Assembly: GCA_037447605.1 (NCBI GenBank)
Contig: CM074808.1
Coordinates: forward strand, 3,596,001 to 3,660,000
DNA: 64,000 nucleotides
From: Zygnema circumcarinatum SAG 698-1b
Lineage: Eukaryota > Plantae > Zygnematophyceae
Direction of reading: 5' to 3'
The notes under the pieces were generated by a model. The model was not told where the DNA came from. It searched no databases and saw nothing but the letters and a program-made list of their open reading frames with translations. Position numbers and translations under genes: made by a program. Shown here one piece after another: positions 1-64,000 of the stretch (position 1 is the first letter of the stretch; the number at the start of each line of letters is the position of its first letter).

Positions 1-449
1 CTGCAGCCATGGCCGAGGGGATGCTGTGAGCTGGTTCCCTTCTTGGAGAGCCGTTTTCAAGTAAATATTCTACATCCTGTATGGATCCTGCACTTGGATC
101 TCTTTCTTCTGCTGTTGGCTGCGTTGGTTAGCCGTTGTCATGATCGATGTAGGCTATTTGCTGCGCATTCCTCATCCTTTTTCTGGAGCATGCAAAGATT
201 GTTAATGATTGTTAAGTCTGAATGACCAGTTCTATGCACTGAGAATATAGAGGTTGGAAGGCAGCTACTCTTCACTTCACCCCTAAGGATCGTGCAAATC
301 CAGCTGGAAGGAGTGAAGGCTTCAGGAATCTCACATAGGACAGATCCATAGATTCTGATTTCTCACCTGAAAATCCCTGACATGCGCTAATTTTGCCCGT
401 TTCTGGACCAGGTTTTGTGAGCAAAAAAGCGCCTCCGATTGCTCCGGAT

Positions 450-3400
450 ATGGCAATGAGGCAAAGCTACAGAGCAGCTACACAACAGAGGAGAAATTAT
501 GTAATTGCATCCGTAGTCGTTTTAGTCCTGATTATTTTGGCCTTCTGGGTGTATTCAGCACCTGCAGGACGGGTAAGTGTTCCTTGTTTCTTCCAATACT
601 TGAGCACGTTGGTCGTTCAGGATTCACCATGAATGTAGTAAGTTCAGTGGGTACAGCCTGAAAGAATTCAATTATGAGCTTGTAAGCAGCATTTGATCAT
701 CATCTCAAGGCCAAGGATCGGGCATGCCTGGTTACGACTGTTTGCAGTAGTAAGAGAGTAACTGGAGTCAAGTAGGAACAGTTAGCTGTAAATTTTGTTT
801 GGCCCTAAGTGGCCCTCTGAAGCTTTTGTATGCACTGATCTGAAGCTGGAGCATGTCGATGGATTCGATGTTATCTGACTTTCTGTGCAGTCGCCCTTAT
901 CGCTTGCCTTTTAAATCACGAATTGTGATCTGCTGATACTTGTACACTAGAGAACTGAGTAGGTGTTAATATGGCTGCTTTGAGTCACGTTTTATTTTTT
1001 CCTTCTATGTGCATATATAACGCATATCAGATTCGTTGTGCATGCTTGTCAACAATTGTACATTGTGGTTGTTACTGGCTGGAAGCTTCTGTAACGTCAG
1101 AGATCAGAGTTGCAAAAGTTGGGAGACAAAAGGTGTTTCGAGTTGGAACTCATTCTGATCCTAGTAGACTCTTGCAATGCTCCACTTGATATAGGCTGGC
1201 TCTGTCTGTGGTGAGTTATGAGAGAAGAGAAGCACATCTTTCTATACCTTTATTTTGATCAGATTCTCCAATGGAATGTCCTCAGCAAATGCAACAATTG
1301 TTTATTGGCCCGATCTATAGCGGAAGCATTACTATACAGACTTTTCGAAGCAGGAAAACGGAGTGTTGTGCAGTCAAAAATCTGCACTCAGGAGCCTAAC
1401 TAGTTCAGAAATGCCCTGTTGATGGTGTCAATCAGTCAAACGATTCCTGCGTGGTTACATTGGCAGCGTAATAGCTGAATCCCCTTGACAAGTGGAGTTG
1501 ATCATCACAGTCGTTGAAGCTCACGTTCTCCCCATTGTTCTGTAGGTAGGTCCATTGCTTGGCTTCAGTTGTCTTGATGCCAATCAGTTTGATCTGTGAG
1601 CGCAGCTTGCAACACCATATCAGCCGGTGGAGCTTCCGGATGGAGTTGTAACTACAGACAGTCAATTGACCAAGTCAGAGGAAAGCAAGCAGCAAAAGAG
1701 TGACGATGGAAGTGACGATGGCGTGAAGGAAACTGACGATCCGGCTGTGGAAGCGGAGTTTAAAGAAATTCTGCAAAAAGGAGGAACAAAAGAAGCTAAA
1801 GCGGCTGAAGAGGTAGATCGTGATGTTGCTGAGGAAGATAGAGAGAAGCCAGAAGTCACCAGTCCAATAACGAGCGCCAATGATACTGAGCAGGCAACAG
1901 ATGCTCAAACTGCGGGATCTGACAGAGATGAAGCTGAAACTGCAGAAGAAAGGGGAACAAAAAAGCCTATGACAGAAGAACAGAAGCAGCTTCCCAAGGA
2001 ACAAGAGACAGAAGAGAAATCAGAGACTGGAGATGGGGAGGCTTCGGATGCCGCAATGACAGAAGAACAGAAGCAGCTTCCCAAGGAACAAGAGACAGAA
2101 GAAAAATCAGAGACTGGAGATGGGGAGGCTTCGGATGCCACAAGTGTCGAAAAGGAGGGGACTACTGAGGAAAATCAGGAGAGAGAAGTGGGAATGGGTA
2201 CAAATGAGGGAGCAGAGGACACTTCGGAAGTGGAGCAGGAGCGGAAGCGGAGAAAGCAACGAGCTGTCGCAGGAGAAGACGAAATAGGAGGTTCTTCGGG
2301 AGGGCGTGAGGGAGTCAAACTAGAAGGCGGGGAAATAGCAACAGAAGGAAATGAACTCGTTGTGAATGATCGTCCGGGGGAAGGGGAGGAAGGGAAGAGT
2401 GAAACAGAAGGTGAAAGTGGGAAACCGAGGGAAGATGAGTTTGGTAGGACACAAAAACTACTGTCGTCAAAGCCAACTTACAGGTATGGTAAAGCGCGGA
2501 AGCGTGTGGAGGATGTGGATGACAAGCTAACAAATGAGGAAGAAGTTACGTTGGGGAGAACTTCGGCCGCGAAAAAAGTTAGATTTAGGCATGAGTCTGA
2601 GAGGGAGGAGGACGAGGAAGGAAGCTACAACGGACCACAAGAAACTTTAGGCGGAGGACCAAGGCTCTCCTCTGGCTCATCTAAGTTTCCTCAATATAAG
2701 AGCAGAGAAGGAGCATTTGAGAGAGAAACGACCAAGGACAGTGAAGAGGGGAAGTTGAAGAGTGGCGCTGAGGAGGAGAGCCGCGATAGGGCTACCTCGA
2801 GTGAATTTGATGAAGCTATTGCTGTCCCACGTGGTAAGTCGCAGACAAAGGCTGAAACAAAGTACATGAGAGAGGAAAGGACAGGGGGAGATGTTCAGAC
2901 TCGAGAAGACGGGGCAGAAAATGAGAATATCAACTGGAAGAAACGTGGGGGAGTGAGAGGTGGAGATGTGGATGCACGTGAGGAAGGAGTGGAAGGTAAG
3001 AGTACCAAGTGGGGAATGCGTGGAGGAGAGAAAGTTGCAGCTGCTCAGACACACGAAGATGGGACATACGGTGAGAGCACGAAGTGGGGAAGTCGTAGAG
3101 GAGAGGGTTTTGGAGATACTCAGACACAAGAGGAAGTTGTGCCAGAAGGTCAGAGGACCAAGTGGGGGAGGCGTGGAGGAGGGAGGGGTGGAAATGTTGA
3201 GACACGAGAAGAATACGGGGCAGAAAGTGAGAATATCAAGTGGAAGAAACGTGGGGGAGTGAGAGGTGGAGATGTGGATGCACGTGACGAAGGAGTGGAA
3301 GGTAAGAGTACCAAGTGGGGAATGCGTGGAGGAGAAAAAGTTGCAGCTGCTCAGACACACGAAGATGAGACAGAAGGTGAGAGTACGAAGTTGGGAAGTC

Positions 3401-6400
3401 GCAGAGGAGAGAGTTTTGGAGATACTCAAACACGAGAGGAAGTTGTGCCAGAAGGTCAGAGGACCAAGTGGGGGAGGCGTAGAGGAGGAAGGGGTGAAAA
3501 TGTTGAGCCACGAGAAGAAGTAGGAGGGATAGAAGTTGAGAGCACCAAGGTTGGGATTGTTGGAAGAGAAGGTTTTGGTGATGCTCAGGCACAAGAGGGT
3601 GATGGGACAGAAGGTGCGAGTACCAAATGGGTGCGTGGTGGAAAGAGATTCAATAATTATCGGACACAAGAGGAAGGAGAGTCAAAAGTTGAGAGTGCCA
3701 ACTCGTTGAGGGAGGGAGGAGGGACGGGTAGAGAAATTCGGACACAAAACGACGAGGCTCGTGAAGTTGGGATTACAGGTACTTGGGGAAGTCGTGGAGG
3801 AGATAAAATTGGAGGTGTTCAGACACGTGGGGAAGAAGGGACTGAAGGTGAGAGTTCTTGGGAAAAGCGTGGAGGAGGGGGAGTTACAAGCTTTCAGACA
3901 CAAGAGAAAGAAGGAACAGAAGGGGAAAGTTCTACGTGGGGAAAGCGAGAGGGAATTAGGAATGTTCAGTCACGAGAGGAAGAAGGGTCAGAAGGTGAGA
4001 GTCCAACTTGGGGAAAGCGTGGAGGAGAGCGGGTGAGGAATGTTCAGTCACGAGAGGAAGAAGGGACAGAAGGTGCGAGTCCAACTTGGGGAAAGCGTGG
4101 AGGAGAGGGGGTGAGGAATGTTCAGTCACGAGATGAAGAAGGGACAGAAGGTGAGAATACAAAGTTGGTGGGGAATGGAGAGACGGGTAGAGATGTTCAA
4201 TCACGAGAAGAAGAGGTAATAGGAGGTGCGAGTACAGAATGGGAAAGGCAAAGAGGAAAGGGGAGTGGAGATTTTCAGAGTCGACAGGAAGAAGGGACAG
4301 AAAGTGAGAGTACACGATTGGAAGGCAATGGAGGAAGGCGCGGACGGCAAATTGTGTCAACGGAGAAAGGTATGGGAGGAGAGAATAATGCAGACGAAAC
4401 TATTGACAAGCAGAGGAGTGTTGGCAAGGACGACGAAAATTCGGAAGTAGCAGAGAAGGGAGTCACAGAGACACAAGGGAACAAGGCGCTGGAGACTGAA
4501 AGCTTGGGAGCAGAGGATCGGGCCAAATCGGGAGAAGAATCTTTACAGGAAGACGTTAGTACTCAGCCAGAGCCACATCGACTGGAAACTATTGGAGAGC
4601 CGTTGGAAAAAAAACCTTCGACTGAAGATGGTCAGGTGGCCCTATCAGGGGATGGTGAGGGGAACCCGACCCAGTCAGGTGATGAGAGTGAGTCCATTAA
4701 TGCTAGTAGCAGCTCCAAGGAAAGTGGAAACGAGATTCTATCAGATGTCTCGGTTGAAAGTCAGGTAGGATCAACAGGAGGCAAGGAGGAAGTAGCCCGA
4801 GAGGAGGAAGTCCGCCCGGCTGAGAAGGGGGATAAGAAGTCCAATTCTTTCCTTGGATGGTTTTGGAAAGGAGCAGGGGATAAGAGCGTTTCAGAAAACG
4901 AGACTAAGAGTAGTGAAGAACCAGACCAGTCCGTTGAAACAGGAGAGGAACGTCCCACTACTCTTCAATCTCCTCGCTTATCAAATGGAGGAGCCCAAGA
5001 GGAGTCCACGGGGACGGGAAGTGAAGGAATGGCGGGAGAAAATGTTGAACTGGGAAATCAGGTAACAAAGGGACGAGATGGGAATGGAGGAGATGAGAAG
5101 ACCTCCTCAGAAACAGGATCGAAGCCGTCTGATCAAATGACAGATCAGAGCATTTTAGAAAATGGTGAAGCAGGGCTGGGGGAAGGGGACACTACCCTAA
5201 AAAGTTCTTACTCTAATTCTAAGGTCTCGATGGAAGAGCATATTGATGACTCAGCAAAACGAGCTCGTGCTGAATCGGTAAGTAATGACGAAACGATTGG
5301 GGCAAGCGGGGATGGAGGAGAGAATGGAAAGGGTGTGGAAGATAAGGGAGTAGGTGCAGGCGCGGACACTTATTCAGAAGAACAAAAAATGTCCGCTCGG
5401 AAACAGCTGAACAGCATTCGAGAGAACGATGGACTGCAAGCAGATGAGCCTCAGCGAGAGGAAGGCGGGCCGTCACAGAAGGTGGAAGGGAAACAGGAAG
5501 AGGGTCTCGGATTGGAAGGATCTTCCAGCCCTGGTGAGAGTTCGGAAATGTCTGAAACTGGAAGCCAGCAAACAGAGGGTTCTGTCAGACATAGAGAGAG
5601 TAGACAACCTGTGGGAGGAGACGGTGAATTAGCACAGACGGCTTCATCAGGAGGCGACGAGACTGGGTTGAGTTCAGTTACTGGTGGCTCCGTCCTTGAG
5701 GTATGGAGAGGAAGGATCGAGTTTATCGTTGTCAATGAGTGGCATTGCTGGGATTTTCGTGTATTATTTTGACATCAGAAGCTTTTTTTCAACAGAGCTT
5801 TCTTGTCCTTGAGACCTTACCCGTTATTCCATGCAATTACCTTTATCGAATCACATATAACATAAAGCATGAGCCGAGCATCTTCATTCAGTCATCAGAA
5901 GTGCACAATCTGTTTGAAAAGTCCAATCTCGTCTCCTTCGAGAGTGACGTCTACTTCGAGAGATTGACTTTCAAGTGTTCCTTCTGCTTTCATTGGCTAT
6001 GTGAGAGCAGGTGCAGAAAGACAAGCTGGAGAATGCTGAGGATGAACTGACTGCACCTCCTCAGATGGGAGAAGACTCAAACAGCAAGGAGGCAGTTGTG
6101 ACATCTGAATCTGAAACTGTAAGCTCTAAAAACCCTAAAATCCTTAAAATCCCTAAATACGCATATTGACTACATGGTGGTGCACATAGTGTCTGCTGGG
6201 GGTCCAAAGGCATGAGAGAGGGGTTGGTTCAGAAAGAGACTCAGTTAGTCTTGACCGTAAAACACTGTCAATTCTCGTAAAAGTCCTGTCAATGAATCTA
6301 CTTTCTTCTTCTGTATCTGTCACAGGCTGCCGAGCTGGAAACCAAGAAGTCTTCAGTCAGCTCTGTCTCCCAAGTTGCAGTTCAGACATATCCATTAGTT

Positions 6401-9400
6401 GCAGATCCCACAATGGAATGGAAACTATGTGAAATTGGCATGGTGGATTATAATCCTTGCCATGACAACACTGCTTTCCTCAAAAGCGACGAAGCTTCCA
6501 ACCTCACCAGTATTGAACGGAGAGAGAGGCACTGTCCGGCACCTGGGGAGTCAGAGCAATGTCTTGTTCCCCTTCCCGTGGGCTATAAGGAGCACATAAA
6601 GTGGCCTGACAGTCGAGATCAGGTACGGACTCCACTATACAGCAAGCAGCACTTCAATTTTAAAGAGTTTTAATTTTTACTGTTGTCAATTTCTGGTTCA
6701 TTTGTTCCCTGCTGTCTCCATGTTATACGGAAGCCATGGCGGTATTTACGTTTCAATATATGGAAGGGATGCTGATTGGGTACGTGTTCTTGTGATATTC
6801 AGATCTGGCTGGCAAATATTCCCCACTACGACTCATTAACATACAAACAGCTCCGCAGTTGGGTAAGATCGGACGGTGAAAAGCTGCTCTTTTCTGGTGG
6901 GAAAGTTCAAAGCCAGCATGGGGCCGATGACTATATCAACTCAATAGAAGAAGTGAGAATTCTCGTCCTTCACTCCGCCCTCACAACAGCTGCAAAATTA
7001 CATAATGCTTTGTGCATGCCCTACTCTCTCTGTTTCCCATCTTCCCTTCCTCTCACCTTCTATGAAGAGAACATTCAACAGCTACCTCTCACCCCTTTTT
7101 GCACTGTGTTGTTTCCTCTCTTGAACTCCAGTCTGTTCCTGAAATCGGCTTCGGAAAACATTCCAAAGTTGTCCTCGATGTGGGCTCCGGACTAGCCTCT
7201 TTCGGTGCCTCCCTTGAGCAGCGCAGTGTTTCAGTTCTGTCAGTCGCTCCCAAGGACCTGCTTCAAGCCCAGGTCCAAATGGTGTTAGAGAGGGGCCTCC
7301 CAGCCATGGTTATGGTTTTGGCCTCTCAGCGGCTGAGCTTTCCTGCAAATGTGTTTGATGTGATCCACTGTGCGAAATGCCGCGCAAAATGGCGCTCCAA
7401 TGGTAAGTATTCATTCGTTGAACTCTTTGACGTCCAGCTTATTGCATTCCTTAACCAGGGATCTCATACCATTTCTTAGCCAGAGAGCTTATATCATTCC
7501 TTAACCAGCTTACACCATTCCTTAACCAGAAAGCTTATACCATTCCTTAACCAGAAAGCTTATACCATTCCTTAACCAGAGAGCTTCTACCATTCCTTAT
7601 TAACCTTTCCTTAGCAAGAGAGAAGAGCATGAGAGCTGCCTTTTTTCGTTAGAGAAGTGGCATGTGCAAGGTGGTATGCAGAACATGGGAGATCTGCCCT
7701 GCATGGTACTGTGGAGTAAGGGGTTGCTCTCACAGTGATGGATCGTTTTGAGATTTTTACCTTGTGCGTTGTTGTAAATTGGGGAGGGCAGGTGGCAGGC
7801 TCCTGCTAGAGGTGAACCGCCTCTTAAGGCCTGGAGGATTTTTCATATGGTCAGCTGCCCCGGTGTATCAAAAAGCGAAGGTTTCGCAGCAGATGTGGAA
7901 TAGTATGCGCATCACATCACTCCTCTTCTACGCACAATCATTTTATGGATAGATGAATTGGACATGGATCAGGGAATTCTACTCATCTATGAGTTTGCTA
8001 ACATGTTTATATCAAGGCGTGAATGCGAAAATAAGAATGTTTCAGACTTGTGCATCTCTAGGCCTACGAAGTGAATGGCTAGTCGTCTGGTTAGCAATAG
8101 AAAGGGTGCTTATATGTTGATGTGTAGGCTGCCTTTTGACTAGGTAAGGGAGACAAGTGCCAAATGACGTGCTGCTGATGTGGGTTGAAGTCTGGGGTCT
8201 ATGGGATGGCTGGTTGACCAGTGGTGAACGATATCGCTGACCAAATGTGTTGGAAACTGTTGGTGAGGACGACTAAGCCAAAGAAGATGGGATTTGCTGT
8301 CTGGCAAAAACCCACTGACAATTCCTGCCTGGATAAGACGAAGGAGAGCGGCATCAACGTCTGTCCAAAAGAGGATAATCCTGATGCTGCCTGGTGAGTC
8401 CAAGCTGGAATAAGTGCTGAAATGAGTGCCTTGCAAGGATTGTTGTAAGGGCGAGTAAAAAAATCGAGCAAAAGGTAGGAAGCTCGGGATAGATGTTGTC
8501 AAAGTGACTGGGCATCTTACGACAGGGAGTTGTATGTGGATGTGATGTATTACGGTCGGGCTAGTTGATGAAAATTTGGAGAAGAATCTGTGGACTGAGG
8601 GGATGAAGGCGAAGTTGCTTTGAATAGGGAAATACATTTTCCAAACTCAAGTTAAGTACCGAAAAGTTGAGGCTGCATTTGCAGTTGGCAAGGTTTGCTC
8701 ATTGAAGTTTGGATTGTTTGTGTAAGTCACTTGATTTGAGAAGTTCGATCTTTAGGCAGCAGACATTTTCATGGCAGACAGCCCCTTTTTCTGTTTGTAA
8801 GGTTGCAGACTCTTCTTGTCTTATCCTTTTGGCGGTTAAACATCGCCTTTTCACTGCATATGCCCACGAAGCTCTCTTTCGGACCTATCATAGAGCTGCC
8901 CTTACTCGTATGAACATTCAGTATGATGAACTTCTTTGCCTTTTCTTGTTCTTTTCAGGCGTATTCCTGCAGAGCCCTGCTTTCACAAGATCCCTACTGG
9001 CGAAACGGAGCGAGGTTCACAGTGGCCTGCTCCGGGTGGATTATTTGGGAAGAAGCCCACTGACGACGAGCGCCTGAACAAGGTGCCTTATTGGCTGGAA
9101 GCGACTGGAAAGGGGATTTTTGGAAGGCCACAAAGGGATGAATACGCACGCGATACTCTTCGCTGGCTCAGAATCGTTACGAAAATGTATATGAAGGAAC
9201 TTGGCATTGACTGGTCAAATGTGCGCAATGTCATGGACTGCAATGCCTATTATGGAGGGTGAGTTTCTTTGAGCAATTCTTTCACCTCTCTCTTTGTATT
9301 CCCGGAAGAGTGAAGCGTATGGTCGGTAAACGAAAGTAACTCACGATATTGTATTTATATTCGAGGCAATTTGATTGCTGAGTCCACAACACAGGCATCA

Positions 9401-12400
9401 CTGTGAAGTAGCTTGAAAGCCTTATTGTAAATATGTTACGGGTAGTGTGAGTTTTGGGCCTTACTCCAATGCTCTCCGTTCGTGAAACTATGGCTGGTCC
9501 CAATGTGTGGGCGAATTTTAGATTCAAGCAGGTCGCTGGAAATGGCCTTAGCTGCTTCCCCCTGCTCATGTGCCTAACCATGCCCACATTTCAAAGAATT
9601 GTATTCCTCAAAAAGCTATATCGCTTATGAGCTCCTTTCATGTTCAGGTTTGGCGCAGCGCTGCAAGCGTTCCCCGGAAATGTATGGGTGATGAATGTAG
9701 TGCCTGTCAATGGGCCCGACACTCTGCCCATCATCTTCGAGAGAGGCCTCCTTGGCGTCTACCACGATTGGTGCGAAGCATTCAGCACTCCTCCGCGCTC
9801 GTACGACCTCCTGCATGTTACTTACATTCTGTCGGACGTGGAAGGAAGGTAAGTGACTAATGGCGAAGGGCCACGTTGGCATTGTCCTCTGTCCACTCTC
9901 CTCCCCTCCCCTCCCCCAGACCTCTCCTTCATTTCCCTTCCACTTCCTTCGTAGACCTAGTCTCCCACTCCCTCTCCCTCTCCCTCTCCCTCTCCCTCTC
10001 CCTCTCCCTCTCCCTCTCCCTCTCCCTCTCCCTCTCCCTCTCCCTCTCCTTCTCCCTCTCCCTCTCCCTCTCCCTCTCCCTCTCTCTCTCCCTCTCCCTC
10101 TCCCTCTCCCTCTCCCTCTCCCTCTCCCTCTCCCTCTCCCTCTCCCTCCTCCCTCTCCCTCTCCCTCTCCCTCTCCCTCTCCTTCTCCCTCTCCCTCTCC
10201 CTCTCCCTCTCCCTCTCCCTCTCCTTCTCCCTCTCCCTCTCCCTCTCCCTCTCCCTCTCCCTCTCCCTCTCCCTCTCTCCCTCTCCTCTCCCTCTCCCTC
10301 TCCCTCTCCCTCTCCCTCTCCTCTCCCTCTCCCTCTCCCTCTCCCTCTCCCTCTCCCTCTCCCTCTCCCTCTCCCTCTCCCTCTCCCTCTCCCTCTCCCT
10401 CTCCCTCTCCCTCTCCCTCTCCCTCTCCCTCTCCCTCTCCCTCTCCCTCTCCCTCTCCCTCTCCCTCTCCCTCTCCCTCTCCCTCTCCCTCTCCCTCTCC
10501 TCTCCCTCTCCTCTCCCTCTCCTTCTCCCTCTCCCTCTCCCTCTCCCTCTCCCTCTCCCTCTCCCTCTCCCTCTCCCTCTCCCTCTCCCTCTCCCTCTCC
10601 CTCTCTCCCTCTCCCTCTCCCTCTCCCTCTCCTTCTCCCTCTCCCTCTCCCTCTCCCTCTCCCTCTCCCTCTCCCTCTCCCTCTCCTTCTTCCTCTCCTC
10701 TCCCTCTCCCTCCCTCTCCCTCTCCCTCTCCCTCTCCCTCTCCCTCTCCCTCTCCCTCTCCCTCTTCCTCTCCCTCTCCCTCTCCCTCTCCCTCTCCCTC
10801 TCCCTCTCCCTCTCGCTCTCCCTCTCCCTCTCCCTCTCCCTCTCCCTCTCCCTCTCCCTCTCCCTCTCCCTCTCCCTCTCCCTCTCCCTCTCCCTCTCCC
10901 TCTCCCTCTCCCTCTCCTCTCCCTCTCCCTCTCCCTCTCCCTCTCCCTCTCCCTCTCCTGTCCCTGTCCCTCTCCCTCTCCCTCTCCCTCTCCCTCTCCC
11001 TCTCCTTCTCCCTCTCCCTCTCCCTCTCCCTCTCCCTCTCCCTCTCCCTCTCCCTCTCCCTCTCCCTCTCCCTCTCCCTCTCCCTCCTCTCCCTCTCCTC
11101 CCTCTCCCTCTCCCTCTCCCTCTCCTCTCCCTCTCCTCTCCTTCTCCCTCTCCCTCTCCCTCTCCCTCTCCCTCTCCCTCTCCTTCTCCCTCTCCCTCTC
11201 CCTCTCCCTCTCCCTCTCCCTCTCCCTCTCCTCTCCCTCTCCCTCTCTCCTCTCCCTCTCCCTCTCCCTCTCCCTCTCCCTCTCCCTCTCCCTCTCCCTC
11301 TCCCTCTCTCCTCTCCCTCCTCTCTCTCCCTCTCCCTCTCTCTCTCCCTCTTCCTCTCCCTCTCCCTCTCCTCTCCCTCTCCCTCTCCCTCTCCCTCTCC
11401 CTCTCTCCCTCTCCCTCTCCCTCTCCCTCTCCCTCTCCCTCTCCCTCTCCCTCTCCCTCTCCCTCTCTCTCTCCCTCTCCCTCTCCCTCTCCCTCTCCCT
11501 CTCCCTCTCCCCTCTCCCTCTCCTTCTCCCTCTCCCTCCCTCTCCCTCTCCCTCTCCCTCTCCCTCTCCCTCTCCCTCTCCCTCTCCCTCTCCTCTCCCT
11601 CTCTCCCTCCCTCTCCCTCCCTCTCCCTCTCCCTCCCTCTCCCTCTCCCTCTCCCTCTCCCTCTCCCTCTTCCTCTCCCTCTCCCTCTCCCTCTCCCTCT
11701 CCCTCTCCCTCTCCCTCTCCCTCTCCCTCTCCCTCTCCCTCTCCCTCTCCCTCTCTCCCTCCCTCCCTCCCTCCCTCCCCCTCCCCCTCCCCCTCCCCCT
11801 CCCCCTCCCCCTCCCCCTCCCCTCCCTCCCCCTCCCCCTCCCCCTCCCCTCCCCCTCCCCTCCCTCCCCCTCCCCCTCCCCTCCCCCTCCCCCTCCCCTC
11901 CCTCCCTCCCCCGTCCCCGTCCCCATCCCTCCCCCTCCCCCTCCCTCCCCTCCCCCTCCCCCTCCCCCTCCCCTCCCTCCCTCCCCTCCCCCTCCCTCCC
12001 CTCCCCCTCCCCCTCCCCCTCCCCTCCCTCCCCTCCCCCTCCCCATTCCCCCTCCCCTCCCCTCCCCCTCCCCTCCCTCCCTCCCTCCCTCCTCTCCCTC
12101 CCCTCCCCTCTCCCCCTCCCCTCCCCCTCCCCCTCCCCCTCCCCCTCCCCCTCCCCCTCCCCCTCGATTCTTTTCCCTTGTTATGCAGATGCAATCCGAT
12201 GGAGGTGATGCTGGAACTAGACCGGATCCTACGGCCCAATGGCTGGGTCGTTTTCAAAGACAAGGAGGAGAATGCTCTATTTATTCGAAATGTGACTGCG
12301 TCCCTGCACTGGGAGGAGAAGCACTACAAGAATGAGAAATCGGGGGCTACGTTGGTCTTCCAGAAAGGCTTCTGGCGGCCTAGTGGGAGTGGGGCTCCTG

Positions 12401-12417
12401 CTTTGGACGCAGCTTAA
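450..12417 (+). CDS. Putative SAM-dependent methyltransferase, PMT/Methyltransf_29 (DUF248) family; type II membrane protein with very long acidic stem, roughly 1,950-2,000 aa
   Basis: Exon 450-572 encodes MAMRQSYR...[18 protein letters not shown] (short cytosolic tail plus TM helix). Giant exon 1606-5700 (acceptor gcgcag, donor GAG|gtatgg). Further exons ~6011-6118, 6326-6622 ([34 protein letters not shown]), 6803-6953, 7132-7402 ([14 protein letters not shown]; ERGLPAM; FDVIHC), 7792-7902 ([17 protein letters not shown]), 8222-8393, 8959-9258 ([13 protein letters not shown]), 9648-9849 ([22 protein letters not shown]), 12189-12417 ([12 protein letters not shown]). These motifs are diagnostic of the family. 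Confidence 0.92.
1969..2140 (+). repeat. In-frame 87-bp tandem duplication ([28 protein letters not shown] x2)
   Basis: Near-identical copies start at 1969 and 2056. Confidence 0.9.
2870..4350 (+). repeat. Coding minisatellite in the PMT stem: ~25-aa units ([19 protein letters not shown]) with a 306-bp higher-order duplication
   Basis: About 17 degenerate units are visible in the translation. Blocks near 2880-3185 and 3186-3491 are near-identical at offset 306, matching the paired ORFs at 2960 and 3266. Confidence 0.85.
7445..7600. repeat. Intronic ~25-bp minisatellite (cattccttaaccagaaagcttatac), about 6 copies
   Basis: Directly visible tandem units in a PMT intron. Confidence 0.85.
9961..12165. 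repeat. ~2.2-kb polypyrimidine tract, (CTCCCT)n grading into (CTCCCC)n, in the last PMT intron
   Basis: Almost exclusively C/T. It lies between donor AG|gtaagt (~9850) and acceptor tgcag (~12188). Confidence 0.95.
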
Positions 12418-12950
12418 GTTAAGATCCAAGGAAGGGCCAGGAAGGTCCTCCAGATACATTGACTATGGGCCCAATTGGCTCTCAGCAATGAGTCCACTTG
12501 TAAGGATTAGGATGAGGGTTTTCCACAGGCTGCTTTTTCTGCAAGAGTTGTGTGGATTGTTGGGACTGCCAGGGTTCAAGGGTCAGGGTTCAGGAGCAGC
12601 TTAAGGAGTTCGTGTTATGAATTGTGTAGGTTTTCGTTGCTTCAATTCTTTCTTTGCATTTTTCGCCTTTATTGCTTTCCATGGGGACGGGGATCGTGTG
12701 ATGTCATGGGCTTTATTCGCTGTATTTGGGTCAACTTTAGCAGGCGTGAGTGTAACAGGATCGGAGTTGGAAAATCGTTTGCTTGTTGCCGTAAGATTTC
12801 CTTGTCCCGCGTTGAGCCCCTGCCATTGTGCGATTATGGAGCAAAACTGGAACTGAAATCAGCAGTGGGGAGTAAGGTCATTTGTATGAACCAGGTTCAG
12901 CCACAATGAGTTCATTGAAAAAATCAAACCTATAATTGAAAAAGTTAATC

Positions 12951-13081
12951 ACTATCTACACCTTTTTTTTTTTACATACACATTTTTTATAAAAAAAACC
13001 GCCAATACCATAGTAATCCTACAAGAACGTTTGACCCGCGGAAGAATGTGTGTATCTAGACAGAAAAGGTGTGTAAATAGT
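12951..13081. repeat. Short imperfect inverted repeat (~38-bp arms), possible degenerate MITE
   Basis: Left arm actatctacacctttttt..acatacacatt matches the reverse complement of aatgtgtgtatctagacagaaaaggtgtgtaaatagt. No clear TSD. Confidence 0.35.
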
Positions 13082-13514
13082 ACTTTCCTTCAAAGGATAA
13101 AGAGGTAAATAGTGTGTCCGCCTTTTTTTCAATCTAATGCACGACGTCCGCTGCCCTTGTGACGTCACTTCAAACCGACGTCACCGTCGGTCACGTCCTG
13201 GCGGAGTGTCGAACTGCTCTGTTGCAACCGCGACCGCGACCGACGTTGCCAGCGTGGATACACGTGGACATTTATCACTGACATGGCGTATCCAACGTCG
13301 TCACGTGGCACTATGCGCGAAAGTCATCAAATGCTTGGAAAGTTCGAACCCGAAACGTTGCCTTTGATCCATTGCGGACTGCCATCCTACGTGGACCAAT
13401 TGGAACGCCCCACGTTGAACAATGTGTCACGTGACTTGTTACCATTGGCTGAATCCCCCTTAGGGAACCTGCGTTGTGTCCTGCACCTCTGCAGATTCTT
13501 GCAGCTCGCAGGCC

Positions 13515-16259
13515 ATGGCTGCAGTGATTCCTGGAAGGCTGTCTTGGCTTCAGGGAGCAAGATGCAAGGTGAACAAATAACAATGGCCTTATGATATTGA
13601 AGCTCATTGAATTTTTTACGTTTGTTGCACGGACTGATGGCCGGGCTATCTGGTTTTTACGGCCATTTTTTAAGAATGGAATGGAATGTTTGACTTTTCT
13701 CGGAAGCGATTTTCTGCTTCCTGTTGGCCAAGGTTGAAGCTGTTTCGTTTGATGCTCGTAAGGAGTATGTTTTTTCGCGACCTGTTGACGGGTATGCGTG
13801 CGCAATTGACTGCATAGCATGTCCCTAGAGTCCACTTTGTCAGTTGTTGTACGTTTCTGCTATTTTTGTTAGGGAAGCCACTAAATTGTTTCGCAGAAAT
13901 AAATTTAATGCTTCTATTTGAAATCTATTTTTTGAAAGCTGTGTTTTGATCAGTCAGTCACAGCTGAACACAAGCTTGAACAGTTTTGCAGCGGGACGAG
14001 CATGACGAGGTTTTTGCTCAACAACAGTAGCGTTCGCTATCTAACTTTGGTTGAAGGGGAATATTGCGCCCATTGCTGCAGGGTATTGAATTATCTGACA
14101 GTTGCCATCGTCTTTGCGGCATAAAATCCACTTCGGTGCGCACTCCCCTGAAGGTCTCCCCTCATCATCTCAATGATTTCCTTCTTGCAAGCATTCTACT
14201 TTGGTTGACTTGTTGTTCCAATGAATCATACAGTCGTAAGCTTAGTGCTTTTGGAACGTCTCGCTCAAGCTATGATGCAAACTCGTTTTGTGTTGTATTT
14301 TCTATAGCAGGCAAACCAGCGCGGGTTGCGACTGAAGGTCTCAGCCATGGAAAATCAAGGAGAGTGAGTGGCCTCCTTTCTATGCTGGGAATGGTGCAAG
14401 GACACGTTGCGCGGCTTGAGGTGGTCTGACAAGCTGATGTGTACAATTGTTTTGTCTTATGAAACAAGTAGAGCGAGGAATTTTTGGACATCGCCCATGA
14501 AAAGAATATAGGATTTTTTTCTGAAAGGGAGTAGAAGAGTTCCAGGTCGTACACCTGTCATATATTCAGCATGTACATAGAAGCAATACTAATCTATTTA
14601 GCTTTACTGTCGTTCCATTTAACGTCTGCTTTTTTTTGTATGTTTAAACTCGCATTTCAAATTTTTAATGATGCAGCATGTATACACGAATAATCATTCT
14701 ACTCTGAATACAGGAAACTCGCAGTTGCGGCCAAATGCTTATTGTATCAAGAATGTGTTTTTTTGGAGTCGCAGGGAAAACCATTTTCGGTTTCTGCAGT
14801 GGTTTCGCAACAATCAGCCGCCACCTGCCGAGCATGCCCAGCCAGGTAAGCAATACAGCATTTGGCAGTGATTCTCTGTTGACTGATGGAGAATAAGTTC
14901 AATGTAGAAAATGCTAAAACTATTTTGAGCGTCTAATTTGAAAGCATTCTAGCTCGCTAGGGTTGTATGAGTCTCGCTTTCACTTCCTGCAATACTTCAT
15001 TGATTGAAAGCAATGTTGTAATGCGTTCATGTGCATACTGCATTTGCTCCTGCAGTGTGATGTATAGGAAGCGAATTTACATCTAACTGGTCCCCATGGA
15101 GTCTCATAGTCAATGTTTACCAAACCTCGTAATGTCTGAGCATGTTATAACAGAGAAGTTGCAAGGGCCTTTAGCCCACAAAGTTGTGAAGGGAGATACC
15201 ATTGACGTCATTGCTAAGAAGTACCATCAAGATCCTCAAGTCATTCTTGAGGTATGCACTCACTCCATATGGCTTTCTTGGCAGTTCAAACCGGAAAACG
15301 TGCCTTGTAAACAGTCTTTTCACGTGCAACACTCACTTGGAGGTCCTACAGTGGATTGTTGGCATTAGGTCTTGAATATGTCTAGCAACAACTGAAGTTG
15401 GGATAGGGAGCTTGTGAGAGCTAAGGTGGGAGAATGTGATAGCGCTATTTGATGGACTCTGGCATTCCTTTGAATTCCAACCTTGCTTGAGAATATTAAT
15501 AACTCGTAAATTTGTTGTGGCACCCTCCCGCTTTTGTTTTTAGGCAAATGACATATTGCACCCAGACAACCTTGCCATTGGCCAGCTCATCGTGGTGCCT
15601 TTAACTTATAAAATTAAGAAGGTATGAATTCCTGACCTCGTTCTTACTTCATGCTTGTGCTTTCGATCCTCTGGAACTCGCTCTGTTCCTTATTCTTCAG
15701 CGAGTTCCAGAGAGATTCTGCTGTAAAGCCTAATCATTATGATTTTTCATGAACTTCCTGGCTGTATCACTGCGTGGTGTTTGTGAGCGTTCCTGCAGGG
15801 AGACACTCTCTACTCGCTTGCCAAAAAATTTGGTATTTCCATAGCAAAACTGCAAGAAGCAAATGGAATAAAGAATATCGACAAGATATATGAAGGTGGG
15901 CTTGGCAACGTCATATCAGATCCAAAATGTCTCCTTTGCTGTCAATTTTTTTTGGTTCGTGGCCGTAAGTTTCATCATTCTCCGTTGTTGGGAATAGTTG
16001 TTATTCTGTTGGCTTCCAACTTTAGAATGTTGTAAGGTTTTCAGTAAATCTTGCAGCATTCTTCCTGCCTCTGAAGAAGAGATGCAGAGATGCTTGCAGA
16101 TAGTACCGATTCGTCAACCTAAATGTATGATGACTTGCATCCAAGGTCTGCTGAGAAAAAGAATGTCTGACAGTAAAAATGGACCGCTGCTTGATTGCAG
16201 GTGATGTAATTGTGATTCCTCAGGAAGCCGAAGTGTCAGGACTCGGAATGTTGAGCTGA
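13515..16259 (+). CDS. Two-LysM-domain protein (~187 aa) with a transit-peptide-like N-terminus
   Basis: Exons 13515-13568, 14082-14135, 14311-14363, 14775-14845, 15154-15251, 15544-15621, 15799-15895 and 16201-16259 join in frame. LysM1 HKVVKGDTIDVIAKKY..ILEANDILHPDNLAIGQLIVVP; LysM2 YKIKKGDTLYSLAKKFGISIAKLQEANGIKNIDKIYEGDVIVIP. The 3' exons are secure; the first two exons are less certain. Confidence 0.8.
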
Positions 16260-17469
16260 GCCGATTGAACAATGGGGTTTCGAATCTAATGGAGGAGGAG
16301 ATTTTGTGAAGGTGTTAGATTTTTCCATATCACTGTGTTCATGTCTACACCTATGTGAGATGATTAGGAAGACGTGCAAGTCATGGTGTTGCCAACGATT
16401 ATCACCTTGTACAGAAATGTGTATTGTAGTAGTTTGTTCTGCACCAAGAATATACTATTCGCTTTCTGATGAAATGATACTTAAAAGTCATTCTAGTGCA
16501 AAGCGGCGCTTAATTGAATAAAAAGTGGCTTATGGTTCATTTCAGGTCTTAGGCTGAAGGCTATGATGTGTGTAAATGTATGGCTGTCATCTTATATAGA
16601 GATGAAAAGAATATGGGTGAGTTCATAAAATGGAAAATGGCCATCTGTAGGTCAACGAACGCAAGATGCAACGAGGATCGTTGGGTGTACGGAAGCAAAG
16701 TATTCTACGCATGGTCTACGCATGGTCTACGCATGCTTTACCCTGCATCTTAGTTTTTTCTGGCATTAGAGCGTGCCAGACTTTGACATCGAGCTGCGAG
16801 ATGTATCTCAAGCGTAGCACTTTCTGAGTTGACCCGTTCTTCTAAATTCGTTGGAGAGTTTGTGCTAGTTTCAAATATTGCATTCTTGGGAAATGTTTCA
16901 AGGCTTGACATGCCTTAGTGGCCTTCTCATACGCCGCAGTTCGCAGTTAGCTATTGATCTGCAGACAACCCTCCGAGCTGCAGAGGCTACACCTCTGCAA
17001 ATTGGTAGCGGGAAAAGACGATCTAATAAGAAATAGAATATTTTTGGAGTTTTTAGGGTTCAACTTTCTCCAACCGGTTGAACCTCCGGAGTTGAAATCC
17101 TCCAGTATTTGTACAAAAGCGATGGAACATTCTACCGGCCATGGTCAATTGCAGCTTTCTTTGCATTCACGGATCAGCAATGAGATTGTGCCTTTCTCAC
17201 CATATGATGATGCAATGCTTCACCACTAACAAATGACGGAATTTTACTAACAACACCTTTCTCGAAACGGCCTGTGTTAAAAAAACCTCATTTTATTATC
17301 ACGAGTTTCCATACTCTACTACCATGCGCGACAAATCTTCGGCATTCACTTTCTTCTGTTTCTTCCACGACGAAGAAAAACGAGAAAGAAAAAATGCACA
17401 TAAAGTACAACAAATATACTTTTTGAATGGAACCTGGACACCATTCGAATTTTCTCACATCACAAAATT

Positions 17470-20400
17470 TTAACCTGCTAATGTCGAATTAAACAGATTG
17501 AACGTGTACTGCTGCAGCTGCACCACGTCCCTCGGATGCGCGTACCCGGTGTTGTTCTGACGCAGATTCGTCAGATTTGCTTGTATTGCCTGTGCCATTC
17601 GACCCACACATCGGTAGAAAAAAAAAATGTATTCAGCAAATGCAATTCCATCATTTGCATTCACCTTTGAAGCACTTCAAAATCCCCTCAAGCCAATCAG
17701 GGCATGCGATTACGACTTTATCAAGGATAAAGTGATAAAGTCATGTACCTGCAATTGAGTTGACAATGCGGGCAACCCCGCGGCCGAGCTGTTGAGCTGC
17801 GCGACCATTGACGTGATTTCTCCAAACAAGACCTTGTTGACGGCGTTGATGTCATCTGAGGCGACTTTCGAGGCTCCGTACACTCCGAAGGAAGCGAGAA
17901 GTCCCGCCACGACGCCGGCAATGATAAGCGTCAAAACCCACCCGAAGAATGTCTGCAGAGGTTTCCCAATAGAAAAAAATGGTCAACACATGTGGAACCT
18001 TTCTTTTCCCAGGAAATAAAAAAGGAGGGGGGGGGGGGGGGGGGGGGGNNNNNNNNNNGGGGGTGGGGTGATTTTTTCAAAGCGCTGAGTTTTTATTGTT
18101 ATGCAGTTGCGTCTTTAAGTTGAAGTTTCTAAATGTTTTTTCCGATTGACCGCTGGATGTATGGTATGTGCCGCAACGCTCACCCTCAAAAGGACAAGCC
18201 AGTTCACTCCCCTGAAGCCCTCAAACAGCCCGATGGCTAAGATGGCTCCTGTGATGACTTGGGTGGTTGATACCGGGAGTCCTGTACGCACCAAAACGGA
18301 AAAAAGAAACAAATTGAGACCATGAAATGACTGATCGTGGCATGATTAGCATAGTGTCCGCCTCCTCTCATGATAAATTTTTCATTTTTTGCACTACATA
18401 CGGAAAATGTGCTTATCCCTTCGACAAGAGCGGAGAAGAGGGATTTAATCGCCAGCAGAATCTCTGCTGTCCACTAGGCTAAGGTTGGTGTGGAGCCAGG
18501 TAACATAATGAAGGGAAAGGGGAGAAAAACAGTGAAAGAAACAAACTCCGAAAACTTACCATATCGCGAGGCCAACAACACCACAACGGCAGTTGAAAGT
18601 TCAGCCGAGAACCCTCGAGAGTTCGTCAGTTTCGCCACCTTTACACCGAGGACGCGCATGATTTTATATCCAAAAGTGGCAAGGCCCAGCACAATACCAG
18701 CGCCACCTGTTTCCCAAAAGCCCGTGAATGCCATGAATTTCCATGGACAATAATGCAATATGAATGCGCTTCTACTTAAAGCAGGGAAGGAGGTGGTTGC
18801 TCCACAGAAGCAGCAAGATTACCAAGAGCATAAATCCACTGAGGCACGGGTGCTTTTTTGGGAACTTGCTGTGTCCGCCAAATCGCATAAATTGCTGCAT
18901 AGGGTCCGACTGCATTCGCAACGTCATTGGATCCGTGAGCGAAGGAGACGACCATGGCGCTGAAAACCTGGTAAGAAAACGAGGTCGAACGGCCACTCAT
19001 TAGTTTTCGTGTACATGTGTTTTCTTGGACGACTTTAGTTAGAAGCTTGAAATTTCTTATGAGCTTCCATATTGTGGATACAAGAGGGTGCCAAGACAAG
19101 ACAAGAGGTGTCAAAATTACCTGGAGGTAGCGGAAAAGTCTTTCAGTCTTATAGTCAAAGACCTCCGCATGCTCCCATACTGCAGTTGTGGCAACATCTG
19201 TGCCGATTACACCATGCACTTCGTATGTGGAACCCTGCACGTCGCATCACATCACATCCAATAACCCTCATGTCAAGGAAAATCAAGAACACAAATCACT
19301 TCAGTTCAATGACCCAAATCATTAATAGACCAGTAGTCTTCCATAGTAATGAATCTTCAAAGGAGCCCATAGAGGGAGGCCAAGTTATCATACATATGTG
19401 ACGGCCCGAGTAATGGGATTTTGCGTCAATAAGCGTCCAAATTTTGTGTCCGTAGAAAAGTTACGCCATCTTTCGGTAATGCGACTGCCAAAGGTACCTG
19501 CATAAAGGCTCAACGAGTATTTGTTAAAGAAAGTTCGAAATGACGTGAAGCATATAGATCTGAAACATAAGCCAGTCACCCATATTTTAAAGCCTACCTC
19601 AAGTTTTCCAGGATCTATTCACTTTAATCTTCTCGCGAAATGCACGGGTGAAGGATGTACTTACTATTAGTTCCCTCCAAATTCACGTCTTGCATTCCTG
19701 GTTGACCTGTTCCTCCTGGCTCCATCTTCCCCTCTTCGATCGCCTTCTGTCTGCAAAATTCCCCACAGCCACCGTCAAAAAGAAAGCATTTCAGAAAAAT
19801 TACAGAAGCCCATGGCTGTATCGGTAAATCGGCTTCGATTCAGCAAAGGCACTATTGATTACTGCAATATAGAAGCTGCTCAGAAGTTGCTCCTCGACGC
19901 TTTCATGACCTCAATTGCGACTGTAGCCACACACTTTTTACCTGCTTAGATAGGAGGAATCTCCCTACCTATTCATTTCATCCTCCTCACGGTTCACGGC
20001 TCTCCTTAAAATGGGCATCACTATCAGAAGCGTCAGTACTCCAAGTGGGACAGCGCAAGCGACTGAAATCCATACTGCCTTGCCATCGGACACTTTGTCC
20101 CAACTTGCGTTCTTGTTTCCGGTTTGAATAATGAAAAGTACAATGATGAAGAACGTGAGGGCAACGAAAGCAGGCAACAGCTGCGCATTCCCCCACCAGG
20201 AAGGACAAGGGTGTGAGCATATCACACAGGGAAAATAAAAGAAAATAAGGAAACTTCATGACTTTACGTCACTTCTCTCTCCGTAGTGCTCTTACAGTTC
20301 TTTCAGAAGGTCCATTTAGATCGGACAGACAAAAGTATAAGACGAAATATGAAAGTTTCTCACTTACATAGAAGCCTCGAGTGAAGCTGTGACGTGATCG

Positions 20401-21558
20401 CAAAATAAATGTGCGAATAAATCCGAATAGGATAAGAACACATATGCCAGCGAGGATAGGTGAAACGATCCAAGAAAGGAAAATCGGCGTCATACCCTCC
20501 AGATATGGAAAGTCATGTATTCTCCGCGACCATATGACTGCATTTGCACCCCGTATAGCAATTGCCATTCCGACAATAGCACCGACTGTCGCTCATGCAC
20601 AGGCAACACACAACACACAAGACACACGTCAATCGTGACAGATTGTGGTTACCTATTGTGGCATGTCCGGTTATCGCTAAATTTGAATCAAAAAATGCCA
20701 ACATGACATCTATATATTTCATTATATTTCCAAATAACCAACTGTTACCGTCACTTTTCAGAGCGCCACAAGACAATCGTAATTTTTTCTCCTGAAATGC
20801 GTTCTCCATACCTGTTGTGTGAGTTGTTGAAACTGGGAGCTCTAGCTGACACGCCAAATTATCCCAAAATGCAGCGGCAACCATCACACAGAGGAAACCG
20901 TACATCAAAAGGTCTGCAGTCACGATGCCAACAATAAAAGTTAGAAAAAAGCAAACAGGAAAACGCCTGACTTCGCTCGAATCCTGACGATTTCTTCAGA
21001 TGCAACTTTATAAAAGATGCTTAGCGAACGATTTCTACAGAGGACGAACCTGGCGAAGTTTGAAACTTCGTAACATCTGCAATTCCACTCTTTATTGTTG
21101 AAGTGACCCCTGCTCCAAGGCCCATAGCTCCCGAGAACTCGCAAACGGCAGCAACAAGGACGGCTTGGCCTATGGTCAGGGCCTTAGCTCCAACGGACGA
21201 ACCAAATGAGTTTGCCTGCGTGGCGCACACCAAGTGATTGATAGCGTAAAACTACTTTTTTTTTCTAAAACGAAAATACCACATGCATGTTCGCAACAGC
21301 ATGCGCACAATAAATCTCTTTGTTAGTGCACTCTGTGTTTTTCTCCACTGGATCATTTTTACCTGCGCTGCAACATAGGGATAAGGGCTGAGACGGGTGG
21401 AGGTAGGCAGCGACTATTACTCGTGATCTAACAGCAAGAGAGAAAAGCAGCAAGCAAATACTTACCACATCATTTGCTCCTATTCCAAACGCACAGGCGA
21501 ATGAGACGATTGTCGAAACCGCGAATATCCACGTGTACGTATCATAATGAAGATCCAT
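17470..21558 (-). CDS. PHO4/PiT-family phosphate transporter, algal PTB-type (likely Na+/Pi symporter)
   Basis: N-terminal signature FGIGANDV|ANSFGSSVG; LPVSTTHT; C-terminal signature SFAHGSNDVANAVGP; LTNSRGFSAELSTA; GLPVSTT. It starts MDLHYDTYTWIF with no transit peptide, unlike plastid PHT2;1. Multi-exon: first exon 21466-21558, stop at 17470. Confidence 0.9.
18049..18058. other. Assembly gap (10 N) next to a poly-G run in a transporter intron
   Basis: N characters in the sequence. Confidence 0.99.
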
Positions 21559-24470
21559 GTCAGCTTATGCTGCCTCTGTTGGACAGCTCACGACAAAAAA
21601 CCACCGCTTCAGCGCACTTCAAAGGAGCGAGACAAAGAGCAAGGGAGAAGGAGAGTGAGGAGGAGGAGCAGGGGAGAGGAGAGAAGAGAAAGAGAGAGGA
21701 GAAGAGGAGGAGAGGAGGTAGGATAAGACACACAGAAGTAAGGATGCCGATTGAAGGGACTACAGCGGAGTGAGGATGACAAAACGACAGAGTAAACGAA
21801 AAACCTATTCAATTTTTTTTTAAGGGATTCAAAAGCTTCTGCTCAACGTACATCTTGAGTCATTTTACAAGGAGCATATCGATTCAAGCAAGTGGCCATT
21901 ATGACACTGTCGAACGATTTTCCAATTTTTTTCCAAAAAAATAAAAATATCAGCATAAAGCGCAGCAGCAGCAGTATCAGCTGAAGATATGGAAAGGTCA
22001 GCTGAGAAACCTTTCTATAACAAGCAGGCAACCCTTGATTCCTTAGCGACTCTTCTAATACGTCTTGAATAAAGCGTATCATCATTTGAGCTGAACAACA
22101 GGCTTCCGATCTGCATAATATATGCAGGAATGCATTCAAAGGGCTCGCTTGCAAACTCTAGAAAATTTCTCTCGACGCAAAAATATTCCAAAAATCACCA
22201 GCAAACCAAAAACAGGCATAATCTGATTCCTTGGCTACGTATCTAGTGCGTATCGAACAAAGCATTTCATCATCAAGTTGAACAGAAAAATATCAGTTTC
22301 GTTCCGCAAAACATCTGCGGGAAAACATTTGCAGTGCAAGAGCTCACTTGCAAGCTCCTGCAACGACTTGCAGAGCTCCAAACTTTCTCCAAACTGCAAA
22401 CTGCAAACTTTCACAAACTCGAGTTTTTTGAAACAAACCCGGCCAAACAGAAAAAAAAAAGGCCAAAAAGGTAAAATCAAGTACAGGTTCAGCGCTTCTG
22501 ATTGGCGCTGGCTCAGCCACGTCACTCACCTTTTTTTTTCTCCCTTTTTTTCCCAAAAAAAAGTAAAAAAGAGTATAATTAGGGGCCTCCCCGACGGTGG
22601 CCACAAATCTCGCAGGAAGGGAGGATTCCTCGCTTTATACAATTCTTTTTTGGGACAAAACTTTTTTTTTGCTGCGCGCCGCGGGGAGTTCGACACACAG
22701 AAATTATTTCAGCATACATTAGGGCACATTAAAAAAATTATGACTCGGACAATTATTTACAACATTGGGCCATCTTTCCCATTTTGCCCCAAACGGTTTT
22801 TTTTAAATCGCAAAACGACATGACGACGGGAAATTTTATGGCTGCCCGGCGCTGGTCTTCTTGGAGAAGCGCCGACCGAAAAAAACGCGACGCCAAATGC
22901 TCGCCAAAGATTTCTCCTTTGGCGCTGCTGCCGCGTGGCATTTGCATGAGCGCCTTGTACACGTGGCAGTCCAAAAACAGGCCTGCCGACAGCTGCACCG
23001 ACATGAGGGGGCAGGAGAATCCGCCACGTGGCGCTTGTCCACCGCCCGGCAGCTTTTGGGCCCAAAAATGTCGGCCACCGATCACTTCGGGGAATCTTTT
23101 TCTCGAAGATGCCGCCCTGATGCGGATCTTCCGGAAGGCTGACAGTGACGGGCTCACGTGACGACAAAAAAAGTGGCGCTCCATGTTGGTAACGGAACTG
23201 AGCATGTCTCTGTACATCCCGTACATTCCCGTAAATCTCTACGGGGAACGGCTACATATAGCCAGTAATAACACGTGAGCAGTACAATTGGATGGGCAGG
23301 CAAACCATGGCTATCGCCAATGGTTGGTAAACAACCAACCGCCGATGGCCATTTGAAGCCCGCTCTTGGAGTGACCAAAAGCGGTTCGATCGATGGCAAG
23401 CAGCGCACAAAGTGGCAGTTTCGGCGCGGAATAGGATGCAAGCAGCCGATGAATCTGGATCGGATATGGTGGAACATTCATTGCAAGTCTCGCGATCACG
23501 CACTCTCGACACTGACGGTTGGACGTAGAAACTTGTTATTTACCTGTTGGGAATTTCAACATTGGCACTCGTGTTCGGTTACGTATTTGAAATTGGAATC
23601 CGTATTATCTACGCTTCGGATCTTCATTGAAGAGCAGTACGGAGTTTGATTTCACTAACTAAAGTATTTTCTAAGATTGAAACTCCCCTCATGCAGGCTC
23701 AACCTCGAAATCACTCAGTCTTGCGAGCTTCACCTTCGATGTCCTGGTGACTTCATGGTGCCTGTAAGAAGTAAAAGCCATGTATTGCTCAAGCCTTAGT
23801 GGCTTAACACATTTGAGAGCTACCCACCAACCGTCTCTTCTTTTCTCCTCTGCGTAACAACGCAAACAACTAATCGATTGTCCAAAACATTTCAGATAGT
23901 CCACACATAATGCCAAAACCACGCCCATCGGCTCAGAATGACAAATAGCAAAACTCTCAGAAAACTCGTTTAAATAGAATACTTTGTCATATACTTTCCC
24001 AGTAACAAGCTGTAAGCAAAATTAAGCAATTAGACCTAAACATTTCCGGCGCGAAGGGGGGCTCATGCAGCTTGACATGGTGCCCCATGATCCACAAACT
24101 TTCCTTGTAAGCTCAATGTCCTAGAAAAAGCGTGAGTATAACCTCCAAAAAAGTAGATCTACAACATCTCCAGCTTCATAAATGTTTGGATAAAACAAGA
24201 AACTAATACTAATTATGTCCCCTAACTATACACACACACACAGAGGGGGGGGACGGGGAGAGAGGCAGGCAAATGGGGACAAAACTAGTTCCGTTGGGAC
24301 CTTCAGTGGCTCCATACTCTTCGCCAAATGACATCGTCAAAATTGCACAAACTGCGTAGACTTCAATGTATAATTTCGTGAGGATGCTCAACTCCTTGAA
24401 AGAGAGTGAAAGAGAAAGCGAGAGAGAGTTAGAGAAAGAGAGAGGGGGGGGGGGAGAGAGAGGGACTCTC

Positions 24471-27400
24471 TCATTCCACAACAAGGAGGTTGTTTGCAGA
24501 GAGCCCCGATCCAACAGTCTCCCAGCCGGGAGCGATTCTCCACTCCCCATCCACGAGGAACTTCAACTCATATCTGCAGAGCACATAAGTGCAAGTTCAA
24601 GAAGTCAAGTACCATCAACATAAGAAGCCAAATGCTGAAGTCAGAACCCAAAAAAAGGCCAACAATGATATGATATGAAGTAAATATTAAAGCGCGTTCG
24701 TTGTACCTTCCAGGCCTAAGTTTCAAAGTGGCAGTGAAGCGCGTATATGTGCCAGTGGATTCTGGAGACATCTGCTCTCCATATAGCCAGTTATCAAAGG
24801 ACCCCATCACCTTCACATCCTGCAAGCATAAAAATATGTGGAGGAGGTAAGTAGAGTCATGTGCTAAGAAACAGGAGAGACGTCATCCTCATCTCTCTCT
24901 CTCTCACTCTCTCTCCCTCGTCCACCCACTCTCTCTCTCTCTCACCAAGAAGCCAGGAAGATCTCTCTGATGAAAAGATGCCCATCAAGGTGGAAACTGG
25001 AAGCATTGTGCATGCAGGTTTGCAGTGAGGTTTGTCTATACAATGGCTGCGTTATCCGGCAAAAAATGTTTGAGTCAAAAGAAGTCAAACCCGGGAATGA
25101 AACACAGCCATTGCTTTGCTTTTGCACGTCAGTGTATGCGCGCTTCAGCATCTGCAGCCTTTCGAGCTTCAGATTCAACGGCAAGATTGAAACGTGCACC
25201 TCTTTTGAGGTTCAAGTGGAAAATCTTAAAAAAACATGTTAAATATTGGGGGGTGAAAATGATGATGATGATTGTATCACAAATGAATTAAGTAGACATC
25301 GTTTTCCTTTTGGATTAAGTGGGAACACTTCGGAAAACAAGGAATTGTAGAGTCTTTGAGATTGTCAATCTTTAACAGTGTGCAAAGCAATATCGGGGCT
25401 TCAACTCTGCAAGATTTCATCTTTTATGGATGATCTAACGCAGGAAATCAGCTCTTACCTCCGCCATTCCGTACCACTCCACTGCCACATCCCGCAGATA
25501 CAATGCGTCCACTCCTGTTGTGTGGCCCTTCATTGTGTTGTGCAATTCTGTCCCAAAATAACCGAAATTACGAAAAGCATGCAATGTTAAATCACGGCGC
25601 TTTCCTGCTTCACATGTTGAGATTCCCAGTCCAATTCTTCATATATAGGCCTTCACAGTCAGATTTGAACTGAAAACTGTGAGAACCAATACAGCAGCAA
25701 AAAAAAGGACACCTGAAAGGAGTATTTCATTATTTACTATATACTCACATAAGTTTCAAACTAACAGAAATTATGGGCAAAGAAGGCGCCAAAATGCGAG
25801 CGCTAAGAGCTATATTCCATTAACAACGGTGAACCAATCTTCATGTACTGACTTTCTGTCTTATTGAAGGCTTTCCAAGTAGCCATCACATACATGCAGC
25901 ATGAATGCAGTAACGTTAGATGCTACAAGAATGAGTTGCATTGAGGCAAATAGAAGGAAAGAATAAGCTTCATCTTCTAAGGTGGTCCGACCCACAAGAC
26001 ATTGTCGACAAAACGAAAACTATCAGAACCAGCTTTTCTCGGTATCTTCCAATAAAGACTTTCTTCTCATCTCCAACAAAATGATTGGGGGATGAGAGGC
26101 CAAAAAAACTCACCCTCCAGCTTAAAGGCCATATGGGAGTACACAAATCTTCCGTTTATTTTCATCGTAGAAGCTTTGGATCCCTGCATAGCCACATCCT
26201 TTGCTAAAGCAGCTAACGCCTGAAAAACCCCAAATGCCCTTAATTTTTCTTAGTAATAGCCCCTCTCCCATTTTCGGAAAGCCAACTTCCACTTCCCTCC
26301 CTCCCCCCCCCCCTCTCTCCCCCCCCCCCCCCCGCTCCGACAGACTCTCTCTCCCTTTCTCGCTTCTCACCTTCAACTCTGCTTCCATGGAAGCGAGCTC
26401 TGACTTGTAAGTATTCAAAGCCTCTTCTCTCTGTTGAAGCTGCACACCTCCCCCAGACACACAAGGTTGGTTCTTGAGTCAGTTCCGTTTCCCGAAACAG
26501 CAATTGCAGACAGTTGAAAGATCAGCCCAAAATCTGGAACTTCAATCTAAAAAAAAATCAGCCTAAAATCAGCCTTTCCAACTTTTTGCCACAAAATTTG
26601 AGCGATAATTTGAGAATTTCGGAAACTGTACAGACCTCGCGTTGGAGGTGGCGGTTATATGCGTTCGCCTCACTGAGCTTCGTATTCAGTCTCCTTCTCA
26701 AAGCTATTAACTGCATATCAAGGTGCAGGAGAAAGAGTAAGCAGACTGCGGTAGACAGAGAGTGAGAGAGAGAGTGAGAGTGAGAGGGGAGGTAGGTCGG
26801 AAACAGACAAACTTGCGTCAATTCGGCACAACGTTCACATTTGTGGCACACTTTGCAGATGCTTAAATCCTCCAAATAGAAATGATGAGCCTTGACCCAT
26901 CTCGCATGCAGAAGACATACTTCTTTCGGATGCACAATACCGCCAACTTTACAATATTGACTTGTGCCTCTGCTCCAGTGAGCAGGGGAACAGATTCACA
27001 AGTTTATTCACACTATTCTACATGCTATTTCAGAATCATTTTTTGGATATGCAACGAAAGCGAGATGATCCCGAGGATACTCTTGGAAGCTTCCTCGTCA
27101 CCACCGCTTGATTCCAAGTTTTGATAACCACATTACATCGTCTTCAAAGCAAAAAAACTCTCCTTTCCATGTCTTCTCTCCTCTCCTCCATCCCTCTATC
27201 CTTCCCGCCTTCCCTCCCTCCTCCCTTCCTACAGTTTGGAAGCAGCACAAACGCACCTCCGTTTGATCAACTAATACTGGAGCCGCTTTCACATCATCTG
27301 TGGACTGAGCAGTCCCATTTGATCTCCATCCTGAAGCAGCATCAGCAACCGCAATCCTCTGCACGGACCGGCTCGCCGAATTCGAGGATGCTGCACTCCC

Positions 27401-28123
27401 CAACTGAATATCATTAACGGTATTTTTTGCAGCCATAATCCCTGAACCTTTGCTGCTGGAATTTTGCTGCAGTCTGTCAGAGACAGGAGATGCTACCGAC
27501 TTCTCTCCTAGACTTGCAACCATGGCTGAAAGGGAGGCTATATCTGAAGTAGACGGAAGTTTGCTAGGTTCATTTTCCAACCGATTCAGGAGCTCTGTCA
27601 ACAAAGACAGTTCTGCCGGCCTGCTTTCAACTTTTGTTAAGAAGTTCGCCTTCTCCAAAAGCTCTCGCACGAAATCCTCCTCACCTGTTGGGGGTCTTAT
27701 CCCCTTCTCAGACACTCCTGCTTTGATTTCTGCATTCCCGTCACTCACTCTATCCACTGGCACAGCTCCGCCCCCTGACTTATTCGCGCCTGCGTTATTA
27801 CTAAACTTCTCTACAGACGGCATTTCCGCCTCAATTCCGGGTGAAGATTTCACCCGACAGCAGAACCCGGACCTTCTACGCTCCTGGAATTTCACTGCCT
27901 TTGTTCCCAATGTAGTCATTGAGGACTCGTTCAACCATTTACTCCTCAATTTCGGAGTCAAAGTTTTGCTGGCACTGTGACTGCTATCGCCACTTAGAAC
28001 TAAATCGGACTGCACTTTCAAGGAAGCCGTCCATTTTCCAAGTATTGCTGGATCTCCAAAGCTTGACAATGACATCTGGGTTCCCCTGACGCTGTTAGCC
28101 ATGAAAGGGCCCGCGCTCGCCAT
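24471..28123 (-). CDS. PTST1: PROTEIN TARGETING TO STARCH 1-like (coiled coil plus CBM48), plastid-targeted
   Basis: Exons ~27257-28123, 26635-26711 (KLSEANAYNRHLQRE), 26371-26442 (KSELASMEAELK), 26114-26219 (KINGRFVYSHM), 25459-25547 (WYGMAE), 24707-24819 (VKVMGSFDNW..SPE..LRPG), 24471-24574 (YELKFLVDGEW..NNLLVVE*). These match recalled land-plant PTST1 motifs. Confidence 0.85.
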
Positions 28124-29709
28124 TACGTCACGGAGCAGCAAAAACTGCAAGCAAACAAAGGATTCGTTAACCTTCCTTCTGCAAAAACCAGCTTTCAACA
28201 AAAGACTTTATAAAGGACAGCACCACTGACGCTCGCGAGAGCAATAAAACAGGAGCTCTCAGCTGACACATGCGAACTGATGAATAAACTGAGAGGTCGG
28301 GAAAAGAATTGAAAGTAGGTAAAGGAAACGACTATCGTCGGAGACACTTCCTCACATATACCGACCCATGTAACGACGTTATGCGAACCTTCTCACGACC
28401 TACTCCTTATACTACTGTTTTTTTGCACTGCAACAAAGGGAGAGAGCGTGCGAACGAGAGAAGAGAGAGAGAGAGAGATACTTACTGCAATACACTTTCT
28501 ACAGATCGAATAGCTACGTCTCCTTTGGCTTACACCTTGAACAACATCCTCCAGCCATACCAAGAGCTTATTTGCTTGTGGAGTTCACTGTCATTCCTCC
28601 TCCTCTCCTTCTTCCTCCCTTCATGCCGATCGCATCCACCATCCTTGGCACAACCTTCCGCACCCTTTCGTCCACCATGCCCTCTTTCATTACCACCAAA
28701 CCCTAATCCTCTCTCTCCCTCTCCCTCCCCCTCCCCCTCCGACCTCTCCACCTCTCCCCCTATTCCCCCTTTCCCCTCTCCCCCTCTTTCTCTCTCTCTC
28801 CTCCCCCGCACCTTCCTCAAGTACGACGCCAAAGGGCATATCTGCGAGTCAAGGGGCAGTAGCACCCTGATAAGTGACAGCCAATCACGGAGTGCCACGT
28901 TGGCACAATGATGCGACGTGACAGGCTGCGATTGGTCCAGTCTCGGCCCGAGCCCTTCGATGACGCCTCGCGGATCGCTGCTTGTGGTCGAGCGCAGCCT
29001 GGCGGGATCGGCCGGATCCAACGGCTCTCTTTCGCTCACGTGGCGCACTCCTGGCCCTTTCGTCGCCGTAAGATTTGGAAGGATCGTCGGTTGAGATTTA
29101 ACCACGTGGCGGATCTAACGGTCGATTCTGTTTCAAGTGTGAATGAATCTGAGGTTTCGTCGACGTGCCAGAGCGCGCCAAAAGGTCGGCACGCGCGGGT
29201 GTTCGCACTAAAACCGGGACTTTGCCTGATATCACGCTGGAAAGGGAGATTGGGCATAGGCAATTCCATTCGTTAAATGAACTTCAATTTCTTCTTCAAT
29301 TTTCATAATATTGTAATTGAAGACGTTCCAGGGTTGTGCAAGATTTCAAACAAGATAAAGCTTTCTGTCAGAAAACGAGAAGAAAAATGGGATTGTTTAC
29401 GTAACGCGCTTGACTGTCTTATGTACAAAAACTTGCAGGAATGGAAGCAGTCCTATGAGAACAACATGCTGACGGAGTTCCTCCTTTGAAGTCCCGCGGT
29501 GTCAATACATGTCATCAGGCATGAAGGGGACGAAGCCCTTAGGAAAACTAAAACCTCTTTGTACCAAAAACTTTCACTATGTGCCGAAATCTCTCTCCTC
29601 AGCGGACACGCGAGCCGCAAAAAGTGTCCGCAAAAAATGTCAGATGGAGGTACGGGGAAATTAAAAAGGGCGCGATGGAAATTTGAATTTGCGACATTGA
29701 GAAGCGTGT

Positions 29710-31762
29710 TCAGGGCAGCTTGGGTCGAATGAGTAAATGAATGACGGGGCCGACGAGGGGCACGGCCGCCAGTGGGACCCACCACGTGTCCCTTCCTTCC
29801 CTGCATTGTAACCATAGGACGCTTCAACGTTAGGGCTAGCAAAATGGTAGGGTTCGGATGGAGTTAGGGTTAGCTTGGGATTAGGATTAGGGTAGGGTTA
29901 TTAGGTGTTGCTGAATGGTTGCTCCTTCTGATGAAGAACGAAACGGATAAGGAAATACTTTTCCTTATCCGTTTTTAGGGTTTTTAGGGTTTTGAGCAAA
30001 GGCCACAAAATGTATGTGAATAGGCACTTGCAAACAGGAAATGTGAAAGAAGGGAACTTCACCATTCACGAGCAGTCATGTCGTTGTAAAGCCAAAAAGG
30101 CGCCATCCCACACAAAATAAGAAAATCTATTGACGTAATGTGAATCTGTACAACGCAAACAGATGCAACAAGCCATGATGAGAACACAAATCTTTGGTCG
30201 AATCAACGATTTCCCCGAAAAGCCCCTCTGCATCCTGGAGCTTAACATCAGTGTCTTGAAAAATGCGTTTGTTGCAGGAAGTGAGTTATTTCCACCTTTT
30301 CTACAGGAGGAGTTTTTTTCTTACAAATTGGCTTTCGCGGAAATATTGAAGAAATTCAACCCACGCCTCCTCTCCAGCGAAAGCTGCATTTCCAATAAGG
30401 GTCACAGTTCCTACAGCTGCCACCTGCAGCTCCTCCATACATCTTCTTCAAGTCTTTACATAGTCGTTAATCTCAACCAGCAAGCAGTACATCGAACAAG
30501 GTCAGATGCGAGAAAGAGCGAACATTGATTAACTTATTAACTTTCCCTTTGTTTTAGGGAACAATCAGTGAAAAATGGCTGTTGATCACTTACCACTGCA
30601 GTGATTTTTGACTCAAATATTCGCAAAGGCCAACTCTGCTTCTCTTCTTCCGAAGGCAATTCAGGCGGTCCCTCTCCCCTCCAAAGCGCAAAATATGGCA
30701 ATAAAGCAAAAGCTCCGATAAAGGCTGATGCGAGTGAGAAAGGCCAGATAGGAGGGCCCTTAGAACTGGCAAACCCCATTGGTACCCCAAATGCACCCAC
30801 CCATTAAAAATTGCGGGCGGAAGCGGGAGAGGGCGAGGGACAGGAAGAGAGGGAGAGGGAGAGGGAGAGGGAGAGGGAGAGGGAGAGGGAGAGTGTTATT
30901 TTTTATGGGTGGGGTAAAGTCCTGACCTTCTTGCGGTTGGAATAAGAAGCATGGCATATACTAGAGGCCAGACGCCCATTAAATTCCACAAAGATACGAG
31001 GACGGGGTTCATAGCGAACCCGTCATCGGCGCGCAAAAAAAGTAACTTCTGAATAAAATATTGATCGCGAAACTGCATTCAAAAACACGGAACCAAACAA
31101 AAGCAGAATATTTTATACATTTTTGGGTGAAAAGGGAAGGCAATAAGGGAAGGGTCGAGGAATGAGAGCAAATGTACTTACAAAGCCTTTTCAAAACATG
31201 TTTACTGACAACGAAATCGCGACCGACAGATTTCTTGACCACTCCAAATCTTCCCATTAAGAACAGTTTCAAAAAATTGCCTTCAGATAAATGTCAATAT
31301 TTCCGCACAACCACTTTACCGCCTCGAATTCGATTTGAATAACTCTAAACAGGAAAATGCGCGTCTACAAACGTCCCAATTCAAACTCACCGGAGTCTGC
31401 GAAGGTGCCAATGTGAATGCATAAGCTCCAAACCCTAACCAGAGCAACCCTAATCCGATGCTTGCGATTACAGCCGTCGGATCCCCTCCGGAGCCTCCCT
31501 CGCCGTCGGATTGCCCATCCCCCACTGCCTTCGCGCGAACCGAAAGCCTGGCTTCCTTGGAAACCCTAAAATATCCGTCCAGCTGACCGTAGAGAGGCTC
31601 TGCCACGTGGCCTAACCTCGTGCGAGCCCGCAGGAGAGCCGAAGATGTGGGCGAGCTATGGCGGGAAGAGGGGAGAACGGAGGAGCGGATGCGTGGCACC
31701 CTCTGCAAGGAGCAGGGGAAGGGTGGAGAGAGAAGAATAGATGAGCACGAGGAGGCAGCCAT
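29710..31762 (-). CDS. Conserved plastid-targeted multi-pass membrane protein of unknown function (DUF2834-like; family label tentative)
   Basis: Ser/Arg-rich transit peptide MAASSCSS... Exons give LWNLMGVWPLVYAMLLIP, PIWPFSLASAFIGAFALLPYFALW, AWVEFLQYFRESQF (~30325-30423), IHITSIDF..APFWLYNDMTARE (~30063-30145) and WVPLAAVPLVGPVIHLLIRPKLP* (stop 29710-29712). Confidence 0.75.
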
Positions 31763-32608
31763 GGCGGCAGCTATGGTCAGGGGAATGGCGGAGAGGCCGC
31801 CACGTGGCCGAGGGAAGGAAGAAGGGCGGAGAGGGAGGAAAGTGGAGGGGGAGGGTGGCTGCGCATGGAACGGGAGTCACATGTGAGCGTCGCAGTTGAA
31901 CTGTGGAAATCTAACGGGGTGATTTTTATGCAACATAGAAACTAGAAATTGCAGAAAAACCAGTTTAACTAATTGAGAACATAGAACTTGTGGTCCCAGG
32001 GCCTAGAGGTGCTTTGTAAGCGGTTGGTTCCTCGTGGTTCCCCTTGTTGTTGCTGTTGTCCATGTTGAACATTTCATGGCATCGCTATCGTGAGATCGAT
32101 GCAAATTTCTCTAGATACAATGTACAACGGCATGAATGCGTGAATGTTGGACATGCATGATGGGGCTCTGCGCAAGAATGCCACACTGTCTCGGGGCTGA
32201 GCTCGCCATGTACTCCTTTCCATCAGTTGCATTCCGTTGGTTGTAAAAATAGCAGAACTTGACATTAAGAAGGGATCCAAGGCAGGGAACTGAACTGATT
32301 CTTTCAAATCTTCACGAGTTTTTATAGCCTCTATCAAACAACACCATGCGCCAGCCAGTGCTAAAGAGAAATTTCAGATTAAAGAGAACTGAAAGAGTAC
32401 AAACACGAAAAACTGGACATGGGTCATCTGTTATCAAACTTGTTAAGGCAACAAGTTTATCACAATGTAAACTATCTCACTTCAAGAAAACCCACAAACG
32501 AACTTGCTAACCGCTCTAGAGACTAGTATAGTCACTCAGCTTGTGTGTGTGCGTTTGAGTGAGTGAGTGAGTGAGAGAGAGAAAGAGCGAGAGAGGACTA
32601 CGAGGACT

Positions 32609-32831
32609 CTATGCCCGATACAATGTGGCCGTGGGGCAGCCCGCCCCCGAGGCCGTGAGCCACATGTCGAAGCGCGTGTTCCACGACCAGATGACGTGCG
32701 CGTGCACTTCCACCGCGACCGTGTTCACTCCGCTCACGAGCTTCGCCCCGCTTATGTCCAACGACACCGGCGTGTACTCGGGAGTCGTCCAGTCATGGCC
32801 ATCGCCGTACGCCTGCATGCATGTGCCATAA

Positions 32832-32914
<83 letters not shown>

Positions 32915-35900
32915 GCAGAAGCAGCAGCAGCAGCAGCAGCAGCATCATCATCATCATCATCATGAACAACAACAACATCACGTCCGTTAGATGGACTCCA
33001 CATCCACATGCTCGCACTAACAAGGCATGTTCAAAACAAAGTTACAAAGTTAAGTAGTGATAGTGAAAGCAGTCCGAGCTGTCCGAGTCAACCCATGAAG
33101 CTTTAAGACTTGAAGAGCTTGACCGTGCGAGGGAACTTACAGGAGTTTGAGCATTGATGGGTCCGCTTGGCAGGTTATTGCGGTAAATCTCGTTTCCGTT
33201 AATGTAGACAACCACACCGTCGTTGATCATTATGCCAAAGTCGAGAGTTTTCATGCATGATAGTTTGGTGAAGCCGAACGTCGTCTTGAAGTACCAAGTG
33301 AGACTCCTCTGCAGACCGACAGGCAGACCCTTTGAGTGAGGAAGGAGCCCCGCGATAGAGATACCAAAAGCAAGTCTAAATGTCGGAGCCATTCAAAGGG
33401 AGGCAAGGACGTGTTGACCAGTAGAGGAGCTTACCATGTCGTTGGAAGTCCTTATGGGAGTGTCGCTTGGCGTGCCGCCATAGCCGAACACTCCATAGCC
33501 CATCTTCCATCCTTGGGTGCTTGGATCCTTAGACCACACCGAGCCCAAGTCGTCCCCGTTGTCGTTGAAGTACCATTGCGACTTGGAAGGAAGAATGCCA
33601 CACTTTCTGCACCATCATTGTTTTTAGGGAAATGCATCAGCTTCCACCTAAAGCAAGCAAAAGGAGGAGACAATGGCCATTTCCCGACTCATCGCGACCC
33701 TTCTCTCCCTCTCACTCTCTCACACGAACACACATTTGATTGCTGTCCTTTGTCACTATCGATTGGCACAAGTTTGAAAAACGAGCTATCGCTATGTAAA
33801 TATCCAAACAAAAACTTGGAGTATGTGCACCCACAAGCTCGAGCAGGAGGGGGCCCCCGCCGTAGAAGTAAAAACTGTCGATGTTAGCACGCTCCCACCA
33901 AGTTCAACCTTTAGGAACGTGGCCCGGCCTTGGCTGCAAATGTATGATGTCTGAATTGAATTCGCAGGGGAGATCGACGATCCCGCACAAGGCCTGGTAA
34001 GAGCACAGAAACCACAAGTTCAAAGGCGTCAATTGCCCATCCACCCATTGACATTGCGAGGCTCATGAAAATTTAATCAGCAATTGCAATCTTAGAACTA
34101 ATTTCTTGGGGAAGTTACTTGTCCAACTTGTACTTACTTCCATGCCGCTCCGCTTGCAACCCATTGCCCGTTCGCTGGGAGGCCGAGCTGAACGATGACG
34201 GAGCCGGTGCAGCCTTCAGGGTCGCCATACATCATTGTGAGAGAGGACGGAGGGGGGTCTATGGTTACACTGTAGGGTGATCCCGCCAGGAGGTTGAGGA
34301 AGATGCCCGATCTGGAACTCGACACAAATTGGAACGATTTTCCGTCCTGGAATTCATCGAGAGGGGTTTGGCATTAATACTGGAAACAGTGAATGGCTTC
34401 AGAATTCAGTAAAAACCAGAGCCAGAGCGCTTGTATTACTGGTTATTGACTTAGCAAAAAAAGATGACAAAGCATCAATAGAAAGGAGGGATTTTCGGAA
34501 ACATGATAGGAAACATGATATTGATACAAACGAGACCCCAATCTGAAAGAGAAATCAGCTGTGGAAAGTGACATTGTGGGGAGAAGGAGCGAACCTGCAG
34601 ACGAGTAACTGTGAATGTGGGGCTGTCGTTCAATCCTGACAATCCAAAGTAAACTGATCGATAGCAGGTCCCAGGGCAGGCGTATGCGTAGTCACCATTC
34701 ATAGCCTGAATGAATAGCAAACCTGTTCGTAAGAAAAAGGAATAAAATACGAAACAAAATATAACAAGATGCGCATTCACACCATGAGAAAAATCAGGGT
34801 TTTATGGACAAACTTACCGTGCATGCGTTTGCATTCGCCGGCAACAATGCCGGCGTGTTAGCAACCGCATATCCGCCTCCTCCCCCGACAAGAGTCCCGT
34901 CCTCATCTTTGAAGACGTACATGCTCGCGATTGGCCCTGCGTCGGCCGCGGTCTCAAAGCCGAGAATCGCTTGAAGGCGAGGAGTCATGTATAGGCGCGG
35001 ACTGTCATCCACAAAGCGGAGCTGCTTGCTGCTGTGGCTCGCCAGAAAAACCATGCCCTGGGTTTTCCCGTTACCTGTTTTCAAGGTTCAGGGTTTCAGG
35101 TTTAGTTTAAAGTTTATGTTTAGGGACAAGCTCTGGAACTGTCCACTTGCTATTGGAGGGGAGGGGGAGGGGGAGGGGGAGGGGGAGGGGGAGGGGGAGG
35201 GGGAGGGGGAGGGGGAGGGGGAGGGGGAGGGGGAGGGGGAGGGGGAGGGGGAGGGGGAGGGGGAGGGGGAGGGGATGGGGAGGGGGTGGGGTTTGAAACA
35301 ATCTGGAAATTTTGATTCAAAAAAGATTCATGGAAAAGAGGAAAGGCACAACATAAGCTCACATAACACTGACGAATTCAACCCCGCCCCTTTTTTTTAT
35401 TTTTTTATTTTTTATGGAAGCTTTTTAAGATACTTTGCATGAAATATTCACCTGTGATAGCGGCGGCGACGCGGCATTGGTTGTTGAAATTTCCAAAAGT
35501 GACATTTGTGACATGTTGGGGGAGAGGAGGACCCCTCGAATGCCCGTCTCGAGTGAGTCCATTTGAAGGAAAGATGCTCTGATCAATTAGAATTCCAAAT
35601 TGGGGATACGACCGCTTAGTTTGACCTGCTCCGGTCGATCTTGCTTGCGCTACATCGACCGGAAATTGGCAGCCGCTGATTGGTTTGCAGTTGGCATATT
35701 CGTTCCCGTATTCGCTGCACCCGCTGGGATTGCCTATGTTGGCAGTTTCACCCAAAATGATGGAGTTTTGGACCTGTTCGGGGGAAAGCCACACCAAGAG
35801 GGGAGGGAGGGAGGGAGGGAGGGAGGGAGGGAGAGAAAGGGGTAGAAAGTGAGTTAGAGAAAAAAGAATGAGGCGGTCTCGGGGTTAGTCTGTTCAGGGA

Positions 35901-38900
35901 GGGAAGAAGGGGAAATTGGGGGGAGAGGGAGTGAGAGGGAAAGGGAGAGGGAGAGAGAAGGGGTGGTTGGCACTGTTAAAGGGCCAGGGACGAGGGAAAG
36001 AAAAAAGAGTGAGGAAGGGGAAGAGAGAGCGAAGCCGGGTGAGAGAGGTGGATGTATGGAACGAGAGTAAAGCAAGAGGAAGGAAGGAATGGCGGAGAGA
36101 GGGGGGGAGTGCTGAGAGACGGGCGTAAAAGTAGAGAGAAACTGAGGGAGGATGAATTGATGGGAGATGGAGAAGTGATAGAACTAAGGGAGGAGGTGTG
36201 ATAGAGAACTTTTTAGCTGCATGGAGACAGAGACAGCAAAACTAGGAGTGGAAGGAAAAGCAGCACAGCTGTACGGAGCGAGAGAGGGAGGGAGAGAGTG
36301 AAAAATGGGGTGAGGAAGAGTGACGGGGAAGGGGAGGGGGAGGGGAGGGGGAGGGGGAGGGGGAGGGGGATGGGGAGGGGGTGGGGTTTGAAACAATCTG
36401 GAAATTTTGATTCAAAAAAGATTCATGGAAAAGAGGAAAGGCACAACATAAGCTCACATAACACTGACGAATTCAACCCCGCCCCTTTTTTTTATTTTTT
36501 TATTTTTTATGGAAGCTTTTTAAGATACTTTGCATGAAATATTCACCTGTGATAGCGGCGGCGACGCGGCATTGGTTGTTGAAATTTCCAAAAGTGACAT
36601 TTGTGACATGTTGGGGGAGAGGAGGACCCCTCGAATGCCCGTCTCGAGTGAGTCCATTTGAAGGAAAGATGCTCTGATCAATTAGAATTCCAAATTGGGG
36701 ATACGACCGCTTAGTTTGACCTGCTCCGGTCGATCTTGCTTGCGCTACATCGACCGGAAATTGGCAGCCGCTGATTGGTTTGCAGTTGGCATATTCGTTC
36801 CCGTATTCGCTGCACCCGCTGGGATTGCCTATGTTGGCAGTTTCACCCAAAATGATGGAGTTTTGGACCTGTTCGGGGGAAAGCCACACCAAGAGGGGAG
36901 GGAGGGAGGGAGGGAGGGAGGGAGGGAGAGAAAGGGGTAGAAAGTGAGTTAGAGAAAAAAGAATGAGGCGGTCTCGGGGTTAGTCTGTTCAGGGAGGGAA
37001 GAAGGGGAAATTGGGGGGAGAGGGAGTGAGAGGGAAAGGGAGAGGGAGAGAGAAGGGGTGGTTGGCACTGTTAAAGGGCCAGGGACGAGGGAAAGAAAAA
37101 AGAGTGAGGAAGGGGAAGAGAGAGCGAAGCCGGGTGAGAGAGGTGGATGTATGGAACGAGAGTAAAGCAAGAGGAAGGAAGGAATGGCGGAGAGAGGGGG
37201 GGAGTGCTGAGAGACGGGCGTAAAAGTAGAGAGAAACTGAGGGAGGATGAATTGATGGGAGATGGAGAAGTGATAGAACTAAGGGAGGAGGTGTGATAGA
37301 GAACTTTTTAGCTGCATGGAGACAGAGACAGCAAAACTAGGAGTGGAAGGAAAAGCAGCACAGCTGTACGGAGCGAGAGAGGGAGGGAGAGAGTGAAAAA
37401 TGGGGTGAGGAAGAGTGACGGGGAAGGGGGAGGGGGAGGAGGACAGAAGAAGTGGGAGAGGTTGGGGGAGAGAGAGAGGGGGAGGGAGAGGAGAGAGAGA
37501 GAGTGAGAGGGGAGAAAGGGTGAGAGATAGAGAAAGAGCGATAGAGAGAGGGGGAGGAGAGGCAGAGAGAGAGCAAGGGGGAGAGAGAGATATTCTCACA
37601 ATGCAGTGCTCCACTTGGTGCAGTTCGATTCCCACCACCACATTGTCGGCCAACATGGCGCCATCGATGATTAACGAATCCGTTTCGTGAATAAACATTC
37701 TGCAAATTGGCGTAAAATTGAACAATTTTCAGTATATCGAAAGTTAGATTTCATCTACTAGTTCTACAGGAAAGGGAAGAGAGAGACGAAATACGCGAAA
37801 AAAACGAAGAAGCACAAAAAGTGACGAGGTGGAGGAAAGCTCACCCAATCATCGCGTTTTTGAAGACTCGGAAATTTTTTATCACAACGTCGACAGCCGG
37901 CTGCACAAACCCGGGCAGAAAAAAAGAAAAATTGAGAAAACAAATACATTTTGATCTCTCGTTTCTCCCTCTACTTCACTCCCGTCTCTCGCTTTCCCCC
38001 CCTCTCCCTTTCCTTATTCTCCTTTCTGTATCCTTGCAGGTTTACACCTGTTATATATCAAGAGAGGAAAGAGGCCCTTGAAAATTGGATTGAGAGAGAG
38101 AGAGAGTGAGCAAGAGTGAAAAGAGTGAGGGAGAGAGAGAGAGAGTGAGAAAAAAGGAATGGAAATAAAAAACGAAAGGAGGGGCGGTATGGTCTCACAG
38201 CGTTGATCGGATTTCCGATTCCTCCCACTCCTCCGTCTACTCGAGGGCGGTAACCAATTGAATATGTGCGGAGGCCTGTCCTCATATAAGAATGCGCCAC
38301 GTTTCCATTGAAACTTGTTAACGGAATAAAGCGCGGATAAATTGTGGAAGCGTCCGGAAATTGGGCTGAGGGGCCCTGCACTCGGTCAGATAATTCAAAC
38401 CAGAACCTGCATTTGAACTCGGTTGAAATAAATCAGAAGATAGAACCTCAAAACTACTTTTTTTTAAGTAAAGAAGGAGGGGAAGGGGGGGTTTCTGGGG
38501 TGGCGAGAGAGTGAGAGGGAGCGGGAGAGCGAGAGAGAGACGAGAGAGGGACACATGGCTTAAATTTGACTGACCCGGAATCGGCTCCTCCTGCTGCAAC
38601 ATTGTTGTTTATCACATTTTTTAGTATGGAAAACCAAAATGTAGCAGGGGCGTTATCGCTAATTGAGGGCCCGCCTTGTGTGGTTGGGATCGTACGCTGC
38701 ACTGCCTCCTGCATGCTCGAGAAAAAAAATAAAGAAAGAAAGAAATGCCTGTAAGTTCTACACATCACCCCTATATCCATTTCAATCTCTAACAACGATA
38801 AAACTTCAATCTCACACAAACCTCTAGTCACTCTTCTGGTACCCTTTTTTTTCAAGCCCATTTCCCTTTCTCTCCCTCACCGTTGAAATGCCGAGATTGT

Positions 38901-39305
38901 TTGAAAACGTGTTGTTTTGTTCGTATCCATCTTCCACCATGAAGCAGTGCCCCTTTGTGTTGAAGGCGGTGTTTCCGTCGATCAAAAGGTTTGACGATCC
39001 ATGCACGACAATGCAGCGCTGATTTGAGTCGTGAATCGAAAGTTTGCTGAGAACGGCGCCGGCGAGCGATTGGCAAAGATGCATGTGCATGGGGTACTTG
39101 CCGAGGGTCCCCTGCTGGCCCATGTTGGCCAATTCGACGCCGTAAATTTTGTGCTTCAGGGGAGTTTGCCATACAACAAAATGCCCTCCTGCCCGACAAA
39201 AATAAAGGAAAAAAAATATATTGAGAAAATGGCAAAGAAGAAGGAGAAAAACGACCAGCTTTCATAAATTTGTTAATTCAAACAATACCAGAGTGGGAGA
39301 GAGAG

Positions 39306-39380
<75 letters not shown>

Positions 39381-40481
39381 GAGAGAGAGATTGAGAGAGA
39401 GAGAGAGAGGAGTACCGATAAGAGGATCGTTCGGATTGGGGTGTCCTTGAATACGAATGGAGCGTGTGAGCAAAGCGATCTCTGCGGACTGACTCATTGT
39501 CACTCCGGCCACGCCCGTCTGAATCGGATCTCCCCAATGCATGTAGTCAAGGGGCTTGTCCAGATACACCGTCGTCGTCCACTTTCCTGATCACATCAAC
39601 CGCCCACCCCCAAGAAGAGATCCCTCAACTTCCCTCTCCAATTCGCACCCAAAAAACTCTTTTTTCCCCCCAAAAAGTGCTCTATATCCCCTCCCCCCCC
39701 CCCGCCCTTTCTATTTCAATACTATTATAATACTATTTCAGCACTATTTCAATACAAGTAAAGAGGTACCTTTACCCACCTTTTACGACCCCTGTAATCG
39801 TCCTCCTCTCCGCCTGCTTATAGTCGAAATCCGTCGAAGCAATGGCAATCGAGCCGTTGACCGGCCACAAAGAAACGTCGCCATCGACAACAAGTGAAGG
39901 CGAACCCTTGGGAGCACTTTTCCTTAGAAAGGTCCACGCCCTCTGGTTTCCGTACATTCCATTCATTTCCACCAAACCGCCGACCTGCAAACCAACCATC
40001 ATCATGGTTGGCACAAGCCATTTCTAGTTCATCAGTTTGTTGGGGCGCACGAAAGCAAGAATGGTGGAATTCATGAGACCCAGAAATGCAATATACAAAG
40101 ACAGAAACATGATAGGGATTGAAGTGAGGAGCAATAAGATGAAAAAAGTAACTAATTAGCAGGTTGATAATGAAGCAGAGAGGGATAGAGAGGGTGAAGT
40201 TGCATGGGGCTAAGTAAGAAACCACTGACCACAGCGAAGGCTCGCCTCCCGAGAGTCGCCATTTTGGAGCCCTGTGAGAGGGAGTAGTCGTACCCTCCCT
40301 CCGTCAAATTGAAGGCGATGGCTCCGCCGTACGGGAGGGAGGGAGTGCCGATCGTGAGCCGGCCCTGGACCACCACAAAGTTGGCCATCACCTGAAACGG
40401 GCCCTTGTCCTGCACCCTGCTCCCAAACAACCCACCACAGAAACAAAGAGAAGCTCAAGTTAGTTAGGCGCTAAGTAGGGG

Positions 40482-40555
<74 letters not shown>

Positions 40556-41711
40556 CCCTCTTTGACAATGGCATACACATCGATGAGCCTTTAGATGTAA
40601 CTAAAGCATTAGAAAACAGATACCATAAAATATTTAGAAAGGTTGAATAAAGCGATGCAATCATGTTCATGTTCTGAACCCACTTGAGCCAACCATTGAT
40701 GATGAGTTTGTCGAGAGTGATGGTCCCCACGTCGAGGATGACGCCAGCATTGCAGGGAATGACGGCGTCCTTCCCGGAAGCTTCCCCCACTCCGGGCACC
40801 ACCCTGTTGGGCCACGTGGCGGGGTCGCTCCATCTCTTCCACCCTGCAAGCAACAGACAAAATTTGAAACTCAAATTCAAATACAGGGGAAGTGTGCACT
40901 TGCAGTTGGTCTCTCTTTCAGCCCTCTCTCTCTCTCTCTCTCTCTTCCACCCTCTTTGACAATGGCATACACATCGATGAGCCTTTAGATGTAACTAAAG
41001 CATTAGAAAACAGATACCATAAAATATTTAGAAAGGTTGAATAAAGCGATGCAATCATGTTCATGTTCTGAACCCACTTGAGCCAACCATTGATGATGAG
41101 TTTGTCGAGAGTGATGGTCCCCACGTCGAGGATGACGCCAGCATTGCAGGGAATGACGGCGTCCTTCCCGGAAGCTTCCCCCACTCCGGGCACCACCCTG
41201 TTGGGCCACGTGGCGGGGTCGCTCCATCTCTTCCACCCTGCAAGCAACAGACAAAATTTGAAACTCAAATTCAAATACAGGGGAAGTGTGCACTTGCAGT
41301 TGGTCTCTCTTTCAGCCCTCTCTCTCTCTCTCTCTTTCTATCTCTCTGTCTCACCCTCCTCCTTCTCTCCCCCTTCCTTCTTAACAACATATAGCTTGGG
41401 TCTTCATCTCTCCCCCCTCCCTCCCCTCCCCCGTTTCCTTTCCCCCAACAGCAAATTCCAATGCCCTTCACTTCACCCCTCTCTCAGGCCTCCAAGCAAA
41501 CCCAAAACCCAAAAACCAAAAGCCAAAAAACCTGGAGGCTCAAACCAGTTTTTGCCGACGTCAGCTCACCTTGCGCGAGGGGCTCCGCCGGCACTGCGCC
41601 GCAGAAGGGCGCGAACACGTCCGTGACGTCAGCAGCGGCGCAGGCCGCCATGGCCATGGCCATGGCCAGTCGCAGCATGGCCCCATGCATGTTTCCACCC
41701 CCCATTGCCAT
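32609..41711 (-). CDS. Secreted G8-domain / parallel beta-helix protein (TMEM2/CEMIP/fibrocystin-like core) with a C-terminal galactose-binding-like domain; paralogue A
   Basis: Signal-peptide-like N-terminus (start ATG uncertain: 41711, 41690 or 41678). Motifs WSDPATWP..VP, IAIASTDF, LDYMHWG, AEIALLTRSIRIQG, MGQQGTLGKYPMHMH, SIHDSNQRCIVVHGS, GHCFMVEDGYEQNN, PATFW..NNVAAG; C-terminal WYFKTTF..NDGVVVYINGNEIYRNNLP..GVNTVAVEVH..FDMWL. 18 distinct exons; two of them occur twice in the assembly. Confidence 0.88.
32833..32962. repeat. Compound (CAT)n/(CAG)n microsatellite in the last intron of G8 paralogue A
   Basis: Directly visible, just upstream of the last exon acceptor on the minus strand. 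Confidence 0.95.
35250..37430. repeat. Apparently exact 1,095-bp tandem duplication containing one G8-A exon
   Basis: Identical ORFs at offset 1095 (35405/36500, 35600/36695). Exon copies at 35452-35773 and 36547-36868. Junctions lie in (GGGGGA)n. Confidence 0.93.
40530..41335. repeat. Apparently exact 394-bp tandem duplication containing G8-A exon 2
   Basis: Identical ORFs at offset 394. Exon copies at 40684-40843 and 41078-41237. Junctions lie in (CT)n. Confidence 0.93.
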
Positions 41712-43894
41712 GGCCTCTACAAAGTTAAAATTCCCGGCAAAGGAAACTTTTTACAAAGGTGGGCCCCCCCCCCGTCTAGCAGGCGCCCTCCGCTTCTCTC
41801 TTGCGGCTCGGCTCCAATGTCTTTTTGGCGGAGTGGGGCAGCGCCGCGGGGGTATTAAGGGCGCGGGAAGGATGTACGGACCGCAGATGGCTGGATCTTG
41901 CCGACAAAAAACACCAATAGAAAGAGGATGTCCCATGTGTGAAGTGAATTTTGTGGACGATTGTGCCGTAAGTCGATTGGGGTATTTATGGCGGAGGTAG
42001 GCAGAGTGGCGATTGGCCGAGCGGATTTGTCGTGAAGCGCATCTACGACAAAATGTCAGTGGTAGTTGACTGAGTGGTTTGGAAGTGGATTTTAGTTGAC
42101 CTGTTACGTGGCAATGGGTGATTGTGATTGGCCAATATGAACACGTGGAGAAAGGGGAGTGGCTTTGCACGTAGTGGGCGTGGCATGGACGATCTCGGCC
42201 ACGTCGGTGAGTACGGATCGAAAGGGGTGGAGATTAAAGCGATTCGAAGATTCCGACGTTTCCTGGCAGTTGGGCCGGCCGTTATACAAAAGACAAAATA
42301 CACGATTTTAAATCTTTTGTCCGATCTGGAAGTGGATATTTACTTTTGTACGAATAATGTAACATGACATGTTACAGACACAGACATGTTCAATGGAATG
42401 TACGGATACAACCGCCGTCATTGAATGGCGTGGACTATATGGTCAACTCTATGGTCACCGGCTAGTTGACCGTGAATGTGTGGTCAGAAGTTGCCACGTC
42501 AGCCAGTTCCGACGAGATTGGCGTACGGTTCTGACCGAGAAGCGCGCCGGCGGATCCGGTCACGTGTCAGAAATCCAGTTCCCGTTTTGTTGTTTCCCCG
42601 TTCAACATAGGAACAACGACGCAGTTTCTGAACGGAACCTACGAACTGGCCCGTGCCACGTGTCCCTTAAGACGACTAGACTATTGCATCAAATTTTTTT
42701 CCCACCGTCAAAAACTAATTACGTTTCTTTCCGCAAAGTTTCGCATGCGCCAAAGATTCCTTCCAAAAGGAAAACAATTTCCAAAAATCCACTTCACCGA
42801 CATTTTTGTTTTTTCTTCGCGCCGACTGGGCCAATCAGATTCGTTATTTTGTCCACGTGGAATACAGACCCCTTCCGTACAGTGCCCTTGTTCCCACGAC
42901 CCCCAATTAGATTCAATCATTTTTGCCCCTGTGAGTTAGCAGATCGTGCCACGTCTCCAGTTCGGCGGCTACTGCGCGCCACGCGCCGAAACCTTGATTC
43001 TGACAGATTCTATCAGATCTGACCCAGCCAATCGGGAGCTCCCTGCAATCATTATCCAGATACGGACCTCAGATCTGCCGACATGACCTCATCACTTTTG
43101 TCGCCTTGTAATTTCATACGTCAGTGACCACTGCCTGCCATCCAAAAAACGACATTAAACTCATGTCATCGTCGTATCTTCCATAACCTGACATTTTGTA
43201 CAGCTCGTACATTTCGTACAATCACAATCCGCCGGCATCCGTACGCCGCAGGGCACTGTACGCGGCCGGCGACAGATCCCAACGGTTTGAAATTGGCGGA
43301 CTCGCTGCCCCAAAATGTTTTTTTTCCAATTTTCAACTCAAATTGCGTCGATACGGACTACACATGTAATACATATCGACCCTCCCAAAATTTCTTTGCA
43401 TTCAAATTCTGCTCGAGAAAACTTCCCTCTTTGACCATTGCGCGCCGTACAGTTCTCTATTTACTTCGAGATTCCCTCAAAGACTTCCAGCCACAAACCG
43501 ACAAATTATACCGACATAGTCGTACACTGTTGACCGTATCCTGAGACTTTCGTACCGTACGGTATTTGCCGTACTGTTTGGCCGTTCTGGTTTCCTTTTC
43601 TCGGGCCCGCCGCAGCGCGCGGCGCGGGCCTCATCGGGCGAAAACGCTATAGCGGGCCGGGACGCACTCCCGCCCTCACTCCCCCTCCCACTCCCCCCCT
43701 CCCCCTCCCTCTCCCTTCCCACTTCCTCTCCCTCTCCCTCTCCCCCTCCCCTCTCCCTCTCCCCCTCCCCCCTCTTTCTCTCTCCCCCCCTCTGCTCCCT
43801 CCCCTTCCCGCTCCCTCCCTTTCTTCCCCCTCTCTCTCTCTCGTCCTCTCGCCCCCTCTCCTTCCCCCCCTCTCTCTCTCTCGCTGTGTCCGCC
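41712..43894. promoter_or_regulatory. Putative shared bidirectional promoter of the two G8 paralogues
   Basis: Lies between divergent start codons. Several GCCACGT/CACGTG motifs (42100-42960) and ten GTAC cores in 43198-43574, including TTCGTACAA at 43213-43221. Confidence 0.5.
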
Positions 43895-45412
43895 ATGGCG
43901 GCAGTGGCGGTCCTGGTCCTGTTGGCGCTGGTCGGCGGCGCGGCGGCGGCCGTGACGGACGTGTTCGCGCCCGCGTGCGGATCGCTGCCGGGGGGGACCC
44001 CCACGCGAGGTGAGACGGAAACTGAAACTGAAACTGAAACTGAAACTGAGCAAAAGTGTGAACGAACTGCTGAGATCAGCTGTCGTGCGTTAGAGGCGAG
44101 GCTTGACATGTGCACAGAATCTCGTTTCTGTTTTTTTGTGCAAGGAAAGAGAGGCATTGGCTTGGATCTATGGTTGTGAGACGTGACTGATCAAAGGAGT
44201 CATTTTTTTTTTAATATTAATTTAGTTTCTATCCTTTTTCGTGCTTGTATAATTCAAGTTTCGTGTATTTTAGTTTAAAGTTTTTGTTTTTTTGTTTTTC
44301 CTATCAAAACGTGACCGGGGGTGGGACCAGGTTCTGCTTGCCCTATTTCTTCCCTTTGATCCATGTCGTGAAGCATAGCATGGATGTTGACACGTGTGAG
44401 GTGATGGTGCTGACACGTGGCATGGCAGGATGGAAGAAGTGGAGCGACGCGAGCGCGTGGGCCAATGGCGTGGTGCCAGGTGGCGGCCGGGACGCGGTGG
44501 TGCCCTGCAACGCGGGGATCGTCCTCGACGTGAAGACCGTCGTGCTCGACAAACTCATAATCAACGGCTGGCTCAAGTGGGTGTGGGAGGGAGAGAGGGA
44601 GGGAGGAGGGAGGGAGGGAGGGAGGGAGGGAGGGAGGGAGGGAGGGAGGGAGGGAGGAGGGAGGGAGGAGGGAGGGAGGGAGGGAGGGAGGAGGGAGGGA
44701 GGGAGGGAGGGAGGGAGGGAGGGAGGAGGAGGGAGGGAGGGAGGGAGGGAGGAGGGAGGGAGTGAGGAAGGGAGGGAGGGAGGGAGGGAGAGGGAGGGGA
44801 GAGAGTGGGGGATGGGGAAGTGGAGGGAGGGGAGGGAGGGTAGGAGGGTGGGAAAGTGGGAGAATGGAAGGAGGGTGAGGGGAGGAGGAGGGGGGAAGAG
44901 GGGGGGAGGGGGTGGAGTTAAAACTAGAGGGAGAGGTAGTACGAAGTGAGAGAGGAAAGGGGAGTGGGAAGGAGGGGGGAGGGGAGAGAGCGAGAGGACA
45001 GTGAGACCAGACAGAGACCTTCAGGGTGGTCGAGAGACAGAGTGTGGGACAGACAGACAGAGAGAGAGAAAGTGGGCCACGTTACAGTACCAAGGGCTGC
45101 TTTCCCATTGCCCCCTCCCTCCCTCCCTCCCTCCCTCCCTCCCCCTCCCGCCGTCCCTAAACCCTCCCTTTGCGCCTTGGGGGGGAGTCTGCAGGGTTCA
45201 GGACGCGGGGCCCTTCCAGGTCTCCGCGAACTTCGTGGTGGTGCAGGGCCGGCTCACTATCGGCACGCCCTTGGCGCCGTACGGAGGGAAGGTGACCTTC
45301 AACCTCACGGGGGGCGGCTACGAGTACACCGTCACTCAGGGCACAAAGCAAATGCCGATCGGCACAAGGGCGTTCGCTGTGGTAAGCGCACCATCCATGC
45401 CTATAGACACAT

Positions 45413-45484
<72 letters not shown>

Positions 45485-47978
45485 TTGTATTTTTATTTCC
45501 TTTTGGTTAATTTTTGAATTAGATGGTTTTTTTTTAATCTTCTTAAAATGGTTTCATACTATTTCGAAGCTGTTCTGTCCTATAGCCTGATGGGTCACAC
45601 GATTTTCTTGTTTTTTGTGATGTTTCATACTACGTTTTATGGGAAAACTAAAAGAAAAATTTGCTCTTTGAACTTGAACCTGAACCTGCACCTCTACCTG
45701 TAACTGTAACTGTAACTGAAACCGAAACCTGAAACTGCAACAAAGTTGATGTCCGTGACCTAGAACAGTTCCATGTTCCATGTTGCGCAGGTGGGCGGGT
45801 TGGTGGAGATGAACGGGATGTACAAAAATCAACGGTCCTGGACGACGCTCCTTGAAACGGCTCCGGCCGGCGCGAGATCGATCCTCGTTGCCGGCGATTT
45901 ATCTGCATGGCCTGTGGGGGGCACAATTGCAATTGCTTCCACGGATTACAATTACAAGCAGGCGGAGACTCGGCGAATCACCTCTGTTGTGACACGTGAG
46001 TGGGCCTTCTGCCCTCTTCCAAACAAATAGAAAGTAAAAAATAAAAATAAAAATAGGGGGTAAAGATCACCAGAAGCAACTCATCAACTTTGCATGCCGA
46101 GAATGTTTCAAACAAGAAACCTAAAAGGTGATCTTTGTTTAAAAGGGAGCGGTGTTGAGAGAGACGCTCTTGCAATCAATGGATGCAGGAAAGAGATACA
46201 CCTTGCTGAACCTGGACCGACCCCTTAACTACATGCATTGGGGAGTCCCCATTCAGACGGGAATACCTGGAGTGACAATGGACCAATCTGCGCAAGTGGC
46301 GCTCCTCACACGTGCCATTGTCATTCAAGGATCTCCCAATCCCTCCGACCCTCTCATAGGTGAGAGAAATGGTTCTTTAAAGCATGAAACGTTGGAGGCG
46401 GGAGGTGGGGGAGAGAGAGGGAGGGAGAGAGAGGGAGAGGTGGGAGGGGGGTAATGTTCGAGTGAAGCGCAGAGAGGGAGAGGGAAGGGAGGGTGCGTAT
46501 TAGCGGGAAGACAAGGGAATATGGAGCGAAGGGGGAGAGAGAGGTTTGGGGAGGGACGGAGAAGAGAGGCAGAGCCTAAAATTTCAAAGGAGAGTGCGAA
46601 GAAAACGTGAACGTAAATCAGTTTCACTTAAAAAAACCCAGCAAAAAATTGACACACGCTCTTGAAACGTGACGTTGAAGGTCCCTATCCCCCCCTCCCC
46701 CCCCTTAATTTCTAAACTCTCAAATAAATTATCTTCCCCTCTTCCCTCCCTCTCCCTCCCTCCCTCCCCCTCCCCCTCCCCCTCCCCCTCCCTCCCTCCC
46801 TCCCTCCCCCTCCCCCTCCCCTCCCTCCCCCTCCCCCTCCCCCTCCCCCTCCCCCTCCCCCTCCCCCTCCCAGGTGGCCACTTCATAGTCGCCCAGACCC
46901 CTCTCGCGCAGCAGATTCTGGGCGTAGAGTTTGTGAGCATGGGCCAGCAGGGCCTCCTCGGCCGCTACGCCCTCCACTTCCACCTCTGCCAGTCGCTGGC
47001 CGCGGGCGCGCTCGTCTCCAAAAGCGCGATCCACGACTCGCTGCAGCGCTGCCTCGTGGTTCACGGCACGCACGGACTGCGCGCGGACGGAAACGTCGCC
47101 TTCAACACGCGCGGACACTGCTTCTTCGTGGAGGACGGGATCGAGAGGGACAATACCTTCTCGCGCAACTTGGGCTTCTCGACGGTGAGGGAGGGAGGGA
47201 GGGAGGGAGGGAGGGAGGGAGGGGGGAAGGGAGGGAGGGAGGGAGAGGGGCGGAGGGGGGGGGAGAGGGGTGGAGGTGGGGGAGGGAGTGGGGGGGGCGG
47301 CGAGGAGGGGGAGGGGGTGGAGGGGTGGGGAGGGAGAGGGGAAAGGAGGGGAGAGGAGGGGGGGGGGAGGGGAGGAGGGGGGAGATGGGGGCGCGGGGAG
47401 GTGGGGGAGATGGGGGGCGAGGAGGGGGGAGGGGTGGGGAGGGGAGAGGGGAAGGGGATGGGGGAGGAGGGTGGGGAGAGGGGGAAGGGAGGTGGGAGGA
47501 GTGGGGGGGGGGGGTGGGGGGGATGGGCGAAAGTAAGGAAGAGAGATGGGAAGGGAGGAGAGAGGAGGAGGGGGAGGAACGTGTAGGAGCGGGGGTGGGG
47601 GCGTAAGGAGGGGTGGGAGGCGAGTGGGGACGTGGGGAAGGAGCGAGGAGGAAAGTAGACCTTGTTGTTAAATTTAACCATTCTTAGCCTCATAGTTTTC
47701 TAAGTGCCTGGCCTCAGAATGCAACCTCGTTTTTCTTTAAACAGACATTGTTTTTATCGAGCTTCTGCATGAATTCCTTCCATCGGAATTCGTGTTGATC
47801 CTTTTTCGGTTGCTGTTTTGGGTGAGCAGTTGCCAGCTCAACGCTTAATCCCTCAAACTCAGGGAGGAGCCACTCAGAGCGATGATGCTCCTTCAACCTT
47901 TTGGACAGCGAGCGTTGCCAATAAATGGATCGATAATGTTGCTGCCGGCGGTGCAGACTCAGGGTGGGCAGCTCTCCC

Positions 47979-48045
<67 letters not shown>

Positions 48046-49836
48046 CTCTTTCTCTCTCTCTCTCTCTCTCGCTCTTTCTCTCCTTCCTTCTCTCCCTTCC
48101 CTCCGTTCTTCCCTTCTCTCTTCTCCTCTCCAGTCCTCCCTTCTCTCTCTCTCTCTCTCTCTCTCGCTCTTTCTCTCCTTCCTTCTCTCCCTTCCCTCCG
48201 TTCTTCCCTTCTCTCTTCTCCTCTCCAGTCCTCCCTTCTCTCTCTCTCTCTCTCTCTCGCTCCCTCCCCCTCTGGACTCCCTCTCTCTCCATTTCTCACA
48301 CCTCGTCGAATCAACTGAGTGAACACTGTGAAACTTACCTCATCTCTTCTTTAACCCTTCTCTATATATCCGGAAACTTTGAGTATTTAAAGCATCTAAA
48401 CTCTGCATCTGGTAGCAAAATAAGAATGGCTTCTGCTTCTGCGTGCAGGTACTGGTTTCAGTTAGCTGAGACAGTCTTGGGGCTATCAGCACTTTTCCCC
48501 GGCGCTGATAAGATTTACCCCAAATTTCAGCCACTAATGAGATTTGTTGGAAATTCTGCACACTCGTACATGCGAACCGGCTTACGAACATATTCAATTG
48601 GCTACCGGCCGAGAAGAAATGGAGGGGGTTCAGCATTTCCCCATCCTATTAATGCTGTGAGTCTCTCTCACATAGATCTCTCTCATTTCTCGCATAAGTC
48701 CTCACTCGTGTTGCATCTTCTGACTGTTTTAACACTTCCAAAGTACCAAAGACAGTTTTCAATTTTTGAGAGCTTGCATTTGGACTTAGTTGCTAAGGGA
48801 ATTCTTAAAATTTTATTGAATTTCAATAGAACAGACACCATACAGACTGATTGAGTATTAAGTTAAAGCCTGAATAGCTGTTCGAGCGCCTGAAGCATAT
48901 TTTTTTTAAATGCTTTTTTTTTTCCTTTTTGTTGTTTATACAGCCGGCAGTGGACGTGGTAATCAGTAAATTTCAAGCGTGGAAGAATGCTATGGACGGG
49001 TAAGTCAGAAGACTCTAAACTCACTGCGGGTAAACCTTTCTAATCAGCCTGAACATAAATTAAGACTCTATTTGGCCGGATTATTGAATGTAGACAAGGT
49101 TTATTTGAACCTGATGATATTTTTGCCTTCAAATTTAACGCTATATCTCTTCGGCTGTTCATTCTTCATTGTATATTCACAGACTGTTCATCCATGAAAC
49201 GGATTCCATTATTTTGGATGAAGCCATGATTGCTGATAATGCTGTTGTGGGAGTTGAGCTCCATCAAGTGGAACACTGCATTGTAAGTTCAGCCATCCTT
49301 CAAAATCAACTCAACTGCTTTCAACTCTCTGCAGCTCCCACCAGACCACAAGTAACACTTACGGGTAGGAGAAAAAAAGGGATTTATTTTACTTTTCTGC
49401 AGTGGCTCATAATTCTGCTTTCTCTTTTTTTTTTTTTGCCTTTTTTTGGCTATTGTTTTGTAGATTCAAAACTCCATCATTTTGGGTGAAACTGCGAACA
49501 TTGGGAACCCTGATGGATGCAATGATGTGCGTAATGAGTTCGCTAATTGCCGAGCTATAAGTGGCTGTCAATTTCCTGTCGATCCGAAGAAAGCTCGCTC
49601 TGCAGGAGCAGGGCAGACCAAGAGAAATGGAATCATGATTGGAGTTTTGATAGATCAGAGTGAATATCCCTCCCACGGGCTTACTATTGATGGAAACTCA
49701 AGGGGAGCACCTTTACCTCAGCACTTTAGAAACGTATCGTTTGGAAAATTCAACGCCGATTGCCGAGTGGCTGCCGGCATCTCTGGTACAGACCGATCTC
49801 TCTCACTCTCTATCCCTCCTCTCTCCCCCTCTCGTG

Positions 49837-49873
<37 letters not shown>

Positions 49874-52800
49874 TTCTCTGTGGCTCCATTGCACTCTCTC
49901 TGCCACCCCTTCCCCTTTATTCCCTTCTCCCCTCCCTCCGCCCTCCCCCCTCCGCCTCCCTCCCTCTCTCTTTCACTCCCTCTCTCCCACTCTCTCTCCC
50001 CCCCTAACTCCCTATTCCCTCCCCTCTTTCTCTCTCCCCCTCTCTCCCCCCCTCTCCTTTTTCTCTCTCTATTACCCCTATCCCCTATACCCTCCCTCAC
50101 TCCCCTCCCCTCCCCCCTCCCCCTCCCCTCCCCCTCCCCCTCCCCTCCCCTCCCCTCCCCTCCCCCTCCCCCTCCCCTCCCCTCCCCTCCCCCTCCCCCT
50201 CCCCTCCCCTCCCCCTCCCCCTCCCCCTCCCCTCCCCTCCCCTCCCCTCCCCTCCCCCTCCCCTCCCCCTCCCCCTCCCCCTCCCCCTCCCCCTCCCCTC
50301 CCCTCCCCCTCCCCCTCCCCCTCCCCTCCCCCCTCCCCCTCCCCTCCCCTCCCCCTCCCCCTCCCCCTCCCCCTCCCCTCCCCTCCCCTCCCCCTCCCCC
50401 TCCCCTCCCCCTCCCCCTCCCCCTCCCCCTCCCCCTCCCCTCCCCTCCCCCACTCACACCCTCCTCCCTCCCTCCCTACCCCCAGCCAACGGCAAGACCC
50501 CGAACGTCCTCTTCAGTGCGGGCCACAGCGGGCGCGCCCTCCGCTGGCTGGACGGCGGCCCGCGCCTGTACTTCGCGCCGCGGCCCGACGGCATTTTAGG
50601 GTTCGAAACGGCCGCGGACGCGGGCCCGCTCGCGGCCTTCTATGTGTTCCGCGACGAGGACGGGTCCACAGTGGGCGGGAGGGGGGGCTTCGCGGTCACT
50701 AACTCGCCGGCACTATTGCCCGCGGGGGGAAGGGGATGCACGGTAAGATTCGTTGGTTTTGTGGGAGGGGGGAGGGGGAGGGGAGGGGGAGGGGGAGGGG
50801 AGGGGGAGGGGAGGGGGAGGGGGAGGGGGAGGGGGAGGGGAGGGGGAGGGGAGGGGGAGGGAGTGTGTGAGAGAGCGTAAGGGTTTCAGGTGTTGGTAAT
50901 GGATTGGATTCTGGTGAGAACTGTATGGGAATGCCTGCGGAGTGTTCTGGATATGATAAGGCGTGAATAAGGCGTGAGGGAGAAGGTTTGAATGGGTGAG
51001 TGAGTGAGAACTTCTTCTTCGTTTCTTGGTTGCTGCAGTTTATGCCGAAGAGCAATGGCTATTTCTGCCCTAATACGTGCTACCGAAGCATTGCTGTCAC
51101 GACGTCGGGAATCTCAAGTCCTCCCACTTTCACCATCACAAGAGTGGCAGTAAGCACTTTCTAATGCCCCCAACCTGTTTCAATTTCTTGCACATTATTT
51201 AGACTGTTCCACTAAGAGTTTTGCTCTGACCTTCCTTACAATCTTACCGTCATTTGTAACTTTATGCACCCAAAAGCTATTGTTCCCGATCAATCTGAGC
51301 TTCAATTGCTGCCATTTTGCCTTCCAGGATGGCGTGTCGATGAAGGTCACTATGCTTTCAACAACCACCAACTTCATAAACCTGTTGGCAAACTCTCCAT
51401 ACAAAATTTCCATCACCCCCACTCCTGCATCAGTGAGCTTTTGGTATGGTGATCCGGAGGGCTGCGATGGCTCCCTTTCCATTCAGCTTGATGCCCCCTC
51501 CGGAAAGTCTTGGAAATCTACAGATGCTTCCTGGAGGTAAGAAAATCTCTACAGAAGAAAATGTTCAGTTTCACAAACATTTGCGATCAAGCAAAACATG
51601 TCTTCGTCAAATAGTTTTATGTATGTTTCCACATGAATTTCTGCACTTTTTCTTATGTGAGCGTGCTTTATTATAGTCTGAGGGTCGAACTCTGTTACAT
51701 GAATTTCTTAAACCTTTCTTTAAACCTTTCTGTGCATATGCAGGCAGTGTGCAGGATCAACTACGCCAGTATCGACTGTCTCGCAAATCTTCTATGTCTG
51801 CAATCGGGGCCAAAACCCTATCCTGCAGATTGAGCTGGGTGGGAAATCACGTCGAACTGTGACACTGTACCTAAATTCCGGCACACCATCATGCTCAACC
51901 ATGTATGCCATAGCCTGCTTACCTTCGCTCAAAATCTGAAAACTGCATTCTGAATCCTCGTCACTTTTATACGTTAGCTTCGTCTGGTTGGATTCAAATA
52001 TCTGAATTATGTGGTCGTTTAAAGCCAACGTGAATGCTTCTCAAATGATGTTGATGTTGATGTTGATGTTTTGCAGGGAATGTGGGCTCGTCCCCACAGC
52101 CGGCCAATGGCAGTACAGCGACAATGGTCAGGGTTTATCTTCGGGCTGGTCGGCTCCGTCGTCAAGAGAAGGAAGTTGGAGGACGGGAACGGCTATGTTC
52201 GGATATGGAGTCCCTGTGGTTACAACAATCCGCACAGGGAATCAAAATGTACCTCACTCTCTTCCCCTCTCTCTCTCACTCTCTCTCTCTCTCTCTCCCC
52301 CTCTCTCTCTTGCTCTCTGTCTCTCTTTTTCTATAACAGACACACACCGAGCCCCTCTCTCCCTCTCTCCCTCTCTCCCCCTGCATTGTGACTACTTGCA
52401 AGGACATTCCTTCTTCCCATGTAACTCAGACTTCTTATAATTATTGGAATACATTGGTGCTTCAAAGTTTAGGGAAGCATGGAGGGTACGAGAAAGGTCA
52501 CATCATTTACAATGAGCATTACCAATTCTAATGTTCTACGTTTTGGGCTCATGATTGGACAGAATGGGGTCGTTTGGTACTTCAAATCTACTTTCAACTA
52601 CATTAAGGCCAGTTGCATGACAACCCTAAAGTTTGGCATCGTTGTCAATGACGGCGTTGTGGTATACATGAACGGGAAAGAGTTTTACCGAAACAACATG
52701 CCTTCAGGCTCCATTACTCCATCAACAAAAGTAAGACCTGCACTCAAGCCCTACTTCTGAATGTTCTCTTCTTCTTCAAAAGGATAGCCTTGAACTTGAC

Positions 52801-53098
52801 GAAGAAGGAGACCACCTTTGTCTGCCTAAACCTGCTTCACTTGCAAAGAACTAATCCTTCCCCCCCCCCCCTTTGTCAACTTGTGATATTACAGGCCAAT
52901 GGAGCCGGTCAACAGTATGACTTTCCGGGCTTTACCGAAGTGAGCTTAGACATCAATAAGGCGAATCTGGTTACTGGATCGAACACAATAGCCGTTGAAG
53001 TGCACGCGTGGGCGGTCTGGTCGTGGAACATTCGATTCGACCTTTGGATGACGGCGGTCGGCTCCGGCTGCTCCAACCCTAAATTTTACCGCATGTAG
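43895..53098 (+). CDS. Secreted G8-domain / parallel beta-helix protein with a C-terminal galactose-binding-like domain; paralogue B (~1,080 aa)
   Basis: Signal peptide MAAVAVLVLLALVGGAAA. 18 exons (approximate): 43895-44009, 44429-44576, 45195-45381, 45791-45995, 46189-46359, 46874-47184, 47830-47962, 48449-48656, 48944-48999, 49183-49282, 49464-49786, 50486-50742, 51039-51149, 51328-51536, 51744-51902, 52077-52248, 52563-52730, 52894-53098. Same motifs and exon pattern as paralogue A. Confidence 0.9.
45417..45480. repeat. (TA)n microsatellite, intronic
   Basis: Directly visible. Confidence 0.97.
48071..48260. repeat. ~95-bp tandem duplication bounded by (CT)n in a G8-B intron
   Basis: Unit gctctttctctccttccttctctcccttccctccgttcttccc...ccagtcctcccttc starts at 48071 and 48166. 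Confidence 0.85.
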
Positions 53099-54540
53099 TC
53101 GCCGACTCCCGGCAGCATTCCTCCTTCTCAATGACAACAACAGGGCCAAGTTTTGCTACGCAACTTTTACGGCGAGTTGGGAAATTCCTCTCGGCTCTTC
53201 TTGGACGCAAAAGACGATTTTAGATGATTTTTTCCTTTTTTACTATCTGCTCCGACCGGCTGGCTGCCTTCTGTGTAAAAGGCAGGGCAGGGCAGGGCTC
53301 GTTCAGTGCAGATCGGCGCTCCTTTCTGCTACAGATTGGAGTCAGTCGTCAGAGAGGCCTGGGTTAGGGAAAGGCGTAGTGTACTTTATAGCCTGAGTTT
53401 CTTGGTTATCAAGTTCAGGTTTAACAAAACTGATGATCATGTGGGTCGGAGCATGGGGAGAGAGAGAGAGAGGGGGGGGGGGGGGGAGCTTGGATTCAGC
53501 CAAGCTCAGAAAACGCGTTTAAGCGGTTTAGGGTTCTCAGGGTTCGAGTACTATGTGGGGTATATTGCTATGGGGTAAGATAAGTGCTGTGGCAGCTCTA
53601 GCTTGGACTGTGAGCGCAAGCGAGTTGCTAGGAAAGGCGGGGTATTAGTAGAGGTGGGGTTGAAGATTTAGGGTTCTGGGTTCAAGGTTGTATTTATACA
53701 TTTAAGTTGGGGGAGGGAGGGAGAGGAGTCAACGAACTTGTCCCATACATGTTCCGATGGGGGCCATTGTGGGATATGGAATTGAGGAAACAAGACGAGG
53801 ATAAGGTCACCCTCACTCGAATGGGCAAGAGCATGTGCACGTGATGGGAAGATGGGCTTGATGCAATGAGGTCAGACGATCATGGTATGATCATGTATGG
53901 TCGATTGGTCGGATGGTCGGGCATGGTCGTGGACATTGACGTGTCAATGATTCGAACATGCAAGTTGGTTCCAGCAAGGAAAGGATTTGGGTCAAACAAA
54001 TAAATCAAGGAAAGCAATAACAGGGCGAACATACTCATATGCTGGTTTTGCGCCATACTATGTATTCGCTATTCCATATCACATGGGACCTCGTACAGAT
54101 CATATCAGAGTCCCATAATCTCAGGCAGTATCATCATCAGCCTACCGCCCTCCCCCGATCCCATCATCGATCATTTGATACTCATTTACTAAACGGAAAT
54201 TTTACAAGAAAGAATTCCACGTCTCAAGACCCCCAGCCTTTCTATTCTGGCGTCACATCATGAAGCCCTACCACCCAATGATGCCCAACCACCACTTACC
54301 GCCACTCTCAGGAGCCTCCCACCAGAATACTCCCACCAACTCTCCCTCCCACCATCCTCCTAAGTTTCGACAATGAATATTATGTACACAATTCCTCAAA
54401 ACGATATCACCATTCCCTCCCCCACTTTTCCAAGGGCACATCCCTCACTCTCTCCCATCTCCCACTGAGGCTGCCCCCAAAAGTGAAAGGAGCCCTTATC
54501 TTCCCTATGCAGCATCCCATCATCATGTATGGGATGCTGC

Positions 54541-56685
54541 TCAGCATGCAGCCAGAACCTCCAATAGCGCCGCAGCGAAGCGGACCTGCGTGGCTTCTTC
54601 TATGACATGGAAGGAGGGCACATGCACAAAGATGCATGTGGCTCCACTAACGAGAGCAGCGTGACGGAGTGACTGGTAGTACACATAGTTACAGACAAAG
54701 CGCCCAGCATCATCCGAAAGCGTCACGTCAAAGCCCTTCGCCCGAAGCTGTTCTGCAATCCAACCAGTCGGAAGCGTCGTCTGCAAAGGTCCAAACATGG
54801 AAATTCAATAAAAACTGACCAAAGATTACGGAGATTCACAAAGTGTTGGAAGGTAACAAGGAACAGGCAAGATATGACGGGCCTGAACATAACCTGGACT
54901 GAGGGAAAAGGACTTCATCTGAAACAAACCATCGTCGCTAAAAGGAAATGGTCCAAATTTAAGTTCCATATAAATTTTCCTGACATGGAGTGCCTTAACT
55001 GGTGAGGAACATGTGAAAGGAAACTTGTGAGGAACAATTCATTAACAAAGTATAAGGGAGTATAGTTCCTACTTCACACTTGAACAACTACCAGTCCAGA
55101 AATGAAGCACAGCACGAGGAAAAATGAGTTGGTCTGTTGCAAACGAAAACTGGAATGACAGCAAAAGGACAATCTGTGTGGGCCAAAACATCACCTTTCG
55201 AACAAAGCCAACGTGCCCGTCCTCCTTGACTATCATTTCTCTCTGCACCTCAAGCGAAACAGAAAACCCCATCAGGAAGGAGTGATGAGAACAACGATAG
55301 CCGGGTATTGTAATGACAAGGAAGTAAGGAGAAGCTCAAAAGAAAACACGACGGGAGAAATGAACAGAATGCTTAGTCAGAGGTAAAGCCCGAATTGAGA
55401 AATGTGAGACACAGAAAGGAAAACGAAAGGAAGAAACCGAATGACAGAAATTAATAGAAAATGGCGGAAAGTCAAATGAAGGAGACGAAACTCCAGATGA
55501 GAAAAATGAAACATAGCAGGAAGAAACGCAAGGCCAAGAGTTGAAGTGAGTGCAGGAATAGCCGCGAATTCGAAGGTACGTGGAAAAGGCAGAAATGAAG
55601 GAGACATAGAACCAGAGAGAGGGAGGGGGGGGGGGTTGCGAGTAGACACATTATCAGTCATTCAAGAAAAAAAGGCCCATATATGCGTGAGATGCACTAG
55701 GCTAAAATCAGAGCAGGGCATCAAAGATCAACCTGAGGCTGCCAGCCCATTTCATCTGCGCACCGAAAGGTCGCTTCATTCACAGCCCGCCGCTCAATGG
55801 CAAATTTGTATGCTCCGCTGTTCACACCGAAATGGACCTGCATTGACTCACAGCCGTCAGTCCCTTCCAATCCATTTCCGATCGCGCTTTTCAATAGTAT
55901 TGTAGCTCAACCTTCTGACGACACCAAGGCTTCGGTGTACAGTAGGAGTGGGACGTGACTCCACATAGGTGACCTACAGCCCTTCAAACGACAAATTCTG
56001 CTGTGACTTCTCCGAACATTACGCATGTAATTCTTACAGAGTCTGAGTCAGTCAGAGTAAGAGTTCTAGTCCTTCGTGCTGAGATTCTGCAATCTGACGT
56101 TTGACATGAAGGGACTGGAGGTTTTACTCCTACTAGTGAATAAATTTTCCAGTTGGCTGTTACGCAAATGATACAGAGCTTTAAAAATGAACTTCCAACA
56201 CTCAACAATAATCCCAAGTAGTTTCCAGAAGGCATACTACATCAACTTACCCAAACCACTCGGGAGCCCTTCAAGGGAACAACTGGCCCTCCACCAACAA
56301 TCGTTTCCACATCGCCCAAACGTTTCGCGCTATTTTCCTCGCCCTTCTGCTTATCTTCTCCTACCCCTCCACTTTCCTCCTTCCTCTCCTTGTCGCTCCC
56401 TCCCTTCTCGCCCACAACAAGACTCAGGCCGCCCGCCTCCTTCCCTACCAGCCCCTCTCCCTTGAATGGCCTTTCTAACAATTGAATCAGCTGTGAAACC
56501 GCACCCTGAGCTGCTGTCTCCAGAATGGTACAACTTCCTAAACAAGCTCCAGCGGGGAGGGAGCCATTCTTTTCAAGGTAAGTCGGAAGCTCCATCGCAA
56601 TAGTCTCCGTTGGATTCACGGGAACGCCTTGAAACTTCTTGAAACCCGTTACATGGAACACGGTGGCCGGGCCCTCCGAGCCCAT
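54541..56685 (-). CDS. Pyroglutamyl-peptidase I (pyrrolidone-carboxylate peptidase, peptidase C15)
   Basis: Exons ~56251-56685 (MGSEGP..HVTGFKKFQGVPVNPTE), 55733-55837 (VHFGVNSG..FAIERRAVNEATFRC.DEMGWQPQ), 55196-55243 and 54541-54780 (SDDAGRFVCNYVYY..FVHVP). Glu/Cys/His catalytic motifs are present. Confidence 0.92.
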
Positions 56686-57688
56686 TTTCCAGAATTCAAC
56701 AGCTCAAGAACGCAAGAACTGGAGCTCGGTGACAGGATCTATATGGAAAACCGAAGATTATCGACTCAAAACAATATTGAAGCAGCACAGAACCGGCTCA
56801 TTAAAGAAATATCGAATTTGCCGAAATATGTAAAAAATTCGTTTCAGCGCCGGTTTGTGAAGACCCGCCGCTTGACCCTCACATGAAGCGGAATACTGAA
56901 TGAGAGATTAAGAAGTAGAGAAAAATAAATTAAAATCATGCGACAGACCAAATCATAAGTGAAATATAGCCTTCCTTGTGTGCATGTGCAAAGAAAAACA
57001 GGAAAAGAACAGGTACTTATCTCACGTTTTTTTTTTTTTTCGTTAATTTCTCAGTCAAAGATACGCTTCAGGATGTGAGCTGTTTCAATCTAATTCAGGA
57101 AAGGGACAAACGAAGGGAAACAAGGGGTGGAAAAACAACGAATGCATCAGCTGATCAAACAGGCTGACTAAAATAGCTGAAGTTGACTGCGGAAATAGTA
57201 CAAGTGCGCAGAAGGAAAATATTGGGACCAAGAGAGAGCGAAGGAGCAGACAAAACTTGCATCTCACAGGGGGAGAAAAAGAAAGCAAGAGGACTTTCTA
57301 TGAAGCAACCACAATTTTGAACTTATCTATCGCTCCATTACATACACAACAAGGGTCATGCTGTAAGCAAGTCTCTTTCCAATCGTTTGATCAAGACAAA
57401 CATTCCAAAGAGTCAATCTTGCAACTGCACCACCAACAAACTAGTTGGTTCAAAAACACTGTATTGATCATTTCCACAGAATACAAAGTCATCTGAAAAC
57501 AATATGTGGTCCAAAAAGCAGTGCATTGTCACCTGAAGAAAAGAAATTGCTTCCAAGAACCTCCATAAACGCCCGCCTGCCTGCCGCAGGGCCGACCTGC
57601 TTCCAGCAACAGCCAGCCACCCAGCGCTGACGCCGTCCTTTTACCTAAAAGGCCAATCGTGGTTTTTCTACATAAACAACGCACATCC

Positions 57689-58600
57689 GTACACGCTTAG
57701 TTGAGAGCAGTTATTTCGTACATGTACGGCAGGACAGTACAGTACCGTATGGACAAACATGTACGGCTATACGGCGCCTTGAAAGGACGAGCATGTCCGT
57801 ACGGTACCGTCAGATTTGTAGCGGGACCTACTGCAACCAACCGGATTAGACTGATCCATCATCACAGTTACAATAAGCGTCGAAAATTACGTCAACCAAT
57901 CCGATGCCTTCCTCGTTGCCAGGACCAATTTTATCTGAAAAATTGTCGCCCGGAATGCATGCTCATCCGTACATTGAAATTGTCGTCCCGATCTGACCGT
58001 TCAAGGTCTGTAATCGACGGTCCATAGGGCACGGAAGGACCGTACACGTCAGCATCGCTAGAAACGGCCTCCGGTCCTGCGGAAAGCCTTTCCGGCGCGT
58101 CCGCTGCCGCCCGGAGGCTGACGCCCGCCGACAAAGGGTAGGAGCCAGGCTCTATGCTGGAAATCTACACGCCGTTCAGTGAATCATTACGGGTTCATGC
58201 ATTTCTATTATATAGTGTTAAGGTCTGTTAAACAACGGAATAGCTGCACATGGACAAGGAACAGGGCAGGATTCTGGAGGATAGTGTGAGCGTAGTCAAG
58301 CATCTGACCAATGGCTAGTTGAATCAAAGTGCATACGTGGCGTGTCGTGAGTGGCCCAAAGCTGAAGGCTTAAGTTCGGCATGGAGAAAGGCCACAAATC
58401 GGACCATTAATTGCATCAACCATTGGAACGACTACCAACTATTGGTTCACGACCCAGCCAACCAATAGTTGCCAACCATTGGCAATGCTTGCTGACAATG
58501 TACAGGTAAGGTGAATCCAGAAACAGTGGTTGACTGGCTGCCAACCATTGGACGGCCAACCATTGCAATCCAATGGTTGTCCAATGGTTGCCGATCCAAT
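57689..58600. promoter_or_regulatory. Divergent intergenic region with a GTAC cluster (57689-58045) and a CCAAT-box array (58422-58600)
   Basis: 10 GTAC and 8 CCAAT/ATTGG counted by eye. Lies between the peptidase and selenoprotein W genes. Confidence 0.45.
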
Positions 58601-58761
58601 GGACCGACATGTGCAGGTCCAGGTCTGCACTCTGCAGGCTCCATCCAGTCCTCGAGCTACTGCTGCTGCTGCTGCTGCAGGATCAGGGTTAGGGTTAGCG
58701 CGTGTCTTCTATCTGAGCGCTTCTCCAGACTGCTGCTGAATCTTTCGCCGCGCCTTCCGCC

Positions 58762-60440
58762 ATGGCGAGTCTCCGCATCAACATTCTTTACTGGTGAACG
58801 GCGCTGCTCCTGCGCTTTCTGCCGCCGCATCATTTCGAAAGAAGGGGAGGGGAGAATGGGAGAGGAAGGAAGGGGAGTGTGCAAGAGCAGTGCGAGGGTC
58901 AGGGTCGGAACTGGGGAGGGGGGGAAAGAGAAAATAGGAATAAGGGAGAGGGAAGTGGGGTGAGGGGACAGGGAAGAGAAGAGTCGAAGAGGGAAGAGGG
59001 GAGATGGGAGTGGAGAGTTGAAGAGTGGATACGAGAGAGGGGGAGGGAGGGGAAGACTTTGAGAAAGGGAATGAAGAGTGAAAATTGTTTTCTGACGTTC
59101 AGATGCCTGTTGTGTGGTGGCGTTGATTTGGCACATGTATCGGCTTTATTTTCCTGGTTTGGCTTTCTGTATCGGCAGCGGTGCCTGAGGTGAGTCCAGA
59201 GCTTAGAAATTGTACTTTTTTATTTTTCTTTGTTCGACAATCGCGTTGGATGAATGAAGATATTGCTTACTTCCTCTACGCTTTATTCTTTCACCCGTTT
59301 AGGACATACTGTTTTAGTCATACGAAGTATCGTCAACCAAACAAACCACGATGTCATGAGTAATCGTATGGTCGTAGATTCCGTTATCTGTACTCTCGAA
59401 TAACTCTGTTTCGATCTCTTCCCCTTTCTCCCGCCTCGCGATCTCTCTCTCATTCTCTTTCTTTCTCGTTTTCTCTTTTCCTATCTCTCTCGTTCTCTCC
59501 ATCTCCTTCCTTCCTTTGGTCTCTTCTTGTTCCTTGTGTGGTGGTGCTGACGTCAGGATTGACATGCAGGGTATCGTCGACGGGCTGTGGCCATTCAAGA
59601 TGCCCTAAATCAGAAGTTTCCCGGGCAGCTGGAATTCACCTTCCAGGCCACAACCACTGCAACCGGGTACTTGGGTCAGTGAACTTGCCACATAACACGG
59701 CTACATTCGACCTGCCATGGCTTTTTTCTCTCATGTCTCCTTTTATATTATTTATTTTTTCGTTTTTGTGCATGCGGTATGGATAGAATGTCTGAATTGA
59801 TATGGAACGTGAAACTGTTGCAAGAAGTTGTGTTGAGTTATCGCCCCGTTCTCATGGGCCTTTCTGTTCTCTTGAATGGTTTTTTGTTTCTGTAGTGTTC
59901 CAAAAACCTAGTGATGATGCTTCTTTCCAGTTTTCGGTGAATGCATGCATCGTGCTGAAAGGGCTGGTTATTGTTACCATCTTCTGGGCTCTCCCTCATT
60001 TTTGCTCCGTTTTGTTTCAGTCATGCGACTTATTATGTTATTCAGCGATTGCCTGTTTCTGATCGTTGCTGTCTTGCAGCCAAGACCAGTGTGAATGAAT
60101 GAATTATTGCTGTTTAAGAAGGAGGGGAGGTTGTTCCGGGTTTTGAATTGTTTGCAGAAGTGCAAGTTGTTGGCGGGCCCTTACTTCATTCGAAGAAGAG
60201 CGGTGACGGATATGTACGACTTATAGGCTTTCAAATCCTAAAAATCACCAGAACTCATCTAATAGGTTATAGAGACGGAAGAAAGTGGGCAATCACTCAG
60301 TTGCCCCGCTGCGTGCTTTACTCTTATGGAAATCCTATCTTTAAAGAACTTGTTTTTGGGTTTGACAGGTGGACTCCTCTGCGAAGATGCAGCGCATCAT
60401 CGACGGAGTCGCTGCATGTCTAGCCTCTCCCTCGGATTGA
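58762..60440 (+). CDS. SELENOW: Selenoprotein W (Rdx family, CxxU motif), 91 aa, Sec UGA at 59186-59188
   Basis: Exons 58762-58793, 59179-59189, 59570-59674, 60158-60213 and 60369-60440 (all GT-AG, total 276 nt) give MASLRINILYCGAUGYRRRAVAIQDALNQKFPGQLEFTFQATTTATGYLEVQVVGGPLLHSKKSGDGYVDSSAKMQRIIDGVAACLASPSD*. YCGAUGY, FPG.L, TG..EV and HSKK.GDGYVD are hallmark SelW motifs. Confidence 0.93.
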
Positions 60441-60650
60441 GGAGGGCCTACCTTCTGCTCTCTATGCTGCCAATTCTGTAGATGGTGAGATGCTCATAGA
60501 CAATAATAAGTCAAGCAGCATGACGATTCAGTTTCTTTTTTTCGGTTGTTTATGAGTACTGAAAACCTGTACTGCCTGTCGGCCATCAAGAGCATATGAA
60601 GTGAGAGTTGACCTCATGAAGGGCGATGGGGCTTGCAGGTCATTTCCGAG

Positions 60651-60747
60651 GTTGCTTGAGCATGCATGTGACAGAATCGACTGAAAGAGGACACGTCCTC
60701 AGGGAGATTCTCGACTTCGCCATTTTTTTGGTTTTTGCTCTTGCAGC
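60651..60747 (+). promoter_or_regulatory. Candidate type II SECIS element in the SelW 3' UTR
   Basis: Core GUGAC (60668-72) opposite CGAC (60712-15), giving tandem G.A/A.G pairs. Helix II AGAAUC/GAUUCU plus CU/AG. Unpaired AAA at 60684-86, 11 nt after the core. Apical mini-stem GAGGA-cacg-UCCUC. Possible helix I GUUGC..GAGCA / UGCUC..GCAGC. Confidence 0.75.
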
Positions 60748-61437
60748 TGAAGTGATGTTCCATAGACAGAGGCGGTTGATGAGGGCTTGTAACTGCTCTG
60801 CTTAGCGGAAGCGCAGCATCAGTTGTAAACAGAGTGAATGCTTGCAGCCATGTCTACATACATTGTAGCAGGCATTGAAATCTCAACAGAAATATGATGG
60901 AGGTCTCTCTCTGGAAAGTCAGTCCCATTGGAATGAGCAGTGCTGGCCTTGTCTGCCCATCCTCAATCTGCATATTTTATATGTGTGGTTACCCAAGTCT
61001 ACCATTTGGCCAACCATTTCGCTGTGCACATACTGTAACGCGTTTGTTGAAACTAAAGTTTGAACTGCGCATCAGCATGGAGAGCCGTGGAACTTTTGCC
61101 GTATCGTACGGACGGTAAACGCTCACGCGCGATTAGAACTGGCACTGGAACTGGCGGAGTGACATGGACGCAGTGCTGGGTCACGCAGTTCTGTGTGATC
61201 AAAGTCCCAGTTCCGAAGTTTGTTCGACAGCGAAACACCGTACGAACCGTTTGCGAATGTTCTGGCAAGTGCGGCACGTAACCAATTTACAGGTGTACGA
61301 ATGGGAAACGACAAGACCTTACTATAAAAGCGTACGGTATTTGAACTTTCCGAGCCACGTGGCAGAGCACGTCAGCACGGGGAGCCGGCAATCCTCGTGT
61401 TGGACAGCGGAGAAACGATTCGGTCCAGATAAATTTT

Positions 61438-62395
61438 GGGTAGTGATATTTCCACCCCTTTTTTGGATCCAAACACCCCTTCCCGGCCGGGCAGATTTCA
61501 AAAGGTATTAAAAACGGAAAATGCTTTTTCCGTTTTTTTTTCACACCATTTTGGAATCGATACCCACCTTCTTCCGTCGGCTGATTTTATTTTTGCTAAC
61601 CAAGGAAAATGATACCCCGTCACCGCATTTTGAATACTGTATCCCGCCTCCCTGAATTTTTTTTTTGAGGGAAAGACATATCTGCCTGCCCGAATCCGCT
61701 CGGAGCGAAAGATCCGTCTGCCACGAGATCGTTCGCGGGTGTCCGTCCTTCACACGTGTGTGTCAATCGCAACTGTCGATTCCCTCACAGATCGCACCAC
61801 TGCAGATTACCGTTCGATCTGCAGCCGGGCTCGATCTTAGCGAATGGAAAGCGCCCACGAGTCCCGTCAAAGCCGGATCGCACTTGCGAGTGCGCGAGTC
61901 CATCGGCGAGATCTCGTCATTGTTAGCTCCAAGCCAATCAACAGCTGCCACGTGTTACATTTTTGACGTGGAAAATTTTGATTGGTCCAAGCTCTCAATG
62001 TACGAAATTTTGGGTTCCTCAAAGTTACTACCGTACGACATTTGTACGGACAAACTGTCGAGGCGACTTTGGCGGGATACGTGGGCTCGTGCCATTCGCT
62101 GTGACCGAGCCCGGCTGCAGATCAAATAGTGATCTGTCGTGTTGGGATTTGCGAGGGAATCGACGGCTGTGATTGACCGCACGCGTGAAAAGAAATTCAG
62201 GTAGGCGGGATATTCAAAATGGGGTGACGGGTTATCATTTTCCTTGTTTCGCAAAAATAAAATCTGCCGATGGAGGGTGGGTATCGATTCCAAAAAGGTG
62301 TGAAAAAAGCATTTTCCGTTTTTAATCCTTTTTGAAATCTGCCCGGCCGGGAAGGGGTGTTTGGATCCAAAAAAGGGGTGGAAATATCACGACCC
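61438..62395. mobile_element. Non-autonomous long-TIR DNA transposon (MULE-like), 958 bp
   Basis: TIRs ~61438-61660 and ~62188-62395, with termini GGGTAGTGATATTTCCACCCC / GGGGTGGAAATATCACGACCC. Flanking direct repeat TAAATTTT at 61430-61437 and 62396-62403. No transposase inside. Confidence 0.85.
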
Positions 62396-63737
62396 TAAAT
62401 TTTTGACTTCATTACAAAACGACAGGTGACGGTACGGTACCGATAAAAAATCTCAGAAATCGACAAAACTAATCCCCCGAGATCTGAGATTTGATGCTAA
62501 TTTTGGCGGTAAGGCACAAAAAGTATGAGATATTTTTCCTGAAAAAAATATATCAAGGTTAGTATACCGCTTATATGCTGCTTCGTATTAATCATAAAGT
62601 AAAAAGTACTTATTTCGAAAACGTTGTCGTCGCCAAATGGCAAGGCTGACCTTACTATCCCAGATCCAGCCCGAAAACTCAGATTTTATTTTCTATTTAT
62701 AGATTTCAGTGTGGCTGACCGTAAAACCGAACGGGTTGAGAAAAAAAAATTTAAGATTTTTGGCTTCTCAAAAACAAAAAAACTTTCAAAACCAGTTTCT
62801 CAAAGCAAAACCCTGTATTTGTGAACATGATTTATTTTGAGAAATGAGAAATGAATTTCTATTTTTTCTTCTCAATACAGTTTTTATGGACAACCAATTG
62901 AAAATTGAACGATTATTTATTGTTCGTGTTCAATGTGAGTCTTCCTTGGGTCCACCGATCAACATGAGATTTTAGCGGATCGCAAAGCGCGTGGACCTGG
63001 AGGTCTGTACTGAAATTGTTGATCCGCTCGTGGGAAGAGTCGTACGAAAAAAATGGGTTAACCAGGATTAACCGGATCCCTCGGATCGCATGGAGCCAAA
63101 CGTGACAAAAACTGGAATCCACACGTGCGACCGAACCATTGAGTCTTGAACTTTTTTCTGTAATCTTTTCGCTTTCTTAAATCGAAAAAGTTTCGCCCTC
63201 TAGCGTTCAAAGTTCAACCCTATTCAATAACATGGACAATTGACAAATTACGTAAACTCGTTTCTCAATTTCTCAACCTGTTCGGTTTTACGATATTCGA
63301 AATCAAAACCGCAATTCCTGGAATCCCTTCCTAAATATGATATCCTGTATACTCGTACTTCCTTCAAAAAAAAGCAAATTCTAGGTCGATTTAGTACCAA
63401 CTCCCTTCTGAAAACGTTTCAGTCGCGGGCAGCGCTCACCAAACGACAAGCCAATCTTAACCCCATTCATTTGTATCCACAGATCGTCCAGTTGTACACG
63501 TGGCAGTGAATCCACTCGTCACGTGACCAACTCTATTTTTTGACTTATTTTTCGGGTCGGGCAAAAGGCACATGGCGGTCACATCAAATTTGAAGACAAC
63601 CAATCACATGGCATTACTGACGTCAATTGACCGTCAGTACCTGAGTCGTCCAGATGCCCATTGCCAAACCGGGCGGTCTCGCTTGTCGTATCTTAAGGCG
63701 CCCCGTTGCCGTACGTCCCTCCGTATATCTCGTACTG

Positions 63738-63822
63738 TACAGTAGACCCCCCCAATATTTTCGCCATGGTTTCGGCAAATATTGGGCGAAAATATTGGGT
63801 AGCGAAAATATAAGGGTGTCTG
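63738..63822. repeat. Short inverted-repeat cassette, possibly one end of a Tc1/pogo-like element
   Basis: TA-CAGTAGAC start; CCCAATATTTTCGCC (63751-65) and its perfect inverse GGCGAAAATATTGGG (63785-99), plus a further degenerate copy. Confidence 0.35.
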
Positions 63823-64000
63823 TGTTAACAGTAGGCGGGCGGTATTAGGTTAGAGTTACTGTTTGTTCGTACATATCGTATCGTAGCGTATCGTATCTAA
63901 TCCAAGAAGAAAAGGAGAGGAGCGAGCGCCTCTTACGGCGGCAGGTGCGGGAAGAGTCGGTGAGCCCATAACGGCTAGTACAGCTAGTACGGCTAGTAAG

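What the first reader, a model, noticed from the sequence alone, without database searches (positions are those of the whole stretch)
58762..60747. Hidden selenoprotein W gene (in-frame UGA plus SECIS) in a plant-lineage genome
Seen: five GT-AG exons splice into a 91-aa SelW with CGAU, and a SECIS-like hairpin lies ~230 nt after the stop. The ORF track does not recover it, and standard gene callers would probably truncate or omit it. Established: land plants lack selenocysteine machinery while many green algae retain it. Inference: with PTST1 and a plant-type PMT nearby, this looks like a streptophyte alga still decoding Sec, which bears on when Sec was lost on the way to land plants.
Basis: partly seen in the sequence, partly recalled or inferred. 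Interest (0 to 1): 0.9.

Follow-up and report, generated by a model that had tools for sequence, protein, structure and literature searches.

The report
Selenoprotein W gene, streptophyte alga
This is a real, transcribed gene for selenoprotein W, a small redox protein whose active site is very probably selenocysteine read from a UGA codon, in what looks like a green alga close to land plants; the catch is correct, but such algae are already known to use selenocysteine.

Summary
Confirmed, with one correction. Five coding exons splice into a 91-residue protein whose only internal stop is UGA, in the CxxU motif. Exons 1, 3, 4 and 5 tile a SelW profile in order. Transcript contigs from three studies show every junction, including the 11-nt exon carrying the unedited UGA. 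So the gene has six exons, and the SECIS (60668-60715) lies 73 nt after the stop in the mRNA, not about 230. Mammalian SelW has this same layout (PMC3316567). The intron inside the motif's Cys codon recurs in limpet, Daphnia and four unidentified eukaryotes. The SECIS has the right core, stem and AAA and is the only pattern hit in 64 kb, but helix I is weak and covariance models scored it modestly. Sec insertion is inferred, not shown. All streptophyte algal classes, Zygnematophyceae included, are already reported to keep the Sec machinery (PMC6627142). The scan earlier noted other selenoprotein genes in this genome (unchecked), but no other SelW. New member of a known kind; low interest.

The parts
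58650..58761 (+). 5' leader (transcribed part of exon 1; true start not known, no upstream ATG in this stretch)
   Evidence: spliced contig pieces begin at 58569-58650; ATG scan
58762..58793 (+). Exon 1, coding part: Met to the first two bases of the Cys11 codon; intron 1 splits this codon
   Evidence: aligns to SelW profile positions 2-9
59179..59189 (+). Exon 2, an 11-nt microexon holding the end of Cys11, Gly, Ala, the Sec UGA and the first base of Gly15
   Evidence: its letters are found between exons 1 and 3 in contigs of X1, X2 and X3
59186..59188 (+). In-frame TGA, inferred selenocysteine 14 of the CxxU motif
   Evidence: the same column is W (UGA under the database's translation) in 64 of 66 homologues, checked as TGA in L002 and L004
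59570..59674 (+). Exon 3
   Evidence: TIGR02174 CXXU_selWTH E=6.6e-4; SelW profile positions 15-48
60158..60213 (+). Exon 4 (carries the SelW LHSKK-GDGY signature)
   Evidence: SelW profile positions 50-66
60369..60484 (+). Exon 5: last 23 codons, terminal stop TGA at 60438-60440, then 44 nt of 3' UTR
   Evidence: SelW profile positions 67-84
60485..60638 (+).
   Evidence: joint in X1, X2 and X3; a low-depth retained piece 60466-60626 in X2
60639..60917 (+). Exon 6, non-coding, carries the SECIS (3' end at or beyond 60917)
   Evidence: contig pieces 60638-60917 in all three runs
60668..60715 (+). Type II SECIS: 5' core 60668-60672, helix II 60673-60683 with 60702-60711, apical AAA 60684-60686, mini-stem 60687-60700, 3' core 60712-60715
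   Evidence: best match in the 3' region to a model built from other SelW SECIS elements, 11.5 bits; no Rfam hit
60650..60748 (+). Candidate lower stem (helix I): 60650-60662 with 60736-60748, with a weak 4-bp side hairpin at 60719-60732; predicted only
   Evidence: constrained fold; no close-in helix I predicted

Best explanation
A functional six-exon selenoprotein W gene. Shown: the pre-mRNA is spliced at five introns into an mRNA with one internal UGA in the C-G-A-U motif and a SECIS-shaped hairpin in a non-coding last exon, 307 nt after that UGA and 73 nt after the terminal UGA. Inferred from the established eukaryotic pathway: SBP2 binds the GA/AG core of the SECIS and eEFSec delivers Sec-tRNA to codon 14. 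Translation ends at the terminal UGA, which lies inside the 51-111 nt range reported as the minimum spacing for recoding and after the point where the family's proteins end. The product is a 91-residue thioredoxin-like (Rdx) thiol/selenol oxidoreductase that acts through the Cys11/Sec14 pair on protein cysteines; 14-3-3 proteins are the best-known partners of mammalian SelW and the likeliest guess here. When selenium is scarce, codon 14 should act as a premature stop with three exon junctions far downstream, making the mRNA a likely target of nonsense-mediated decay, as shown for human SelW.
For: Frame and splice sites. All junctions and the unedited UGA in three studies, exon depth about ten times intron depth. 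Colinear, gap-free tiling of a SelW profile by the separate exons; exon 3 hits TIGR02174; its one real hit among 50%-identity representatives is a limpet SelW whose closest solved structure is SelW, PDB 2NPB. UGA at the same column in homologues. SECIS unique in the window, 4/3000 in shuffles; the same UGAC/CGAC core occurs in another SelW mRNA, L008. Stop-to-SECIS distances of 46-113 nt in 15 other SelW loci, seven of them ending in UGA at 63-81 nt. Same six-exon layout in mammals (PMC3316567); minimum spacing 51-111 nt; NMD of SelW (PMC4105750); 14-3-3 binding (PMC8508763). Unchecked notes list SBP2, eEFSec and SepSecS genes in this genome.
Against: No protein or selenium evidence. Rfam finds no SECIS. 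My covariance models give 4.7 and 11.5 bits, not significant over 64 kb, although held-out SelW SECIS candidates scored no better on the whole (9.7-18.7 bits, one missed). The 3' core CGAC departs from the published KGAW consensus (PMC3753652) and helix I is weak. I could not check tRNA-Sec, PSTK or SPS. The runs are not on record as RNA, though spliced joints and the lack of coverage beyond 60943 show that they are.
Confidence: 0.9

Rival explanations
1. A transcribed relic: the gene is still spliced, but the SECIS has decayed or the Sec machinery is incomplete, so translation stops at codon 14.
For: Weak helix I and modest model scores. Zygnematophyceae are reported to have few selenoproteins, and none was detected in a Closterium lunula transcriptome.
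Against: No frameshift or extra stop; all family motifs are intact; core, helix II and AAA are in the right register; splicing is clean and abundant in three studies; unchecked notes list Sec machinery and six other selenoproteins in the genome.
Confidence: 0.05
2. A dual-UGA gene: the terminal UGA is also recoded part of the time, giving a longer protein with a second Sec and a cysteine-rich tail. Retaining the UTR intron (distance 228 instead of 73 nt) would switch this on.
For: The stop is UGA and is followed in frame by five-Cys-containing sequence: 29 codons in the spliced mRNA, 15 codons and another UGA if intron 5 is retained. A low-depth retained piece exists.
Against: Family similarity ends before the stop. 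UGA stops at 63-81 nt from the SECIS are common in SelW mRNAs with no such tail. Retained pieces of similar low depth are seen for every intron, as expected of pre-mRNA.
Confidence: 0.05
3. UGA is read as another amino acid (Cys, Trp or Arg) by a suppressor tRNA or a variant code, so the protein is not a selenoprotein.
For: An unchecked note mentions a UCA-anticodon tRNA on an Arg scaffold in this genome.
Against: The UGA sits exactly at the family's Sec position and is paired with a SECIS; the gene itself ends in UGA, so UGA is still a stop.
Confidence: 0.01

Closest known systems
Mammalian SELENOW (SelW1; Rdx family, Pfam PF10262, TIGR02174; PDB 2NPB)
   Same: About 90 residues, N-terminal CxxU, same downstream motifs; six exons with coding in exons 1-5 and the SECIS alone in exon 6 (average 38 nt into that exon in mammals, 29 nt here; PMC3316567).
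   Different: Coding introns 2-4 fall at other positions than in the animal genes I could read; here the Sec codon is on an 11-nt exon, against 25 nt in limpet and about 35 nt in Daphnia; the SECIS core is GUGAC/CGAC rather than AUGAN/KGAW.
Chlamydomonas reinhardtii SelW1 and SelW2, and algal SELENOW in general
   Same: Green-algal CxxU SelW. SelW1 was identified by mass spectrometry (PMC9404770), and SELENOW is among the most widespread algal selenoproteins, about 80% Sec-form (PMC7539508).
   Different: A streptophyte rather than chlorophyte host. I did not retrieve the Chlamydomonas sequences, so orthology to W1 or W2 and intron sharing were not tested.
Lottia gigantea tandem SelW genes (mis-merged as LOTGIDRAFT_172170) and Daphnia magna SelW
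   Same: 46% identity over exon 3; intron 1 at the identical base inside the Cys codon; Lottia has candidate splice sites for a 3' UTR intron ending 38 nt before the SECIS core.
   Different: Other coding introns differ; Daphnia needs no UTR intron (SECIS 70 nt after the stop); both end in UAA.
Selenoproteomes of streptophyte algae (Liang et al. 2019, PMC6627142)
   Same: Complete Sec machinery in all classes, including the Mesotaenium and 'Spirotaenia' genomes.
   Different: That survey found 1-3 selenoproteins in subaerial streptophyte algae and none in a Closterium lunula transcriptome; it does not name SelW in the text I could search.

Membership tests
Selenoprotein W (Rdx family) | N-terminal CxxU motif after the first beta strand | tested here: met
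   Y10-C11-G-A-U14-G-Y from the spliced exons
Selenoprotein W (Rdx family) | Sequence similarity over the whole Rdx/SelW domain | tested here: met
   Exons scored separately cover profile positions 2-9, 15-48, 50-66 and 67-84. Single exons stay below the curated whole-protein cut-offs (Pfam Rdx 12.8 of 22.6 bits; TIGR02174 19.9 of 34.2), as expected of fragments; the joined protein was not searched.
Selenoprotein W (Rdx family) | SelW rather than SelT, SelH, SelV or Rdx12: short single domain, no long insert or extension, LHSKK-GDGYVD signature | tested here: met
   91 aa; all named homologues found through the limpet protein are SelW; the signature is in exons 4-5. No tree was built.
Selenoprotein W (Rdx family) | Thioredoxin-like fold | not tested
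   The joined model could not be submitted; inferred from homology to PDB 2NPB through P0003
Selenoprotein W (Rdx family) | Sec actually incorporated; oxidoreductase activity | not testable with these tools
   Needs 75Se labelling, mass spectrometry or an assay
Eukaryotic type II SECIS | Located in the 3' UTR of the same mRNA, more than 51-111 nt from the Sec codon | tested here: met
   Exon 5-6 joint and contig to 60917; 307 nt from the Sec UGA
Eukaryotic type II SECIS | RUGAN / NGAN core with tandem G-A pairs | tested here: met
   GUGAC / CGAC. The flanking bases depart from KGAW, but C at these positions occurs in other SelW SECIS elements (L002, L008, L020, L023).
Eukaryotic type II SECIS | Helix II of about 11 nt, unpaired AA, extra apical mini-stem | tested here: met
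   AAA 11 nt above the core, -12.4 kcal/mol, 5-bp apical stem
Eukaryotic type II SECIS | Helix I below the internal loop | tested here: inconclusive
   No close-in stem predicted; a more distant 11-bp stem is predicted under constraint
Eukaryotic type II SECIS | Significant match to a SECIS covariance model | tested here: inconclusive
   Rfam: none. Own model: top hit in the 3' region (11.5 bits, E=0.047 over 477 nt) but E=6.3 over 64 kb; held-out candidates scored 9.7-18.7. SECISearch3 was not available.
Sec-decoding organism | tRNA-Sec, eEFSec, SBP2, SecS, PSTK and SPS in the genome | not testable with these tools
   Only the 64 kb window is readable; it has no tRNA. Unchecked notes list SBP2, eEFSec and SepSecS; none mentions PSTK or SPS.

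The most novel reading that the evidence does not exclude
The 3' UTR intron between the stop and the SECIS is as old as the Cys-codon intron, inherited from an early eukaryote and kept in this alga, limpet and mammals because it has a job: splicing it brings the SECIS close enough (73 nt) that the terminal UGA terminates, while retaining it (228 nt) allows read-through into a short cysteine-rich, Sec-containing tail. That would be a splicing switch on UGA meaning, kept across plants and animals.
Probability: 0.05. Interest if true: 0.6.

Novelty: new member of a known kind. Interest (0 to 1): 0.22.

Why it matters
As a gene model it is useful: automatic annotation will miss or mangle it, as it did for the limpet and Daphnia homologues fetched here. 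It adds SelW to the selenoproteins of an alga near land plants. If the unchecked notes on SelH, SelK, SelT, SelU, GPx and thioredoxin reductase hold, this genome has at least seven, more than the 1-3 reported for subaerial streptophyte algae, which would fit the view that aquatic lineages kept Sec until the embryophyte split. It does not move the date of Sec loss. The intron inside the CxxU Cys codon, shared with animals, is a small piece of evidence for an ancient spliced SelW gene.

Tried and rejected
Rfam search of the 3' region: no SECIS family at E up to 10. Unconstrained folding: no better than shuffles (z = 0.24-0.46), which is uninformative for a structure built on non-canonical pairs. 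PDB search with exon 3 alone found nothing. Two of the three representative hits (P0001, P0002) are repeat-protein artefacts. Exact look-ups of window peptides found nothing. The first covariance model, with flanks, missed the element over 64 kb and also missed most held-out candidates, so it was under-powered. Run X8 (same species label) laid nothing, so no close relative was available for conservation tests; the metagenome scan gave no recognisable streptophyte SelW. The idea that UGA-ending SelW mRNAs have shorter stop-SECIS spacing than UAA/UAG-ending ones was not supported (63-81 against 46-113 nt). The apparent acceptor site at 60747 is not used in the contigs. A 1997 paper on UGA stops in rodent SelW, recalled from memory, is not held and is not used as evidence. 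As the operators required, the joined protein was never sent to a search, profile or folding tool: searches were exon by exon, by reference; exons were joined only inside scripts to read the frame.

Full report
Observation. The region holds a plus-strand gene with coding exons at 58762-58793, 59179-59189, 59570-59674, 60158-60213 and 60369-60440, separated by GT..AG introns of 385, 380, 483 and 155 nt. They give 91 codons plus a stop, and the only internal stop is TGA at codon 14, in Y-C-G-A-U-G-Y (one search had exon 5 off by one base). The ORF list does not recover the gene.

Transcripts. Logan contigs of runs X1, X2 and X3, from three studies, show the joints exon 1-2-3 (the letters between exons 1 and 3 are those of the 11-nt exon, so the UGA is present and unedited), 3-4 and 4-5. 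No variant letter is listed in any exon, and exon depth is about ten times intron depth. The runs are not on record as RNA, but spliced joints and no coverage beyond 60943 show transcripts rather than genomic DNA. The contigs also reveal a fifth intron, 60485-60638, 44 nt after the stop. The last exon runs from 60639 to at least 60917. The SECIS is therefore 73 nt after the stop and 307 nt after the Sec codon in the mRNA; 228 nt is the genomic distance.

Protein family. Exon 3 alone hits TIGR02174 (E=6.6e-4) and weakly Pfam Rdx (E=0.14). Among 1.84 billion representatives its one real hit is P0003, a mis-merged pair of limpet SelW genes, 46% identical over 28 residues, whose closest solved structure is SelW, 2NPB. 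From there 833 homologues were found; those with names are SelW. A profile of 56 full-length ones is tiled in order and without gaps by exons 1, 3, 4 and 5 scored separately, and exons 3-5 are the top three segments of all six frames of the window. At the Sec column 64 of 66 homologues have W, which is UGA under the database's translation; I confirmed TGA in two loci. The joined protein was not searched or folded.

SECIS. At 60668-60715 there is a GUGAC core, a helix II of 6+2 pairs, AAA 11 nt above the core, a 5-bp apical stem and a CGAC 3' core. It is the only hit of my pattern on both strands of 64 kb, and 4 of 3000 shuffles of the spliced UTR gave a hit; the pattern was written knowing the candidate, so this is supportive rather than blind. 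Weak points: no Rfam hit, a 3' core that departs from KGAW (PMC3753652) and no close-in helix I. Another SelW mRNA, L008, has the same UGAC/CGAC core. Twelve SECIS elements from other SelW loci show strong covariation in helix II. A model built from them ranks the candidate first in the 3' region (11.5 bits) but not above background over 64 kb; held-out candidates scored 9.7-18.7 bits. I call it a probable type II SECIS.

Gene architecture. Mammalian SelW has six exons, coding in 1-5 and the SECIS alone in exon 6, on average 38 nt in (PMC3316567); here it is 29 nt in. Intron 1 splits the Cys codon of CxxU at the same base in both limpet copies, Daphnia and four unidentified eukaryotic genomic contigs (L014/L032, L017, L029, L039), and is absent from L004, L009 and L025/L026. 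It is very likely ancient. Introns 2-4 are not shared with these genes, so the microexon arose by a lineage-specific intron one base after the Sec codon. Limpet has candidate splice sites for a UTR intron ending 38 nt before its SECIS (sequence only). Daphnia, L009, L017 and L038 have the SECIS within 63-113 nt of the stop in genomic DNA and need none. Whether the UTR intron is ancestral or convergent is open.

The terminal UGA. It lies 73 nt from the core, within the 51-111 nt minimum spacing reported for recoding. Seven other SelW loci end in UGA at 63-81 nt, so this is ordinary for the family. Nothing here shows that the tail is made.

Mechanism. Shown: splicing, frame, motif, position of the hairpin. 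Inferred from the established pathway: SBP2 and eEFSec recode codon 14; the product is a small thioredoxin-like oxidoreductase using Cys11 and Sec14, perhaps on 14-3-3 proteins as in mammals (PMC8508763). The Sec codon is 278 nt upstream of the last junction, so selenium shortage should expose the mRNA to nonsense-mediated decay, as for human SelW (PMC4105750); the true stop, 44 nt from the last junction, falls under the 50-55 nt rule.

Organism and novelty. I could not name the organism. The neighbouring pyroglutamyl peptidase exon is nearest to a mostly streptophyte cluster (weak), an AMPK1_CBM exon at 24474-24596 fits a PTST-like gene, and earlier unchecked notes say Closterium-like and list SBP2, eEFSec, SepSecS and six other selenoproteins. 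Liang et al. 2019 found complete Sec machinery in all streptophyte algal classes, including Zygnematophyceae, and placed the loss in the embryophyte ancestor; a 2026 review repeats this (PMC13578239). SELENOW is among the most widespread algal selenoproteins (PMC7539508). I found no paper describing selenoproteins of Closterium in particular.

Verdict. A real, expressed SelW gene that very probably encodes Sec (0.9). New member of a known kind. Interest 0.22.

Noticed in passing
window 60650-60748 (+): The constrained fold places a weak 4-bp side hairpin (60719-60732) on the 3' side of the SECIS internal loop, above a distant lower stem.
   Followed up: partly
L001 2257-4350 and 5296-7520 (Lottia gigantea, KB200294.1): Two tandem, intact SelW genes, each with a Sec exon and an identical SECIS, are annotated as one chimeric hypothetical protein (LOTGIDRAFT_172170) that skips both Sec exons.
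   Followed up: partly
L004 (ENA ERZ25067590 contig): At least three Rdx/SelW genes within 6 kb, two of them checked as intronless with in-frame UGA; organism unknown; my pattern found no convincing SECIS nearby.
   Followed up: partly
L005 2001-2744 (Daphnia magna): The annotated SelW-like protein reads into intron 1 and skips the Sec codon; the true 5' exons with TGA are present in the DNA.
   Followed up: partly
window 56242-56685 (-): First coding exon of a pyroglutamyl peptidase I-like gene, transcribed divergently from SelW about 2 kb away; a shared promoter region is possible.
   Followed up: partly
window 58390-58615: A dispersed repeat of short CCAACCATTGG-type units just upstream of the SelW leader; many unrelated contigs lay on it at high depth, so it is a multi-copy element.
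   Followed up: no
window 18776-19240 (-), 24474-24596 (-), 44245-53098 (+), 1627-5772 (+): Other genes in the window: a PHO4-family phosphate transporter exon, a C-terminal AMPK1_CBM exon (PTST-like), a G8/CEMIP beta-helix protein, and a 1381-codon Glu/Gly-rich repetitive ORF that was not examined.
   Followed up: partly
window 9860-12335: A 2.4 kb almost pure pyrimidine (C/T) simple-repeat tract; similar purine/pyrimidine tracts fill many introns, including SelW introns 1 and 2.
   Followed up: no
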